Assembly (NCBI GenBank): GCA_030390025.1
Contig: CM059432.1
Location: 27,282,001-27,346,000 of the forward strand
Length of the DNA stretch: 64,000 nt
Source of the DNA: Squalus acanthias
Lineage: Eukaryota
Direction: 5' to 3'
The notes beneath the pieces were generated by a model. It was not told the origin of the DNA. It searched no databases and saw only the letters and a program-made list of their open reading frames with translations. The translations under genes were made by a program, and so were the position numbers. Positions 1 through 64,000 of the stretch are shown piece by piece; the stretch's first letter is position 1, and the number at the start of each line of letters is the position of its first letter.

Positions 1-960
1 CCAACCATCTTCAGCTGCTTCATCAATGACCTTCCCTCCATCATAAGGTCAGAAGTGGGGATGTTCACTGATGATTGCACAGTGTTCAGTGCCATTCACA
101 ACTTCTCAGATAATGAAGCAGTCCATGCCCGCATGCAACAAGACCTGGATGACATTCAGGTTTGGGCTGATAAGTGGAAAGTAACATTCACACCACACAA
201 GTGCCAGGCAATGATTATATCCAACAAGCAAGAGTCTAACCACCTCCCCTTGACATTCAACGGCATTACCATCGCCGAATCCCCCACCATCAACATCCTG
301 GGGGTCACCATTAACCAGAAACTTAACTGGACCAGCCACATAAATACTGTGGCAACAAGAGCAGATCAGAGGCTAGGTATTCTGCGGTGACTGTCTCACC
401 TCCTGACTCCCCAAAACCTTTCCACCATTTACAAGGCATAAGTCAGGAGTGTGATGGAATACTCTCCACTTGCCTGGATGAGTGCAGCTCCATCAACACT
501 GAAGAAGCTTGACACCATCTATGACAAAGCAGCCCACTTGATTTGGCACCCCATCCACCACCTTAAACATTCACTCCTTCCACCACCAGCGTACAGTGGC
601 TGCAGTGTGTACCATCGACAAGAGGCACTGCAGCAACTCACCAAGGCTTCTTCAGAAGCACCTCCCAAACCTGCAACCTCTAACACCTAGAAGGACAAGG
701 GCAGCAGGCACATGGGAACACCATCACCTGCAAGTTCCCCTCCAAGTTACACACCATCCTGACTTGGAAGTATATCGCTGTTCCTTCATTGTCGCTGAGT
801 CAAAATCATGGAACTCCCTGCCAAGCAGCACTGTGGGAGTACCATCACCACACGGACTGCAGCGGTTCAAGAAGGCGGCTCACTACCACCTTCTCAAGGG
901 CAATTAGGGATGAGCATTAAATGCTGGTCTTGCCAGCGACGCCCACATCCCATGAACAAA
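1..960 (+). mobile_element. 3' part of a CR1-group LINE (family X), decayed RT and 3' tail
   Basis: ORF 55-390 has MFTDD (FADD-like) and the RT C-terminus; ends GGCAATTAGGGATG...AAATGCTGG...CCCACATCCCATGA; same family at 28428, 53988 and 56315. Confidence 0.85.
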
Positions 961-1612
961 TTTTTAAAAATTCAATCACAAAACCAATCAAACATATTCA
1001 ACCCTTATATTTAGGTAAGACACAAAAGTCCCTCTATATACTTCAATAACTAATTAAGGGATGGAACCATCCAGTCCACAGGTAGCCTTTGTGTGCCTTT
1101 GGGGGTAAAAATTCAGTTGGTTGCGCCTCCCGTTAGCGCCTTAAGAGGGCGCTAATGGGGCGCAAAGCCGCTAACGCCCGGGCCCAGCGATGTTTGCACC
1201 GCTCGGGAACTTAACTAGAGATTGTGCGGCGGCGCTAAACCTTACCGCTGCGACCACCTGCGCGCGCAGATTGTGACGTCATTCCATGGTGCAACGCCCT
1301 TGTGGCGCCCCGGAGCGGAAATTGAGTGGCGCCCCCTGCCTTACCGCCTGGCGCATCCAACGACCGGAAGACTGGAACGCTATCAATCGCTGTGGGGCTG
1401 GGGGGGGCGCTATTTAAAGGGGGCCTCTTCCTGTCTTTTTCTGTGGTCGACATTTTTGCACCACTCGTTCTGAGAGAGAGAGAGAGATTCGGAGAGAGAG
1501 AAAGAGAGACTTCTGCATTGACTCAACGCTTTGTGAGGTAGTTTTGCCTACTGATCCTAACTTCGCTAGTACTTTAGTTGCTGTCCTTCATTACTTTGCT
1601 TGCAAAGAGAAT

Positions 1613-2771
1613 ATGGGGGCTGCACTGATTGGGGGCGTCGTCCTGCTCCAGCTGAATCGGAGGAGACAGAGACGCAGAGAGAGAGTGGCAATGATGGCCA
1701 GACGGAGGAGGGCCAACAGGCATATGTACAGGAGAGCTTACCCTCCCAGGGTATATCGTGAACAGCTCTCCTACATTCATATGTCTGAGGAGCTGTGTTT
1801 GCGAAGGCTGCGATTCAGCAAGGAGGTGGTCACTGAGCTCTGCCACCTGCTGCAGCCAGATCTGCAGCCTCAACTGAGGTCCAGGACGTCTCTGTCGGTG
1901 GCAGTGAAGGTCACAATGGCTCTCAACTTCTACGCTACTGGCTCATTTCAAGCTGCTGGTGGGGACCTCGCCAATATCTCCCAGTTCGTGGTGCATTGCT
2001 GCATCCGGCAGGTCACAAATGCCCTCTTTAAAAGGAGACGAGAGTTCATCTCTTTCCCCATGACCCCAGACAAGCAGCGTGACCGCGCTCTGGGCTTTGC
2101 GAGGATAGCGGGCTTCCCCATGGTGCAGGGCGCCATTGACTGCACGCATGTGGCTTTGCGTACTCCGCATGAGAATGCCGAGGAATTCATAACAGAAAGG
2201 GGTTCCATTCCTTGAATGTTCAGTTGGTCTGTGACCACAGACAGCTGATACTCGCTGTCAATGCCCACTATCCGGGCAGCTGCCACGATGCTTTTATCCT
2301 GCACCGACTACTGTGGCAGAACTTTTCGAGGCACCGCATCAGCCAGTTGGTTGGCTTCTCGGGGACAAGGGGTATGCATTGAGCACCTGGCTGATGACAC
2401 CGCTCCGTACGCCCAACACCCCTGCTGAGCTGCGGTACAATGAGAGCCATCAAGCTACCAGGAACATAATTGAGCGCACAATCGGCGTGCTGAAGCAACG
2501 GTTCCGCTGTCTCGACCATTCTGGAGGAGCCCTGCAGTACTCGCCTGAGCGAGTATCCAACTTCGTAGTTGTGTGCTGCATGTTGCATAACATGGCAATC
2601 CTCAGGACCCAGCCAATGCCACCAGGCCTTGGAGCACCACCAGAGGAGGAGGAGGAAGAGGAGGAAGAGGACGAGGAGGATGATCATCAGCAGCACCAAG
2701 GCGGGAGGGCGGCCCACAATGGTCAAACTGCAAGGGCCGTCCGTCAACGGCTGATAGCAAGCCGCTTCTAG
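1613..2771 (+). pseudogene. Harbinger (HARBI1-type) DDE transposase, frameshifted
   Basis: Motifs [33 protein letters not shown]; two 1-bp deletions relative to copy 2 (~2190, ~2305) split the ORF. Confidence 0.93.
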
Positions 2772-3083
2772 GGCCCCTGCTGTGGAAATGGCTTCTGCCA
2801 TTGCTAACAACATCAATGAACCCAGCACGCAACCCCTAAGCCGGCCAAGGCACCAATAATTCCAACCACCAACCATGTATATTTTGAATACAGAAACTTA
2901 TTTATTTTACAAACTCTGTGTGTGTCAATTCCTCATGACAAACTCATAGAAATAAACACAAAAAAACAGTCAATAACATAACTGGTTCTCACAACCTGGA
3001 GATAATGTCCAAAACACTAAACAAAAGTTGGACCATGAACCTCGACCTTTAATAAAAAAATGACCAGCATTTTGTCACACCTC

Positions 3084-5008
3084 CTACTTTTTGCCCTTCG
3101 AGGGTGATCTCCTTCCCTTGCGCACTTCCCCCCTTCTAACCCTACTGCTCCTCCGTAATGGGACCTCAGTGGCTGCAGCAAGGCTGGTGGAAGGCTGCTG
3201 CTCGTCAGACCCTGACACTGCAGATGCCCCTGAAGGACGGCCTCGACCACTTCTGGGCCTGGAGGGCCCGGCTGCAGACTGCACCAACTCTGCATGGGCG
3301 GCAGCAGTCTGTCCTACAGGCGGTGGCAAGTGCAGTGGAGAAGTGACAGTGTTGGCAACAGGAATGCTGTCATCGTGAGAGAGGACAGCAACTCCATGCT
3401 CGCCCGACACACTGGCACTCCCACGGGGCAGCACTTCAGCATCCGGAGCAATCTGCTGGAGAACAGATTGCTGGCCTGCTGCGGCGCGGTGACAGCCCCG
3501 GGGACATGTGCACGAACCATCGAGGTTGGCAGCAGTCTGTGCTCGCGTGGCCTCAATCTGAGTCTGCATGAGAGCAGTCGGAGATGGGATCACGGCAGCC
3601 AGTGACTGAATTGCAGCACTAAGCATTAGTGTGGCATCCGCCTGTGCTACAGCGAAATGCTCCACACTCCTTGCCAGTGACTCAATGCATTCGGGCACCC
3701 TTCCCACTGCACCCATGAGCTCAGTGTGCATGCCCACCGCCTGGGTGTTCATTTCTGCGATCAGCCGCTCCTCCTCTGCGTCCATTGCAGTAGGAGTGTC
3801 TGGCATACTCTCCCTCTGGGGAGAAGGCCCCCGTTCTTCCCTACCCCCATGGCGTTGCTGCAGCCCGCTGGGTCCTGGAGCTTCACCCTCATCAGACCCT
3901 TCCCCCCTGCTCCCCTCCAGGGAAGGCGTGTTCCCAGTGTGGGCATGGGCTTCCTCGGGAGAGGGTGGCACTGATGCTCCGGCTTCCTCTTCCTCCTCGG
4001 CTGCAGCTTCATTCCCAGTGGCAGCTTCAGGGCCCGTCTCCTCAGCTGGTGAATCACCATCTGAAAGCAGGGAGGTACAAGAGTGGCTTTAGCGTGAGGA
4101 CAGGGTGGCAAGGGAGGAATAAGTGCAGCGAGTTAGCAAGTTGGATTGAAAGTGTCAAAGGCTGGTGTTGTGAAGGACAAGTGGAAGGACAGAGGACAAA
4201 AAGGTGATGACCTTACCATTGCTGTCCAGAACGGGGTCGGCGTCTCCAGTGGCGACGGGACCGATCACCCGGCTTGCCACAATCGTGTGGACGCGCTCCT
4301 CCAGATCGCTGAGGGGTTGCAGCTGAGGCCGCCCTCCACCTGTCCGTTGCTGCTGTCTCCGATTATGCGCCAGCTTGGCCTGTAAGAAAAAGGACAGCAT
4401 CTGAGTAAATATACAGCCATGGTCTTGCCTGATGTGCCTCCCATAGGTGAATAGCCCTTACTGTATACAGCCATGGTCTTGCCTGATGTGCCTCCCATAG
4501 GTGAATAGCCCTTACTGTATACAGCCATGGTCTTGCCTGATGTGCCTCCCATAGGTGAATAGCCCTTACTGTATACAGCCATGGTCTTGCCTGATGTGCC
4601 TCCCATAGGTGAATAGCCCTTACTGTATGCAAAGTGTGGAATGTGTGTGTGTGTTTCATGAAAGGGCCATAGGTGTTGGATGAGTGTTGTGCATTGGGGT
4701 TTTAAGACCCTCTGGCCATAGAGTGAGGTTGAGATGGAGGGATGGAGAGGTATTGAGAAAAAGCCACTCACCCTGACGACCCGAGTGAGGTCGTTGAACT
4801 TTTTGCGGCATTGAGTATGGGTCCTGGGCACCATGCTCCTGGAGGAGATGCTCTGAGCCACCTCCCTCCACACTCTTCTGTAGTCGCGTGGCAAAGGCCT
4901 CCTGCCACTCTCAGGGAAGAGTATACATCTTCTGCGCTCCACCGCGCCAACCAGAGCATCCAAGGCCCGCTCGGTGAAGCGATGAGCTCGTTCTCTCACC
5001 CTCTCCAT
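3084..5008 (-). CDS. Harbinger Myb/SANT-like DNA-binding protein, 3 exons (5008-4772, 4379-4217, 4060-3084), 458 aa
   Basis: Exon 1 RFTERALDAL...WREVA...RTHTQCRKKFNDL; donors GTGAGT and GTAAGG, acceptors TTACAG and TTTCAG; phases 0 and 1 join into an open 1377-nt CDS; exon 2 has the RTGGG motif. Confidence 0.85.
4411..4626. repeat. 54-bp tandem repeat x4 in intron 1 of the Myb gene
   Basis: Unit ATACAGCCATGGTCTTGCCTGATGTGCCTCCCATAGGTGAATAGCCCTTACTGT, four identical copies. Confidence 0.97.
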
Positions 5009-5571
5009 CCTTGGCAGCAAAATGGATTCACAGGTCTCTCCAGGCCGAGATTCAAGGCTGCAATGAGCAGGGTGTGGCTGGGGAGCAAGTTGGCCCCCCC
5101 CGCTTTAAGAAGTGGCCGGCGCCAGTGTGTCTGTGTTCCCTCGCTAACTGGCAGCAGCTGCGCTGCGCTCGCGCGCTGAGTTAGCGCCTCACTGCTCGGC
5201 CTTTGCGCCTTAAGACAGGTGTGCAGCGCCTGATTTAGCGCTCCACTCACCTCCTGGGGCGGTAAAAGTGAAGTTTCCAGTCAGTGGCGATAAATAGCGC
5301 CAGGCGCTAATATTTGCGTCCAGACGATATTTGCGCCCCAAATGGGGCGCGACCTAATTTTTCCCCCTTGGAATTTTATATTAAGTGCATACTCGCATTC
5401 CTTGCTTTTATTTCCCAAATTCTATTATCTCACACTTATCTACATCTGTGTGCACACTCCACTATCCTATTTATGTTTTCCTAATACTCTTTACAGTCCT
5501 CCTCATTGTTCACCAAACCTTTATGGCATCAGTAAATTTTGAGATTATGTTCACTATACCCAAGTTCTATA

Positions 5572-6060
5572 TGATAGAATCATAGAATCATAGACTAGTA
5601 CAGAATGGACAGAAGGCCATTCAGCCCATCAAGTCTGCGCAAGCTCTTTCAAAGAGCAATCCAGTTAGTCCCACTTCCCCACTCTTTTCCCATATCCCTG
5701 CAATTTTTTCTCCTTCAAATATTTATGCAAGTCCCTTTTGAAAGCTACTATTGAATCTGTAACCAACAGCCTATCAGGCAGTACATTCCAAATCCTAACC
5801 AATCGTTGCATAAAAAAGTTTTTCCTCATGTCGCCTCTGGTTCTTTTGCCAATCACCTTAAATCTGTGCCCTCTGGTTATTGACCCGTCAGCCATTGGAA
5901 ACAGTTTCTCTTTATTTATTCAGTCTAAACCCTTCGTAATTTTAAACACCTCTATCAAATCTCCACTTAGCCTTCTAAAGAGAACAACCCCAGCTCCTCC
6001 AGCCTATCCACATAACTGTGATCCCTATTCCCTGGAACCATTCTAGTAAATCTCTTCTGT
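5572..6060 (-). mobile_element. CR1 LINE 3' fragment
   Basis: TRGHRFK...FFMQRLVRIWN; (ATAGAATC)n tail. Confidence 0.85.
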
Positions 6061-6171
6061 ACTGTTGAAACATGGAAGGTAGGAAGAAGGTTCGAGAGAG
6101 TTAGTCAAACAAAAGTTGATTGAATCAAGTGCGGTACAAAGACAGGAAGTCGCTCATGATGAAAGGCAAGT

Positions 6172-7148
6172 CATAGGAACATAGGAACAGGAGTAGGCCA
6201 TTCAGCCCATCGAGCCTGTTCCACCATTCAATGAGATCATGGTTGATCTGTGACCTAACTCCATATACATGCCTTTGGCCCATATCCCTTAATACCTTTG
6301 GTTAACAGAAAGCTATCAATCTCCGATTTTAAATTAACAATTGATCTAGCATCAATTGTCATTTGCGGAAGAGAGTTCCAAACTTCTACCACGCTTTGTG
6401 TGTAGAAGTGTTTCCTAATTTCACTCCTGAAAGGCCTGGCTCTAATTTTTAGACTAAGCCCCCTAGTTCTAGAATCTCCAACCAGTGGAAATAGTTTCTC
6501 TCTCTCTACCCTATCTGTTCCCCTTAATATCTTGAAAACTTCGATCAGATCACCACTTAAACTTCTAAATTCTAGTGAATACAACCCTAACTTCTGTAAT
6601 CTCTCCTCATAAATTAACCCTCGTAGTCCGGGTATCATTCTGGTAAACCTACGCTGCACTCCCTCCAAGGCCAATATATCCTTCCTAAGGTGTAGTGCCC
6701 AGAACTGCTCACAGTACTCCAGGTGTGGTCTAACCAGGGCTTTGTATAGCTGCAGCATAACTTCTAACCACTTGTATTCTGGTCCTCTAGATATAAAGGC
6801 CGGCATTCCATTAGCCTTTTTGATTTTTTTTTGTATCTGTTCATGACATTTTAATGATCTATGTACCTGGACCCCCAAGTCTCTTTGGACCTCCACTGAT
6901 TTTAGCTTTTCACCATTTAGAAAGTACCCTGTTCTATCCTTTTTAGGTCCAAAGTGGATGACCTCACATTTGGCTACATTGAAATCCATTTGTCACAGTT
7001 TTGCCCATTCACTTAATCTGTCGATATCCCTTTGTAATTTTATGCTTTCATCTACACTGCCTACAATTCCACCTATCTTTGTGTCATCGACAAATTTGGA
7101 TATATGACATTCTATGCCATCATCTAAGTCATTAATAAATATTGTGAA
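6172..7148 (-). mobile_element. CR1 LINE 3' fragment (RT C-terminus)
   Basis: ORF 6255-6989 KCEVIHFG...LVRPHLEYC; (CATAGGAA)n tail. Confidence 0.9.
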
Positions 7149-7639
7149 AGTCCAGGTATGAAGGAACATTACTGAAGGGGAAGCACCAAATAAGGTAAAG
7201 TGGCAAAGAGGACCCAATAGGGGAGAACAAGGGACTTGGGCGGAACTCATTAATGTGTAGATAGGCTATGATGTTTAGTTTTTAGTACCTGAAGTGGTGC
7301 CTGGTGTAATATCTGAAGGGTATCCAAATTTGAAGAGCATGTGACTACGCTTGGTTGTACTCTGCTTGTGTAATTTTTCTTCATGCCAAGCTTAATAAAG
7401 GCAAAACAAGAAATCTCCAGCATCGGAAGTAACGAATAATTCAAAATGTATCCTCTCCAAAGTTTACATGTCCTTCCTAAAGTGTGGTGCCCAAAATTAG
7501 ACACAATACTCCAGCTGGGGCCGAACTAGTGTTTTATATAGGTTTAGCATAACTTCCTGACTTTTGCACTCTATGGCTCTATTTATAAAATTGAGAGGTC
7601 GCACAACACCAGGTTATAGTCCAACAGTTTTATTTGAAA

Positions 7640-7677
7640 TCACAAGCTTTCGGAGCTATCACTCCTTCCTCAGGTGA
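7640..7677 (-). ncRNA. Minimal type I hammerhead ribozyme
   Basis: rc: TCAC-CTGAGGA-A-GGAG(TGATAG)CTCC-GAAAGCTT-GTGA. Confidence 0.75.
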
Positions 7678-8503
7678 AGTAAATTGGATACAGAATCGCC
7701 AGAGCATATATAGATGGAAAAAAAAGCATGTGTACTTTACAATTGCAGACCAATAAATTAAATCATCCTGACTATCTGCCGAGGTGTGATAAAGTTAATT
7801 AAGTCAGCCAGGAAGGTACCACATCAAAAGACATAGCAAGATACAACTGAGACAATGAGGTGTAGTCGCAGGGGTTCCAACGTGTCAAAAGCTGCCGTCT
7901 GTATGTAAAACGAAAAGCTTTAAAAAAAATTTACTTTTTTACTGGGAAAATTTTTACTTTTTTACTGGGAATCACATCTGTGAACAAGCTAACGACGACT
8001 CGAGTCCGGATCACGTCATGTATCGTGACATAAACCCAAGATCCCGATTGAGACCGTCTTCATGAGTGCGGAACTTGGCTATCAGTTTCTGCTCGATGAT
8101 TTCCAAGTTCCGCACTCATGAAGACGGTCTCAATCGGGATCTTGGGTTTATGTCACGATACATGACGTGATCCGGACTCGAGTCGTCGTTAGCTTGTTCA
8201 CAGATGTGATTCCCAGTAAAAAAGTAAAAATTTTCCCAGTAAAAAAGTAAATTTTTTTTAAAGCTTTTCGTTTTACATACAGACGGCAGCTTTTGACACG
8301 TTGGAACCCCTGCGACTACACCTCATTGTCTCAGTTGTATCTTGCTATGTCTTTTGATGTGGTACCTTCCTGGCTGACTTAATTAACTTTATCACACCTC
8401 GGCAGATAGTCAGGATGATTTAATTTATTGGTCTGCAATTGTAAAGTACACATGCTTTTTTTTCCATCTATATATGCTCTGGCGATTCTGTATCCAATTT
8501 ACT

Positions 8504-8541
8504 TCACCTGAGGAAGGAGTGATAGCTCCGAAAGCTTGTGA
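8504..8541 (+). ncRNA. Minimal type I hammerhead ribozyme
   Basis: Stem I TCAC/GTGA, core CTGAGGA...GAAA, stem II GGAG/CTCC, palindromic AAGCTT in place of stem III. Confidence 0.75.
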
Positions 8542-9696
8542 TTTCAAATAAAACTGTTGGACTATAACCTGGTGTTGTGCGACCTCTCAATTTTGTCCAC
8601 CCCAGTCCAACACCGGCATCTCCGCATCATGACCTCTATTTATAAAGCCCAGCTTCCATATGCTTTATTAACTGCTTTGTTAACCTATCCTGCCACCTTC
8701 AAAGATTTGTGCACAAGCACCTCCATGTCTCTCTCTTCTTGCAGCCCCTTTAAAATTGTACCATTTAGCACATATTCTCTCTCCTCATTCTTCCTACCAA
8801 AATGTATCCCCTCACAATTTTCTGCGCTGAATTTCATCTGCCATGTTTCCATCCATTCCACCTCTTGAAGTCTATTACTACCTTCCTCACTGTTTACTAC
8901 ACTTCCAAGTTTTGTGCCATCTGCAAATTTCGACATTGTGCTTTGTACCCCCAAGTCCAAGTCATTAATGTATATCAAAAACAGCCATGTTCCTAGTACT
9001 TAACCGTAGGACATGCCAAAACACCCATTCACCACAACTCTGTTTTCCATCCCTTAGCCAATTTTGTATCCACACAGCCCCTTTATTCCCGTGGGCTTCA
9101 ATTTTGTTGACAAGTCTATTATGTGGTACTTTATCAAATGCCTTTTGAAAGTCAATATACACATCAACCGCACTACCCTCATCCACCCTTTCCATTACTT
9201 CATCAAAGCACTCAATCAAGTTAGTCCAACACAATTTGCGTTTAACAAATCCATGCTGGCTTTGATTTATTAACCTATATTTTTCCAAGTGCCAGTTAAT
9301 TTTGTCCCAAATTAGTGTCTCTAAAAGTTTCCCCACATTAGGCTGATTGGCCTGTAATTGCCGGATTTATCTCTCTCCCCATTTTTGAACAGGGTTGTAA
9401 CATTTTCAATCCTCCAAACCTCTGCCACCACTCCCATATCAAAGGAGGATTGGAAGATTGGAAGATTGTGGCCAGAGCCTTCGCAACTTCCCTCAGGAAA
9501 CTAGGATGCATACCATCCGGACCAGGTGACTTTTCTACTATGAGCGCTGTCAATCTTTTTAGTACCTCCTCTTTATCTATTTTTTCCCTATCCAATTTCT
9601 CTACCACCTCCTCTGTTACTGTGACATTGGCAGCATCCTTTTCTTTAATGAAGACAGATGTATCAGATATATTAATGTGCAGAGGAGATTTACTAG

Positions 9697-10158
9697 AATA
9701 AGAACATAAGAACATAAGAAATAGGAGCAGGAGTAGGCCATTCGGCCCTTCGAGCCTGCTCCACCATTCAATGAGATCATGGCTGATCTTCTGCCTCAAC
9801 TCCATTCACCGGCCCTATCGCCATATCCCTTGATGACCTTACTAGTCAGAAATCTATCGACTTCTGTTTTGAATATACCCAATGACTGAGTCTCCACAGC
9901 CCTCTGGGGTAGAGAATTCCAAAGATTTACCACCCTCTGTGTGAAGAAATTTCTTCTCATCTCAGTCCTGAATGGCCTGCCCTTTATCCTGAGGCTGTGG
10001 CCCCTGGTTCTAGACTCCCCAGCCAAGGGAAACATTCTCCCAGCATCCATCCTATTAAGCCCTGTAATAATTTTGTATGCTTCAATGAGATCCCCTCTCA
10101 TTCTTCTGAATTCAAGAGAATGCAGGCCTAGTATACTCAATCTCTTCTCATGCGACAG
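9697..10158 (-). mobile_element. CR1 LINE 3' fragment
   Basis: ORF 9796-10140; (AAGAACAT)n tail; very similar to the rc of ~30900-31362. Confidence 0.9.
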
Positions 10159-10251
10159 TCATAGAAACATAGAAGATAGGAGCAGGAGTAGGCCATTCGG
10201 CCCCTCGAGCCTGCTCCGCCATTCAATGAGATCATGGCTGATCATCCAAAC

Positions 10252-13187
10252 TCAGTACCCTGTACCTGCCTTCTCCCCATATCCCTTGATACCTTTAGCT
10301 TTAAGAAATATATCTAACTCATTCTTGAATATATTTAATGACTTGGCCTCAACTACCTCCTGTGGTAGAGAATTCCACAGGTTCACCACTCTCTGGGTGA
10401 AGAAATTCTTCCTCATTTCTGTCCTAAATGGCTTACCCCTTATTCTTAGATTATGACCCCTGGTTCTGGACTCTCCGACCATCGGGAACATTCTTTTTGT
10501 CAGAATTTTATATGTTCCGATGAGATCCCCTCTCATTCTTCTATACTCCAGCGAGTATAAGCCCAATCGACCCAATCTCTCCTCATATGTCATTCCTGCC
10601 ATCCCAGGTATCAGCCTTGTGAATCTTCGCTGAACTCCTTCCATGGCAAGAACATCCTTCCTCAGATAAGGCGACCAAAACTGCACACAGTACTCAAGGT
10701 GTGGTCTCACCAAGGCCCTGTACAACTGCAGCAGGACATCCCTGTTCCTATACTCAAACCCTTTCGGTATGAAGGCCAACATACCATTTGCCTTCTTCAC
10801 CGCCTGCTGCACCTGCATGCTTACTTTCAGCGACTGGTGCACAAGGACACCCAGGTCTCGTTGCACTTCCCCTTCTCCCAATCTATTGCCATTCAGATAA
10901 TAGTCTGCCTTTCTGTTTTTGACACCAAAGTGGATAACCTCGCATTTATCCACGTTATATTGCATCTGCCATGCTTCTGCCCACTCACCCAACCTGTCCA
11001 AATCATCCTGGAGTTTCTCGGTATCCTCCTCGCAGCACACACTCCCACCCAGCTTTGTGTCATCTGCAAACTTGGAGATATTACATTTAGTTCCCTTATC
11101 TAGATCATTAATGTATTTTGTGAATAGTTGGGGTCCAAGGACCGATCCCTGTGGTACCCCACTAGTCACTGCTTGCCACTCGGAAAAAGACCCATTAATT
11201 CCTACTCTCTGCTTTCTGTCCGTGAACCAATTCTCTATCCAAGTCAATACCTTGCCCCCAATCCCATGTGCCTTAACTTTACACGCTAATCTCTTATGCG
11301 GGACCTTATCGAAAGCCTTCTGAAAGTCCAAATACACCACATCTACTGGTTCTCCCTTATCTATTTTCCCAGTTACATCCTCAAAAAATTCCAGTAGATT
11401 AGTCAAGCACGATTTACCTTTTGTAAATCCATGTTGACTTTGTCTGATCCTGTCACTGTTTTTCAAGTGCTCAGCTATTACATCCTTTATAATGGACTCT
11501 AGCATTTTCCCCACTACCGATGTCAGGCTTACCGGTCTGTAATTCCCCACTTTCTCTCTACCACCCTTTTTGAATAGTGGGGTAACATTAGCTACCCTCC
11601 AATCCATGGGTACAGTTCCAGATTCCATCGAATGTTGGAAGATGATCAGCAATGCATCTACTATTTCTAGGGCCACTTCCTTAAGTACCCTAGGATGTAG
11701 GTTATCAGGCCCTGGGGATTTATCGGCCTTCAATCCCGTCAATTTCCTGAACACCATTTCCCTGCAAATACTGATTTCTTTCAGTTCCTCCCTTTCATCA
11801 GACCGTATGTTCTCCAACATCTCTGGGAGGTTATTTGTGTCCTCATTTGTGAAGACAGAACCAAAATATGCATTTAATTGGTCTGCCATTTCTTTGTTCC
11901 CCATTATAACTTCGCCCGCTTCTGACTGCAAGGGACCTACACTTGATTTCACTAATCTTTTTCTCTTCACATATCTATAAAAGCTCTTACAGTCAGTTTT
12001 TATGTTCCCAGCAAGCTTACTTTTATATTCTATTTTCCCCTTCTTAATTAATCCTTTGTCCTCCTTTGTTGAATCCTAAACTACTCCCAATCCTCAGGGT
12101 TATCGCTTTTTCTGGCCAATTTATAAGCCCTCTCCTTGAATTTTATGCTATCCCTAATTTCCCTTGTTAGCCACGGTTGAGTCACCCTTTTTGTTTTATT
12201 CTTATGCCACACTGGGATGAACAAATTCTGTAGTTCATCCATGCAGTCTTTGAATGTTTGCCATTGCCTAGCCACCGTCAACCCTTTGAGTAACATTCCC
12301 CAATCAATCCTACCCAATTCGTGCCTCATACCATCGTAGTTTCCTTTATTTAAATTCAGGACCCTAGTCTCTGATTCAACTACTTCACTCTCCATGCTAA
12401 TGAAGAATTCTATCATATTATGATCACTCTGACCCAAGGGGCCTCGTACAACAAGATTGCTAATTAATCCTTTCTCGTTACATAATACCCAGTCTAAGAT
12501 GGCCTGATCTCTGGTTGGGTCCTCGACATATTGTTCCAGAAAACCATCCCGTAAACATTCTAGGAATTCCTCCTCCACAGTATTTTTACTAATTTGGTTA
12601 GCCCAATCTATATGTAAATTAAAGTCACCCATGATGACTGCTGTGCCCTTACTGCATGCTTCTCTAATTTCCCTTTTAATGCCATCCCCAACCTCCGTAT
12701 TACTGTTTGGAGGTCTATATACCACTCCCACTAACGTTTTCTGCCCCTTGTTATTTCTCAGTTCTACCCATACAGATTCCACATCATCAGAGCTAATATC
12801 CTTCCTTTCAATGATGTTAATCCCCTCTTTAACCAGCAATGCTACCCCACCTCCCTTTCTTTTTTGCCTATCTTTCCTAAATATTGAATAACCCTGGATG
12901 TTGAGTGCCCAGCCTTGGCCACCCTGGAGCCATGTTTCTGTAATCCCAATCAAATCGTATTCATTTACCTCTATTTGCGCAGCTAATTCATCCACCTTGT
13001 ACCGAATGCTCCTTGCATTAAGACACAAAGCCTTCAAGTTTGTTTTTTTAACGCTCTCAGAACTATATGAATTATCATTTACTGTGACCATGTTTGATTT
13101 AAACCGTTGAGTTCTTTGCCTTCTACTTTTGTTTTTCTCCTTCCTGTCTTTAGCTTTTATCCTTGTTTCCCTTTCCTCTGTCTCCAT
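10252..13187 (-). pseudogene. CR1 ORF2 (APE endonuclease + reverse transcriptase), broken at ~12081-11970
   Basis: CLNARS, ITETW, YRPP, MGDFN, SDHN; YRPVSL, QHGF, GVPQGSVLGP, FADD; premature stop at 12081. Confidence 0.93.
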
Positions 13188-13213
13188 GCTCAGGTTCCCA
13201 ACCCCATGCCACT

Positions 13214-14164
13214 TTAGTTTAAACCCTCCCCAACAGCACTAGCAAACACTCCCCCTAGGACATCGGTCCCGGCCCTGCCCAGGTGCAGACCGTCCCATTT
13301 GTACTGGTCCCACCTCCCCCAGAACCGGTTCCAATGTCCAAGGAATTTAAATCCCTCCCCCTTGCACCATTCCTCTAGCCACATATTAATTTGAAATATC
13401 CTCCTATTTCTACTCTGACTAGCATGTGGCACTGGAAGCAATCCTGAGATTACTACCTTTGAGGTCCTATTTTTTAATTTACCTCCTAACTCCCTATATT
13501 CTGCTTTTAGGACCTCATCCCGTTTTTTACCTATATCGTTGATGCCTATGTGCACCACGACAACTGGCTGTTCGCCCTCCCCCTCCAAAATGTTCTGTAG
13601 CCGCTCCGAGATGTCCTTGATCCTTGCACCAGGGAGGCAACACACCATCCTGGAGTCTCGTTTGCTGCCGCAGAAACGCCTATCTATTCCCCTTACAATT
13701 GAGTCCCCTATCACTATCGCTCTTCCACACTTTTTCCTCCCAGCCTGTGCAGCAGAGCCACCCATGGTGCCAGGAAGTTGGCTGCTGCTGCCTTCCCCTG
13801 ATAAGTCATCCCCCCCAACAGTATCCAAAGTGGTATATCTGTTTGAGAGGGGGATAGCCACAGGGGACCCTTGCACTACCTGCCTGCACCTCTTACTCTG
13901 CCTGGTAGTCACCCATTCACTTCCTGCCTGTACACCCTTTGCCTGCGGTGTGACCAACTCGCTAAACGTGCTATCCACGACGTTCTCAGCATCGCGAATG
14001 CTCCAATATGCATTCATCCGCAGCTCCAGCGCCACAATGCGTTCTATCAGTAGCTGCAGCTGGATACATTTCCCACACACATGGTCGTCAGGGACACAGG
14101 AAGCATCCCTGATTTCCCACATGTAGCAGGAGGAGCATATCTCGGGGCGGAGCTCTCCTGACAT
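13214..14164 (-). CDS. CR1 ORF1 (zinc finger + SGNH/GDSL esterase), 316 aa
   Basis: CSSC...CGKC, IVIGDSIVR, HIGINDI, DGLHL. Confidence 0.9.
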   Translation of the reverse strand: MSGELRPEICSSCYMWEIRDASCVPDDHVCGKCIQLQLLIERIVALELRMNAYWSIRDAENVVDSTFSELVTPQAKGVQAGSEWVTTRQSKRCRQVVQGSPVAIPLSNRYTTLDTVGGDDLSGEGSSSQLPGTMGGSAAQAGRKKCGRAIVIGDSIVRGIDRRFCGSKRDSRMVCCLPGARIKDISERLQNILEGEGEQPVVVVHIGINDIGKKRDEVLKAEYRELGGKLKNRTSKVVISGLLPVPHASQSRNRRIFQINMWLEEWCKGEGFKFLGHWNRFWGRWDQYKWDGLHLGRAGTDVLGGVFASAVGEGLN

Positions 14165-14251
14165 GAGTTACCCTTTAATTAATTAATTAAAATTAAATGA
14201 AATGAATCCCACCAATTTCACTTTAATTAAATAATATACTCAAGGGCCCTT

Positions 14252-14502
14252 TCCCGACACTGGCCTCTGTAAAAAGCCCACAAAAGTGAGTTTAACTACT
14301 CACTGTGCTACTGCTCTCTCCGCTCCAACACTGGCCTCTGCAAAAAAGCCCACGAAAGTGAGTTTAACTACTCACTGTGCTGCTGCTCTCTCCGCTCCCG
14401 ACACTGGCCTCTGCAAAAAAGCCCGCGAAAGTGAGTTTAACTACTCAGAGTGCTGCTGCTCTCTCTACTCCCAACACTGGCCTCTGCAAAAAAGCCCGCA
14501 AA
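14252..14502. repeat. ~72-bp tandem repeat (~3.4 units) in the CR1 5'UTR
   Basis: ACACTGGCCTCTG recurs at 14257, 14328, 14401, 14474. Confidence 0.92.
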
Positions 14503-16752
14503 ATAAACTTAAAAACTTAACAAAAGCACTCACCTGCAACTCACCAATGAGCGCTCTCCCTCTAGTAATGGGCTATGAACTACTCAGCAGAAATACACTT
14601 AAAACTGAACAAAAAACTTAACAGAAAATACCCACCAGCTACTCACCAATCAGCTCCCCTCTGACCACCTCACTTCTGAATTCTGACGTCACTCCTGTGC
14701 TGAGTTCCTCTCGCTGACTCTGTGCCTCTCACAGGTCCGCCGCTCAGCTCTGTTCCAAAGAAAACAACCCCAGCCTATCCAATCTTTCCTCATAGCTAAA
14801 ATTCTCCAGTCCTGGCAACATCCTCGTAAATCTCCTCTGTACCCTCCCTAGCAATAGCAACTGTTGAAAGGGAGTTGGATAAATACTTGAAGTGAAACAT
14901 TTGCAGAGCTGTGGGGAAAGAGCAGAGGGGTGGGTCTAATTGGATGGCTCTTTCAAAGAGTTTACAAAGCTCTTTCACAATCACGATAGGCCAAGTGGCC
15001 TCCTCTGTGCTGTATCATTCTATGATTCTATGACCTCTAGTCTATATGGCTGAGGTACTCACTGGATGAACTCACTGATCCATGGTTGGAAGTGGGGAGA
15101 GAAGGGGAATGGTGAGACAAGTTTGCAAGCTTCCTTGAAAGCTGTTTATGCCTCAAACTGCATCCATCCTCCTCCACCCATTTTTTCAACCCTTCCTGCA
15201 CTGACTCTTGAGCAATGCAACATAGAAGCATAGAAATTTATGGCACAGAAGGAGGCTATTCGACCCATCGTGTCCGTGCCGGCTGAAAAAGAGCTATCCC
15301 CTAATCCCACTTTTCAGCTCTTGGTCAATAGCTTTGTAGGTTATGGCACTTCAAGTGCATATCGAAGTACTTTTTAAATGTGATGAGGGTTTCTGCCTCT
15401 ACCACCCTTTCAGGCAGTGAGTTCCAGACCCCTCCACACTCTGGGTGAAAAAGTTCTCCTCAACTCCCCTCTAATGCTTCTACCAATTATTTTAAATCTA
15501 TACCCCTGGTTATTGACTTCTCTGCTAGAGGAAATAGGCCCTTCCTATCCACTCTATCTAGGCCCCTCATAATTTTATACATCTCAATCAAGTCTCCCCT
15601 CAGTCTCCTCTGTTCCAAAGAAAACAACCCCAGCCTATCCAATCTTTCCTCATAGCTAAAATTCTCCAGTCCTGGCAACATCCTCGTAAATCTCCTCTGT
15701 ACCCTCCCTAGTGCAATCACATCTTTCCTGTAAAGTGATGACCAGAACTGTACACAGTGCATTAGGTGTGGCCTAACGAGTGTTTTATACAGTTCAAGCA
15801 TAACCTCCCTGCTCTTGTATTCTATGACTCAGCTAATAAAAGAAAGTATCCCGTATGCCTGTTCTGCTACCTTCAGGGATCTGTGGACATGCACTCCAAG
15901 GTCCCTCTGTTCCTCTACACTTCTCAGTATCCTACCATTTATTGTGTAGCTCCTTGCCTTGTTAGCCCTCCCCAAATGCATTACCTCACATTTCTCTGGA
16001 TTGAATTCCATTTGCCACTTTTCTGCCCAGTTGACCAGTCCATTGATATTTTCCTGCAGTCTACATCTTTCTTCCTCACTATCAACCACACGACCAATTT
16101 TTACATCATCTGCAAACTTCTTAATCATTAAAGTCTAAATCATTGATGTATACCACAAAAAGCAAGGATCTATTACTGAGCCCTGCGGAACCCCACTGGA
16201 AACAGCCTTCCAGTCACAAAAACATCCATTGACCATTACCCTTTGCTTCCTGCCACTGAGCCAATTTTGGATGCAACTTGCCACTTTCCCTTGGATCCCA
16301 TGGGCTTTTACTTTTCTGACCAGTCTGCCATGTGGGACTTTGTCAAAAGCCTTGCTAAAATCCATGTAGACTACATCAAACGGACTATCCTCATCAACCC
16401 TACTTGTTACCTCCTCAGAACATTCAATCAAGTTAGTCAGACATGACCTTCCCTTAACAAATCCATGCTGACTGTCCTTGATTAATCCGTGCCTTTCTAA
16501 ATGACGATTAATACTGTCGCTCAGAATTTTTTCTAACAATTTGCCCACCACCGAGGTTAGGCTGACTGGTCTGTAATTACTCGGTCTATCCCGTTCTCCC
16601 TTTTTAAACAACAATACAACGTTAGCAGTCCTCCAGTCCTCTGGCACCACACCTGTAGTGGTCATGATGCGGAGATGCCGGTGTTGGACTGGGGTGGACA
16701 AAATTGAGAGGTCGCACAACACCAGGTTATAGTCCAACAGTTTTATTTGAAA

Positions 16753-16790
16753 TCACAAGCTTTCGGAGCTATCACTCCTTCCTCAGGTGA
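16753..16790 (-). ncRNA. Minimal hammerhead ribozyme
   Basis: Same motif as 8504-8541. Confidence 0.75.
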
Positions 16791-18254
16791 AGTAAATTGG
16801 ATACAGAATCGCCAGAGCATATATAGATGGAAAAAAAAGCATGTGTACTTTACAATTGCAGACCAATAAATTAAATCATCCTGACTATCTGCCGAGGTGT
16901 GATAAAGTTAATTAAGTCAGCCAGGAAGGTACCACATCAAAAGACATAGCAAGATACAACTGAGACAATGAGGTGTAGTCGCAGGGGTTCCAACGTGTCA
17001 AAAGCTGCCGTCTGTATGTAAAACGAAAAGCTTTAAAAAAAATTTACTTTTTTACTGGGAAAATTTTTACTTTTTTACTGGGAATCACATCTGTGAACAA
17101 GCTAACGACGACTCGAGTCCGGATCACGTCATGTATCGTGACATAAACCCAAGATCCCGATTGAGACCGTCTTCATGAGTTCGGAACTTGGCTATCAGTT
17201 TCTGCTCGATGATTTTGCGTTGTCGTGTGTTTCTAAGGTTGCCTTGGAGAACGCTTACCCGCAGATCCGAGGCTGAATGTCCTTGACTGCTGAAGTGTTC
17301 CCCGACTGGGAGGTAACAATCCTGCCTGGCGATTGTTGCGCGGTGCTCGTTCATACGTTGTCTCAGTGTCTGCATGGTCTCGCCGATGTACCATGCCGCG
17401 GTGCATTCTTTCCTGCAACGTATGAGGTAGACAACGTTGGCCGAGTCACATGAGTATGTACCATGTACCTGGTGGGTAGTGTCCTCACGTGTGATGGTGG
17501 TATCTGTGTTGATGATCTGGCATGTCTTGCAGAGTTTGCCATGGCAGGGTTGTGTGGTGTCGTGGTCGCTGTTATCCTGAAAGCTGGGTAATTTGCTGCG
17601 AACGATGGTACTTCTGAGGTTAGGCGGCTGTTTGAAGGCAAGTAGTGGAGGCGTGGGGATGGCCTTAGCGAGGTGTTTGTCGTCATCGATGACATGTTGA
17701 AGGCTGCGAAGAACATGTCGTAGTTTCTCCGCTCCGGGGAAGTACTGGACGACGTAGGGTACCCTGTTGGTTGTGTCCCGTGTTTGCCTTCTGAGGAGGT
17801 CTATGCGATTTTTCGCTGTGGCCCGTCGGAACTGTCGATCGATGAGTCGAGCGTCATATCCCGTTCTTACGAGGGCGTTTTTCAGCGGGATCTTGGGTTT
17901 ATGTCACGATACATGACGTGATCCGGACTCGAGTCGTCGTTAGCTTGTTCACAGATGTGATTCCCAGTAAAAAAGTAAAAATTTTCCCAGTAAAAAAGTA
18001 AATTTTTTTTAAAGCTTTTCGTTTTACATACAGACGGCAGCTTTTGACACGTTGGAACCCCTGCGACTACACCTCATTGTCTCAGTTGTATCTTGCTATG
18101 TCTTTTGATGTGGTACCTTCCTGGCTGACTTAATTAACTTTATCACACCTCGGCAGATAGTCAGGATGATTTAATTTATTGGTCTGCAATTGTAAAGTAC
18201 ACATGCTTTTTTTTCCATCTATATATGCTCTGGCGATTCTGAATCCAATTTACT

Positions 18255-18292
18255 TCACCTGAGGAAGGAGTGATAGCTCCGAAAGCTTGTGA
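18255..18292 (+). ncRNA. Minimal hammerhead ribozyme
   Basis: Same motif as 8504-8541. Confidence 0.75.
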
Positions 18293-19328
18293 TTTCAAAT
18301 AAAACTGTTGGACTATAACCTGGTGTTGTGCGACCTCTCAATTTTGACCACACCTGTAGCCAGAGAAGGTTGAAAAATGATGGTCAGATCCTCCGCCATT
18401 TCCTCCCTTGCTTCTCTTAACAGCCTGGGATACATTTCATCCTAGCCTGGCAATTTATCAACTTTCAAAGATGCTAAACCCCTTAATATTTCCTCTTGTG
18501 AAGGAATAAGCCATATAACCTATTCAGAAAAATACACCATTCTATGAAAGAATTCTGGCCTTATTAAAACATGACAAACTGGGTTTGGAAATCTAGAAAC
18601 CTAACTATGAAAAAGCTGTGAAAGCATTCTGGCTATAGCGATAAGATAGTTGTTGACACTGAATCAATAACCTTATTGAAACAGAAGGTTAAAGGCTCCG
18701 GTAGGCTGAACCTTTTGGAATGAGACAATGGTTCACCCTGGATAAGGTGTTCTAATTTACACTTCGTAAAGAAGCACATAAAAGTAAGAAACATCTACAT
18801 AGAACATAGAACATAGAACAGTACAGCACAGTACAGGCCCTTCGGCCCTCGATGTTGTGCCGAGCATTGTCCGAAACCAAGATCAAGCTATCCCACTCCC
18901 TATCATTCTGGTGTGCTCCATGTGCTTATCCAATAACCGCTTGAAAGTTCCTAAAGTGTCCGACTCCACTATCACAGCAGGCAGTCCATTCCACACCCCA
19001 ACCACTCTCTGAGTAAAGAATCTACCTCGGACATCCCTTCTATATCTCCCCCCATGCACCTTATAGTTATGGCCCCTTGTAACAGCTACATCCACCCGAG
19101 GAAATACTCTCAGAACATCCACTCTATCCATCCCCCTCATCATCTTATAAACCTCTATTAAGTCGCCTCTCATCCTCCTCCGCTCTAAAGAGAAAAGCCC
19201 TAGCTCCCTCAATCTTTCCTCATAAGACCTCCCCCCCAAACCAGGCAGCATCCTGGTAAATCTCCTTTGCACTCTTTCCAATGCTTCCACGTCCTTCCTA
19301 TAGTGAGGTGACCAGAACTGCACACAAT

Positions 19329-20071
19329 GGCCCAAAAATTAGTGTTGCTACGCGAGAGTACGCACTGTGTACTCTCGCGTATTCTGTCGCCAATTGCCGG
19401 TTTTCTGCATGCACTGCGCATGCGCTGAAAACCGACACTTGGTGATTTAAAAAGGGGGCGGTTCCTAGGTGAACCGCGTGCGCGCTACAGGCTGCGCGCA
19501 CGCAGTGCACTTAGTGCTTTGAACGCGCAGGTAAGCATGGAAGATTTTGCACATAAAGAAAGGAGGCGTAAGACCCTCTTTTAACAAGGTAAGTAGTTAA
19601 TTAAGTATTATTTTGAATTTTTTTCAACAGGTATATCTTTTTTAGAGACTTTAAAGAAAGGTAAGTTTATTTTTATAACTTTTTAAAAGATTTTAAATTT
19701 TTTCAAAAATTTAATTTTTTGTTTAAAATGGTTAATTTATTTAACTATACTTATTTTATTAATGTGATGGTTTTTTTTTAAATTTAATTGAGGTTTAGCT
19801 GTTCTTTTGGGGGGGTATAGATTCATAGCTTTCACAGCACTTGTTGTGAAAGCTATGAATGAAAGATGGTGTGCTGCCATTGGCTCTAACTGAGTCACGT
19901 GATCCCACAGCTCGCACGAATTAACTGCGCCTGTGGGATATGGAAGCCCAGCACAGCTGCTGTCCAGAACATCAAGTTCGTGCGAGCTGGGAATGAAAAA
20001 GCCAGTGCGCAGTGAGAGATCGCGGGGAAGCCTTACCCTCGCACGAAGGCTCCCTCACTAATTTTTGGGCC
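19329..20071. mobile_element. Harbinger/Tourist-type MITE (743 bp)
   Basis: Perfect 16-bp TIR GGCCCAAAAATTAGTG; TSD AAT. Confidence 0.92.
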
Positions 20072-20660
20072 AATATTCCAAATGTGGTCTCACCAAGGTC
20101 CTGTACAGTTACAGTATAACCTCACGGTTCTTAAACTCAAACCCCTTGTTAATAAACGCAAATACACTATAGGCCTTCTTTACTGCTCTATCCACTTGAG
20201 TGGCAACCTTCAGAGATCTGTGGATATGAACCCCCAGATCCCTCTGTTCCTCCACGTTCCTCAGAACCCTGCCGTTGACCCTGTAATCCTTATTCAAATT
20301 TGCCCTACCAAAATGAATCACCTCGCACTTATCAGGGTTAAATTCCATCTGCCATTTTTCGGCCCAGCTCTGCATCCTATCAATGTCTCTTTGCAGCCTA
20401 CAACAGCCCTCCACCTCATCCACTACTCCACCAATCTTGGTGTCATCAGCAAATTTACTGATCCACCCTTCAGTCCCCTCCTCCAAGTCATTGATAAAAA
20501 TCACAAACAGCAGAGGACCCAGCACCGACCCCTGTGGCACACCGCTGGTAACTGGTCTCCAGTCCGAAAATGTTCCATCCACCACCACCCTCTGCCTTCT
20601 ATGAGATAAAATTGAGAGGTCGCACAACACCAGGTTATAGTCCAACAGTTTTATTTGAAA

Positions 20661-20698
20661 TCACAAGCTTTCGGAACTATCGCTCCTTCCTCAGGTGA
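20661..20698 (-). ncRNA. Minimal hammerhead ribozyme (variant)
   Basis: Stem II GGAG(CGATAG)TTCC with a G-U wobble. Confidence 0.7.
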
Positions 20699-21395
20699 AG
20701 TAAATTGGATACAGAATCGTCAGAGCATATATAGATGGAAAAAAAAGCATGTGTACTTTACAATTGCAGACCAATAAATTAAATCATCCTGACTATCTGC
20801 CGAGGTGTGATAAAGTTAATTAAGTCAGCCAGGAAGGTACCACATCAAAAGACATAGCAAGATACAACTGAGACAATGAGGTGAAGTCGCAGGGGTTCTA
20901 ACGTGTCAAAAGCTGCCGTCTGTATGTAAAACGAAAAGCTTTAAAAAAAAAAAAATTTTACTTTTTTACTGGGAAAATTTTTACTTTTTTACTGGGAATC
21001 ACATCTGTGAACAAGCTAACGACGACTCGAGTCCGGATCACGTCATGTATCGTGACATAAACCCAAGATCCCGATTGAGACCGTCTTCATGAGTGCAGAA
21101 CTTGGCTATCAGTTTCTGCTCGATGATTTTGCGTTGTCGTGTGTTTCTAAGGTTGCCTTGGAGAACGCTTACCCGCAGATCCGAGGCTGAATGTCCTTGA
21201 CTGCTGAAGTGTTCCCCGACTGGGAGGTAACAATCCTGCCTGGCGATTGTTGCGCGGTGCTCGTTCATACGTTGTCTCAGTGTCTGCATGGTCTCGCCGA
21301 TGTACCATGATTTAATTTATTGGTCTGCAATTGTAAAGTACACATGCTTTTTTTTCCATCTATATATGCTCTGACGATTCTGTATCCAATTTACT

Positions 21396-21433
21396 TCACC
21401 TGAGGAAGGAGCGATAGTTCCGAAAGCTTGTGA
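21396..21433 (+). ncRNA. Minimal hammerhead ribozyme (variant)
   Basis: Same variant as 20661-20698. Confidence 0.7.
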
Positions 21434-22152
21434 TTTCAAATAAAACTGTTGGACTATAACCTGGTGTTGTGCGACCTCTCAATTCTATGAGATAGCCAGT
21501 TACTTATCCAATCGGCCAAATTTCCCTCTATCCCACAACTCCTTACTTTCTTCATGAGACGACCATGGGGAACCTTATCAAACGCCTTACTAAAATCCAT
21601 GTATACGACATCAACTGCTCTACCTTCATCTACACACTTAGTTACCTCCTCAAAGAATTCAATCAAATTTATTAGGCAAGACTTACCCTTCACGAATCCG
21701 TGTTGACTATACCGGATTAAGTTGCCCCTTTCCAAATGGTCATAAAGCCGATCCCTCAGGACCTTTTCCATTATCTTACCAACCACCGAAGTAAGACTAA
21801 CCAGCCTACAATTACCAGGGTCATTCCTATTTCCTTTCTTGAAGAGAGGAACAACATTCGCCACTCTCCAGTCCTCTGGCACCATCCCTGTGGACAGTGA
21901 GGACCCAAAGATCAAAGCCAAAGGCTCTGCAATCTTCTCCCTTGCCTCCCAAAGAATCCTAGGATATATCCCATCTGGCCCAGGGGACTTATCAACCCTC
22001 AGGTTCTTCAAAATTGCTAAAACATCTTCCCTCAGAACATCTACCTCCTCCAGCCTATCCACCTTTATCACACTCTCATCTTCAAAATCCCTTCACTCTC
22101 TCACTATGTTTATCTCATCTAGTATTTCACACTCCTCCTCCTTAATTACAAT

Positions 22153-22910
22153 GGCCCAAAAATTCGGCCCTTACCGGGTGAGTACGCGCTCTGTACTCAC
22201 CCGTATTGCTTCCTGAAGTGCCGGTTTCCTGCATGCATGCGTGGGAAACCGGAACTTCCGGTATGGTGAAGGGGGTAGTTCCTAGGTGAACCGCGTGCGC
22301 GTTAGAGTCTGTGCACACGCAGCAAACTTAGATTTTTTTTCAGGTTTCTACGCGAGGTTAAGTATTGAAGATACTACGCTAATGAAAAGGAGGCGCAAGA
22401 CCCGTTTTGAACAAGGTAAGTGGTTAATTAAGTATAATTTTAAAAAATTTTCAACAGGTTTATCTTTTTTAGATACTTTAAAGAAAGGTAAGTTTATTTT
22501 TATCACTTTTAAAAAGTATATTAATTTTTTCAAAAATTTAAATTTTTGTTTAAAGTGGTTAATTTATTTAACTATAGTTATTTTATAAATGTGATGGTTT
22601 TTAAAAAAAATGTATTTTAAGTTTAGCTGTTCTTTTGGGGCCGATTTCAATTCACAGATTTGACAGGTCTCCTGTCAGATCTATGAATGAAAGATGGTCT
22701 GCTGCCATTGGCTCTCCATGGCCCATGTGATCCCAGGGGACGCATCGTACTAACTGCGCCCCTGGAACACGCAAGCACTGCGCGCCGGCAGTTGGGAGAG
22801 GCCTGGGACCCGAAGTTCCCGTGGGCCCAAAACACAACGGCAGGCGCGGTAGGTAAGAGCGCGAGCGATTCTTACCCCCGCGGCAAGCCGGAGAGGCGAA
22901 TTTCTGGGCC
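22153..22910. mobile_element. Harbinger/Tourist-type MITE (758 bp), related to 19329-20071
   Basis: TIR GGCCCA(A/G)AAATTCG; TSD AAT/ATT; shared AT-rich core. Confidence 0.88.
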
Positions 22911-24174
22911 ATTGTCTGCATCGTCCCTCTCTTTTGTGAAGACAGACGCAAAGTATTCATTAAGAACCATACCCACGTCTTCTGCCTCCACACACAAGCT
23001 TCCTTTTTGTTCTCTAATAGGCCCTACTCTTTCTTTAGTTATCCTCTTGCTCTTTATGTATTTATGAAACATTTTTGGTTTTCCTTGATTTTACTTGCCA
23101 ATCTTCTTTCATGCCCTCTCTTTGCTTTCCTAATTTCCTTTTTAATTTCACCCTTGCACTTTCTATACTCCTCAAGGCTTTCTGCAATATTTAGCTTTCG
23201 GTATCTGACAAAGATTCCCTTTTTTGCCTTATCCTATTCTGTATGCTCCTTGACTTTCAGGGGGCTCTAGATTTGAGAGTCCCACCTTTTTTCTTTGAGG
23301 GAACATATTTGCTCTGAACCCTTGAAGACACTGAGTTGCCTTCAAGTAGCTGTTTCCAGTCCACTTTTGCTAAATCACATCTCAGCTTAGTAAAATTGGC
23401 TTTTCCCCAATCGAGAACTTTTATTCCTGATCTATCTTTGTCCTTTTCCATAACTATGCTAAATCTAACTGAATTATGATCACTACCACCAAAATGCTCT
23501 CCCACTGATACCCTTTCCACCTGTCCAGTTTCGTTCCCTAAAACTAAGTCCAGAACCGCGGCCTCTCTTGTTGGGCTTGCTACGCACTGGCTAAAATGTT
23601 CTCCTCAATGCATATTAAGAATTCTGCACCCTGTATACCTTTTACACTGATTCTATCCCAGTTAATGTTAGGGTAGTTGAAATCCCCCACTATTACTGCC
23701 CTATTGTTTTTGCACTTCTCATTAATTTACCTGCATATTTGCTCTTCTATCTCCCTCTGACTGTTTGGGGGTCTATAGTACACTCCCAGCAGTGTAATTG
23801 GCCCTATTTTTGTTCTTCAGTTCACCCCATATGGCGTCATTTGATGATCCTTCTAACATATCATCCCGCCTCACAAGCTGTAATTATTTCTTTAACCAAT
23901 ATTGCGACCCCCCCCTCCTTTTTTTTGTCCCCCTCTCTATCTCATCTGAAAACCCTGTAAGCAGGAATGTTGAGCTGCCATTCCTACCCTTCTTTCAGCC
24001 ATGTTTCAGTAATAGCTATGATTATCATACTTTCACATGTCTACCTGTGCCCTCAGCTCATCTGCCTTCTGAATCTACACTCAGGTTCCCACCCCCTGCT
24101 AAGCTAGTTTAAACCTTCCCTAACAGCACTAGCATATCTCCCCTCCAGGATAATGGTCCTGGCCCTGTTGAGGA

Positions 24175-24432
24175 ACAGATGGGAAAAACTTTCTTATGCA
24201 AGGCATGGTTAGGAATTGGAATGCACTGCCTGATATGGTGATTGGAAACAGTTTCATTAGTAGCCTTCAAAAAGGAATTGGATAAATACTTGTGGGAGAA
24301 AAATATTACAGGGTTTTGGGGAAAGAGCAGCTAGTGGAACTAACTGGACCACTCTTCAAAAAAGCCATTGCAGACTCGGATAGGCAGGCTGGCCTCCTTC
24401 TGTGCTGTACTATTCCATGATTTTATGATTCT
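24175..24432 (+). mobile_element. CR1 3' end fragment
   Basis: ...TGGAATGCACTGCCTGA...GCTGTACTATTCCATGATTTTATGATTCT tail. Confidence 0.75.
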
Positions 24433-25524
24433 GTCCTCCCATGTGGCGAGGTGTGGCATGAATTATTGCTTACTATGTTATGACCGTTTCAACTCTCTCC
24501 CAAGTCTGGGAAACACAGGTACGGATGTGGGGGTTGACTGGAGGATTTAATTGATTTTCTTCTTATTGGTTGTGCAAGGTTTGCAGCTAGGTGGAGCTTG
24601 TGTTGTGTCTGGCTAAAACCATCCTCTATCTGAACACCGTAACAAGCGGAGCGCGGCGCTTCTCATGTCGGTGCTGAGAAACGATTCTGATACATTTATT
24701 TTTGATGAAACTGCTCACTCGCCGTTGCTGCAAGATTTTCTTTGTTTTACGTACGGCTTCTCTCCCCTGAAAAAAAGACAAGTGGGCCATTCTTCAGAAG
24801 AATCGAAACTTGGCAAGAGCATCATATCGGTAGGGTAAGTTTTTGTTTGAAGGCATGGGAAAAAGCTCTTCTTTCGGAACCGTTCGCCTTTGCAAAAGAA
24901 AAATCGAGTCGTTTTGCAACCAGAATGTTTTAATTGCTAACAAAAAAAATCTGACGCCGGTCAATTTATATATATTCAAATTGTTGTAAACTTTTTTTGG
25001 GGGCGAGGGAGGAATTATGAATTCAGAGATTAATGTCAGAGATCGTAAGCCTTTATCCGATTTTTTTTCGTTATCAATTTAATTTAAAAAAAACAACGGG
25101 GAAGTCGTCGATTCTTTATATTAAAGCAGCTCCAAACTTCTCAAGTGCTGTGTCCCCCTTTCATTTTGCACCAGAAAAGTGGGGAGAATGGGGAGGGGAA
25201 GAGAAGACTTGGTAATTAAAAAGAGCCGGTTTTTTTTTTATAGCCCTGGATGAAATAACAAATGGGATTGGGTTATGATTCTACAATCTGCACGATGTTG
25301 GCTGGATTAATGCGTTAAATTTCGTGGAATGTCTTGGCATATAATGGTTGTACATGCTTAGGGAGCCACTCCTGGGATATCTGGGAAATGTCCTTAAATC
25401 TATTACTAATCTGGATCCCCATGCGCAGGGTAATAGTTTGCCGCAGTCGGACTTTAAAGACAAGGCTGGCAATCAGGGGCACTTTTCGGATTATGCCCTG
25501 AGCAGATCCAGTGATAAATATTTA

Positions 25525-25975
25525 AAGAAAGAGAGATCTTGCATTTATATAGTCTTTCGCGACCAAAGCGCTTTACAGCCAATTAAGTACTTTTTTCAAG
25601 TATAGTCACTGCTGTAATGTAGCAAATGCAGCAGCCAATACGCACACAGCAAGCCCCCACAAACAGAAGCAGAATAAATAACTAGATCATCTGTTTTTGG
25701 TGTTGGCTGAGGGATAAATATTGGTCAGGACACAAGGGAGAACTCCCTTGCTCTTCTTCCAATAGTACCCTGGGATCTTTTACTTCCATCTGAGAAGGCA
25801 GATAGGGCCTCAGTTTAATGTCCCATCTGAAAGACGGCACCTCCGACAGCGCAAGACTCCCTCAGTACTGCACTGGGAGTGTCAGCCTAGATTACGTGCT
25901 CAAGACTCCGGAGTGGGGCTTGAAGCCACAACCTTCTGACTCAGAGGCGAGAGTGCTACCGCTGAGGCAAGGCCA
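25525..25975 (-). mobile_element. tRNA-derived SacSINE1/DeuSINE-like SINE
   Basis: rc of the 46727-47120 element; tRNA-like head and L2-like tail. Confidence 0.8.
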
Positions 25976-26189
25976 TCCAGTAAAATGTCAGGCCCCCAAA
26001 GCGAACCTTTGCACAGGGCCCCAGCAAGGCAATCGCTGCACCTGGTGACTGTTGGCTAGATTAGTGAACAATTGGTGTGGAGCTGATTCTTTCAGCGGAG
26101 TCATTAACCTGCTTAAAACAAATGGGTTGGTGCCTGGGTTAAATTGGCAGACAGAGAAATATTATAATGCGTGAAGCATTTTTCTGCTT

Positions 26190-26795
26190 TTTAAAAAAAT
26201 TCATTCACAGTATGTGGGTGTCGCAGGCAAGGCCAGCATTTATTGGCCTTGAGATGGTGCCCTTGATCTGCCTTATACAACTGAGTGTCTTGCTAAATAA
26301 CAACAGAAAACGCTGGAAAAACTCAGCAGGCAAGGCAGCATCCGTGGAGAGAGAAACGAAGACCTGAAACGTTAACTCTGTTTCTCTCTTCATGGATGCT
26401 GCCTGGCCTGCTGAGTTTTTCCAGTGTTTTCTGTTGTTATTTCGGATTTCCAGCATTCGCAGTATTTTGCTATTGTATGAGTGTCTTGCTAGGCAATTTC
26501 AGAGGGCTGTTAAGAGTCAACCACATTGCTGTGGGTCGGGAGTCACATATCGGCCAGACCGGGTAAGGACGGCAGATTTCCTTCCCTAAAGGACATTAGT
26601 GAACCAGATGGGTTTTTCCGACAATCCGGTAGTTTAATGGTCACCATTACTGATACTAGCTTTCTATTCCAGATTTATTTAATTGAATGAATTTAAATTC
26701 CCCAGCTTCCGTGGTGGGATTTTGAACTCATGACCCCAGATCATTAGTCCAGGCTTCCGGATTACTAGTCCAGTAACCATTATGCTACCGTACCC
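26190..26795 (-). mobile_element. tRNA-derived SINE sharing its 3' tail with LINE family X
   Basis: Head rc GGTAGCATAATGGTT...GAGTTCAAAATCCC (A/B box-like); tail rc AATAAATGCTGGCCTTGCC...CCCACAT. Confidence 0.75.
26296..26477. mobile_element. Penelope-like family 2 mini fold-back
   Basis: Inverted copy plus forward copy of the 3' end seen at 60425-60539; TSD TGAGTGTCTTGCTA (26282-26295, 26478-26491). Confidence 0.9.
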
Positions 26796-27124
26796 TGCTC
26801 TTGTCCCTAAAAATGATTTCCACCCTATAAGCATCAAAGCTATGAGCTGGTGGCACCCAGATCTAGCAAGACCCACTCATTAGGGGCGACAAAGGGTGGC
26901 AGTCATTTTGGTTTAGAAAAAATATGTTTTGTGCATTGTCACTTTTAAAAATGAGTCTTGAGGGGAGGTTGTATTTGTGCATGAGAAAGAGCTGGTGCAG
27001 ACTCAATGGCCTGAATGACCTTCTGTGCTGTACTATTCTATGATATCCATATTTTTTGCATGATTTCATACGAAGATACAAAATCTAATGTAAGCAAAAG
27101 GCGTAACTGATCTAACTACTCTGA

Positions 27125-27369
27125 CAGCAATAACTTGTATATAGTGCCATTAAAGTAGTAAAACATCCCAAGGTGCTTCACAGGAGCGTTATTAAAACAA
27201 AATTTGATACAAAGCCACATAAAGAGGTATTAGGACAGGTGGTCAAAGAGGAGGTTTCAAGGAGCGTCTTAAAGGAGTAAAGAGAGGTAGAGGCAGAGAG
27301 GTTTAGGCAGGGAATTCCAGAGCTGAGGGTCTAGCCAGCTGAAGCACGGCCACCAATGGTTGAGCAATG
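27125..27369 (-). mobile_element. L2 LINE 3' fragment
   Basis: Similar to 35221-35485. Confidence 0.8.
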
Positions 27370-30300
27370 GTGTGGAGGACGAATTCTTGGAATGCATGCG
27401 AGATGGTTTCCTGGATTAGTATGTGGAGGAACAGACTATTCTAGATCTGGTACTGTGTAATGAGAAAGGGCTCATCAATAATCTTGTGGTAAAGGGGCCT
27501 TTAGGGGCAAGTGACCATAATATGATTGAATTTTATATTAAGTTTGAGAGTGATGTAGTCCAATCTGAAACTAAGGTCTTCAATCTAAACAGAGGAAACT
27601 ACAAGGGTATGAGGGACAAGTTGGCCATGGTAGATTGGTAGACTACACTAAAAGGTATGAAGGTGGACATACAATGGCTAACATTCAAGGAAATAATGCA
27701 TAATTTGCAACAAACATATATTCCTCTAGGGCATAAAAACCCAAAAGGCAAAGTGATCCAACCATGGCTAACAAAAGAAATTAAAGCTAGTATTAAGTCA
27801 GAGGAGGAAGCTTATAAAGATGCCAGAAAAAGCAGTCTTCCTGAGGATTGGGATCTTTTTAGAAATCAGCAAAGGGGGACCAAGAAATTGATAAAGAAAG
27901 GGAAAATGGAACATGAGCACAAACTAGCGAAAAATATAAAAACGGATTGTAAAAGCTTCTATCTGAAAAGGAAAAGACTGGCGAAGGTAAATGCAGGTCC
28001 TTTACAGTAAGAGACGGGAGAATTTATAATGGGGAATGAGGAAATGGCAAGGAAATTAAATAAATACTTTGTTTCTGTCTTCACGGAGGAAGACACAAAA
28101 AACCTCCCAGAAATATGAGAAAACCAAGGGTGTGGTGAGAATGATGAACTTAAAGAAATTATTATTAGTAAATATACAGTACTAGCAAAATTAATGGGAC
28201 TAAAAGTTGATAAATCCCAAGGACTGGATGACCGACATCCTAGGGATTTGAAAGAGGTGGCCATTGGGATAGGGGATGCATTGGTTGTCATCTTCCAAAA
28301 TTCTATAGATTCTGGAATGGTTCCTGCAGATTGGAGGATAGCAAATGTAACCCCGCTATTTAAGAAAGGTGGGAGAGAGAAAATGGGGAACTACAGACCT
28401 GTTAGCCTCACATCAGTAGTTGGGGAAAATTTTTTTTTAAATTCGTTTATGGGATCAGGGCGTCGCTGGCAATGCCAGCATTTATTGCCCATCCCGAGTT
28501 GCGCTTGAGAAGATGGTGGTGAGCCGCCTTCTTGAACCACTGCAGTCTGTGTGGTGATGGTACTCCCACAGTGCAGTTCGGTGGGAGTTCCAGGAGTTTG
28601 ACCCAGCGACGATGAAGGATCGGCGATATACTTCTAAGTCAGGATGGTGTGTGACTTGGAGGGAAACTTGGAGGCGGTGGTGTTCCCATGCGCCTGCTAC
28701 CCTTGTCCTTCTAGGTGGAAGAGGTCGCGGGTTTGGGAGGTGCTGCCGAAGAAGCCTTGGCGAGTTGCTGCAGTGCATCTTGTAGATGGTACACACTGCA
28801 GCCACGGTACGCCGGTGGTGGAGGGAGTGAATGTTTAAGGTGGTGGATGGGGTGACAATCAAACAGGCTGCTTTGTCCTGGATGGTGTCGAGCTTCTTGA
28901 GTGTTGTTGGAGCTGCACTAATCCAGGCAAGTGGAGAGTATTCCATCACACTCCTTACTTGTGCCTTGTGGATGGTGGAAAGGCTTTGGGGAGTCAGGAG
29001 GTGAGACACTCGCCGCAGAATACCTAGCCTCTGACCTGCTCTTGTTGCCACATTATTTATGTGGCTGGTCCAGTTAAGTTTCTGGTTAATGGTGACCCCC
29101 AGGATGTTGATAGTGGGGAATTTGGCGATGGTAATGCCATTGAATGTCAAGGGGAGGTGGTTAGCCTCTCGCTTGTTACCTGCCACTTATCAGCCCAAGC
29201 CTGAACGTCGTCCAGGTCTTGTTGCATGCGGGCATGGACTGCTTCATTATCTGTGAAGTTGCGAATGGCGCTGAACACTGTGCAGTCATCAGCGAACATC
29301 CCCATTTCTGACCTTATGTTGGAGGGAAGGTCATTGATGAAGCAGCTGAAGATGGTTAGTCCCAGGACACTGCCCAGAGGAACTCCTGCAGCGATGTCCT
29401 GGGGCTGTGATGATTGACCTTCAACCACCACAACCATCTTCCTTTGTGCTAGGTATGACTCCAGCCAGTGGAGCGTTTTCCCCCTGATTCCCATTGACTT
29501 CAGTTTTACTAGGGCTCCTTGATGCCAGACTCGGTCAAATGCTGCCTTGATGTCAAGGGCAGTCACTCTCACCTCACCTCTGGAATTCAGCTCCTTTGTC
29601 CATGTTTGGACCAAGGCTGTAATGAGGTCGGGAGCCGAGTGGTCTTGGCAGAAGCCAAACTGGGCATCAGTGAGGAGGTTATGGGTGAGTAAGTGCCGCT
29701 TGATAGCACTGTCGATGACACCTTCCATCACTTTGCTGATGATTGAGAGTAGACTAATGGGGCGGTAATTGGCTGGTTGGATTTGTCCTGATTTTTGTGG
29801 ACAGGACATACCTGGGCAGTTTTCCACATTGTCGGATAGATGCCAGTGTTGTAGCTGTACTGGAACAGCTTGGCTAGAGGCATGGCTAGTTCTGGAGCAC
29901 AAGTCTTCAGCACAATAGCCGGGATGTTGTCGGGGCCCATAGCCTTTGCTGTATCCAGTGCGCTCAGCCGTTTCTTGATATCACGTGGAGTGAATCTATG
30001 CTGGAATCTATTATAAAGGATGCAATAACTGGGCACTTAGAAACTAATAGTAAGATTGGGCAGAGTCAACATGGATTTATGAAAGGGAAATCCTGTTTGA
30101 CAAACCTATTGGAGTTCTTTGAGCATGTAACTAGTAGAGTAGACAAAGGGGAACCGGTAGATGTGGTGTATTTAGATTTTCAGAAGGCCTTCGATAAGGT
30201 CCCACACAAGAAGTTGGTGAACAAAATTAGGGCACATGGAATTGGGGGTAATATACTAGCATGAATTGAGAATTGGTTAACAGACAGAAAACAAAGAGTG

Positions 30301-31362
30301 GGGATAAACGGGTCTTTTTCAGGATGGCAGGCTGTGACTAGTGGGGTACCGCAAGGATCGGTGCTTGGGCCCCAGCTATTCACAATCTACATCAATGATT
30401 TGGATGAGGAGACTAAATGTAACATTTCCAAATTTGCTGATGATACAAAGCTAGGTGGCAGTGTCAGTTGCGAAGAGGATGTGAAAAGACTTCAAGGGGA
30501 TCTCGACAGGCTCAGTGAGTGGGCGAGAACATGGCAGATGGAATATAATGTGGATAAATGTGAAGTTATCCACTTTGGTAGAAACAACAGAAAGGCAGAG
30601 TATTTCCTAAATGGTGAAAGATTGGGGAATGCAGATGCTCAAAGGGACCTGGGTGTCCTTGTACATGAGTCACTGAAAGTGAATGTGCAGGTGCAGCAAG
30701 CCATTAGGAAGGCAAATGGTATGCTGGCCTTCATTACAAGAGGATTTGAGTACAGGAGTAAATAAGTCTTACTCCAATTATATAGGGCCTTGGTGAGACC
30801 ACACCTGGAGTACTGTGTACAATTTTGGTCTCCTTACCTAAGGAAGGATATACTTGCCATAGAGGGAGTGCAATGAAGGTTCACAAGATTGATTCCTGGG
30901 ATGGCGGGACTGTCGTATGAGAAGAGATTGAGTAAACTAGGCCTGTATTCTCTTGAACTCAGAAGAATGAGAGGGGATCTCATTGAAGTATACAAAATTA
31001 TTACAGGGCTTGATAGGGTGGATGCTGGGAGAATGTTTCCTTTGGCTGGGGAGTCTAGAACCAGGGGCCACAGCCTCAGGATAAAGGGTAGGCCATTCAG
31101 GACTGAGATGAGAAGAAATTTCTTCACACAGAGGGTGGTGAATCTTTGGAATTCTCTACCCCAGAGGGTTGTGGAGGCTCAGTCATTGGGTATATTCAAA
31201 ACAGAAGTCGATAGATTTCTGACCAGTAAGGGCATCAAGGGATATGGCGATAGGGCCGGTGAATGGAGTTGAGGCAAAAGATCAGCCATGATCTCATTGA
31301 ATGGTGGAGCAGGCTCGAAGGGCCAAATGGCCTACTCCTGCTCCTATTATATTCTTATGTTC
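27370..31362 (+). mobile_element. CR1 ORF2 pseudogene interrupted by a family X LINE
   Basis: ORFs 27423-28430 and 29998-31272 are collinear EN/RT pieces with many stops. Confidence 0.9.
28428..29996 (-). mobile_element. CR1-group LINE family X, 5'-truncated
   Basis: YRPISLLS, QFGF, LDIKAAFDRVWH, MFADD. Confidence 0.9.
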
Positions 31363-31369
31363 TAATTAA

Positions 31370-31950
31370 TGTCAGGGATGCTCAAGAGACCAGAATTAGA
31401 GAAACGCAGCTATCTCAAGGGATTATAGGGCTGGAGGAGATTACAGAGTTAGGGAGGGGCGAGTCCATGGAGGGATTTGAAAACAAGATTGAGCATTTTG
31501 AAATCGATGCATTGCTTAACAAGGAGCACAGGGGAGATGGGTGAGCGGGTCTTGGTGCAAGTTAGGACATGGGCAGCAGAGTTTTGTTGGATCTCAAGTT
31601 ACATAGGGTAGAACATGGGACGCCGGCCATAGTCAAGTCATGGATGAGGGTTTCTGCAGCGGATGAGCAGCGTCAGGTGATGTTACGGAGGTGGAAATAG
31701 ATGGTCTTAGTGATGGCGCGGATATATGTTCGGAGGCTCATTTCAGAGTCAGATATAACACCAAGGTTGCGAACAGTCGGGTTCAGTCACAGACAGATGC
31801 CAGGGAGAGGGATGGAGTCGATGGCTAGGGTATGGAGTTTGTGGCGGGGACCAAAGATAATGGCTTTGGTCTTCCCAATGTATAGTTGGAGGAAATTTCT
31901 GATCATCCAGAACTGGATGTCAGACCAGCAGTCTGACAATTTAGGAACCA
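31370..31950 (-). mobile_element. L2 LINE fragment
   Basis: Similar to 35495-36130; KLSDC..DIQFWM..NFLQL. Confidence 0.8.
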
Positions 31951-31993
31951 TGGATACCTTGTGCAAAATATAGGCATAGAAAATCTGGCATGC

Positions 31994-33248
31994 CGGGTCG
32001 GTGCGATCGGTGACCGGGTCGGGGGGGATTGGTGACCGGGTCGGGGGGATCCGTGATCGGGTTGGGGGGATCGGTGTCTGGGTCGGGGGGATCGGTGACT
32101 GGGTCGGGGGGATCCGTGTCTGGGTCGGGGGGATCCATGACTGGGTCGGCGCGATCGGTGACCGGACCAGGGGGATCGGTGATCGTGTCGGTGCGAACGG
32201 AGACCGGTGACCGGTGACCGGGTTGGGGGGGATCGGTGACAGGGTCGGGCGGATCGGTGATCGTGTCGGGGAGATCGGTGACCGGGTCGGGGGGATCGGT
32301 GACCGGGTCAGTGCGATCGGTGACTGGGTCGGGGGGATCGGTGACTGGGTCGGGGGGATCGGTGACCGGGTCGGTGGGATCGGTGACCGTGTCGGGGGGA
32401 TCGGTGACAGGGTCGGTGCGAACGGAGACCGGTGACCGGGTTGGGGGGGATCGGTGACAGGGTCGGGCGGATCGGTGACCGTGTCGGGGGGATCGGTGAC
32501 AGGGTCGGGGGGATCGGTGACCGGGTCGATGGGATCAGTGACCGGGTCGGGGGGATCGGTGACCGGGTCGGTGCGAACGGAGACCGGTGACCGTGTCGGG
32601 GGGATCGGTGACCGGGTCGGTGCGATCGGTGACCGGGTCGGGGGGATCGGTGACCGGGTCGGTGGGATCGGTGACTGTGTCGGGGGGATCGGTGACAGGG
32701 TCGGGGGGATCGGTGACCGGGTCGATGGGATCGGTGACCGGGTCGGGGGGATCGGTGACTGGGTCAGGGGGATCGGTGACCGGGTCGGGGGGATTGGTGA
32801 CCTGGTCGGTGGGATCGGTGACCGGGTCGGTGCGAACGGTGACCTGGTCGGGGGGGTTCGGTGACCGGGTCGGGGGGGATCGGTGACCGGGTCGGGGGAT
32901 CGGTGACCGGGTCGGTGGGATCGGTGACCGTGTCGGGGGGATCGGTGACAGGGTCGGTGCGAACGGAGACCGGTGACCGGGTTGGGGGGGATCGGTGACA
33001 GGGTCGGGCGGATCGGTGACCGTGTCGGGGGGATCGGTGACAGGGTCGGGGGGATCGGTGACCGGGTCGATGGGATCAGTGACCGGGTCGGGGGGATCGG
33101 TGACCGGGTCGGTGCGAACGGAGACCGGTGACCGGGTTGGGGGGGATTGGTGACAGGGTCGGGCGGATCGGTGACCGGGTCGAAGGGATCGGTGACCGGG
33201 TCGGTGCAATCGGTGACCGGGTCGGAGGGATTGGTTGATGGGTCGGGG
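31994..33248. repeat. G-rich 21-bp minisatellite (~60 units)
   Basis: Consensus GGGTCGGGGGGATCGGTGACC with variant units. Confidence 0.97.
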
Positions 33249-34309
33249 AGTGGCGTGTCCCATATTCTTTTAATGTGGGGTCCTGCTGCTCCCAGCCCCA
33301 TAAGTATGGGGGGAGCCTTCCTGTTGGTTGGCTCTACGTTCTTCTGTACGAGTTCAGCATGTGGCGATCAGTGCTGGGGCTTTCGAAAATCAGTGCTGGG
33401 GCCCTGCAAGACATGTTGGACCATCATTTACATAAATTATTTCCAGCTTTGAATGTTCCCAACGTGCACTCTTGACGCCAGCCCAACCACCTTATCGGGG
33501 GCCGTGTACTTCCAGCCCAAAATGTGCGCGTGCTTCCTCTAATATTGAAGGCTTAGTAGGCCACTTAGTGCCCGACGAACGGGCGTTGCACAGCCAAATT
33601 TTCAGGCACTACACTCCCAGCCATGTAATCTCCTGGGCGAGGTATACCCATAACACACAAGGTACATTTTTTTATCAGCTTGCAATCTTATTGATTATAA
33701 ATACCCCTCTTGCCATTTGCCCAATGTTAGCAGCTGTGCTTGGTGCACTATGTAATGTGGCACTTTCTTTTACTGATAGCCTTTACTGTCCAATAACTTA
33801 TACTGTAGTGCCAGTAGATAAAGTAAATTAAATTAACACTTCATGCTCTCAGATGGTACAACAAGCCCAGAAAACGCTGGTGATGCTCAGCATACGAAAG
33901 AGAGAAATAGGTTACTGTTTTGGGTGAAACCTTTCATCAGAGTGGGCTTTAGAAAGTAAATCCCTGTTTAATCAATGGAATATTAAATAATCTTTAAGAT
34001 ATTGGTATTTTGCCAACTGCTCCTAAAGCTTTACATAATAAAAGATAGAAAACATTTTACATATTGGCCTATCACATTTCTCTGAAACCATTCAAAGTTC
34101 TTTACGAACAATAAATTCATTTGAATTTGATTGCTGTATTCGGCAAACTTGGCAGCAAGATCCTGAAATATGAGATGAATGACCAGTTAATCTGATCTTG
34201 ATAGTGTTGGTGATGGAGTGACTCATATAATTCCTTTTTAGTGAATGTTTCTCCTTTTTTTAAATTTAAGTATTTCATAAAATCAAGGAAGCGTTGCCCA
34301 GTGTGGAAA

Positions 34310-34690
34310 TTAGGGAGTGAGCTGATCGAGACATTTAAAATGTTAAAAGGATTCGATAGGGTAGATATGGAGAAACTATTTCCTCTGGTGGGGAAATCAA
34401 GAACAAGGGGACTTAATCTTAAAATTAGAACCAGGCCATTCAGGAGCGAAATCAAGAAGCACTTTTTCACACAAAGGTTAGAAATCTGGTACTCTCTCCC
34501 CTAAAAGGCTGTGGATGCTGGAACAATTGCAGCTTTAAAGACTAAGATAGATAGAATTTTGTTAGGTAAGGATATCAAGGGATATGGAGTTAAGGTGGGT
34601 AAATGGAGTTGAGGTGCAGATCAGCCATGATCTAATTGAATGGCGGAGCAGGCTCGAGGGGCTGAATGGCCCACTCCTGTTCTTATGTGT
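34310..34690 (+). mobile_element. CR1 3' fragment
   Basis: LIETFKMLKGFDRVD...RTRG. Confidence 0.85.
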
Positions 34691-34779
34691 TCGTGGATTT
34701 CCCGTGGTTACGATCGCAACAAAGAGTTGTTAGTCCTGCAACAATAACCTCCGCGTGATTCAGGCCTGAGTGGTGTAAC

Positions 34780-34943
34780 AGTTTAACGTCTCATCTGAAA
34801 GACGGCACCTCCAACAGTGCAAGACTCTCTCAGTACTGCACTGGGAGTGTCAGCCTAGATTACGTGCTCAAGTCCCTGGAGTGCAACTTGAGGCCACAAC
34901 CTTCTGACTCAGAGGCGAGAATGCTACCACTGAACCAAGGCCA
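34780..34943 (-). mobile_element. SacSINE1-like SINE 5' part
   Basis: Matches 25810-25975. Confidence 0.75.
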
Positions 34944-35220
34944 TCAACAAGCTTTGGTATACATTGACTAATAACAGTTATACAACTGTTCTACAGTATT
35001 ACATTAAATGGCAAGCGATTAATACAACCCGTTTGCTCCACAAAGTCCCGTTCAAGCTGATCAGATGTTATCTTTCATGGGTCACCATTACGGTGAAAGG
35101 ACTTCCGACTATCCACTAGAACACTCTAACGTTTGGAGGAAACAGGTTCTATTATACTATTCTGCTTCACCTACGCATAGCAGTATTCCACCAAGCTGAC
35201 ACCACATTTGAGGTGTTTAC

Positions 35221-37330
35221 AACAACAACAACTTATATTTATATAGCACCTTTAACGTAGGAAAACATCCCAAGATGCTGCACAGGAGTATTTTAAGACA
35301 CAAATAAAATTTGACACCAAGCCACCTAAGGAGAAATTAGGGCAGGTGACCAAAAGCTTGGTCAAAGAGGTAGGTTTTAAGGAGCGTCTTAAAAGGAGGA
35401 GAGAGGTAGCGAGGCAGAGAGGTTTAGGCAGGGAATTCCAGAGCTTAGGGCCTAGGCAACAGAAGGCACAGCCACCAATGGTTGAGTGATTATAATCAGG
35501 GATGCTCAAGAGGGCAGAATTAGAGGTGCACAGATATCTCGGGGGGTTGTGGGGCTGGAGGAGATTACAGAGATAGGGAGGGGCGAGGCCATGGAGGGAT
35601 TTGAAAACAAGGATGAGAATTTTGATCTTGAGGCGCTGCTTAACTGGGAGCCAATGTAGGTCAGTGAGCACAGGGGAGATAGGCGAACGGAACTTGGTGC
35701 GAGTTAGGACACGGGCAGCCGAGTTTTGGATGACCTCAAGTTTACGTAGGGTGGAATGTGGGAGGCCAGCCAGGAGTGTGTTGGAATAGTCAAGTCTAGA
35801 AGTAACAAAGGCATGGATGAGGGTTTCAGCAGCGGATGAGCTGAGACAAGGGCGGAGACGGGCTATGTTACGGAGGTGGAAGTAGGCGATCTTTGTTATG
35901 CTGCGGATATGTGGTCGGAAGCCCATTTCAGGGTCAAATATGACACCAAGGTTGCGAACAGTGTGGTTCAGCCTCAGATAGATGTTAGGGAAACGGATGA
36001 AGTCAGTGGCTAGGGAACGGAGTTTGTGGCGGGGACCGAAAACAATGGCTTCGGTCTTCCCAATATTTAATTGGAGAAAATTTCTGCTCATCCAGAACTG
36101 TATGTCAGACAAGCAGTCTGACAATTTAGAGACTGTAGAGGGGTCGAGAGAAGAGGTAGTGAGGTAGAGCTGGGTGTTGTCAGTGTACATGTGGAAACTG
36201 ACGCTGTGTTTTCGGATGATGTCGCCAAGGGGCAACATGTAGATGAGGAATAGGAGGGGGCCAAGGATAGATCCTTGGGGGACACCAGAAGTAAAGATGT
36301 GGGAGCAGGAAGAGAAGCTGTTGCAGGTGATTCTCTGGATACGTTTAGATAGATAAGAATGGAACCAGGCGACTGCAGTCCCACCCAGCTGGACCATGGC
36401 GGAGAGGCGTTGGAGGTGGATGGAGTGTTCAACCATGTCAAAGGCTGCAGACAAGTCAAGAAGGTCGAGGAGGGATAGTTTACCTTTGTCACAGTCACAA
36501 AGGAGGACATTTGTGACTTTGACGAGAGCCGTTTTGGTACTGTGGCAAGGGCGGAAACCTGATTGGAGGGATTCAAACATGGAATTGCGGGAAAGATGGG
36601 CCCGGATTTGGGAGGCGACAACACGTTCAAGGACTTTGGAGAGGAAAGGGAGGTTGGAGATGAGGCGGTAATTTGCAAGGACGGCGGCGTCAAGGGTTGA
36701 TTTTTTTGAGGAGAGGGGTGATGACAGCAGATTTGAGGGAGAGGGGGACAGTACCTGAGGAGAGAGAACCGTTAACAATGTTAGCTAACATGGGAGCTAG
36801 AAAAGGAAGTTGGATGGTCAGCAGTTTGGTGGGAAAAAGGTCGACGGAGCAGGAAGTGGGTCTCATGGACAAGATGAGCGCGGAGAGGTCATGAGGGGAG
36901 ATCGGAGAGAAACTGGAGAAAGATGTGAGTTCAGGGCTAGGGCAGGGGGGAACCTTAGAGGAAGTTTGGCCCGGTGGGCATGGGGAAGCAAGGGAAGTGG
37001 CAGAGGCAAGCAGAACGGATGGTCTCAATCTTAGAGACAAAGAAGTCCATGAGCTCCTCACACTTGTTGTTGGAGGTGAGGGTGGAGGAGACAGGGGAGA
37101 GGGATTTAAGAAGACGGTTAGCAGTGGAGAATAGGAGCCGTGGTTTATCTTTGCATTCCAGAATGATTCTGGAATAGTGAGTAGTTTTGGCAGACGTGAG
37201 CGGGACCCGATAATGCTTTATGTGGTCCAGCCAGATCTGGCGGAGAAAATGGCTAAATCAGTTGTCCGCCATATCCGTTCAAGTCCATGTCCCTTGGACT
37301 TTACCCCACGTTCTAATCTTTACAGCCTGC
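35221..37330 (-). mobile_element. L2 LINE, 5'-truncated, with RT ORF 35252-36778
   Basis: NYRLISNLPFLSK, QSGF, LDLSAAFD, GVPQGSILGP, SRLDYSN; (AAC)n tail. Confidence 0.9.
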
Positions 37331-37897
37331 AACTCTGTCCTACAAACTTTATTTATTGTAATGTAATGCGCATGCCAATCTTTGGGGTAAAAATTCACTT
37401 GGTTGCGCCTCCCGTTAGCGCCTTAAGAGGGCGCTAATGGGGCGTTAAGCCGCTAACGCCCGGGCGCAGCGCTGTTTACGCCGCTCGAGAACTTAACTTG
37501 AGATTGTGCGGCGGCGCTAAAACTTACCGCTGCGACCACCTGCGCGCGCAGATTGTGACGTCATTCCATGGTGCAACGCCCTTGGGGCGCCCCGGAGCGG
37601 AAATTGAGTGGCGCCCCCTGCCTTACCGCCTGGCGCTTCCAACGACCGGAAGACTGGAACGTTATCAATCGGTGTGGGGCTGGGGGGGGCGCTATTTAAA
37701 GGGGGCCTCTTCCTGTCTTTTTCTGTGGTCGACATTTATGCACCACTCGTTCTGAGAGAGAGAGAGAGATTCGGAGAGAGAGAGAGAGAGAGACTTCTAC
37801 ATTGACTCAACGCTTTGTGAGGTAGTTTTGCCTAGTTCATCCTAACTTTGTTGCTACTTTAGTTGCTGTACCTCATTACTTTTCTGGCAAAGAGAAT

Positions 37898-39058
37898 ATG
37901 GGGGCTGCAATGATTGGGGGCGTCGTCCTGCTCCAGCTGAATCGGAGGATACTGAGACGCAGACAGAGAGTGGCAATGATGGCCAGACGGAGGAGGGCCA
38001 TCAGGCACATGTACAGGAGAGCTTACCCTCCCAGGGTATATCGTGAACAGCTCTCCTACATCCATATGTCCGAGTAGCTGTGTTTGCGAAGGCTGCGATT
38101 CAGCAAGGAGGTGGTCACTGAGCTCTGCCACCTGCTGCAGCCAGATCTGCAGCCTCAGCTGAGGTCCAGGACGTCTCTGTCGGTGGCAGTGAAGGTCACA
38201 GTGGCTTTGAACTTCTACGCCACTGGCTCATTCCAAGCTGCTGTTGGGGACCTCGCCAATATCTCCCAGTTTGCGGTGCATCGCTGCATCCGGCAGGTCA
38301 CCAATGCCCTCTTCAGAAGGAGACGAGACTTCATCTCTTTCCCTATGACCCCAGACAAGCAGCGTGACCGTGCTCTGGGCTTTGCGAGGGTAGCGGGCTT
38401 CCCCATGGTGCAGGGCGCCATTGACTGCACGCATGTGGCTTTGCGTGCTCCACGAGAGAATGCAGAGGAATTCAGGAACAGAAAGGGGTTCCATTCCTTG
38501 AATGTGCAGTTGGTCTGTGACCACAGACAGGTGATACTCGCTGTCAATGCCCACTATCCGGGCAGCTGCCACGATGCTTTCATCCTGCACCAGACTACTG
38601 TGGCAGAAGTTTTCGAGGCACCGCATCAGCCAGTTGGTTGGCTTCTGGGGGACAAGGGGTACGCATTGAGCACCTGGCTGATGACACCGCTCCGTACGCC
38701 AAACACCCCTGCTGAGCTGCGGTACAATGAAAGCCATCAAGCAACCAGGAACATTATTGAGCGCACAATCGGCGTGCTGAAACAACGGTTCCGCTGTCTG
38801 GACCATTCCGGAGGAGCCTTGCAGTACTCGCCTGAGCAAGTTTCGAACTTCGTAGTCGTGTGCTGCATGTTGCACAACATGGCAATCCTCAGGACCCAGC
38901 CAATGCCACCAGGCCTTGTAGCACCACCAGTGGAGGAGGAGGAAGAGGAGGAAGAGGACGAGGACGATGATCATCAGCAGCACCAAGGCAGGAGGGCGGC
39001 CCACAATGGTCAAACTGCAAGGGCCGTCCGTCAACGACTAATAGCAAGCCGCTTCTAG
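37898..39058 (+). pseudogene. Harbinger transposase with a single premature stop
   Basis: GAG>TAG at 38075-38077; otherwise open, with [33 protein letters not shown]. Confidence 0.93.
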
Positions 39059-39352
39059 GGCCCCTGCCATTGCTACAAACACTAATCAACCCAGCACGCA
39101 ACCCCTAAGCCGGCCAAGGCACCAATAATTCCAACCACCAGCCATGTATATTTTCAATACAGAAACTTATTTATTTTACAAACTCTGTGTGTGTCAATTC
39201 CTCATGACAAACTCATAGAAATAAACACAAAAAAACAGTCAATAACATAACTGGTTCTCACAACCTGGAGATAATGTCCAAAACACTAAACAAAAGTTGG
39301 ACCATGAACCTCGGCCTTTAATAAAAAAATGACCAGCATTTTGGCACACCTC

Positions 39353-41230
39353 CTACTTTTTGCCCTTCGAGGGTGATCTCCTTCCCTTGCGCACTTCCCC
39401 CCTTCTAACCCTACTGCTCCTCCGTAATGGGACCTCAATGGCTGCAGCAAGGCTGGTGGAAGGCTGCTGCTCGTCAGACCCTGACACTGCAGATGCCCCT
39501 GAAGGACGGCCTCGACCACTTCTGGGCCTGGAGGGCCCGGCTGCAGACTGCACCAACTCTGCATTGGCGGCAGCAGTCTGTCCTACAGGCGGTGGCAAGT
39601 GCAGTGGAGAAGTGACAGTGTTGGCAGCAGGAATGCTGTCATCGTGAGAGAGGCCAGCAACTCCCTGCTCGCCCGACACACTGGCACTCCCACGGGGCAG
39701 CACTTCAGCATCCGGAGCAATTTGCCGGAGAACAGATTGCTGGCCTGCTGCGGCGCGGTGACAGCCCCGGGGACATGTGCACGAACCATCGAGGTTGGCA
39801 GCAGTCTGTGCTCGCGTGGCCTCCATCTGAGTCTGTATGAGAGCAGTCAGAGGTGGGATCACGGCAGCCAGTGACTGAATTGCAGCACTAAGCGTTAGTG
39901 TGGCATCCGCCTGTGCTACAGCGAAGTGCTCCACACTCCTTGCCAGTGACTCAATGCAATCGGGCACCCTTCCCACTGCACCCATGAGCTCAGTGTGCAT
40001 GCCCACCGCCTGGGTGTTCATTTCTGCAATCAGCCGCTCCTCCTCTGCGTCCATTGCAGTAGGAGTGTCTGGCATACTCTCCCTCTGGGGAGAAGGCCCC
40101 CGTTCTTCCCTACCCCCCCCCATGGCGTTGCTGCAGCCCGCTGGGTCCTGGAGCTTCACCATCATCAGCCCCTTCCCCCCTGCTCCCCTCCGGGGAAGGC
40201 GTGTTCCCAGTGTGGGCATGGGCTTCCTCGGGAGAGGGTGGCACTGATGCTCCGGCTTCCTCTTCCTCCTCAGCTGCAGCATTACTCCCAGTGGCAGCTT
40301 CAGGGCCCGTCTCCTCAGCTGGTGAATCACCATCTGAAAGCAGGGAGGTACAAGAGTGGCTTTAGCGTGAGGACAGGGTGGCAGTAAGGGAGGAATAAGT
40401 GCAGCGAGTTAGCAAGTTGGATTGAAAGTGTCAAAGGCTGGTATTGTGAGGGACAAGTGGAAGGACAGAGGACAAAAAGGTGATGACCTTACCATTGCTG
40501 TCCACAACGGGGTCGGCGTCTCCAGTGGCGACGGGACCGATCACCCGGCTTGCCACAATCCTGTGGACGCGCTCCTCCAGATCGCTGAGGGGTTGCAGCT
40601 GAAGCCGCCCTCCACCCGTCCGTTGCTGCTGTCTCCGATTATGAGCCAGCTTAGCCTGCAAGAAAAAGGACAGCATCTGAGTAAATATACAGCCATGGTC
40701 TTGCCTGATGTGCCTCCCATAGGTGAATAGCCCTTACAATATACAGCCATGGTCTTGCCTGATGTGCCTCCCATAGGTGAATAGCCCTTACAATATACAG
40801 CCATGGTCTTGCCTGATGTGCCTCCCATAGGTGAATAGCCCTTACTGTATGCAAAGTGTGGAATGTGTGTGTGTGTTTGATGAAAGGGCCATAGGTGTTG
40901 GATGAGTGTTGTGCATTGGGGTTTTAAGACCCTCTGGCCATAGAGTGAGGTTGAGATGGAGGGATGGAGAGGTATTGAGAAAAAGCCACTCACCCTGACG
41001 ACCCGAGTGAGGTCGTTGAACTTTTTGCGGCATTGAACATGGGTCCTGGGCACCATGCTCCTGGAGGAGACGCTCTGAGCCACCTCCCTCCACACTCTTC
41101 TGAACTCGCGTGGCAAAGGCCTCCTGCCACTCTCCGGGAACAGCATGCATCGTCTGCGCTCCACTGCGTCAACCAGAGCATCCAAGGCCCGCTCGGTGAA
41201 GCGATGAGCACGTTCTCTCACCCTCTCCAT
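39353..41230 (-). pseudogene. Harbinger Myb/SANT gene, frameshifted in exon 3
   Basis: Same splice sites as copy 1; C5 run expanded to C9 at ~40113-40121. Confidence 0.85.
40687..40848. repeat. 54-bp tandem repeat x3
   Basis: Same unit as 4411-4626; two units end CAAT instead of CTGT. Confidence 0.95.
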
Positions 41231-41649
41231 GCTTGGCAGCAAAATGGATTACAGGTCTCTCCAGGCTGAGATTCAAGGCTGCAATGAGCAGGGTGTGGCT
41301 GGGGAGCAAGTGGCCCCCCCCCGCTTTAAGAAGTGTCCGGCGCCAGTGTGTCTGTGTTCCCTCGCTAACTGGCAGCAGCTGCGCTGCGCTCGTGCGCTGA
41401 GTTAGCGCCTTACTCCCTGGCCTTTGCGCCTTAAGACAGGTGTGCAGCGCCTGCTTTAGCGCTCCACTCACCTCCCGGGGCGGTAAAAGTGAAGTTTCCT
41501 GTCAGTGCCGATAATTAGCGCCAGGCGCTAATATTTGCGTCCGGACGATATTTGCGCCCCAAATGGGGCGCGACCTAATTTCTACCCCAAATCTTTTATT
41601 ATCTGTCTTTGGATTTCGAAACTGTCTTTTTTTCATCCACAGACACAAG

Positions 41650-44609
41650 GGCTGGAATTTTTCAGGGTGGTAGCGGGCACGATCGGAGGCATGTCAGGTG
41701 GGAAAGTTGTTATTTTTGGGAGTGGGTCGGGAACCCACTGTCATCCCGCTCCCACGCACCTTTCCCCCAGGCGCGTCTGTCAGCGCGGACCTGACCCGAC
41801 CGGCAGAGGCGGGCGACCCAGTTCAAAGTATTAGTAACTTATTGTCAGACCCTTAAGAGTGGTTTTAACCTTACCTTTTAAATTTAACTGCATGGCCACG
41901 GGAAACACGCAACTCGGGAACCACATCTGTGAGCCTGAGGCGGGAGTTCAGTGGCCATTGCTCCAGCTGATTAGTTGACAGCATCAAATGTACTATAAAA
42001 GCTCCCACCTGACAGATGATCACTTTCCTCGGGCAGAAGTTGTTTCTCACTGCATTCACAGCACAGATTCTGCAGGCTGCAGTCTTTCCAGTAAAGTTTC
42101 CATCCAGTGTCACCTCATTGGAAGACTCTCTCACCATTGACAGAATGCTTCTGTCATCTCTACTTCACCTGCCATCTATTCCATCAGCATGGGTGCCATT
42201 TATACTGTCTCACCTTGGTCCTCAGAATCTGACCATGATCAACCCCAACACCAGCAGCACCAGGCACACCAGCAGTAACAAAAACAACACCAACCTTCTC
42301 CGTAATCTCCTGATGCTGCACAGGACAGAGAGCATCAGCACCTGAGCACATTGCTGCCCGGGAGGCCAGGATGGTCTCATCATGGACAGGTTTACTTAAT
42401 TTGACACTGTGCGCACATATGGCTGCCACATGATGCACCAGTTTGGCACCACCCCACACCAACACCATAAGGCATCCCTGCAATGACCAAGCCATTCCTT
42501 TCACACTCACCGCCATTGCTGGAAGTACCATTAGGTCTCACCATTCACTGCAACTCACTAAGTCACTTACAAAGGTGCACACAAATCTGTCCAAGACCAG
42601 AAAGTGTTGAAAATAAATATTTTTATGTTTGACAGCACATTAACGGAAACTTTACATAAACATTGGATAAAACACCCAAGTGGCTACCCTTGATAATCTA
42701 CTTGTGTGTCATCTTTCTCTTCCACGTGCTTCTACGAGGTGCTAGCCCTGTGGCTTCAGCAGAGGTAGAGGCAGCCTGCTCATTTCACTGCTGCCAAGGA
42801 GCTGGAGAGCACCTTGCTGCACATCAGTGGGGCCATGAGGACCCATGTCTACACTGACATCCCTCCTAGAAAGGAGGTCTATGAGCCTCTGCCATCTATT
42901 CTCCATAGATAGCCATCTATCCTCCATAGAGACCATGTGCTCCTGCGAGTGGCGCATTAGCTGCTCCATGTAGGTGGCTGTCCTATCCATGGAGGAGCCT
43001 ACAGCACGGTAGTGGTCATGTTGGAGATGGACTCCTTCATTCTCTGAACGTCTGCAGACATCGCGCTTGCAAAACCTGTCAGAGCCCCCTGCACTTCTTC
43101 CTGCACCTCCAGGATCGCCCTCTTTCTGGATGGCCCCCGAGGTTCAGCGTCTGCATGCAGCTCAGCAGAGCTAGGAGTGTCCTGTGCCCTCCGGTGAGAA
43201 CTCTCCACTGCTGTCCCTGTCTCCACCATCTGCTCTTGTGAGTTGTGAAACACCAGGTGACAACACTACTCTATCTCGCGTGGCACTTACCGAGGTGTGC
43301 GTATATGAGCTGTTGCTGGGTGCGCTTATGTCTGGTGACGGTGCGCCCTCAGAGACTGGAGGCTCCTCTGAGGAGTTGTCTTCCTCCTGGACAGTGGGGG
43401 AGGTGGGGAGGGGGGCTCTTGATGGACCTATGGGAGAGCAAAGAGATGAGGTAGATATGTCATGAAGAATGGGTACAGTTACCATTATGCACATGCTCAT
43501 CATTCAGTGGCTGCTGTCATCAGTGCCCATATGAGTGACTGGTGAATGCCATGTAGCTGTATGATATGTAATTCTGTCACCAGGTTGCTGAGGTGTCCCC
43601 TTCTCTCTGTCTCCCACCTCCAGCTGCTTGGCAACTCCAGATATTTCTAAAACAGCCTCCTCTGCAGTTGTAAGGTTTGCAAATGATGGAGGGCCAACGC
43701 CGGTTCTCCCCCCTCTCCCTCTTATTTCGGGTTCTCTTTTCCTGCAAGGAGGGAAAGAAGAGAAGGTTGAGTGAGAGTGATGGAATGAGTGCAAGGAATG
43801 GATGGGTTAGATATTTGGAGGGTGACTATGATGGAGTGGGGTGCCAAAGCCAAGTGGCCTCCTTGTGTGTTGTTAGGTTAGTTGGTATGATTGTACTAGG
43901 AAGAGGTTGAGTGTGAGGGGTGGCTTGTGAGATGGGGATGTGATAATGCAGATAGAGAGGGATGGGTGGACATGCAAGGTATGTTGTGTGAGTAAGGATG
44001 TGCAGGGTTGGGAAGGCAGAATGATGGGGATGTGATGAGAGGCACAGCAGGATGAAGTTGAGTGTGGCTTTGTACTCACATTTCCTGATCTAATGAGATC
44101 ATTGAAACATTTGCGGCACTGCACCCAGGTCCTCCTGACCACATCCCTGCTGGTGACCTCCTCTGCAAACTCCAACCAGGCTGTTTTGGTGTCCTGGGGA
44201 GATCTCTTCTGTCCATTGGAAGGGAAGAGGACCTCCCTGCATGCTCTTACTCCCTCCATAAGCATGTGAAGGGAGTCATCAGAGAACCTGGGTGCAGCCC
44301 TCTGTCTCAGTGCAGTGATTGTCAGTGTTTGCAGCACTCCAATGCTGGAGTGCACTGACAGCACTATGTTACATTAAACTTCAAATCCAATTGGCCATGG
44401 TCACTTTAAAGAACCCGGCTGAAAATGCGTCATCGATGACATCACCAGCCCTGCACCATTTAATTGGGCCGGGTAACGCGCAGGGCGGGCTTAATAGGCT
44501 CTATTAAGGTAAAGTCGTTTTCAGCAGCGGGATGGAGCCAGCAGCAGGGTCGCGACCTGCCATCGACACCGTCCGCTCCGGACCCGCCCAGGTAGGCAAA
44601 ATTCCGGCC
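41650..44609. mobile_element. Second-family Harbinger deletion derivative (2960 bp)
   Basis: TIR GGC(T/C)GGAATTTT; TSD AAG; contains a Myb/SANT gene but no transposase core. Confidence 0.88.
42742..44364 (-). pseudogene. Decayed three-exon Myb/SANT gene
   Basis: AAPRFSDDSL...WLEFAEEV...RTWVQCRKCFNDL; splice sites at 44079, 43742, 43580, 43428; stops in exon 3. Confidence 0.8.
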
Positions 44610-44724
44610 AAGGTTCAATTTCCCCTTTCCTCCACATTTGCTCTCTGGCTAAAATGCCAAAACAAAACATGCTGGGATACTTTGACCATTTAAACCACTT
44701 TAAAATATTCGATGTAAATGATAC

Positions 44725-45035
44725 AGACCAGAATGATTCAATCCCTGCTCTAAGCTGGCTGAGTTAGCTGACCCGGGCTAGGGCAGAAAAGTGTCGATTT
44801 AATTGCCTTTATCTCGAGGTTTGTTGGGGGGTGGGGGGTGGTGGAAATCAGCACGGTTCCTCTTCATAATCGTTAGCCAGTGACCCCTGCTGGAAAGTGT
44901 GGATCACAGTTGGAGATAACACATGACTGTGATGCTTTGCACCCCTGACTAGTTTGCCAGCACTCAATATCTGATCCCATTAGGCGAGCTACGGCCAGCT
45001 ATTGAACATGATCAGTGACTTTGGGAAGAGGAAGA
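44725..45035 (+). mobile_element. Old SINE remnant (possibly AmnSINE2-like)
   Basis: GCTGAGTTAGCTGA...GGAAATCAGC...CCAGTGACCCCTGCTGGAAAGTG; family name recalled, not searched. Confidence 0.4.
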
Positions 45036-45066
45036 GACAAAATTGGAGGGGCAAAATATACGACGT

Positions 45067-45222
45067 GCCAGCTGTGACTTAGTGGGTAGCCCTTTCACCT
45101 CTGAGTCAGAATGTTGTGGGTTCAAGTCCCACTCCAGAGACTTGAGCACAAAATTCTAGGCTGACACTCCAGTGCAGTATTGAGGGAACGCTGCACTGTC
45201 AGAGGTGCCATCTTTTGGATAG
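45067..45222 (+). mobile_element. SacSINE1-like SINE head
   Basis: Matches 46727-46880. Confidence 0.75.
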
Positions 45223-45270
45223 ACTGTTGGTCCTGTTGTTCACCAAGGTCTCAGATGCCCCACTGCCCTC

Positions 45271-45822
45271 GAGATGCCGTGCTCCAGCAAATTCTGTATA
45301 ACTTGTGCTGTAAGCTAAGTATGAGGAAAGGACAATCAGGATCATTTTTGAACACACCATGATACTGCTGAAGCAGAGATTCAGGTGTCTTGGTCGGTCA
45401 GGGTGGGTTCTCTACAATTTGCCCCAGATAGAGCCTCCCACATTTTAAGCTATGATTCATTCTGAATAACCTCGCATTACAGAGCAGACTGTATGTGGAG
45501 GAGTGACATGCTGATAAAGCAGACTCACAAGCTTTGACTAAACCACACTGCAGACCAAAGTGCCCAGTGTGATAAAGGTGATTATAAAAATTGCCTTCCA
45601 TTTATTTCCCACCCAAGTGATCAGCCCGCAGTACTTCTCTTAATAGAAAGTTTACTAACCCAGAAAGTGATTAGAATGTGGAACTGCCCATCCCGACTGA
45701 CCGAGACACCTGAATCTCTGCTTCAGCAGCACAATGGTGTGTTCAAAATTGATCCTGATTGTCCTTTCCTCATACTTAGCTTACAGCACAAGTTGTACAG
45801 AATTTGCTGGAGCGCGGCATCT
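45271..45822. repeat. ~130-bp inverted repeat pair around a ~290-bp spacer
   Basis: 45271-45401 is the rc of 45693-45822 with scattered mismatches. Confidence 0.9.
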
Positions 45823-46726
45823 CCTGGCATGCCCCGTTAGTTCATTTTCTTTCTTTTTTTCTTTCACATGGAGTAGTTGAGGTGAATAGCATTTAATAGG
45901 AAGCTGGATAAGTGGATGAGGGAGAAAGTTATGCAGATAGGATAAGATGAAGTAGGGTGGGAGGAGGCTCGTGTAGAGCATAAACCAGTTGGGCTGTATG
46001 GCCTATTCCTGTGCTGTAAGTTCTATGTATTTCTGTGTAAGACTAGGAAGCGCTAAGATTCAACCCGTGCAATGTGCTGTGTTAGCTGATCTCCGTGAGT
46101 GCTGATCTTATGTAACGCTATTAGGTGCTCCCTCAGCAAAGGTAATGGAAGGTTGCTGTTCCTCGTGCTGGGACTCCTGAGATGCTCATGGCCTCTGGAC
46201 GCTCAAGCCAGCGAAGGCTCCGGCTGCAGACTACAGCACCTCAACTGCTGCCGGGGCAGTCTGGCCCAGCTGGCCTGCTGGTGGGTAATGGATCAGAGAG
46301 TGGTGAAGGAGCAGATGTGCTGACATCCTGAGAGAGGGCAACATGTACCATTCTCATCATGTCACTGCCAGTCCTCTGGGGCTCATCACTTCCATTGATC
46401 TGTGCGGGAGCAGACTGCAGAAGATGAGTGTATTCTTGAAAGCCCCTATCTATTCTGTCCACCAGGACAACTGTCTATCCAATGTTGGAGCCCAGAGGCC
46501 AGGTGGCAGCTATTTGAACTTCCAATGAAGCTGCAAAGGCTGGTGGCACTGATTCCCTTTGTGAGCATCCAGCTACAGCGTACCTGGATGAGCTCACACT
46601 CTTCAGGACTGTAGAGTGCTGATTCCATACGAGATGACTCCACATAGGCTAGAAGTGGACTCCTCCACACTCTCAGTTATGGTGGTGAAACTCCTTGACG
46701 GGCCTTCCACTCGAAGTTCTCACAGT

Positions 46727-47120
46727 GTCAACCATGGCTCAGTGGGTAGCACTCTCACCTCTGAGTCAGAAGGTCATGGGTTCAAGCCCCACTCCACAGA
46801 CTTGAGCACATAATCTAGGCTGACACTCCCAGTGCAGTATTGAAGGAGAGCTGCACTGTCAGAGGTGCCATCTTTCAGATGGGATGTTAAACCGAGGCCC
46901 CATCTGCCCTCTCAAGTGGACTTAAAGGATCCCATGGCACTAATCGAAGAAGGAGCAAGGGAATTCTCCCCAGTGTCCTGGCCAATATTTGTCCCTCAAC
47001 CAACATCACTAAAAAAAATTATGTGGTCGTGTATCGCATTGCTGTTTGTGGGAGCTTGCTGTGTGCAAATTGGCTGCCCTGTTCCCTTCATTACAGCAGT
47101 AATTACACTTCAAAAGTACT
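46727..47120 (+). mobile_element. SacSINE1/DeuSINE-like SINE
   Basis: A box TGGCTCAGTGG, B box GGTTCAAGCCC, Deu-like core GGATCCCATGGCACTA...GTGTCCTGGCCAATATT. Confidence 0.82.
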
Positions 47121-47154
47121 TAAGCAAAATACTATGGATGATGGAACTCCGAAT

Positions 47155-47995
47155 TTAAAACAGAAAATGCTGGAAATACGCAGCAGGTCAGGCAGCATCT
47201 ATGGAGAGAGAAACAGAGTTAATCTTAACTTTGGGGGAGAAATTGAGTATTGCCCCATTTGGCGGTACCTTTAGCGGTAACGAAAATCTGGCACTGGGCG
47301 CTACGCCAGTGAATCTGACACAAACTTCGGGTTTAAAGCTCCAGGAAGGAAGTGGAGCACTAAATCAGGCGCTACCACTTCCCTTGGAGCACTAAAGTTC
47401 GGCAAGAGGGGCGGTAGCGGTGCAGCGCTGCCCAATGTTGAGTGCAGCGCTACCGGGAATGGAGGCTCCTTCCCTCCCTTAAAGGGAAGGGCCATCGCTG
47501 CAGGCTCTGCACTAAATCGATGTCACTCGTCGCCGACGGCAGCCGCGATCCGCGACGATCAGCCCCAAACACTCTAACGGAGTGCAGCACTGATCAATGG
47601 CGGCACAGGAAAAAGTTGAAAAAACAACCTAAGGGGTGCAAACAAATTTTTCATTGATACAAGCGGCCTTACCTTTAAATACCGCTCCCCAAGCGGCCGG
47701 CCTCCTGCAGCTGTCGGTGTTATCGCCCGGCAATGCTGCGGGGGGCGGAACCGAAGTTCGGATCCGGGGCGCTGCTCAGCCGGGTGACGTCACGCTCTCA
47801 TGGCGCTAGTGGTTACTGCTGTCGTAAACCTCCACGTCAATTTTGTGGGCGTTGGTACTATTGCCGCGCCCGGTCGCAAAGCCGGTAGTGCCCCGCTATC
47901 GCCCCCTGGAGGCGCTAACGGGAGGTGCAAAGGAGGCGAATTTCTAGCCCTTTGTTTCTCTCTCTATGACCTGCTGAGTATTTCCAGCCTTTATT
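47155..47995. mobile_element. Penelope family 2 mini fold-back, split by a MITE
   Basis: GCTGGAAATACGCAGCAGGTCA...AGAGAGAAAC / GTTTCTCTCT...TGACCTGCTGAGTATTTCCAGC. Confidence 0.75.
47233..47950 (-). mobile_element. Harbinger-family MITE (718 bp)
   Basis: TIR GGG(GG/CT)AGAAATT; TSD TTT; right end (rc) TTGCACCTCCCGTTAGCGCC matches the left subterminus of the 4.2-kb elements. Confidence 0.9.
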
Positions 47996-48054
47996 TATTA
48001 ATTTATTTTCTTTCTTTTCCTTTCCTTCCTTCCTTCCTTCCTTCCTTTCTTTCT

Positions 48055-48395
48055 CCTCATCAGCAGAACTGGAAGTGACCTTGCTCTCTGACAACCTCTC
48101 TCCTGGGCTGTCCCTGCCACCAGTTTCTCATATTAAAATAATGCCCGGATCTCACGCCGATGATGTGCACCGAGTTAAAATGAGGGTTTCGATATCTGGT
48201 GTGCATTTTAGAAATTCCTGGAATACCTGTTCTACAATTAAACTGCCCAGTGCAAAACCGGATAGGTGGGAACCATACACCCACCAAGAATGCTTGCACA
48301 TTCCTTAGTTGTTGCTGGAGAACATCCTTGGGAATTAAGAAATCTTGAGGAGTTTTCAGTATTTTTCCCCTTTTCCCACCCTTCCCTCCTAAAGG
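48055..48395 (-). repeat. Unclassified ~335-bp interspersed repeat with a purine microsatellite tail
   Basis: rc of 61820-62154. Confidence 0.8.
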
Positions 48396-50405
48396 TCTTA
48401 AACAAAGGCAATTACAGTGGCATGAGGGCAGAACTGGCTAAAGTGGACTGGAAAAATAAATTAAAGGGTAAGACAGTTGAAATGCAGTGGCGGACATTTA
48501 AGGAGATATTTCATAACTCTCAACAAAAATATATTCTCGTGAGAAAGAAAGATTTTAAGAGAAGGGAGCACCATCCGTGGCTAACTAAGGAAGTAAAGGA
48601 TGGTATCAAATTGAAAACGAAGGCATACAATGTTGCCAAGCTTGGTGGGAGACCAGAGGTTTGGGAAATTTTTAAAAACCACCAAAGGATGACTGAAAAT
48701 ATAATAAAGAGAGAGAAGATGAATTATGAGAGTAAACTGACAAGAAACATTAAAACAGATAGTAAGAGCTTCTACAGGTATATAAAAAGGAAGAGGGTAG
48801 CTAAAGTAAACGTTGGTCCCTTAGAGGATGAGACTGGGGAATTAATAATGGGGAACGGGGAAATAGCAGAGACTCTGAACAAATATTTTGTATCTGTCTT
48901 CATGGTAGAAGACACTAACAACATCCCAATAATGGATAATCAAGGGGCCACAGGGAGGGGGGAACTAAAGACAATCACTATCACTAAGGAAATAGTACTT
49001 GGTAAAATAATGGGACTAAAAGATGACAAGTCCCCTGGACCAGATGGCCTGCATCCCAGGGTCTTAAAAGAAGTGGCTGCAGAGATAATGGATGCATTGG
49101 TTGCAATATACCAAAATTCCCTGGACTCTGGAGAGGTCCCAGCGGATTGGAAAACCGCAAATGTAACACCCCTATTTAAGAAAGGAGGGAGACAGAAAGC
49201 AGGAAACTATAGACCAGTTAGCCGTTGGGAAAATGCTGGAGTCCTTCATTAAGGAAGCAGTAGCAGGGCATTTGGAAAGTCATAATGCAGTCAGGCAGAG
49301 TCAGCATGGTTTTATGAAAGAGAAATCATGTTTAACAAATTTGCTGGAGTTCTTTGAGGAGGTAACGAGCAGGGTGGACAAAGGTAAACCAGTGGATGTG
49401 GTGTATTTGGATTTCCAGAAGGCATTCGCTAAGGTGCCACATAAAAGGTTACTGCATAAGATAAGAGCTCACGGAATTGGGGGTAATATATTAGCATGGA
49501 TAGAGAATTGGCTAACTAACAGAAAGCAGAGAGTCAGGATAAATGGATCATTTTCTGGTTAGCAAACGGTAACTAGTGGGGTGCCACAGGGATTGGTGCT
49601 GGGGCCTCAACTATTTACAATCTACATTAATGACTTGGATGAAGGGTCCGAGTGTAATGTAGCCAAGTTTGCGGATGATACAAAGATGGGTGGGAAAGCA
49701 AGTTGTGCAGAGGACACAAAGAACCTGCAAAGGGATATAGACAGGCTAAGTGAGTGGGCAAACATTTGGCAGATGGAGTATAATGTGGGAAAGTGCGAGG
49801 TTATACACTTTGGCAGGAAAAATAAAAAAGCAAATTATTATTTAAATTGAGAGAGATTACAAAATGCTAAAGTTCAAAGGGATCTGGGGGTCCTTGTGCA
49901 TGAAACACAAAAAGTTAGCCTGCAGGTACAGCAAGTAATCAAAAAGGCAAATGGAATGTTGGCCTTTATTTCAAAGGGGTTGGAGTATAAAAGCAGGGAA
50001 GTCCTGCTACAACTGTACAGGGTATTGGTGAGACCACACCTTGAGTACTGCGTACAGTTTTGGTCTCCTTATTTAAGGAAGGATATACTTGCATTAGAGG
50101 CAGTTCAGAGACAATTCACTAGGTTAATTCCAGAGATGAGGGGGTTGACTTATGAGGAAAGGTTGAGCAGGCTGGGCCTATACTCATTGGAATTTAGAAG
50201 AATGAGAGGTGATTTTATTGAAACATATAAGATACTGAGGGGGCTCGACAGGGTAGATGCAGAGAGGATGTTTCCCCTCGTGGGGAAATCTAGAACGCGG
50301 GGCACAGTTTTAGAATAAAGGGTCGCCCTTTTAGAACTGAGATGAGGAGGAATTTCTTCTCTCAGAGGGTCGTAAATCTGTGGAATTCTCTGCCCCAGAG
50401 AGCCA
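48396..50405 (+). mobile_element. CR1 ORF2 fragment
   Basis: ORFs 48266-50318 carry [24 protein letters not shown]. Confidence 0.92.
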
Positions 50406-50819
50406 TGCACCGTCCTTAAAGGGACCTCTGGAAGTTGGCACCAGAAAGGTAAGTTTGAATTTCTTTACCTACCTTATTGTGGAGCCAGGAGGAGCTGGAG
50501 TACTCCTCCTGACTCCACATTAAATCCGCGGACCATGGCCGGCCATCGCTTACCCCACCCCCCCTTCGATTTCCTACCCCCACCATCAGTCAGACTCTCC
50601 TATCGAGAAGCCAGCCAATCTTGGTGCCTCTTAAGACCAGCAAGCTGCTACTGGGATCGAGACTGACCAACTCCCCGTGGTCATGCCGCCAACCTCATTA
50701 GGCCCGTGCTGCGTGTGCTGCACCAGGATTGCGCACAACTTGGGCCGGGATCCAATATCTCACCCCATGTTTGTCATTCTTAAAGGTAAGTGCAAATCTA
50801 TAAGCTTAAATAGAAGCAT

Positions 50820-51325
50820 ATAACTTGCATTTATATATCCTCGTGACCTTCCAATGAGCTTCAAAATCAATGGGTTGCCTTTTAAAATGCGGCCGCTGTT
50901 GTTAAATAGGCAAATACAGCAGCCAATTTGCATACCAGATTGTCCCATAAATAGAAAATGAATGAAAGACGAGATAGTCTGTTATTGGTGGTGTTGGTTA
51001 AGAGAGGAATGTTGGCCAGAACACCCAAGAGAACTCCTTGCTCTTTTTTATGAAGTGATCTTTTACATCCAACTGAGCAGATGGCGCAGTTTAACGTCTC
51101 ATCTAAAAAAAAACTTTCTCTGTCTATGCCGCGCTTTTCTCAAAAGTGAAATCAGCCGGCGTGTAAAACGGGCGACCGATCTGATCGTGTCAGTTTCCTG
51201 CTGGATGGGTTGGTTAAAATCACCCACCCCCTCCCGCCCCCTCAGTGTTCCAGTGAAGCATCAGCCTGAAGCTTGAACCCACAATCTTCTGCTTCAGAAG
51301 CAAGAGCACTACCGAGCCAAGCAGA
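50820..51325 (-). mobile_element. Decayed SacSINE1-like SINE with an internal insertion
   Basis: Tail AACTTGCATTTATAT, core GAACTCCTTGCTCTT, head CTTGAACCCACAATCTTCTG. Confidence 0.6.
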
Positions 51326-52244
51326 CGTGTTAGCCTGTGTTAGATAGAAACATAGAAACATAGAAGATAGGAGCAGGAGTGGGCCATTCGGCCCCTTGAG
51401 CCTGCTCCGCCATTCAATGCGATAATGGCTGATCATCCAAATTCAGAACCCTGTCCCTGCTTTCTCCCCATATCCCAACACCGCCTTTCTGAGAGTTGAT
51501 GGCTGTGTATCCAATTAGTGCTCTCCTGAAGAAAACAACCTCGTTTGAAATGTATCGGTGTGGATTATGGTTTCTAAAACTTGAAACAACAATTGTGCAC
51601 AAAAAATAGAACTGCCACTTTTTAAAAAAAAACATTTTATAACTGGAACTGTAATCTTAGATGCAAAGGTCAATCCTGTGAATCATGGATACCTCATGAT
51701 TCATACTGCCTAGTTTGCAATATTTGCAGGGCTAGCTACACAATATGGTTAACAGCCTGTTTATTGGCTCGGAATTTTCCTGCACTTACTCTGCTGCTGT
51801 AACTTCACTGGACGTGTGGCGGAAATCCTGTTCACGCGTGTAAATGGCGTGTACATCGTGTAAGTGGTGTGTCTGCCGCACTCCCAGCAAAGTTATGGCA
51901 GCGAAGAGGGAGCAGCTCCGAGGAAATTCCCAGCTATTTATTTTTGAATCTTAGTGATCGAGGTTTACTTTTTATATATCATTTAATATCTTATATACTC
52001 CTAACATGATCCCCCCTCCTTGATCACCTTCTTTCATGGCTAATGAGACCCAGTTTCTCCAACCAATCCTCATTACCCACCCCCTCCCCCACCGCTTCCC
52101 TCCCGTCCGCACTCCAACAGCAATCTCGAATGAGTACCAGCTGCTCTCCTTTTTTCAGCCGGTTTCTTATCAACAATACTGGTAAACATTGGGTTGAGGA
52201 GTCACGAAGTGTGTTGGGAAGGGAGCAAGGCAGATGGTAAATCT

Positions 52245-53490
52245 CATGGAACAGAGGAACAGAAGTAGGCCATTCAGCCCCTCAAGCCTGTTCCGCCATT
52301 CAATTAGATCCTGGCTGATCTGTACCTCAACTCCATCTGCCCGCCTTGGTTCTATACCCCATGATACACTTGCCTAACAAAAATGTATCAATCTCAGTTC
52401 TGAAATTTTCAATTTATCTCGGCTCAACAGCTTTTTGGGTTAGAGAGTTCCAGATTTCCACTACCCTGTTTGTAAGAAGTGCTTCTTGACATCACCCCTG
52501 AATGGCCTAGCTCTAATTTTAAGGCTGGACACCCCCACCAGAGGAAATATTTTCTCTCTACTTACCCTATCAACTCCTTTAATCATCTTAAACACCTCAA
52601 TTACATCTCAGTTATTCAAGAGAATATGGGGGAAAAATTCGGTTGCTTTGCGCCTCCTGTTAGCCTCCTGTTAGCAAAGCAACTTACGCCCGGGCGCGGC
52701 GCCGCCAATACCTCCCGTAAAATTCAGCGGGAGGTTAGCGGCGGCGCTAACTGTTAGCACCCGCGGCGCGGCGCCACCGGCGATGACCTCATCTCCTTTC
52801 GCAGAGCCCCACTTGTGCCCCGGCCGCAATCTTTGGTAGCGCCCCCGACTTACCGCCGGACGCTATGTCCGACAGGGTCAGTGGGCCAACTTGCGGCCGG
52901 GGCGGCGCTATTTAAAGGCGAGGTGTCGGGCGGCCATTTTTGTTGCTGGCAACCTGCCAACAACTGCTTCCACTGCTGTCCCAGGCCTCCTTATCCGCGC
53001 CCCCGCAGAGTGCCGGCTGCACTCCATGAGCCCGACACTTCTCGAGTGCCAGGCTCTTTTGCTGGCACTCCCGATCCCCGGGGGCCCAGCTGGGCCCTGG
53101 GTCGCGCTGCGCAAGGCCCCTCCCTTTTAAGAAGGGGAGGAAGGCCTGCAATACCACGGTGTGATGTGCCGCAGCACGATATTCCCTCGCAGCGCCCCAA
53201 GAGGGAGGCGGGGCGCTTCCAGTAGCTACCACTCAATTTCGGTCGCGGGGGCGCTAATTTTTCCAGGGGCCCGGCGAAGTTAGCGCCCCAAAGGGGGCAC
53301 AACTCAATTTTTTCCCCTATAAGTCTAGTCTTAGCAACCTTTCCTCAAAATGTAACCATTTTAGCCCTGGTATCATTCTGGTGAATCTGCGCTGCACCCC
53401 CTCCAAGGCCAATATATACTTCCTGAGGTGCGGTGCCCAGAGCTGAATGCAGTACTCTAAATGAGGTCTAACCAGAGCTTTATATAACTT
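52245..53490 (-). mobile_element. CR1 3' fragment interrupted by a MITE
   Basis: Similar to 6172-6760. Confidence 0.8.
52628..53317 (+). mobile_element. Harbinger-family MITE (690 bp)
   Basis: TIR GGGG(G/A)AAAAATT; TSD TAT; both subtermini resemble the 4.2-kb elements. Confidence 0.92.
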
Positions 53491-56400
53491 TATGTGCCTT
53501 TAAGAAGATGGTGGTAGGCCTTCTTCTTGAACCGCTGCAGTCCCTGGGGTGAAAGCATTCCCACAATGCTGTTAGGTAGGGAGTTGCTCTTAGTGCTGTT
53601 CTAGTGCCGCCTGCTCCTTGCAAGCAGGGTCACACAACCAACGGCAACACCAAGGGCAGACTTGCTGGATTCTCTGAAATAGGAGCCCGGGAAGACCCAG
53701 TTAAAAAGAACACAGATCTTCCCAGGATGTTTGCATTAGAAAATCTGGTAAGTCTACTTTAGCATTGCCACTGGCTCAAATTGCGTTGAAATTGCAGATA
53801 TTTCTTAATTTGCACAGTTGACAAACATACTGATCTTGAATTTCCGCGGGGATTGTTCAGATCTCCAGAGGTTCCGCCTATCTCCCATCAAAGTTATGGA
53901 GGGAGATTCACACATCCCCAGTTGAAATTCAGACCTGAACCAATGTCTCACTGGCTGTCCATATCACTCTACCCTAAACAATACTGTCAGCTGATAAGTG
54001 GCAGGTAACATTCACGCCAAAGAAGTGGCAGGCAATGACTATCTCCAACAAGCGAGAGTCTAACCACCTCCCCTTGACATTCAATGGCATTACCATCGCT
54101 GAATCCCCCACCATTAACATCCTGGGGGGTCACCATTGACCAGAAACTTAACTGGACCAGCCACATAAATACTGTGGCAACCAGAGCAGGTCAGAGGCTA
54201 GGTATTCTGCGGCGAGTGTCTCCATTCCTGACTCCCCAAAGCCTTTCCACCATCTACAAGGCATAAGTCAGGAGTGTGATGGGATACTCTCCACTTGCCT
54301 GGATGAGTGCAGCTCCACCAACACTCAAGAAGCGCGGCACCATCCAGGACAAAGCAGCCCGCTTGTTTGGCACCCCATCCACCACCTTAAACATTCACTC
54401 CCTCCACCACCGGCGTACCGTGGCTGCAGTGTGTACCGTCTACAAGATGCACTGCAGCAACTCGCCAAGGCTTCTTCAGCAGCACCTCCCAAACCCATGG
54501 CCTCTTCCACCTAGAAGGACGAGGGCAGCAGGTGCATGGGAACACCACGACCTCCAAGTTCCCCTCCAAGTCACACACCATCCTGACTTAGAAGTATATC
54601 GCCGTTCCTTCATCGTCGCTGGGTCAAAATCCTGGAACTCCCTCCCTAACAGCACTGTTGTACTTTCACCGCACAGACTGCAGCGATTCAAGAAGGTGAC
54701 TCACCACCACCTTCTCAAGGGCAATTAGGGATGGGCAATAAATGCTGGCCTTGCCGGTGACGCCCAGATCCCATAAAAAACAATATAAAAAAAAGCCTGC
54801 ACCTCATAAAGAGGCAAGATGTTTTGGTCGTCAATATTCGCTAAAGAATTACCCCTACTCCATGACTAGCTGAAATGGATGCCATAATTGGTGTCTCAAT
54901 ATAAGTGGCAATTTTAACCTCAGGCCTCATTTACTGAGGGTGCCAAGTTGCAGCTCACCGGTTACAGGAGGCCGAGCAATCGGCCAGCTCCATATTGAGC
55001 TGGCTGACAGGTGGTGCTGGGATGGTGGTGGGGGTGGGGGGGGAAGGGTGATCCCAGGGCAGGCCTCAGATTGGCCGGAAGGCTAGATTTTTTTCTGGGA
55101 GTACAGGAGGAGCTCCAGCGTTCCTTTTAAGGACCCTTTTAAGGCCGCTGAGCGCCTGGTACAAATGTGTAGAACATGCACGGCATACGCTTATGCCCAT
55201 TGGTACCTCAGACTAGCAATCAGGGACCTATGTACGTCATTGGACCCCGATTTGCATATTACAAGTGGCTTCCTGCCTGAAACAGGCTGGCGCTCCAGCT
55301 GCCCATCTCAGGCCCCTACCCGAGCTGACTGGAGCCAGAGCGCCAGGGTAAACAGGGCAGTAAGTAACTGTTGGGGTAAAAGAGAAGTCTTCCCTCCTCT
55401 CAAGCGAACCCCCTGATATAAGGGGTCAACGCTTGCCCTATAGCGACCACAAATTCACCAGACGGACATCTTGGATAAGTTTCACGATCTTTATTCAAGC
55501 ATATGCAGGGGGGACGTCTCAGTCTCAGCTGCCTGAGAAAGGATGCTTCTACCGAGTAGCAAATACATACAGCAATTATACCTAACTCGGGGCATGCACC
55601 CCTCGTGCATGACCCTTCTATGATCATTGATTGCTGTATTGTTTATTAGAGGGGCTGCATCCATTCGTTGCCTCTTATCAGAAAGGTTGCTGAATGGTTC
55701 ACAGAGACCCATCTCTACAGCATGAGCATGCTAAGCACCCCATAACCAGAGCAGAAAGAAACAAGTTAGCTCCAGTCAGCTCGGGTAGGGGCCTGAGATG
55801 GGCAGCTGGAGCGCCAGCCTGTTTCAGGCAGGAAGCCACTTGTAATATGCAAATCGGGGTCCAATGACGTACATAGGTCCCTGATTGCTAGACTGAGGTA
55901 CCAATGGGCATAAGCGTATGCCGTGCATGTTCTACACATTTGTACCAGGCGCTCAGCGGCCTTAAAAGGGTCCTTAAAAGGAATGCTGGAGCTCCTCCTG
56001 TACTCCCAGAAAAAAATCTAGCCTGCCGGCCAATCTGAGGCCCGCCCTGGGATCACCTTTCCCCCCCCACCCCCACCACCATCCCAGCACCACCTGTTAG
56101 CCAGCTCAATATGGAGCTGGCCGATTGCTCGGCCTCCTGTAACCGGTGAGCTGCAACTTGGCACCCTCAGTAAATGAGGCCTGAGGTTAAAATTGCCACT
56201 TATATTGAGACACCAATTATGGCATCCATTTCAGCTAGTCATGGAGTAGAGGTAATTCTTTAGCGAATATTGACGACCAAAACATCTTGCCTCTTTATGA
56301 GGTGCAGGCTTTTTTTTATATTGTTTTTTATGGGATCTGGGCATCGCCGGCAAGGCCAGCATTTATTGCCCATCCCTAATTGACCTTGAGAAGGTGGTGG

Positions 56401-58434
56401 TGAGTCACCTTCTTAAATCACTGCAGTCTGTGTGGTGAAAGTACAACAGTGCTGTTAGGGAGGGAGTTCCAGGATTTTGACCTAGCGACGATGAAGGAAC
56501 GGCGATATACTTCTAAGTCAGGATGGTGTGTGACTTGGAGGGGAACTTGGAGGTGGTGGTGTTCCCATGCACCTGCTGCCCTCGTCCTTCTAGGTGGAAG
56601 AGGCCGTGAGTTTGGGAGGTGCTGCCGAAGAAGCCTTGGTGAGTTGCTGCAGTGCATCTTGTAGACGGTACACACTGCAGCCACGGTACGCCGGTGGTGG
56701 AGGGAGTGAATGTTTAAGGTGGTGGATGGGGTGCCAAACAAGCGGGCTGCTTTGTCCTGGATGGTGTCGCGCTTCTTGAGTGTTGTTGGAGCTGCACTCA
56801 TCCAGGCAAGTGGAGAGTATCCCATCACACTCCTGACTTATGCCTTGTAGATGGTGGAAAGGCTTTGGGGAGTCAGGAAGGGAGACACTCGCCGCAGAAT
56901 ACCTAGCCTCTGACCTGCTCTGGTTGCCACAGTATTTATGTGGCTGGTCCAGTTAAGTTTCTGGTCAATGGTGACCCCCAGGATGTTAATGGTGGGGGAT
57001 TCGGCGATGGTAATGCCATTGAATGTCAAGGGGAGGTGATTAGACTCTCGCTTGTTGGAGATAGTCATTGCCTGGCACTTCTTTGGCATGAATGTTACCT
57101 GCCACTTATCAGCTGACAGTATTGTTTAGGGTAGAGTGATATGGACAGCCAGTGAGACATTGGTTCAGGTCTGAATTTCAACTGGGGATGTGTGAATCTC
57201 CCTCCATAACTTTGATGGGAGATAGGCGGAACCTCTGGAGATCTGAACAATCCCCACGGAAATTCAAGATCAGTATGTTTGTCAACTGTGCAAATTAAGA
57301 AATATCTGCAATTTCAACGCAATTTGAGCCAGTGGCAATGCTAAAGTAGACTTACCAGATTTTCTAATGCAAACATCCTGGGAAGATCTGTGTTTTTTTT
57401 AACTGGGTCTTCCCAGGCTCCTATTTCAGAGAATCCAGCAAGTCTGCCCTTGGTGTTGCCGTTGGCTGTGTGACCCTGCTTGCAAGGAGCAGGCGGCACT
57501 AGAACAGCACTAAGTGCAACTCCCTACCTAACAGCATTGTGGGAATGCTTTCACCCCAGGGACTGCAGCGGTTCAAGAAGAAGGCCTACCACCATCTTCT
57601 TAAAGGCACATAAAGTCATATAAAGCTCTGGTTAGACCTCATTTAGAGTACTGCATTCAGCTCTGGGCACCGCACCTCAGGAAGTATATATTGGCCTTGG
57701 AGGGGGTGCAGCGCAGATTCACCAGAATGATACCAGGGCTAAATGGTTAAATTTTGAGGAAAGGTTGCTAAGACTAGACTTATAGGGCAAAAAATTGAGT
57801 CGTGCCCCCTTTGGGGCGCTAACTTTGCCGGGCCCCTGGAAAAATTAGCGCCCCCGCGACCGAAATTGAGTGGTAGCTACTGGAAGCGCCCCGCCTCCCT
57901 CTTGGGGCGCTGCGAGGGAATATCGTGGTGCTACGCGCTGTGGCACGTCACGCCGTGGTATTGCAGGCCTTCCTCCCCTTCTTAAAAGGGAGGGGCCTTA
58001 TGCAGCGCGACCCAGGGCCCAGCTGGGCCCCCGGGGATCGGGAGTGCCAGCAAAAGAGCCTGGCACTCGAGAAGTGTCGGGCTCATGGAGTGCAGCCGGC
58101 ACTCTGCGGGGGCGCGGATAAGGAGGCCTGGGACAGCAGTGGAAGCAGTTGCTGGCAGGTTGCCAGCAACAAAAATGGCCGCCCGACACCTCGCCTTTAA
58201 ATAGCGCCGCCCCGGCCGCAGGTAGGCCCACTGACCCTGTCGGACATAGCGTCCGGCGGTAAGTCGGGGGCGCTACCAAAGATCGCGGCCGGGGCGCAAG
58301 TGGGACTCTGCGAAAGGAGATGAGGTCATTGCCGGTGGCGCAGCGCTGCGGGGTGCTAACAGTTAGCGCCGCCGCTAACCTCCCGCTGAATTTTACGGGA
58401 GGTATTGGCGGCGCCACGCCCGGGCGCAAGTTGC
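52679..58434. repeat. ~2.66-kb inverted duplication (52679-55335 vs 55769-58434)
   Basis: Arms are reverse complements with scattered substitutions and small indels; 433-bp spacer. Confidence 0.95.
53988..54790 (+). mobile_element. LINE family X 3' fragment (mirrored at 56315-57116)
   Basis: Matches 166-960. Confidence 0.88.
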
Positions 58435-58722
58435 CTCCAGTCAGCTCGGGTAGGGGCCTGAGATGGGCAGCTGGAGCGCCAGCCTGTTTCAGGCAGGAAG
58501 CCACTTGTAATATGCAAATCGGGGTCCAATGACGTACATAGGTCCCTGATTGCTAGTCTGAGGTACCAATGGGCATAAGCGTATGCCGTGCATGTTCTAC
58601 ACATTTGTACCAGGCGCTCAGCGGCCTTAAAAGGGTCCTTAAAAGGAACGCTGGAGCTCCTCCTGTACTCCCAGAAAAAAATCTAGCCTGCCAGCCAATC
58701 TGAGGCCCGCCCTGGGATCACC
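58435..58722. repeat. Direct re-copy of 55770-56057 (rc of 55047-55334)
   Basis: Restarts at CTCCAGTCAGCTCGGG and ends CCCTGGGATCACC. Confidence 0.95.
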
Positions 58723-58783
58723 TGACGCCCTCCGCCACTTTAACAGTTTCCAGTTTCCTGGCCCCAACCGCCTCCTTTTCACC

Positions 58784-60147
58784 ATGGACGTACAATCCCT
58801 CTACACCTCCATCCCCCACCAGGATGGCCTGAGGGCGCTCCGCTTCTTCCTTGAACAGAGGCCCAACCAGTCCCCATCCACCGCCACCCTCCTCCGCCTG
58901 GCTGAACTTGTTCTCACATTGAACAACTTCTCCTTTGACTCCACTCATTTCCTCCAAATCAAAGGTGTTGCTATGGGAACCCGCATGGGTCCTAGCTATG
59001 CCTGCCTTTTCGTGGGATATGTGGAACACTCTTTGTTCCAGTCCTACTCGGGTCCCCTCCCTCACCTCTTTTTCCGGTACATTGACGACTGTATCGGTGC
59101 CGTTTCCTGCTCTCGCCCTGAACTGGACAATTTCATTCACTTTGCCTCCAATTTCCACCCTTCCCTCACCTTCACATGGTCCATCTCCGACTCTTCCCTC
59201 CCCTTCCTCGACTTCTCCGTCTCCATCTCTGGGGATAGGTTATTGACCAACATTCACTACAAGCCCACTGACTCCCACAGCTACCTGGACTACACTTCCT
59301 CCCACCCCGCCTCCTGTAAGGACTCTATTCCCTTCTCCCAGTTTCTCCGTCTCCGCCGCATCTGCTCCGACGATGCCACCTTCCATACCAGTGCTTCCGA
59401 CATGTCTTCCTTTTTCCTCAACCGAGGATTCCCCTCTACCGTGGTCAACACGGCCCTCGACCGTGTCCGTTCCATCTCCCGCACTTCTGCCCTCACCCCG
59501 GCCCCTCCCTCCCGGAACCACGATAGAGTTCCCCTTGTCCTCACCTTTCACCCCACCAGCCTCCACATTCAACGGATCATCCTCCGCCATTTCCGCCACC
59601 TCCAACGTGATCCCACCACCAAACGTATCTTCCGCTCACCTCCCCTTTCAGCATTCCGTAGGGACCGCTCCCTCCGAGACACCCTAGTCCACTCCTCTAT
59701 CACCCCCAGCACACTTCCCCTTCACCCGGCACCTTCCCGTGCAAGCGCAGGAGATGCAACACCTGCCCTTATACATCCCCCCTTCCCACTCTCCAGGGCC
59801 CCAAACACCCCTTCCAGGTGAAACAGCGATTTACTTGTACTTCTTGCAATCTAGTATACTGTATTCGCTGCTCACGATGTGGTCTCCTCTACATTGGGGA
59901 AACCAAACACAGATTGGGTGACCGCTTTGCGGAACACCTCCGTTCAGTCCGGAAGGGTGACCCCGAGCTTCCGGTCGCTTGTCATTTTAATTCACCCCTC
60001 CACGCTCACTCAGACCTCACCGTCCTCGGCCTCTTGCATTGTTCCACGGAAGCGCAGCGTAAGCTCCAGGAACAGCACCTCATCTTCCGTTTAGGCACTT
60101 TACAGCCCTCTGGACTCAATATCGAGTTCAACAATTTCAGATCATAA
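58784..60147 (+). pseudogene. Penelope RT + GIY-YIG endonuclease, frameshifted near 59720
   Basis: DVQSLYTSIP, GVAMGT, FRYIDD, YKPT; NLVYCIRCSRCGLLYIGET...RFAEH...GLN. Confidence 0.93.
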
Positions 60148-60407
60148 CCCCGGCCCCTACCACATAAGTATACATTTTATCCACTCTTTTGGTCCGTGCC
60201 TTTTTCCTTTTTTTCTCTCTCTCCCCCCACGGCAGCTGTCTCTGATTCTGCCAGCATTTCACACCTTACCTTTTGTTTCTCAACCTGTCCCATTACCATC
60301 TCGTCTTGCCTTGAGCATCTCTCAATGTCTCTACTCACTAAAGACCATCCCTTTTGTTCTTTTATTCCTCCCCCTTGCATTTTTATCTGTTTATTTCTTG
60401 CTCTCTC

Positions 60408-60443
60408 AGTTCCGACGAAGGGTTTCGACCTGAAACGTTAACT
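60408..60443 (+). ncRNA. Minimal hammerhead ribozyme, core mutated
   Basis: AGTT-CCGACGA-AGG(GTTTCGA)CCT-GAAACGTT-AACT; CUGA changed to CCGA. Confidence 0.55.
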
Positions 60444-60989
60444 CTCTTTCTCTCTCCACGGATGTTGCCTGGCCTGCTGAGTTTTTCCAGCGTTTTCTGT
60501 TGTTATTTCGGATTTCCAGCATCCGCAGTATTTTGCTATCCTATTAGAATCTTGTTTGTCCTGCCTTATCTATCGTTCTACATTCCTAAGCAAGGACAGG
60601 AGACAAGCTTACTAGCCTTATTGTTTCTACTCACTTTAATTCTAGAAATCCTTTTAACTTTAATTCTAGATATCCCTTTGGCCCCTTACAGTAACCCAAC
60701 GGCATTTTAGTGAGTTATCATCAGCCGTTTGGTGCCGACAACTTAGTGTAGAACATAGAATATAGGAGGTGGTCAAATGAGAAAACTCCCAGTGTTTGTT
60801 GCATTTGTACAACTTCGATAAAGTTTATGGGTTAAATTTTATTTTGTCTTTTCGAGAGAAAAAAATCAGGTCAAATGTTTGACCACCCACCTTGTTCACT
60901 GGGGTGGAACCGAGAGTTAGACAATCATAACCGTGCCCTCAGGTTAGGGAAGGTCATTTCGACCATTGTGCTGGCTTTTCTGATCACTC

Positions 60990-61195
60990 CCTTCAGCAAA
61001 CAAAGACTGGAATTCGCATACCTTGTACAGCTTGCCAAACGCAGGCAGCGCAAGGAGCGCACGTCAACCCACCCACCTGCCCCACCTGTGACAGAGACTG
61101 TAGGTCCCGCATTGGACTCATCAGTCACCTGCGAACTCATTTTTAATGTGGAAGCAAGTCATCCTCGGTTCCGAGGGTCTGCCTAAGAAGAAGAC
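60990..61195 (+). mobile_element. RTE-clade LINE 3' fragment
   Basis: Encodes TCPTCDRDCRSRIGLISHLRTH C-terminal zinc finger; (AAG)n tail. Confidence 0.75.
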
Positions 61196-61819
61196 AACTA
61201 GATAAAGAGCTAACTAAGCACAAACACAGAAATTGGAATTCATTTGAAGGCAGGAGGGGATTTCATTTCATATTGTGGCGGTGCTGCTGAACTTCCTAAT
61301 TTGCAGGCCTCATGCAGCCAGCTGCAAGTTAAATGTAAAACCTCCAAGACCTCATAAGACCAGCAACCCAGAAGATCTCCTAAAAATGGGTTCGAGAATT
61401 CTAGTGGTTTGGCATTTCCCTTGCTGGAGACCCGTACTTCGGGATCCAGTGGCACTAGTGTGGGTCTTGCATAATATAACAGTACGTTTTGGTTTGGAGG
61501 AAGATGCGGGGTTTTCAGTAATGCTTTGGCGGATACAAAGCCAGGACTTGCATTTATATAGCGTCTTTCATCACCTCAGGAAGTCCCAAAGCGCTTAACA
61601 GCCAATGAAGTACTTTTGATACGGAGGAGCCTTTATCAATAAGCAGGCTCACTGCTGTGTATAGTACCTGAGGGATCTCAGAATAGATGGAAAAGATGCA
61701 CACTGGTCATATCTCATTGTTATTATTGTTGTAGAACCTTGCTGTGTGCTAAATGATTGCCATAATTACCTACACAACAGTGCCTACACTTCAAAAGTAA
61801 TTCACTGGCTACATCATCA

Positions 61820-62154
61820 CCTTTAGGAGGGAAAGGTGGGAAAAGAGGGAAAAATACTGAAAAGTCCTCAAGATTTCTCTAGCAACAACTAAGGAATGTG
61901 CAAGCATTCTTGGTGGGTGTATGGTTCCCACCTAGCCGGTTTTGCACTGGGCAGTTTGGTTGTAGGAGAGATTTTTCCAGGAATTTCTAAAATGGACACC
62001 AGATATCGAAGCCCCGATTTTAGCGCGGCACATGAATCGGCAAGCCCTCATGACATCGTCGGCGGGAGATCCGGGCATCATTTTAATATCAGAAACTGGT
62101 GGCAGGGACAGCCCAGGAGAGAGGTCGTCAGAGAGCAAGGTTCAGCTGATGAGG
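61820..62154 (+). repeat. Unclassified ~335-bp repeat followed by (GAAA)n
   Basis: Second copy of 48055-48395. Confidence 0.8.
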
Positions 62155-62164
62155 TCAGAGATGA

Positions 62165-62197
<33 letters not shown>

Positions 62198-62227
62198 GGC
62201 AGAATGATGACAGAAAGAAAGAACAAA

Positions 62228-62771
62228 CCAATGAAGTACTTTTGAAGTAGAAGCAGAAAATGTTGGAAATACTCAGCAGGTCAGGCAGCATCCGTGGAGA
62301 GAGAACCAAAGTTAATGTTAACTCTGTTTTTCTCTCTCCACAGATGCTGCCTAACCTGCTGAGTACTTGCCAGCATTTTCTGTTTTTATTTCAGATTTCC
62401 AGCATCCGCAGTATTTTGCTTAGGTACTATTGAAGTGTAGTCACTGTTGTAATGTAGGAAACAGGGCAGTCAATTTATATACGACCACATAATTTTTTTT
62501 GTGATGTTGCTTGAGCGACAAATATTGGCCAGGACACCAGGGAGAATTCCCCTGCTCCTTCTTCGAATAGTGCCATGGTATCCTTTACGTCCACCTGAGA
62601 GGGCAGATGGGGCCTCAGTTTAACGTCTCATCCGAAAGGCAGCGTCTCAGACAGAGTAGCACTCCCTCAGTGCTATGCTGAAGTGCCAGCCTAGATTATG
62701 AGCTCAAGTCCCTGGAGTGGGACTTGAACCTTCTGACTCAAAGGCGAGAGTACTACCACTGAGCCAGGGCT
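62228..62771 (-). mobile_element. SacSINE1-like SINE containing a Penelope mini fold-back
   Basis: rc of 46727-47120. Confidence 0.8.
62249..62423. mobile_element. Penelope family 2 mini fold-back
   Basis: Inverted arm, forward arm and tail; TSD GTACT(T/A)TTGAAGT (62236-62248, 62424-62436). Confidence 0.87.
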
Positions 62772-62832
62772 AACAGAGGTGCTTTTATATTGAAGGAGTG
62801 CAGCCTAAACATCCTATTGGATTCTCCAGATA

Positions 62833-63185
62833 ACTGGCTCACTGGTAGCACACTTGGCTCTGAGTCAGAAGGGTTGTGGGTTCAAGTCTCGCTCCAGAGA
62901 CTTGAGCACAAAAATTCTAGGCTGACACACCAGTGCAGTACTGAGGGAGTGTTGCATTGTCGGAGGTGCCGTCGTTTTGATGAGATGTGAAACTGAAGCC
63001 CTGATGGACGTAAATGATCCCATAACACTATTTTGAAGAAGAGCAGGGGAATTCTCCTCAGTAACCAAATCACTTGAACAGATTATTTGGTCATTATCAT
63101 ATTGCTGTACGTTGGAGCTTGCTGTGTGCAATATGACTGCTGCGTTTCTAAAGTACAACAGTGACTACACTTGGTTGTAAAGTCC
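62833..63185 (+). mobile_element. SacSINE1-like SINE
   Basis: Matches 46727-47120. Confidence 0.8.
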
Positions 63186-64000
63186 TTCCTTCCTCCCCCC
63201 CTCCCCCCTCCCTATCGTCTTGATCTTCTTTCTGTTGCAATCTTTTTACATCACCAATTCTCAAATATTATTAACAGATGTGAGGATCTCTGATGAGAGT
63301 GGGAGCGGATTGCTGGCAGTCTGTGCACTGGTTAGATCTTGACAGTATTTTAAATGCAAGTTCTTTTTTCCATTAATACTTTCCCTATAACTTCTGTGAA
63401 GGTCACCATTTATTTAAAGCTGAATTTATTACGTGTGACCACAGCGTAGAGCTTTTAATAGTGGGAATACTTAAGTGAGTGTGACCACACACACAGAGAT
63501 CCCTTATTCTGTATTCTTTGGCCTTTTGTTTAATGACTTTCTTAAAGGGTCATTGCTGTAGAAGGGAGGGTTTCTTCCAAGTTAAAACACCTCCAATGTT
63601 TCACCTATTCCAGTAGAGTTGTTTAAAGAAAGTTGTCTTCCCTTGTTTATCCTTGAGAGCCTTGGGTCCCAGGAAAAATCTTCCTTTCTCTCATTCGCAT
63701 TCCCCACTCCGTTATTTCTTTTTTCTGTTTCCCCTCTCACTTCTTTTTGCTTTCCTTTTTCCTCTGCACCTTTCTTACTCTTCTGGTTCTATATCACACT
63801 ACTTTTTTTTGCACCATGAGCGGGCAACAAGAGGCTACAGCATCAGGGAGAAGCAGTAGCATTGGAAATCAAGCAGAAAGGCAGAGTCATTGGTTTGGAG
63901 CAGCAGATCATTGGGACTAGGGTGAGTGGGAGAGCCACTGAATCAAGCATCGGGACCCAGTCAGATGGAGCGAAGCAATGGTGGGGGACGAGTAGACCAT

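Follow-up and report, generated by a model that had tools for sequence, protein, structure and literature searches.

Inverted host DNA and a truncated Penelope-like element at one point of a solo LTR in Squalus acanthias: a candidate case of two stacked repair events

The window analyzed here is a 64,000-nt stretch of Squalus acanthias (GCA_030390025.1, contig CM059432.1, 27,282,001-27,346,000, forward strand; all coordinates are window positions). A solo LTR in this window is interrupted by the reverse complement of 55335-52679, then by that of 55334-55047, and then by a 5′-truncated Penelope (Table 1). We hold, with slightly better than even confidence, that this arrangement arose in two events: an older fold-back templated insertion, followed by a Penelope insertion beside it that copied 285 bp of copy 1. 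We infer the order of events, the strands, and the enzymes from the observed segments, junction letters, mutation counts, and family screen. On this reading, which we consider the best, the locus is a readable fossil of two repair processes stacked at one site, and both proposed events are of known kinds.

The interrupted LTR and its inverted copies

Table 1. Parts of the interrupted LTR (window positions)
Feature	Position	Strand	Basis
LTR target duplication, left copy GTAAC	55364..55368	.	letters read
Solo LTR, left portion	55369..55734	-	alignment to other LTR copies
LTR micro-inversion, 31 bp	55735..55765	-	between TAA (55732-55734) and TTA (55766-55768)
Source arm, host DNA	52679..55335	+	self-comparison
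Departure 11-mer CAAGTTAGCTC, junction 1	55762..55772	+	junction letters
Copy 1, inverted copy of 55335-52679	55769..58434	-	self-comparison
Return 11-mer CAAGTTGCCTC, junction 2	58427..58437	+	junction letters; contig-bridged
Copy 2, 288 bp, repeats start of copy 1	58435..58722	-	self-comparison
5′-truncated Penelope-like element	58723..60540	+	RT part, GIY-YIG, 3′ repeat with long tail
Solo LTR, right portion	60541..60690	-	alignment to other LTR copies
LTR target duplication, right copy GTAAC	60691..60695	.	letters read

The layout given in the initial annotation, an LTR with GTAAC split by inverted copies and then a Penelope, was recovered by self-comparison, by LTR matches in the genome, and by the RT and GIY-YIG pieces. 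The LTR family had 39 further genome matches (84-96% identity), several of them paired 5.5-8.8 kb apart and enclosing RT, two RNase H-type domains, and integrase. TG...CA ends, a short target duplication, and paired copies around pol elsewhere identify the interrupted unit as a solo LTR. Its element lies on the minus strand, as read from the tRNA-primer-like and purine-tract flanks of the paired copies; the primer-like flank presumably corresponds to tRNA-Ser. Other copies aligned to the left portion only up to 55734. The next 31 bp of the LTR follow in reversed orientation, a feature that had been overlooked: the inverted piece matched an LTR copy (L009) at 35 of 39 letters (score 62 vs. 17 for the forward control), and the genome search returned the inversion at the present locus only (1 match). 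In 10/10 uninterrupted close copies, the LTR continues past the segment inverted here with the same four letters, CCTC, that stand at 58434-58437. Compared with other LTR copies, the insert sits at a single LTR point, with at most 3-7 bp of LTR unaccounted for.

Source arm and copy 1 (52679-55335 vs. 58434-55769) were 97.6% identical over 2668 columns. Copy 2 was inverted relative to the source (55047-55337 vs. 58722-58432, 98.6%) and direct relative to copy 1 (55762-56071 vs. 58427-58736). The source arm contains a MITE-like repeat (52628-53317), LINE fragments, and older repeats, and no gene was seen in 52679-55335. As reported earlier, the two copies have a common start (55335/55334), beyond a spacer of 433 bp (55336-55768), and CAAGTT stands ahead of both starts, at 55762 and 58427. 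The triplicated 288 bp also carries the private letters described before: two in the original, two in copy 1 (55892 and 55984, both absent from copy 2), and one in copy 2. The earlier statement that no target duplication surrounds the insert holds for the Penelope type, none of at least 6 bp being found, but not for the long copy, which is flanked by an imperfect repeat. The two 11-mers agree at 9/11 letters, and the repeated CAAGTT can be read as part of an imperfect target duplication (11 bp) that encloses copy 1.

The last 2-4 letters of the departure 11-mer, CAAGTTAGCTC, are common to the source at 55335-55332, and along the copy only CAAGTTGC matches the departure context at 7/8 letters. 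At the return site the source arm reads TAAGTTGC (6/8 match), and family copies side with the copy over the source by only 13 to 6, which counts against the two-event reading. Position 55762 is one of four 9/11 sites for the second primer (11 kb, both strands), and a CT microhomology lies at the Penelope 5′ junction (58722-58723). Spacer, fold match, and return match together place copy 1 among fold-back templated inverted insertions. Hairpins as stop or start signals were rejected: both end points lie in predicted stems, yet folding was no better than in shuffles (z = -0.82 and -0.90). An RNA template ending (5′ or 3′) at 55335 was not supported: splice or poly(A) marks were not seen by eye, and the LTR promoter would start ~200 bp away.

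The Penelope family and the relative ages

Pieces of the window matched RVT_1 (E = 2.5e-5) and GIY-YIG (E = 1.5e-4), both slightly below Pfam cut-offs, and a full-length sister (L061) contains a single open frame of 938 codons. The family shows the features of endonuclease-bearing Penelope-like elements: a single ORF with RT and then C-terminal GIY-YIG, a pseudo-LTR, tandem or inverted 5′-truncated arrangements, and an optional tail of 30-40 bp (long and short 3′ ends differ by ~35 bp). All 29 of 29 sisters extend farther 5′ than the window Penelope, which has 6 private substitutions, a 1-bp deletion, and an 11-bp deletion. The Rfam search of 52600-60800 gave no hammerhead ribozyme match at E ≤ 1 and three weak matches at chance level; by eye, a possible hammerhead-like core was noted near 60400-60440. 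The shared 11-bp deletion in the 3′ portion of the Penelope differs in its edges and appears to be recurrent.

Among 158 sister loci, 117 were truncated, 9 were full or tandem, and 32 carried their own 3′ end as an inverted arm, as had been stated for other copies. Whereas 28 of the 32 two-armed sisters retain a target duplication of at least 10 bp, the window insertion has none, and it departs from the canonical two-armed form, which keeps a target duplication of 12-17 bp, in having host DNA at its 5′ end and no target duplication of at least 6 bp. A host inversion of at least 30 bp at the 5′ end was found in 0/158 sister insertions, and inverted matches of at least 20 nt were about equally common at sister 5′ ends and controls (2/158 vs. 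4/790 control anchors). At the 5′ junction of one sister (L128), 28 nt of host DNA are repeated in inverted orientation across a 34-nt spacer, a miniature fold-back, and three others (L068, L104, and L145) have short iterated repeats there. The initial annotation had proposed a route by which Penelope insertion would make kilobase inverted duplications; the family screen lends this no general support, with one miniature as its only such case. Several candidate host duplications near sister 5′ ends were rejected: the 1.2-kb inverted pair at L074 is a young LINE family, the host repeats at L215 and L219 are common repeats, that at L143 looks like a satellite, that at L123 resembles a later insertion bearing terminal repeats, and L231 retains its target duplication.

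The first letters of the right LTR portion fit the Penelope tail in register at 8/10, counting the ATT from other LTR copies, compared with an average of 4.2 and a maximum of 7 in 34 sister targets. The LTR position was rejected as a recurrent insertion hotspot: the tail-plus-target pattern had 26 matches, and the 10 inspected all lay outside the present LTR and owe their match to the letters of the tail. The short-end version of the pattern had 0 matches.

Copy 1 differed from the source by 4 gaps and by 52 substitutions in 2655 columns (0.98% per arm). CpG transitions made up 24 of the 52 differences (14 lost in the copy, 10 in the source), and polarization by family copies assigned 19 to the copy and 17 to the source, leaving 16 unassigned. 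This even distribution indicates ageing and rules out error-prone synthesis as the source of arm divergence. The Penelope private changes (6/1818, 0.33%) amount to about a third of the per-arm value. Nineteen subfamily copies with two common diagnostic letters pooled to 94/25397 (0.37%), and Penelope own-arm hairpins (21 loci) gave 83/12273 (0.34% per arm), which rules out quicker decay in inverted repeats for the Penelope family; the sisters were chosen by similarity to the window Penelope and are biased young (8/123 reach 0.9%). The one-rate test of arms vs. Penelope gave P = 0.0037 (P = 0.021 with the triplet included). Most of the age signal is carried by CpG sites (24 vs. 1, P = 0.004) and could stem from methylation differences; non-CpG sites alone leave the ages unseparated (28 vs. 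5, P = 0.15). The triplet likelihood favored three copies of a single age by 3.8:1. Allele differences in the unique flank (~0.3%; 1/328 and 1/337) are too small for a homologue template to explain the gap. Thus, arms and Penelope did not show the same age expected of a retrotransposon-mediated single event, and the divergence comparison, proposed earlier as a check on that event, largely favors different ages, with moderate and not decisive weight.

Two events, one event, and other explanations

In the two-event reading, step 1 (age ~1% per arm) would be an older fold-back repair or replication switch inside the solo LTR. A strand ending CTC, directly past the 31-bp micro-inversion, would have folded back across 433 bp, used GAG(C) at 55332-55335 for priming, and copied 2657 nt leftwards. 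The new end CAAGTTGC would then have returned by matching 7/8 letters of the departure context, and the LTR would have resumed at CTC, leaving the imperfect target duplication and no LTR loss. In step 2 (age ~0.35%), the Penelope protein would have cut the adjacent ATT, a tail-like site, with 1.8 kb being reverse-transcribed; the free other end (the second 11-mer) may have annealed to the first 11-mer, been extended 285 nt along copy 1, and been joined to the cDNA via CT. This model explains why junction 2 has an extra C, where four LTR letters went that would otherwise be lost, why the start is repeated, and why position 58723 has the T of copy 1. For this, the Penelope must have landed within 3-7 bp of the old junction, a coincidence possibly softened by the tail likeness and by fragility at the stem base of the long inverted repeat, and copy 2 lacks both copy 1 private letters, in line with the triplet likelihood for a single age.

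Template switching on local DNA, as first suggested, is supported. The accompanying claim of a single event for copies and Penelope fares less evenly, weakened by the age difference and favored by the proximity of the Penelope to the breakpoint and by the star-like triplet (3.8:1). One event at the Penelope cut is possible but rather unlikely. The right end would prime the cDNA, and the left end would fold back, copy 2.66 kb, re-prime at the same site (again CTC), copy 288 nt, and join the cDNA, a DNA-templated counterpart of the second arm normally made from Penelope RNA. Such an event fits an insert confined to a single LTR point, the iterated repeats and the 28-nt copy among the sisters suggest that the family's free end slips and re-primes, and L1 breaks yield foldbacks and templated insertions (PMC11702581). 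However, the Penelope has 6 changes where ~15-18 would be expected, in a subfamily of age 0.37%; additional strand switches are required to acquire CCTC; and both the target duplications of two-armed sisters and the rarity of inverted host matches in the family argue against it.

Both the age gap and the positional coincidence would be eliminated if one old event had been followed by gene conversion from a young sister that overwrote the 1.8-kb Penelope and reset the clock. Hundreds of 99% identical donors are present in the genome, but an older-letter patch is absent at both Penelope ends and the junction-2 letters are not explained by conversion itself. Full-length replacement by gene conversion is rare, and we consider this course of events improbable. 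The initial annotation had also offered a circle of 2.66 kb, here 52679-55334, copied for ~1.1 turns. The segment order is compatible with a circle closed at junction 2, but entry must hit the circle's own junction within 1 nt, and the 11-mer pair, the micro-inversion, and the age gap are left unexplained; annealing between the 11-mers explains the common entry point, so a circle is not needed and is very improbable. Least probable is an assembly artefact, whether a fold-back chimera or merged haplotypes. Although 58434/58435 was the sole junction bridged among the contig pieces listed, it was spanned by contigs from two samples (X1 and X5), each of a different study, and this, together with CpG-type decay on both arms, argues against an artefact. 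Among the contig matches listed, no allele carried the duplication while lacking the Penelope, and the relatives compared were 2.5-7.5% distant, likely older than the duplication. At each of the five triplet sites, a 529-nt contig from sample X1, at single-copy depth, shows the letter found in two of the three copies, the pattern expected from collapsed copies, and it is therefore uninformative on fixation of the copy 1 private letters.

Meaning and comparison with known systems

On the two-event reading, the locus also warns that finding a retrotransposon at a rearrangement junction does not make it the cause, and that an internal clock can tell. If, as we regard as doubtful, the Penelope cut drives the second target end to fold back, copy kilobases of host DNA, and re-prime at the same site, Penelope insertion would, on rare occasions, generate kilobase inverted duplications in the germ line, with L128 as the same reaction in miniature, and the locus would show the fate of the second Penelope-cut end when RNA priming fails. 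Even so, the outcome would be rare (0/158, under ~2%), and no gene is affected here. On the two-event reading, too, copy 2 would be a templated insertion where the 5′ end of a Penelope joins its target. In the literature searched, mostly open-access papers, no description was found of such an insertion or of host duplication by Penelope.

Local fold-back templated inverted insertions at yeast breaks measure 5 to just over 150 bp (PMC11724301), and human fold-back duplications with a spacer proceed via a dicentric chromosome (PMC3907307). The present insertion resembles both in its self-annealing 3′ end with a short match, its spacer, and its extension, displacement, and rejoining; unlike the cases described there, it spans 2.66 kb, was healed in place, is germ-line fixed, and has a 7/8 return match. 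At L1 5′ junctions, templated insertions typically measure <250 bp, within 15 bp of the site (bioRxiv 10.1101/2024.08.27.596794), a size that copy 2 approaches and copy 1 far exceeds. Similar to these and to the L1 cases of PMC11702581, the locus has local DNA copied into the junction of a 5′-truncated element, microhomology, and no target duplication, whereas here copy 2 is 285-288 bp, the template lies 2.66 kb away, and the element is a Penelope.

The element itself is like the Penelope/Poseidon-type elements of PMC11167929, PMC3846280, and PMC8557442 in its one ORF with RT and then GIY-YIG, its pseudo-LTR, its two classes of 3′ ends separated by 30-40 bp, a frequent inverted 5′-truncated arm, and ATT-type cut sites; the descriptions in PMC11167929 provide a lead toward a Poseidon label. 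In contrast to the canonical type portrayed there, the 5′ end meets host DNA in place of an arm of the element, and the target duplication is absent. The 31-bp inversion lies between the halves of a 3-bp inverted repeat, like the short-range template-switch micro-inversions of PMC7954356; unlike the cases given there, it stands next to a kilobase switch, to which it may belong.

Structure of the duplication and the split LTR

The inverted duplication beside the Penelope element is genuine. In self-comparison, the source arm had a reversed copy (copy 1, 97.6% identity), the first 288 bp of which were present once more (copy 2), adjoining the 5′-truncated Penelope. This was the order described in the initial annotation, as was the enclosing LTR with its GTAAC target duplication. 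The LTR was a family member with 39 other matches in the genome, and RT, RNase H, and integrase domains were matched between paired LTR copies (4 of 8 frames scanned). The Penelope piece matched RVT_1 and GIY-YIG, and a full-length sister (a family copy elsewhere in the genome) contained a single 938-codon frame. Junction 58434/58435 was spanned by contigs from two samples, each of a separate study (X1, 58386-58511, no differing letters; X5, 58398-58511, one differing letter), and no piece spanning 58722 or 60540 was among the contig pieces listed. An artefact is extremely unlikely. The locus is a single case situated in repeat DNA, in the window C8:27282001-27346000 of a 3.7-Gb assembly, which has many LINE, Penelope, and DNA-transposon pieces.

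The initial annotation had the segments right and overlooked a micro-inversion. Directly after 55734, the LTR continued for 31 bases in inverted orientation (35 of 39 letters against LTR copy L009), with TAA and TTA on either side; this junction was found at the focal locus only, and the match ended at or before 55734 in all 29 other fetched LTR copies. In uninterrupted close copies, the LTR sequence of the inverted piece was followed by CCTC (10 of 10), then ATT (9 of 10), then CTAT. In the window, CCTC stood where the long copy ends, and the LTR went on with CTATTAG at 60541, so the LTR is complete to within three letters. Given this position of CCTC, CAAGTTAGCTC and CAAGTTGCCTC, which flank the long copy, appear to bracket it as an imperfect target duplication, where none had been recognized around the insert. 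In three of the closest LTR copies (L002, L007, and L009), a different Penelope-type repeat had inserted into the same AT-rich 120-bp stretch of the LTR.

Coordinates of features in the window and at other Penelope loci
Feature	Position	Remark
Source arm	52679-55335	
LTR target duplication	55364-55368, 60691-60695	GTAAC
LTR, left and right parts	55369-55734, 60541-60690	
Micro-inversion	55735-55765	
Junction 1 (departure 11-mer)	55762-55772	
Copy 1	55769-58434	
Junction 2 (return 11-mer)	58427-58437	
CCTC	58434-58437	
Copy 2	58435-58722	
Focal Penelope	58723-60540	
DNA transposon, two copies	1099-5367, 37381-41588	94%; presumably Harbinger-like, frames taken as transposase and Myb-like
Second Penelope-type family	7587-8594, 16700-18357, 20605-21488	Hairpin-shaped insertions; no similarity to focal Penelope in self-comparison
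Tandem array, 14-bp unit	31993-33248	Long open frames on minus strand
L128 5′ junction	G000:C1 near 176.12 Mb	
L141 array	6206-6798 (oriented)	G000:C17 near 67.37 Mb
L064 5′ junction	G000:C3256	
L244 duplicate	7240-7535 vs. 774-1069 (oriented)	
L112 short copy of insertion-site flanks	757-892 (oriented)	

Relative ages of the arms and the Penelope element

The duplication probably predates the Penelope blamed for making it. Between the arms, 52 of 2655 columns differed, or 0.98% per arm, and there were four gaps; 24 differences were CpG transitions, the CpG having been lost from the copy at 14 and from the source at 10. Polarized by family copies, 19 were copy-derived, 17 were source-derived, and 16 had no direction. 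Compared with 29 sisters, the focal Penelope had nine differences in 1818 sites, three of them common to a subfamily, leaving six private changes, plus one 1-bp and one 11-bp deletion. This comparison of arm with Penelope divergence, proposed initially as a check, spoke against one age (equal rate, P = 0.0037; CpG only, P = 0.004; non-CpG only, P = 0.15; jointly with the 288-bp triplet, P = 0.021), whereas the triplet by itself favored a single age by 3.8:1.

Copies with two shared diagnostic letters (19 of 155) showed a pooled 0.37%, and the median of 123 copies with at least 1000 sites was 0.39% (eight at 0.9% or more); the sisters were drawn by similarity to the focal copy, so the sample leans young. 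Own-arm hairpins at 21 Penelope loci diverged by 0.34% per arm. Between-sample differences in unique flank were only 1/328 and 1/337, and a homologue template thus cannot account for the surplus arm divergence. That an older Penelope copy was later converted is improbable.

Candidate mechanisms and the family screen

The likeliest reading, held with modest confidence, is older fold-back copying and then Penelope insertion; we infer its strands, enzymes, and event order throughout. In the first step, a strand with CTC at its end, next to the micro-inversion, would have folded back over 433 bp and copied 2657 nt before returning at a 7-of-8 match. Such a match to the departure context occurred along the copy only at its end, with three more further out in 10 kb; the source arm's return site matched at 6/8, and family copies backed the copy's letter 13 to 6. 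Later, the Penelope protein would have cut at the neighboring ATT, a motif favored in vitro by its anole relative (PMC11167929), and the free end would have paired with the first 11-mer, used copy 1 as template for 285 nt, and joined the cDNA at CT. The T there was the letter of copy 1 and differed from the source. Four 9-of-11 annealing sites, including the first 11-mer, lay within 11 kb. This annealing would explain the common start of both copies without a circle. The initially proposed ~1.1 turns around a circle are very unlikely.

A single event at the Penelope cut is a lesser possibility. It would account for the position: a Penelope arriving later would have to land by coincidence within 3-7 bp of the existing junction, which is excused only in part by possible stem-base fragility and by tail likeness (focal site 8/10 letters, with ATT supplied from other LTR copies; targets of 34 sisters, mean 4.2/10, maximum 7). 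The triplet ratio agrees with it, as do Penelope free ends that slip and re-prime at L068, L104, and L145 and the foldbacks and templated insertions made by L1 (PMC11702581 and bioRxiv 2024.08.27.596794; in the latter, 22 cases in ~3600, typically <250 bp and within 15 bp). However, additional strand switches would be required, and 15-18 Penelope changes are expected against the six observed.

Genome searches gave 234 Penelope rows, with partner arms and repeats dropped, and 158 distinct loci were fetched (median 5′ flank, 6.8 kb): 117 truncated, 32 with their own inverted arm, and nine full or tandem. Of these, 28/32 two-armed and 41/117 truncated loci had target duplications of at least 10 bp; the most frequent length was 14 bp (19/46 among the first 100 loci). 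The screen suggested initially, for Penelope 5′ ends abutting inverted local duplications, returned no inverted host copy of at least 30 bp at ≥94% in the 158 sister loci (upper bound ~2%). Exact inverted matches of at least 20 nt were found at 2/158 junctions and 4/790 control anchors. At L128, a 28-nt perfect inverted host copy with a 34-nt spacer adjoined a tandem Penelope without target duplication and looks like a true miniature fold-back.

At the free 5′ ends of L068, L087, L104, L145, L154, and L159 lay short copies, iterated or slipped, that came from either the target or the Penelope's own 3′ end. At the 5′ end of L141, a 43-bp internal Penelope piece was repeated ~14 times head to tail (~99% identity), resembling reiterative copying of one template. 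Three TTAGGG telomeric repeats abutted the 5′ end at L064, without target duplication, possibly reflecting telomere-type healing of a free end. At L244, the Penelope 5′ end coincided exactly with the end of a directly repeated local segment of 296 bp (95.3% identity between the copies; ~80% for family copies), another duplicate older than its element. Both L112 insertion-site flanks recurred in a short copy 4.9 kb upstream, resembling an empty site.

Comparison with known systems

The focal Penelope has the standard architecture (PMC3846280, PMC8557442). The proposed fold-back resembles yeast fold-back insertions, but the focal copy is far longer (PMC11724301). The literature, as far as it was covered, contained no report of inverted host DNA duplicated at a Penelope. 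Fold-back with a spacer is the accepted route to human inverted duplications (PMC3907307), and template-switch micro-inversions are widespread (PMC7954356). The duplication and the insertion belong to kinds of event already known.
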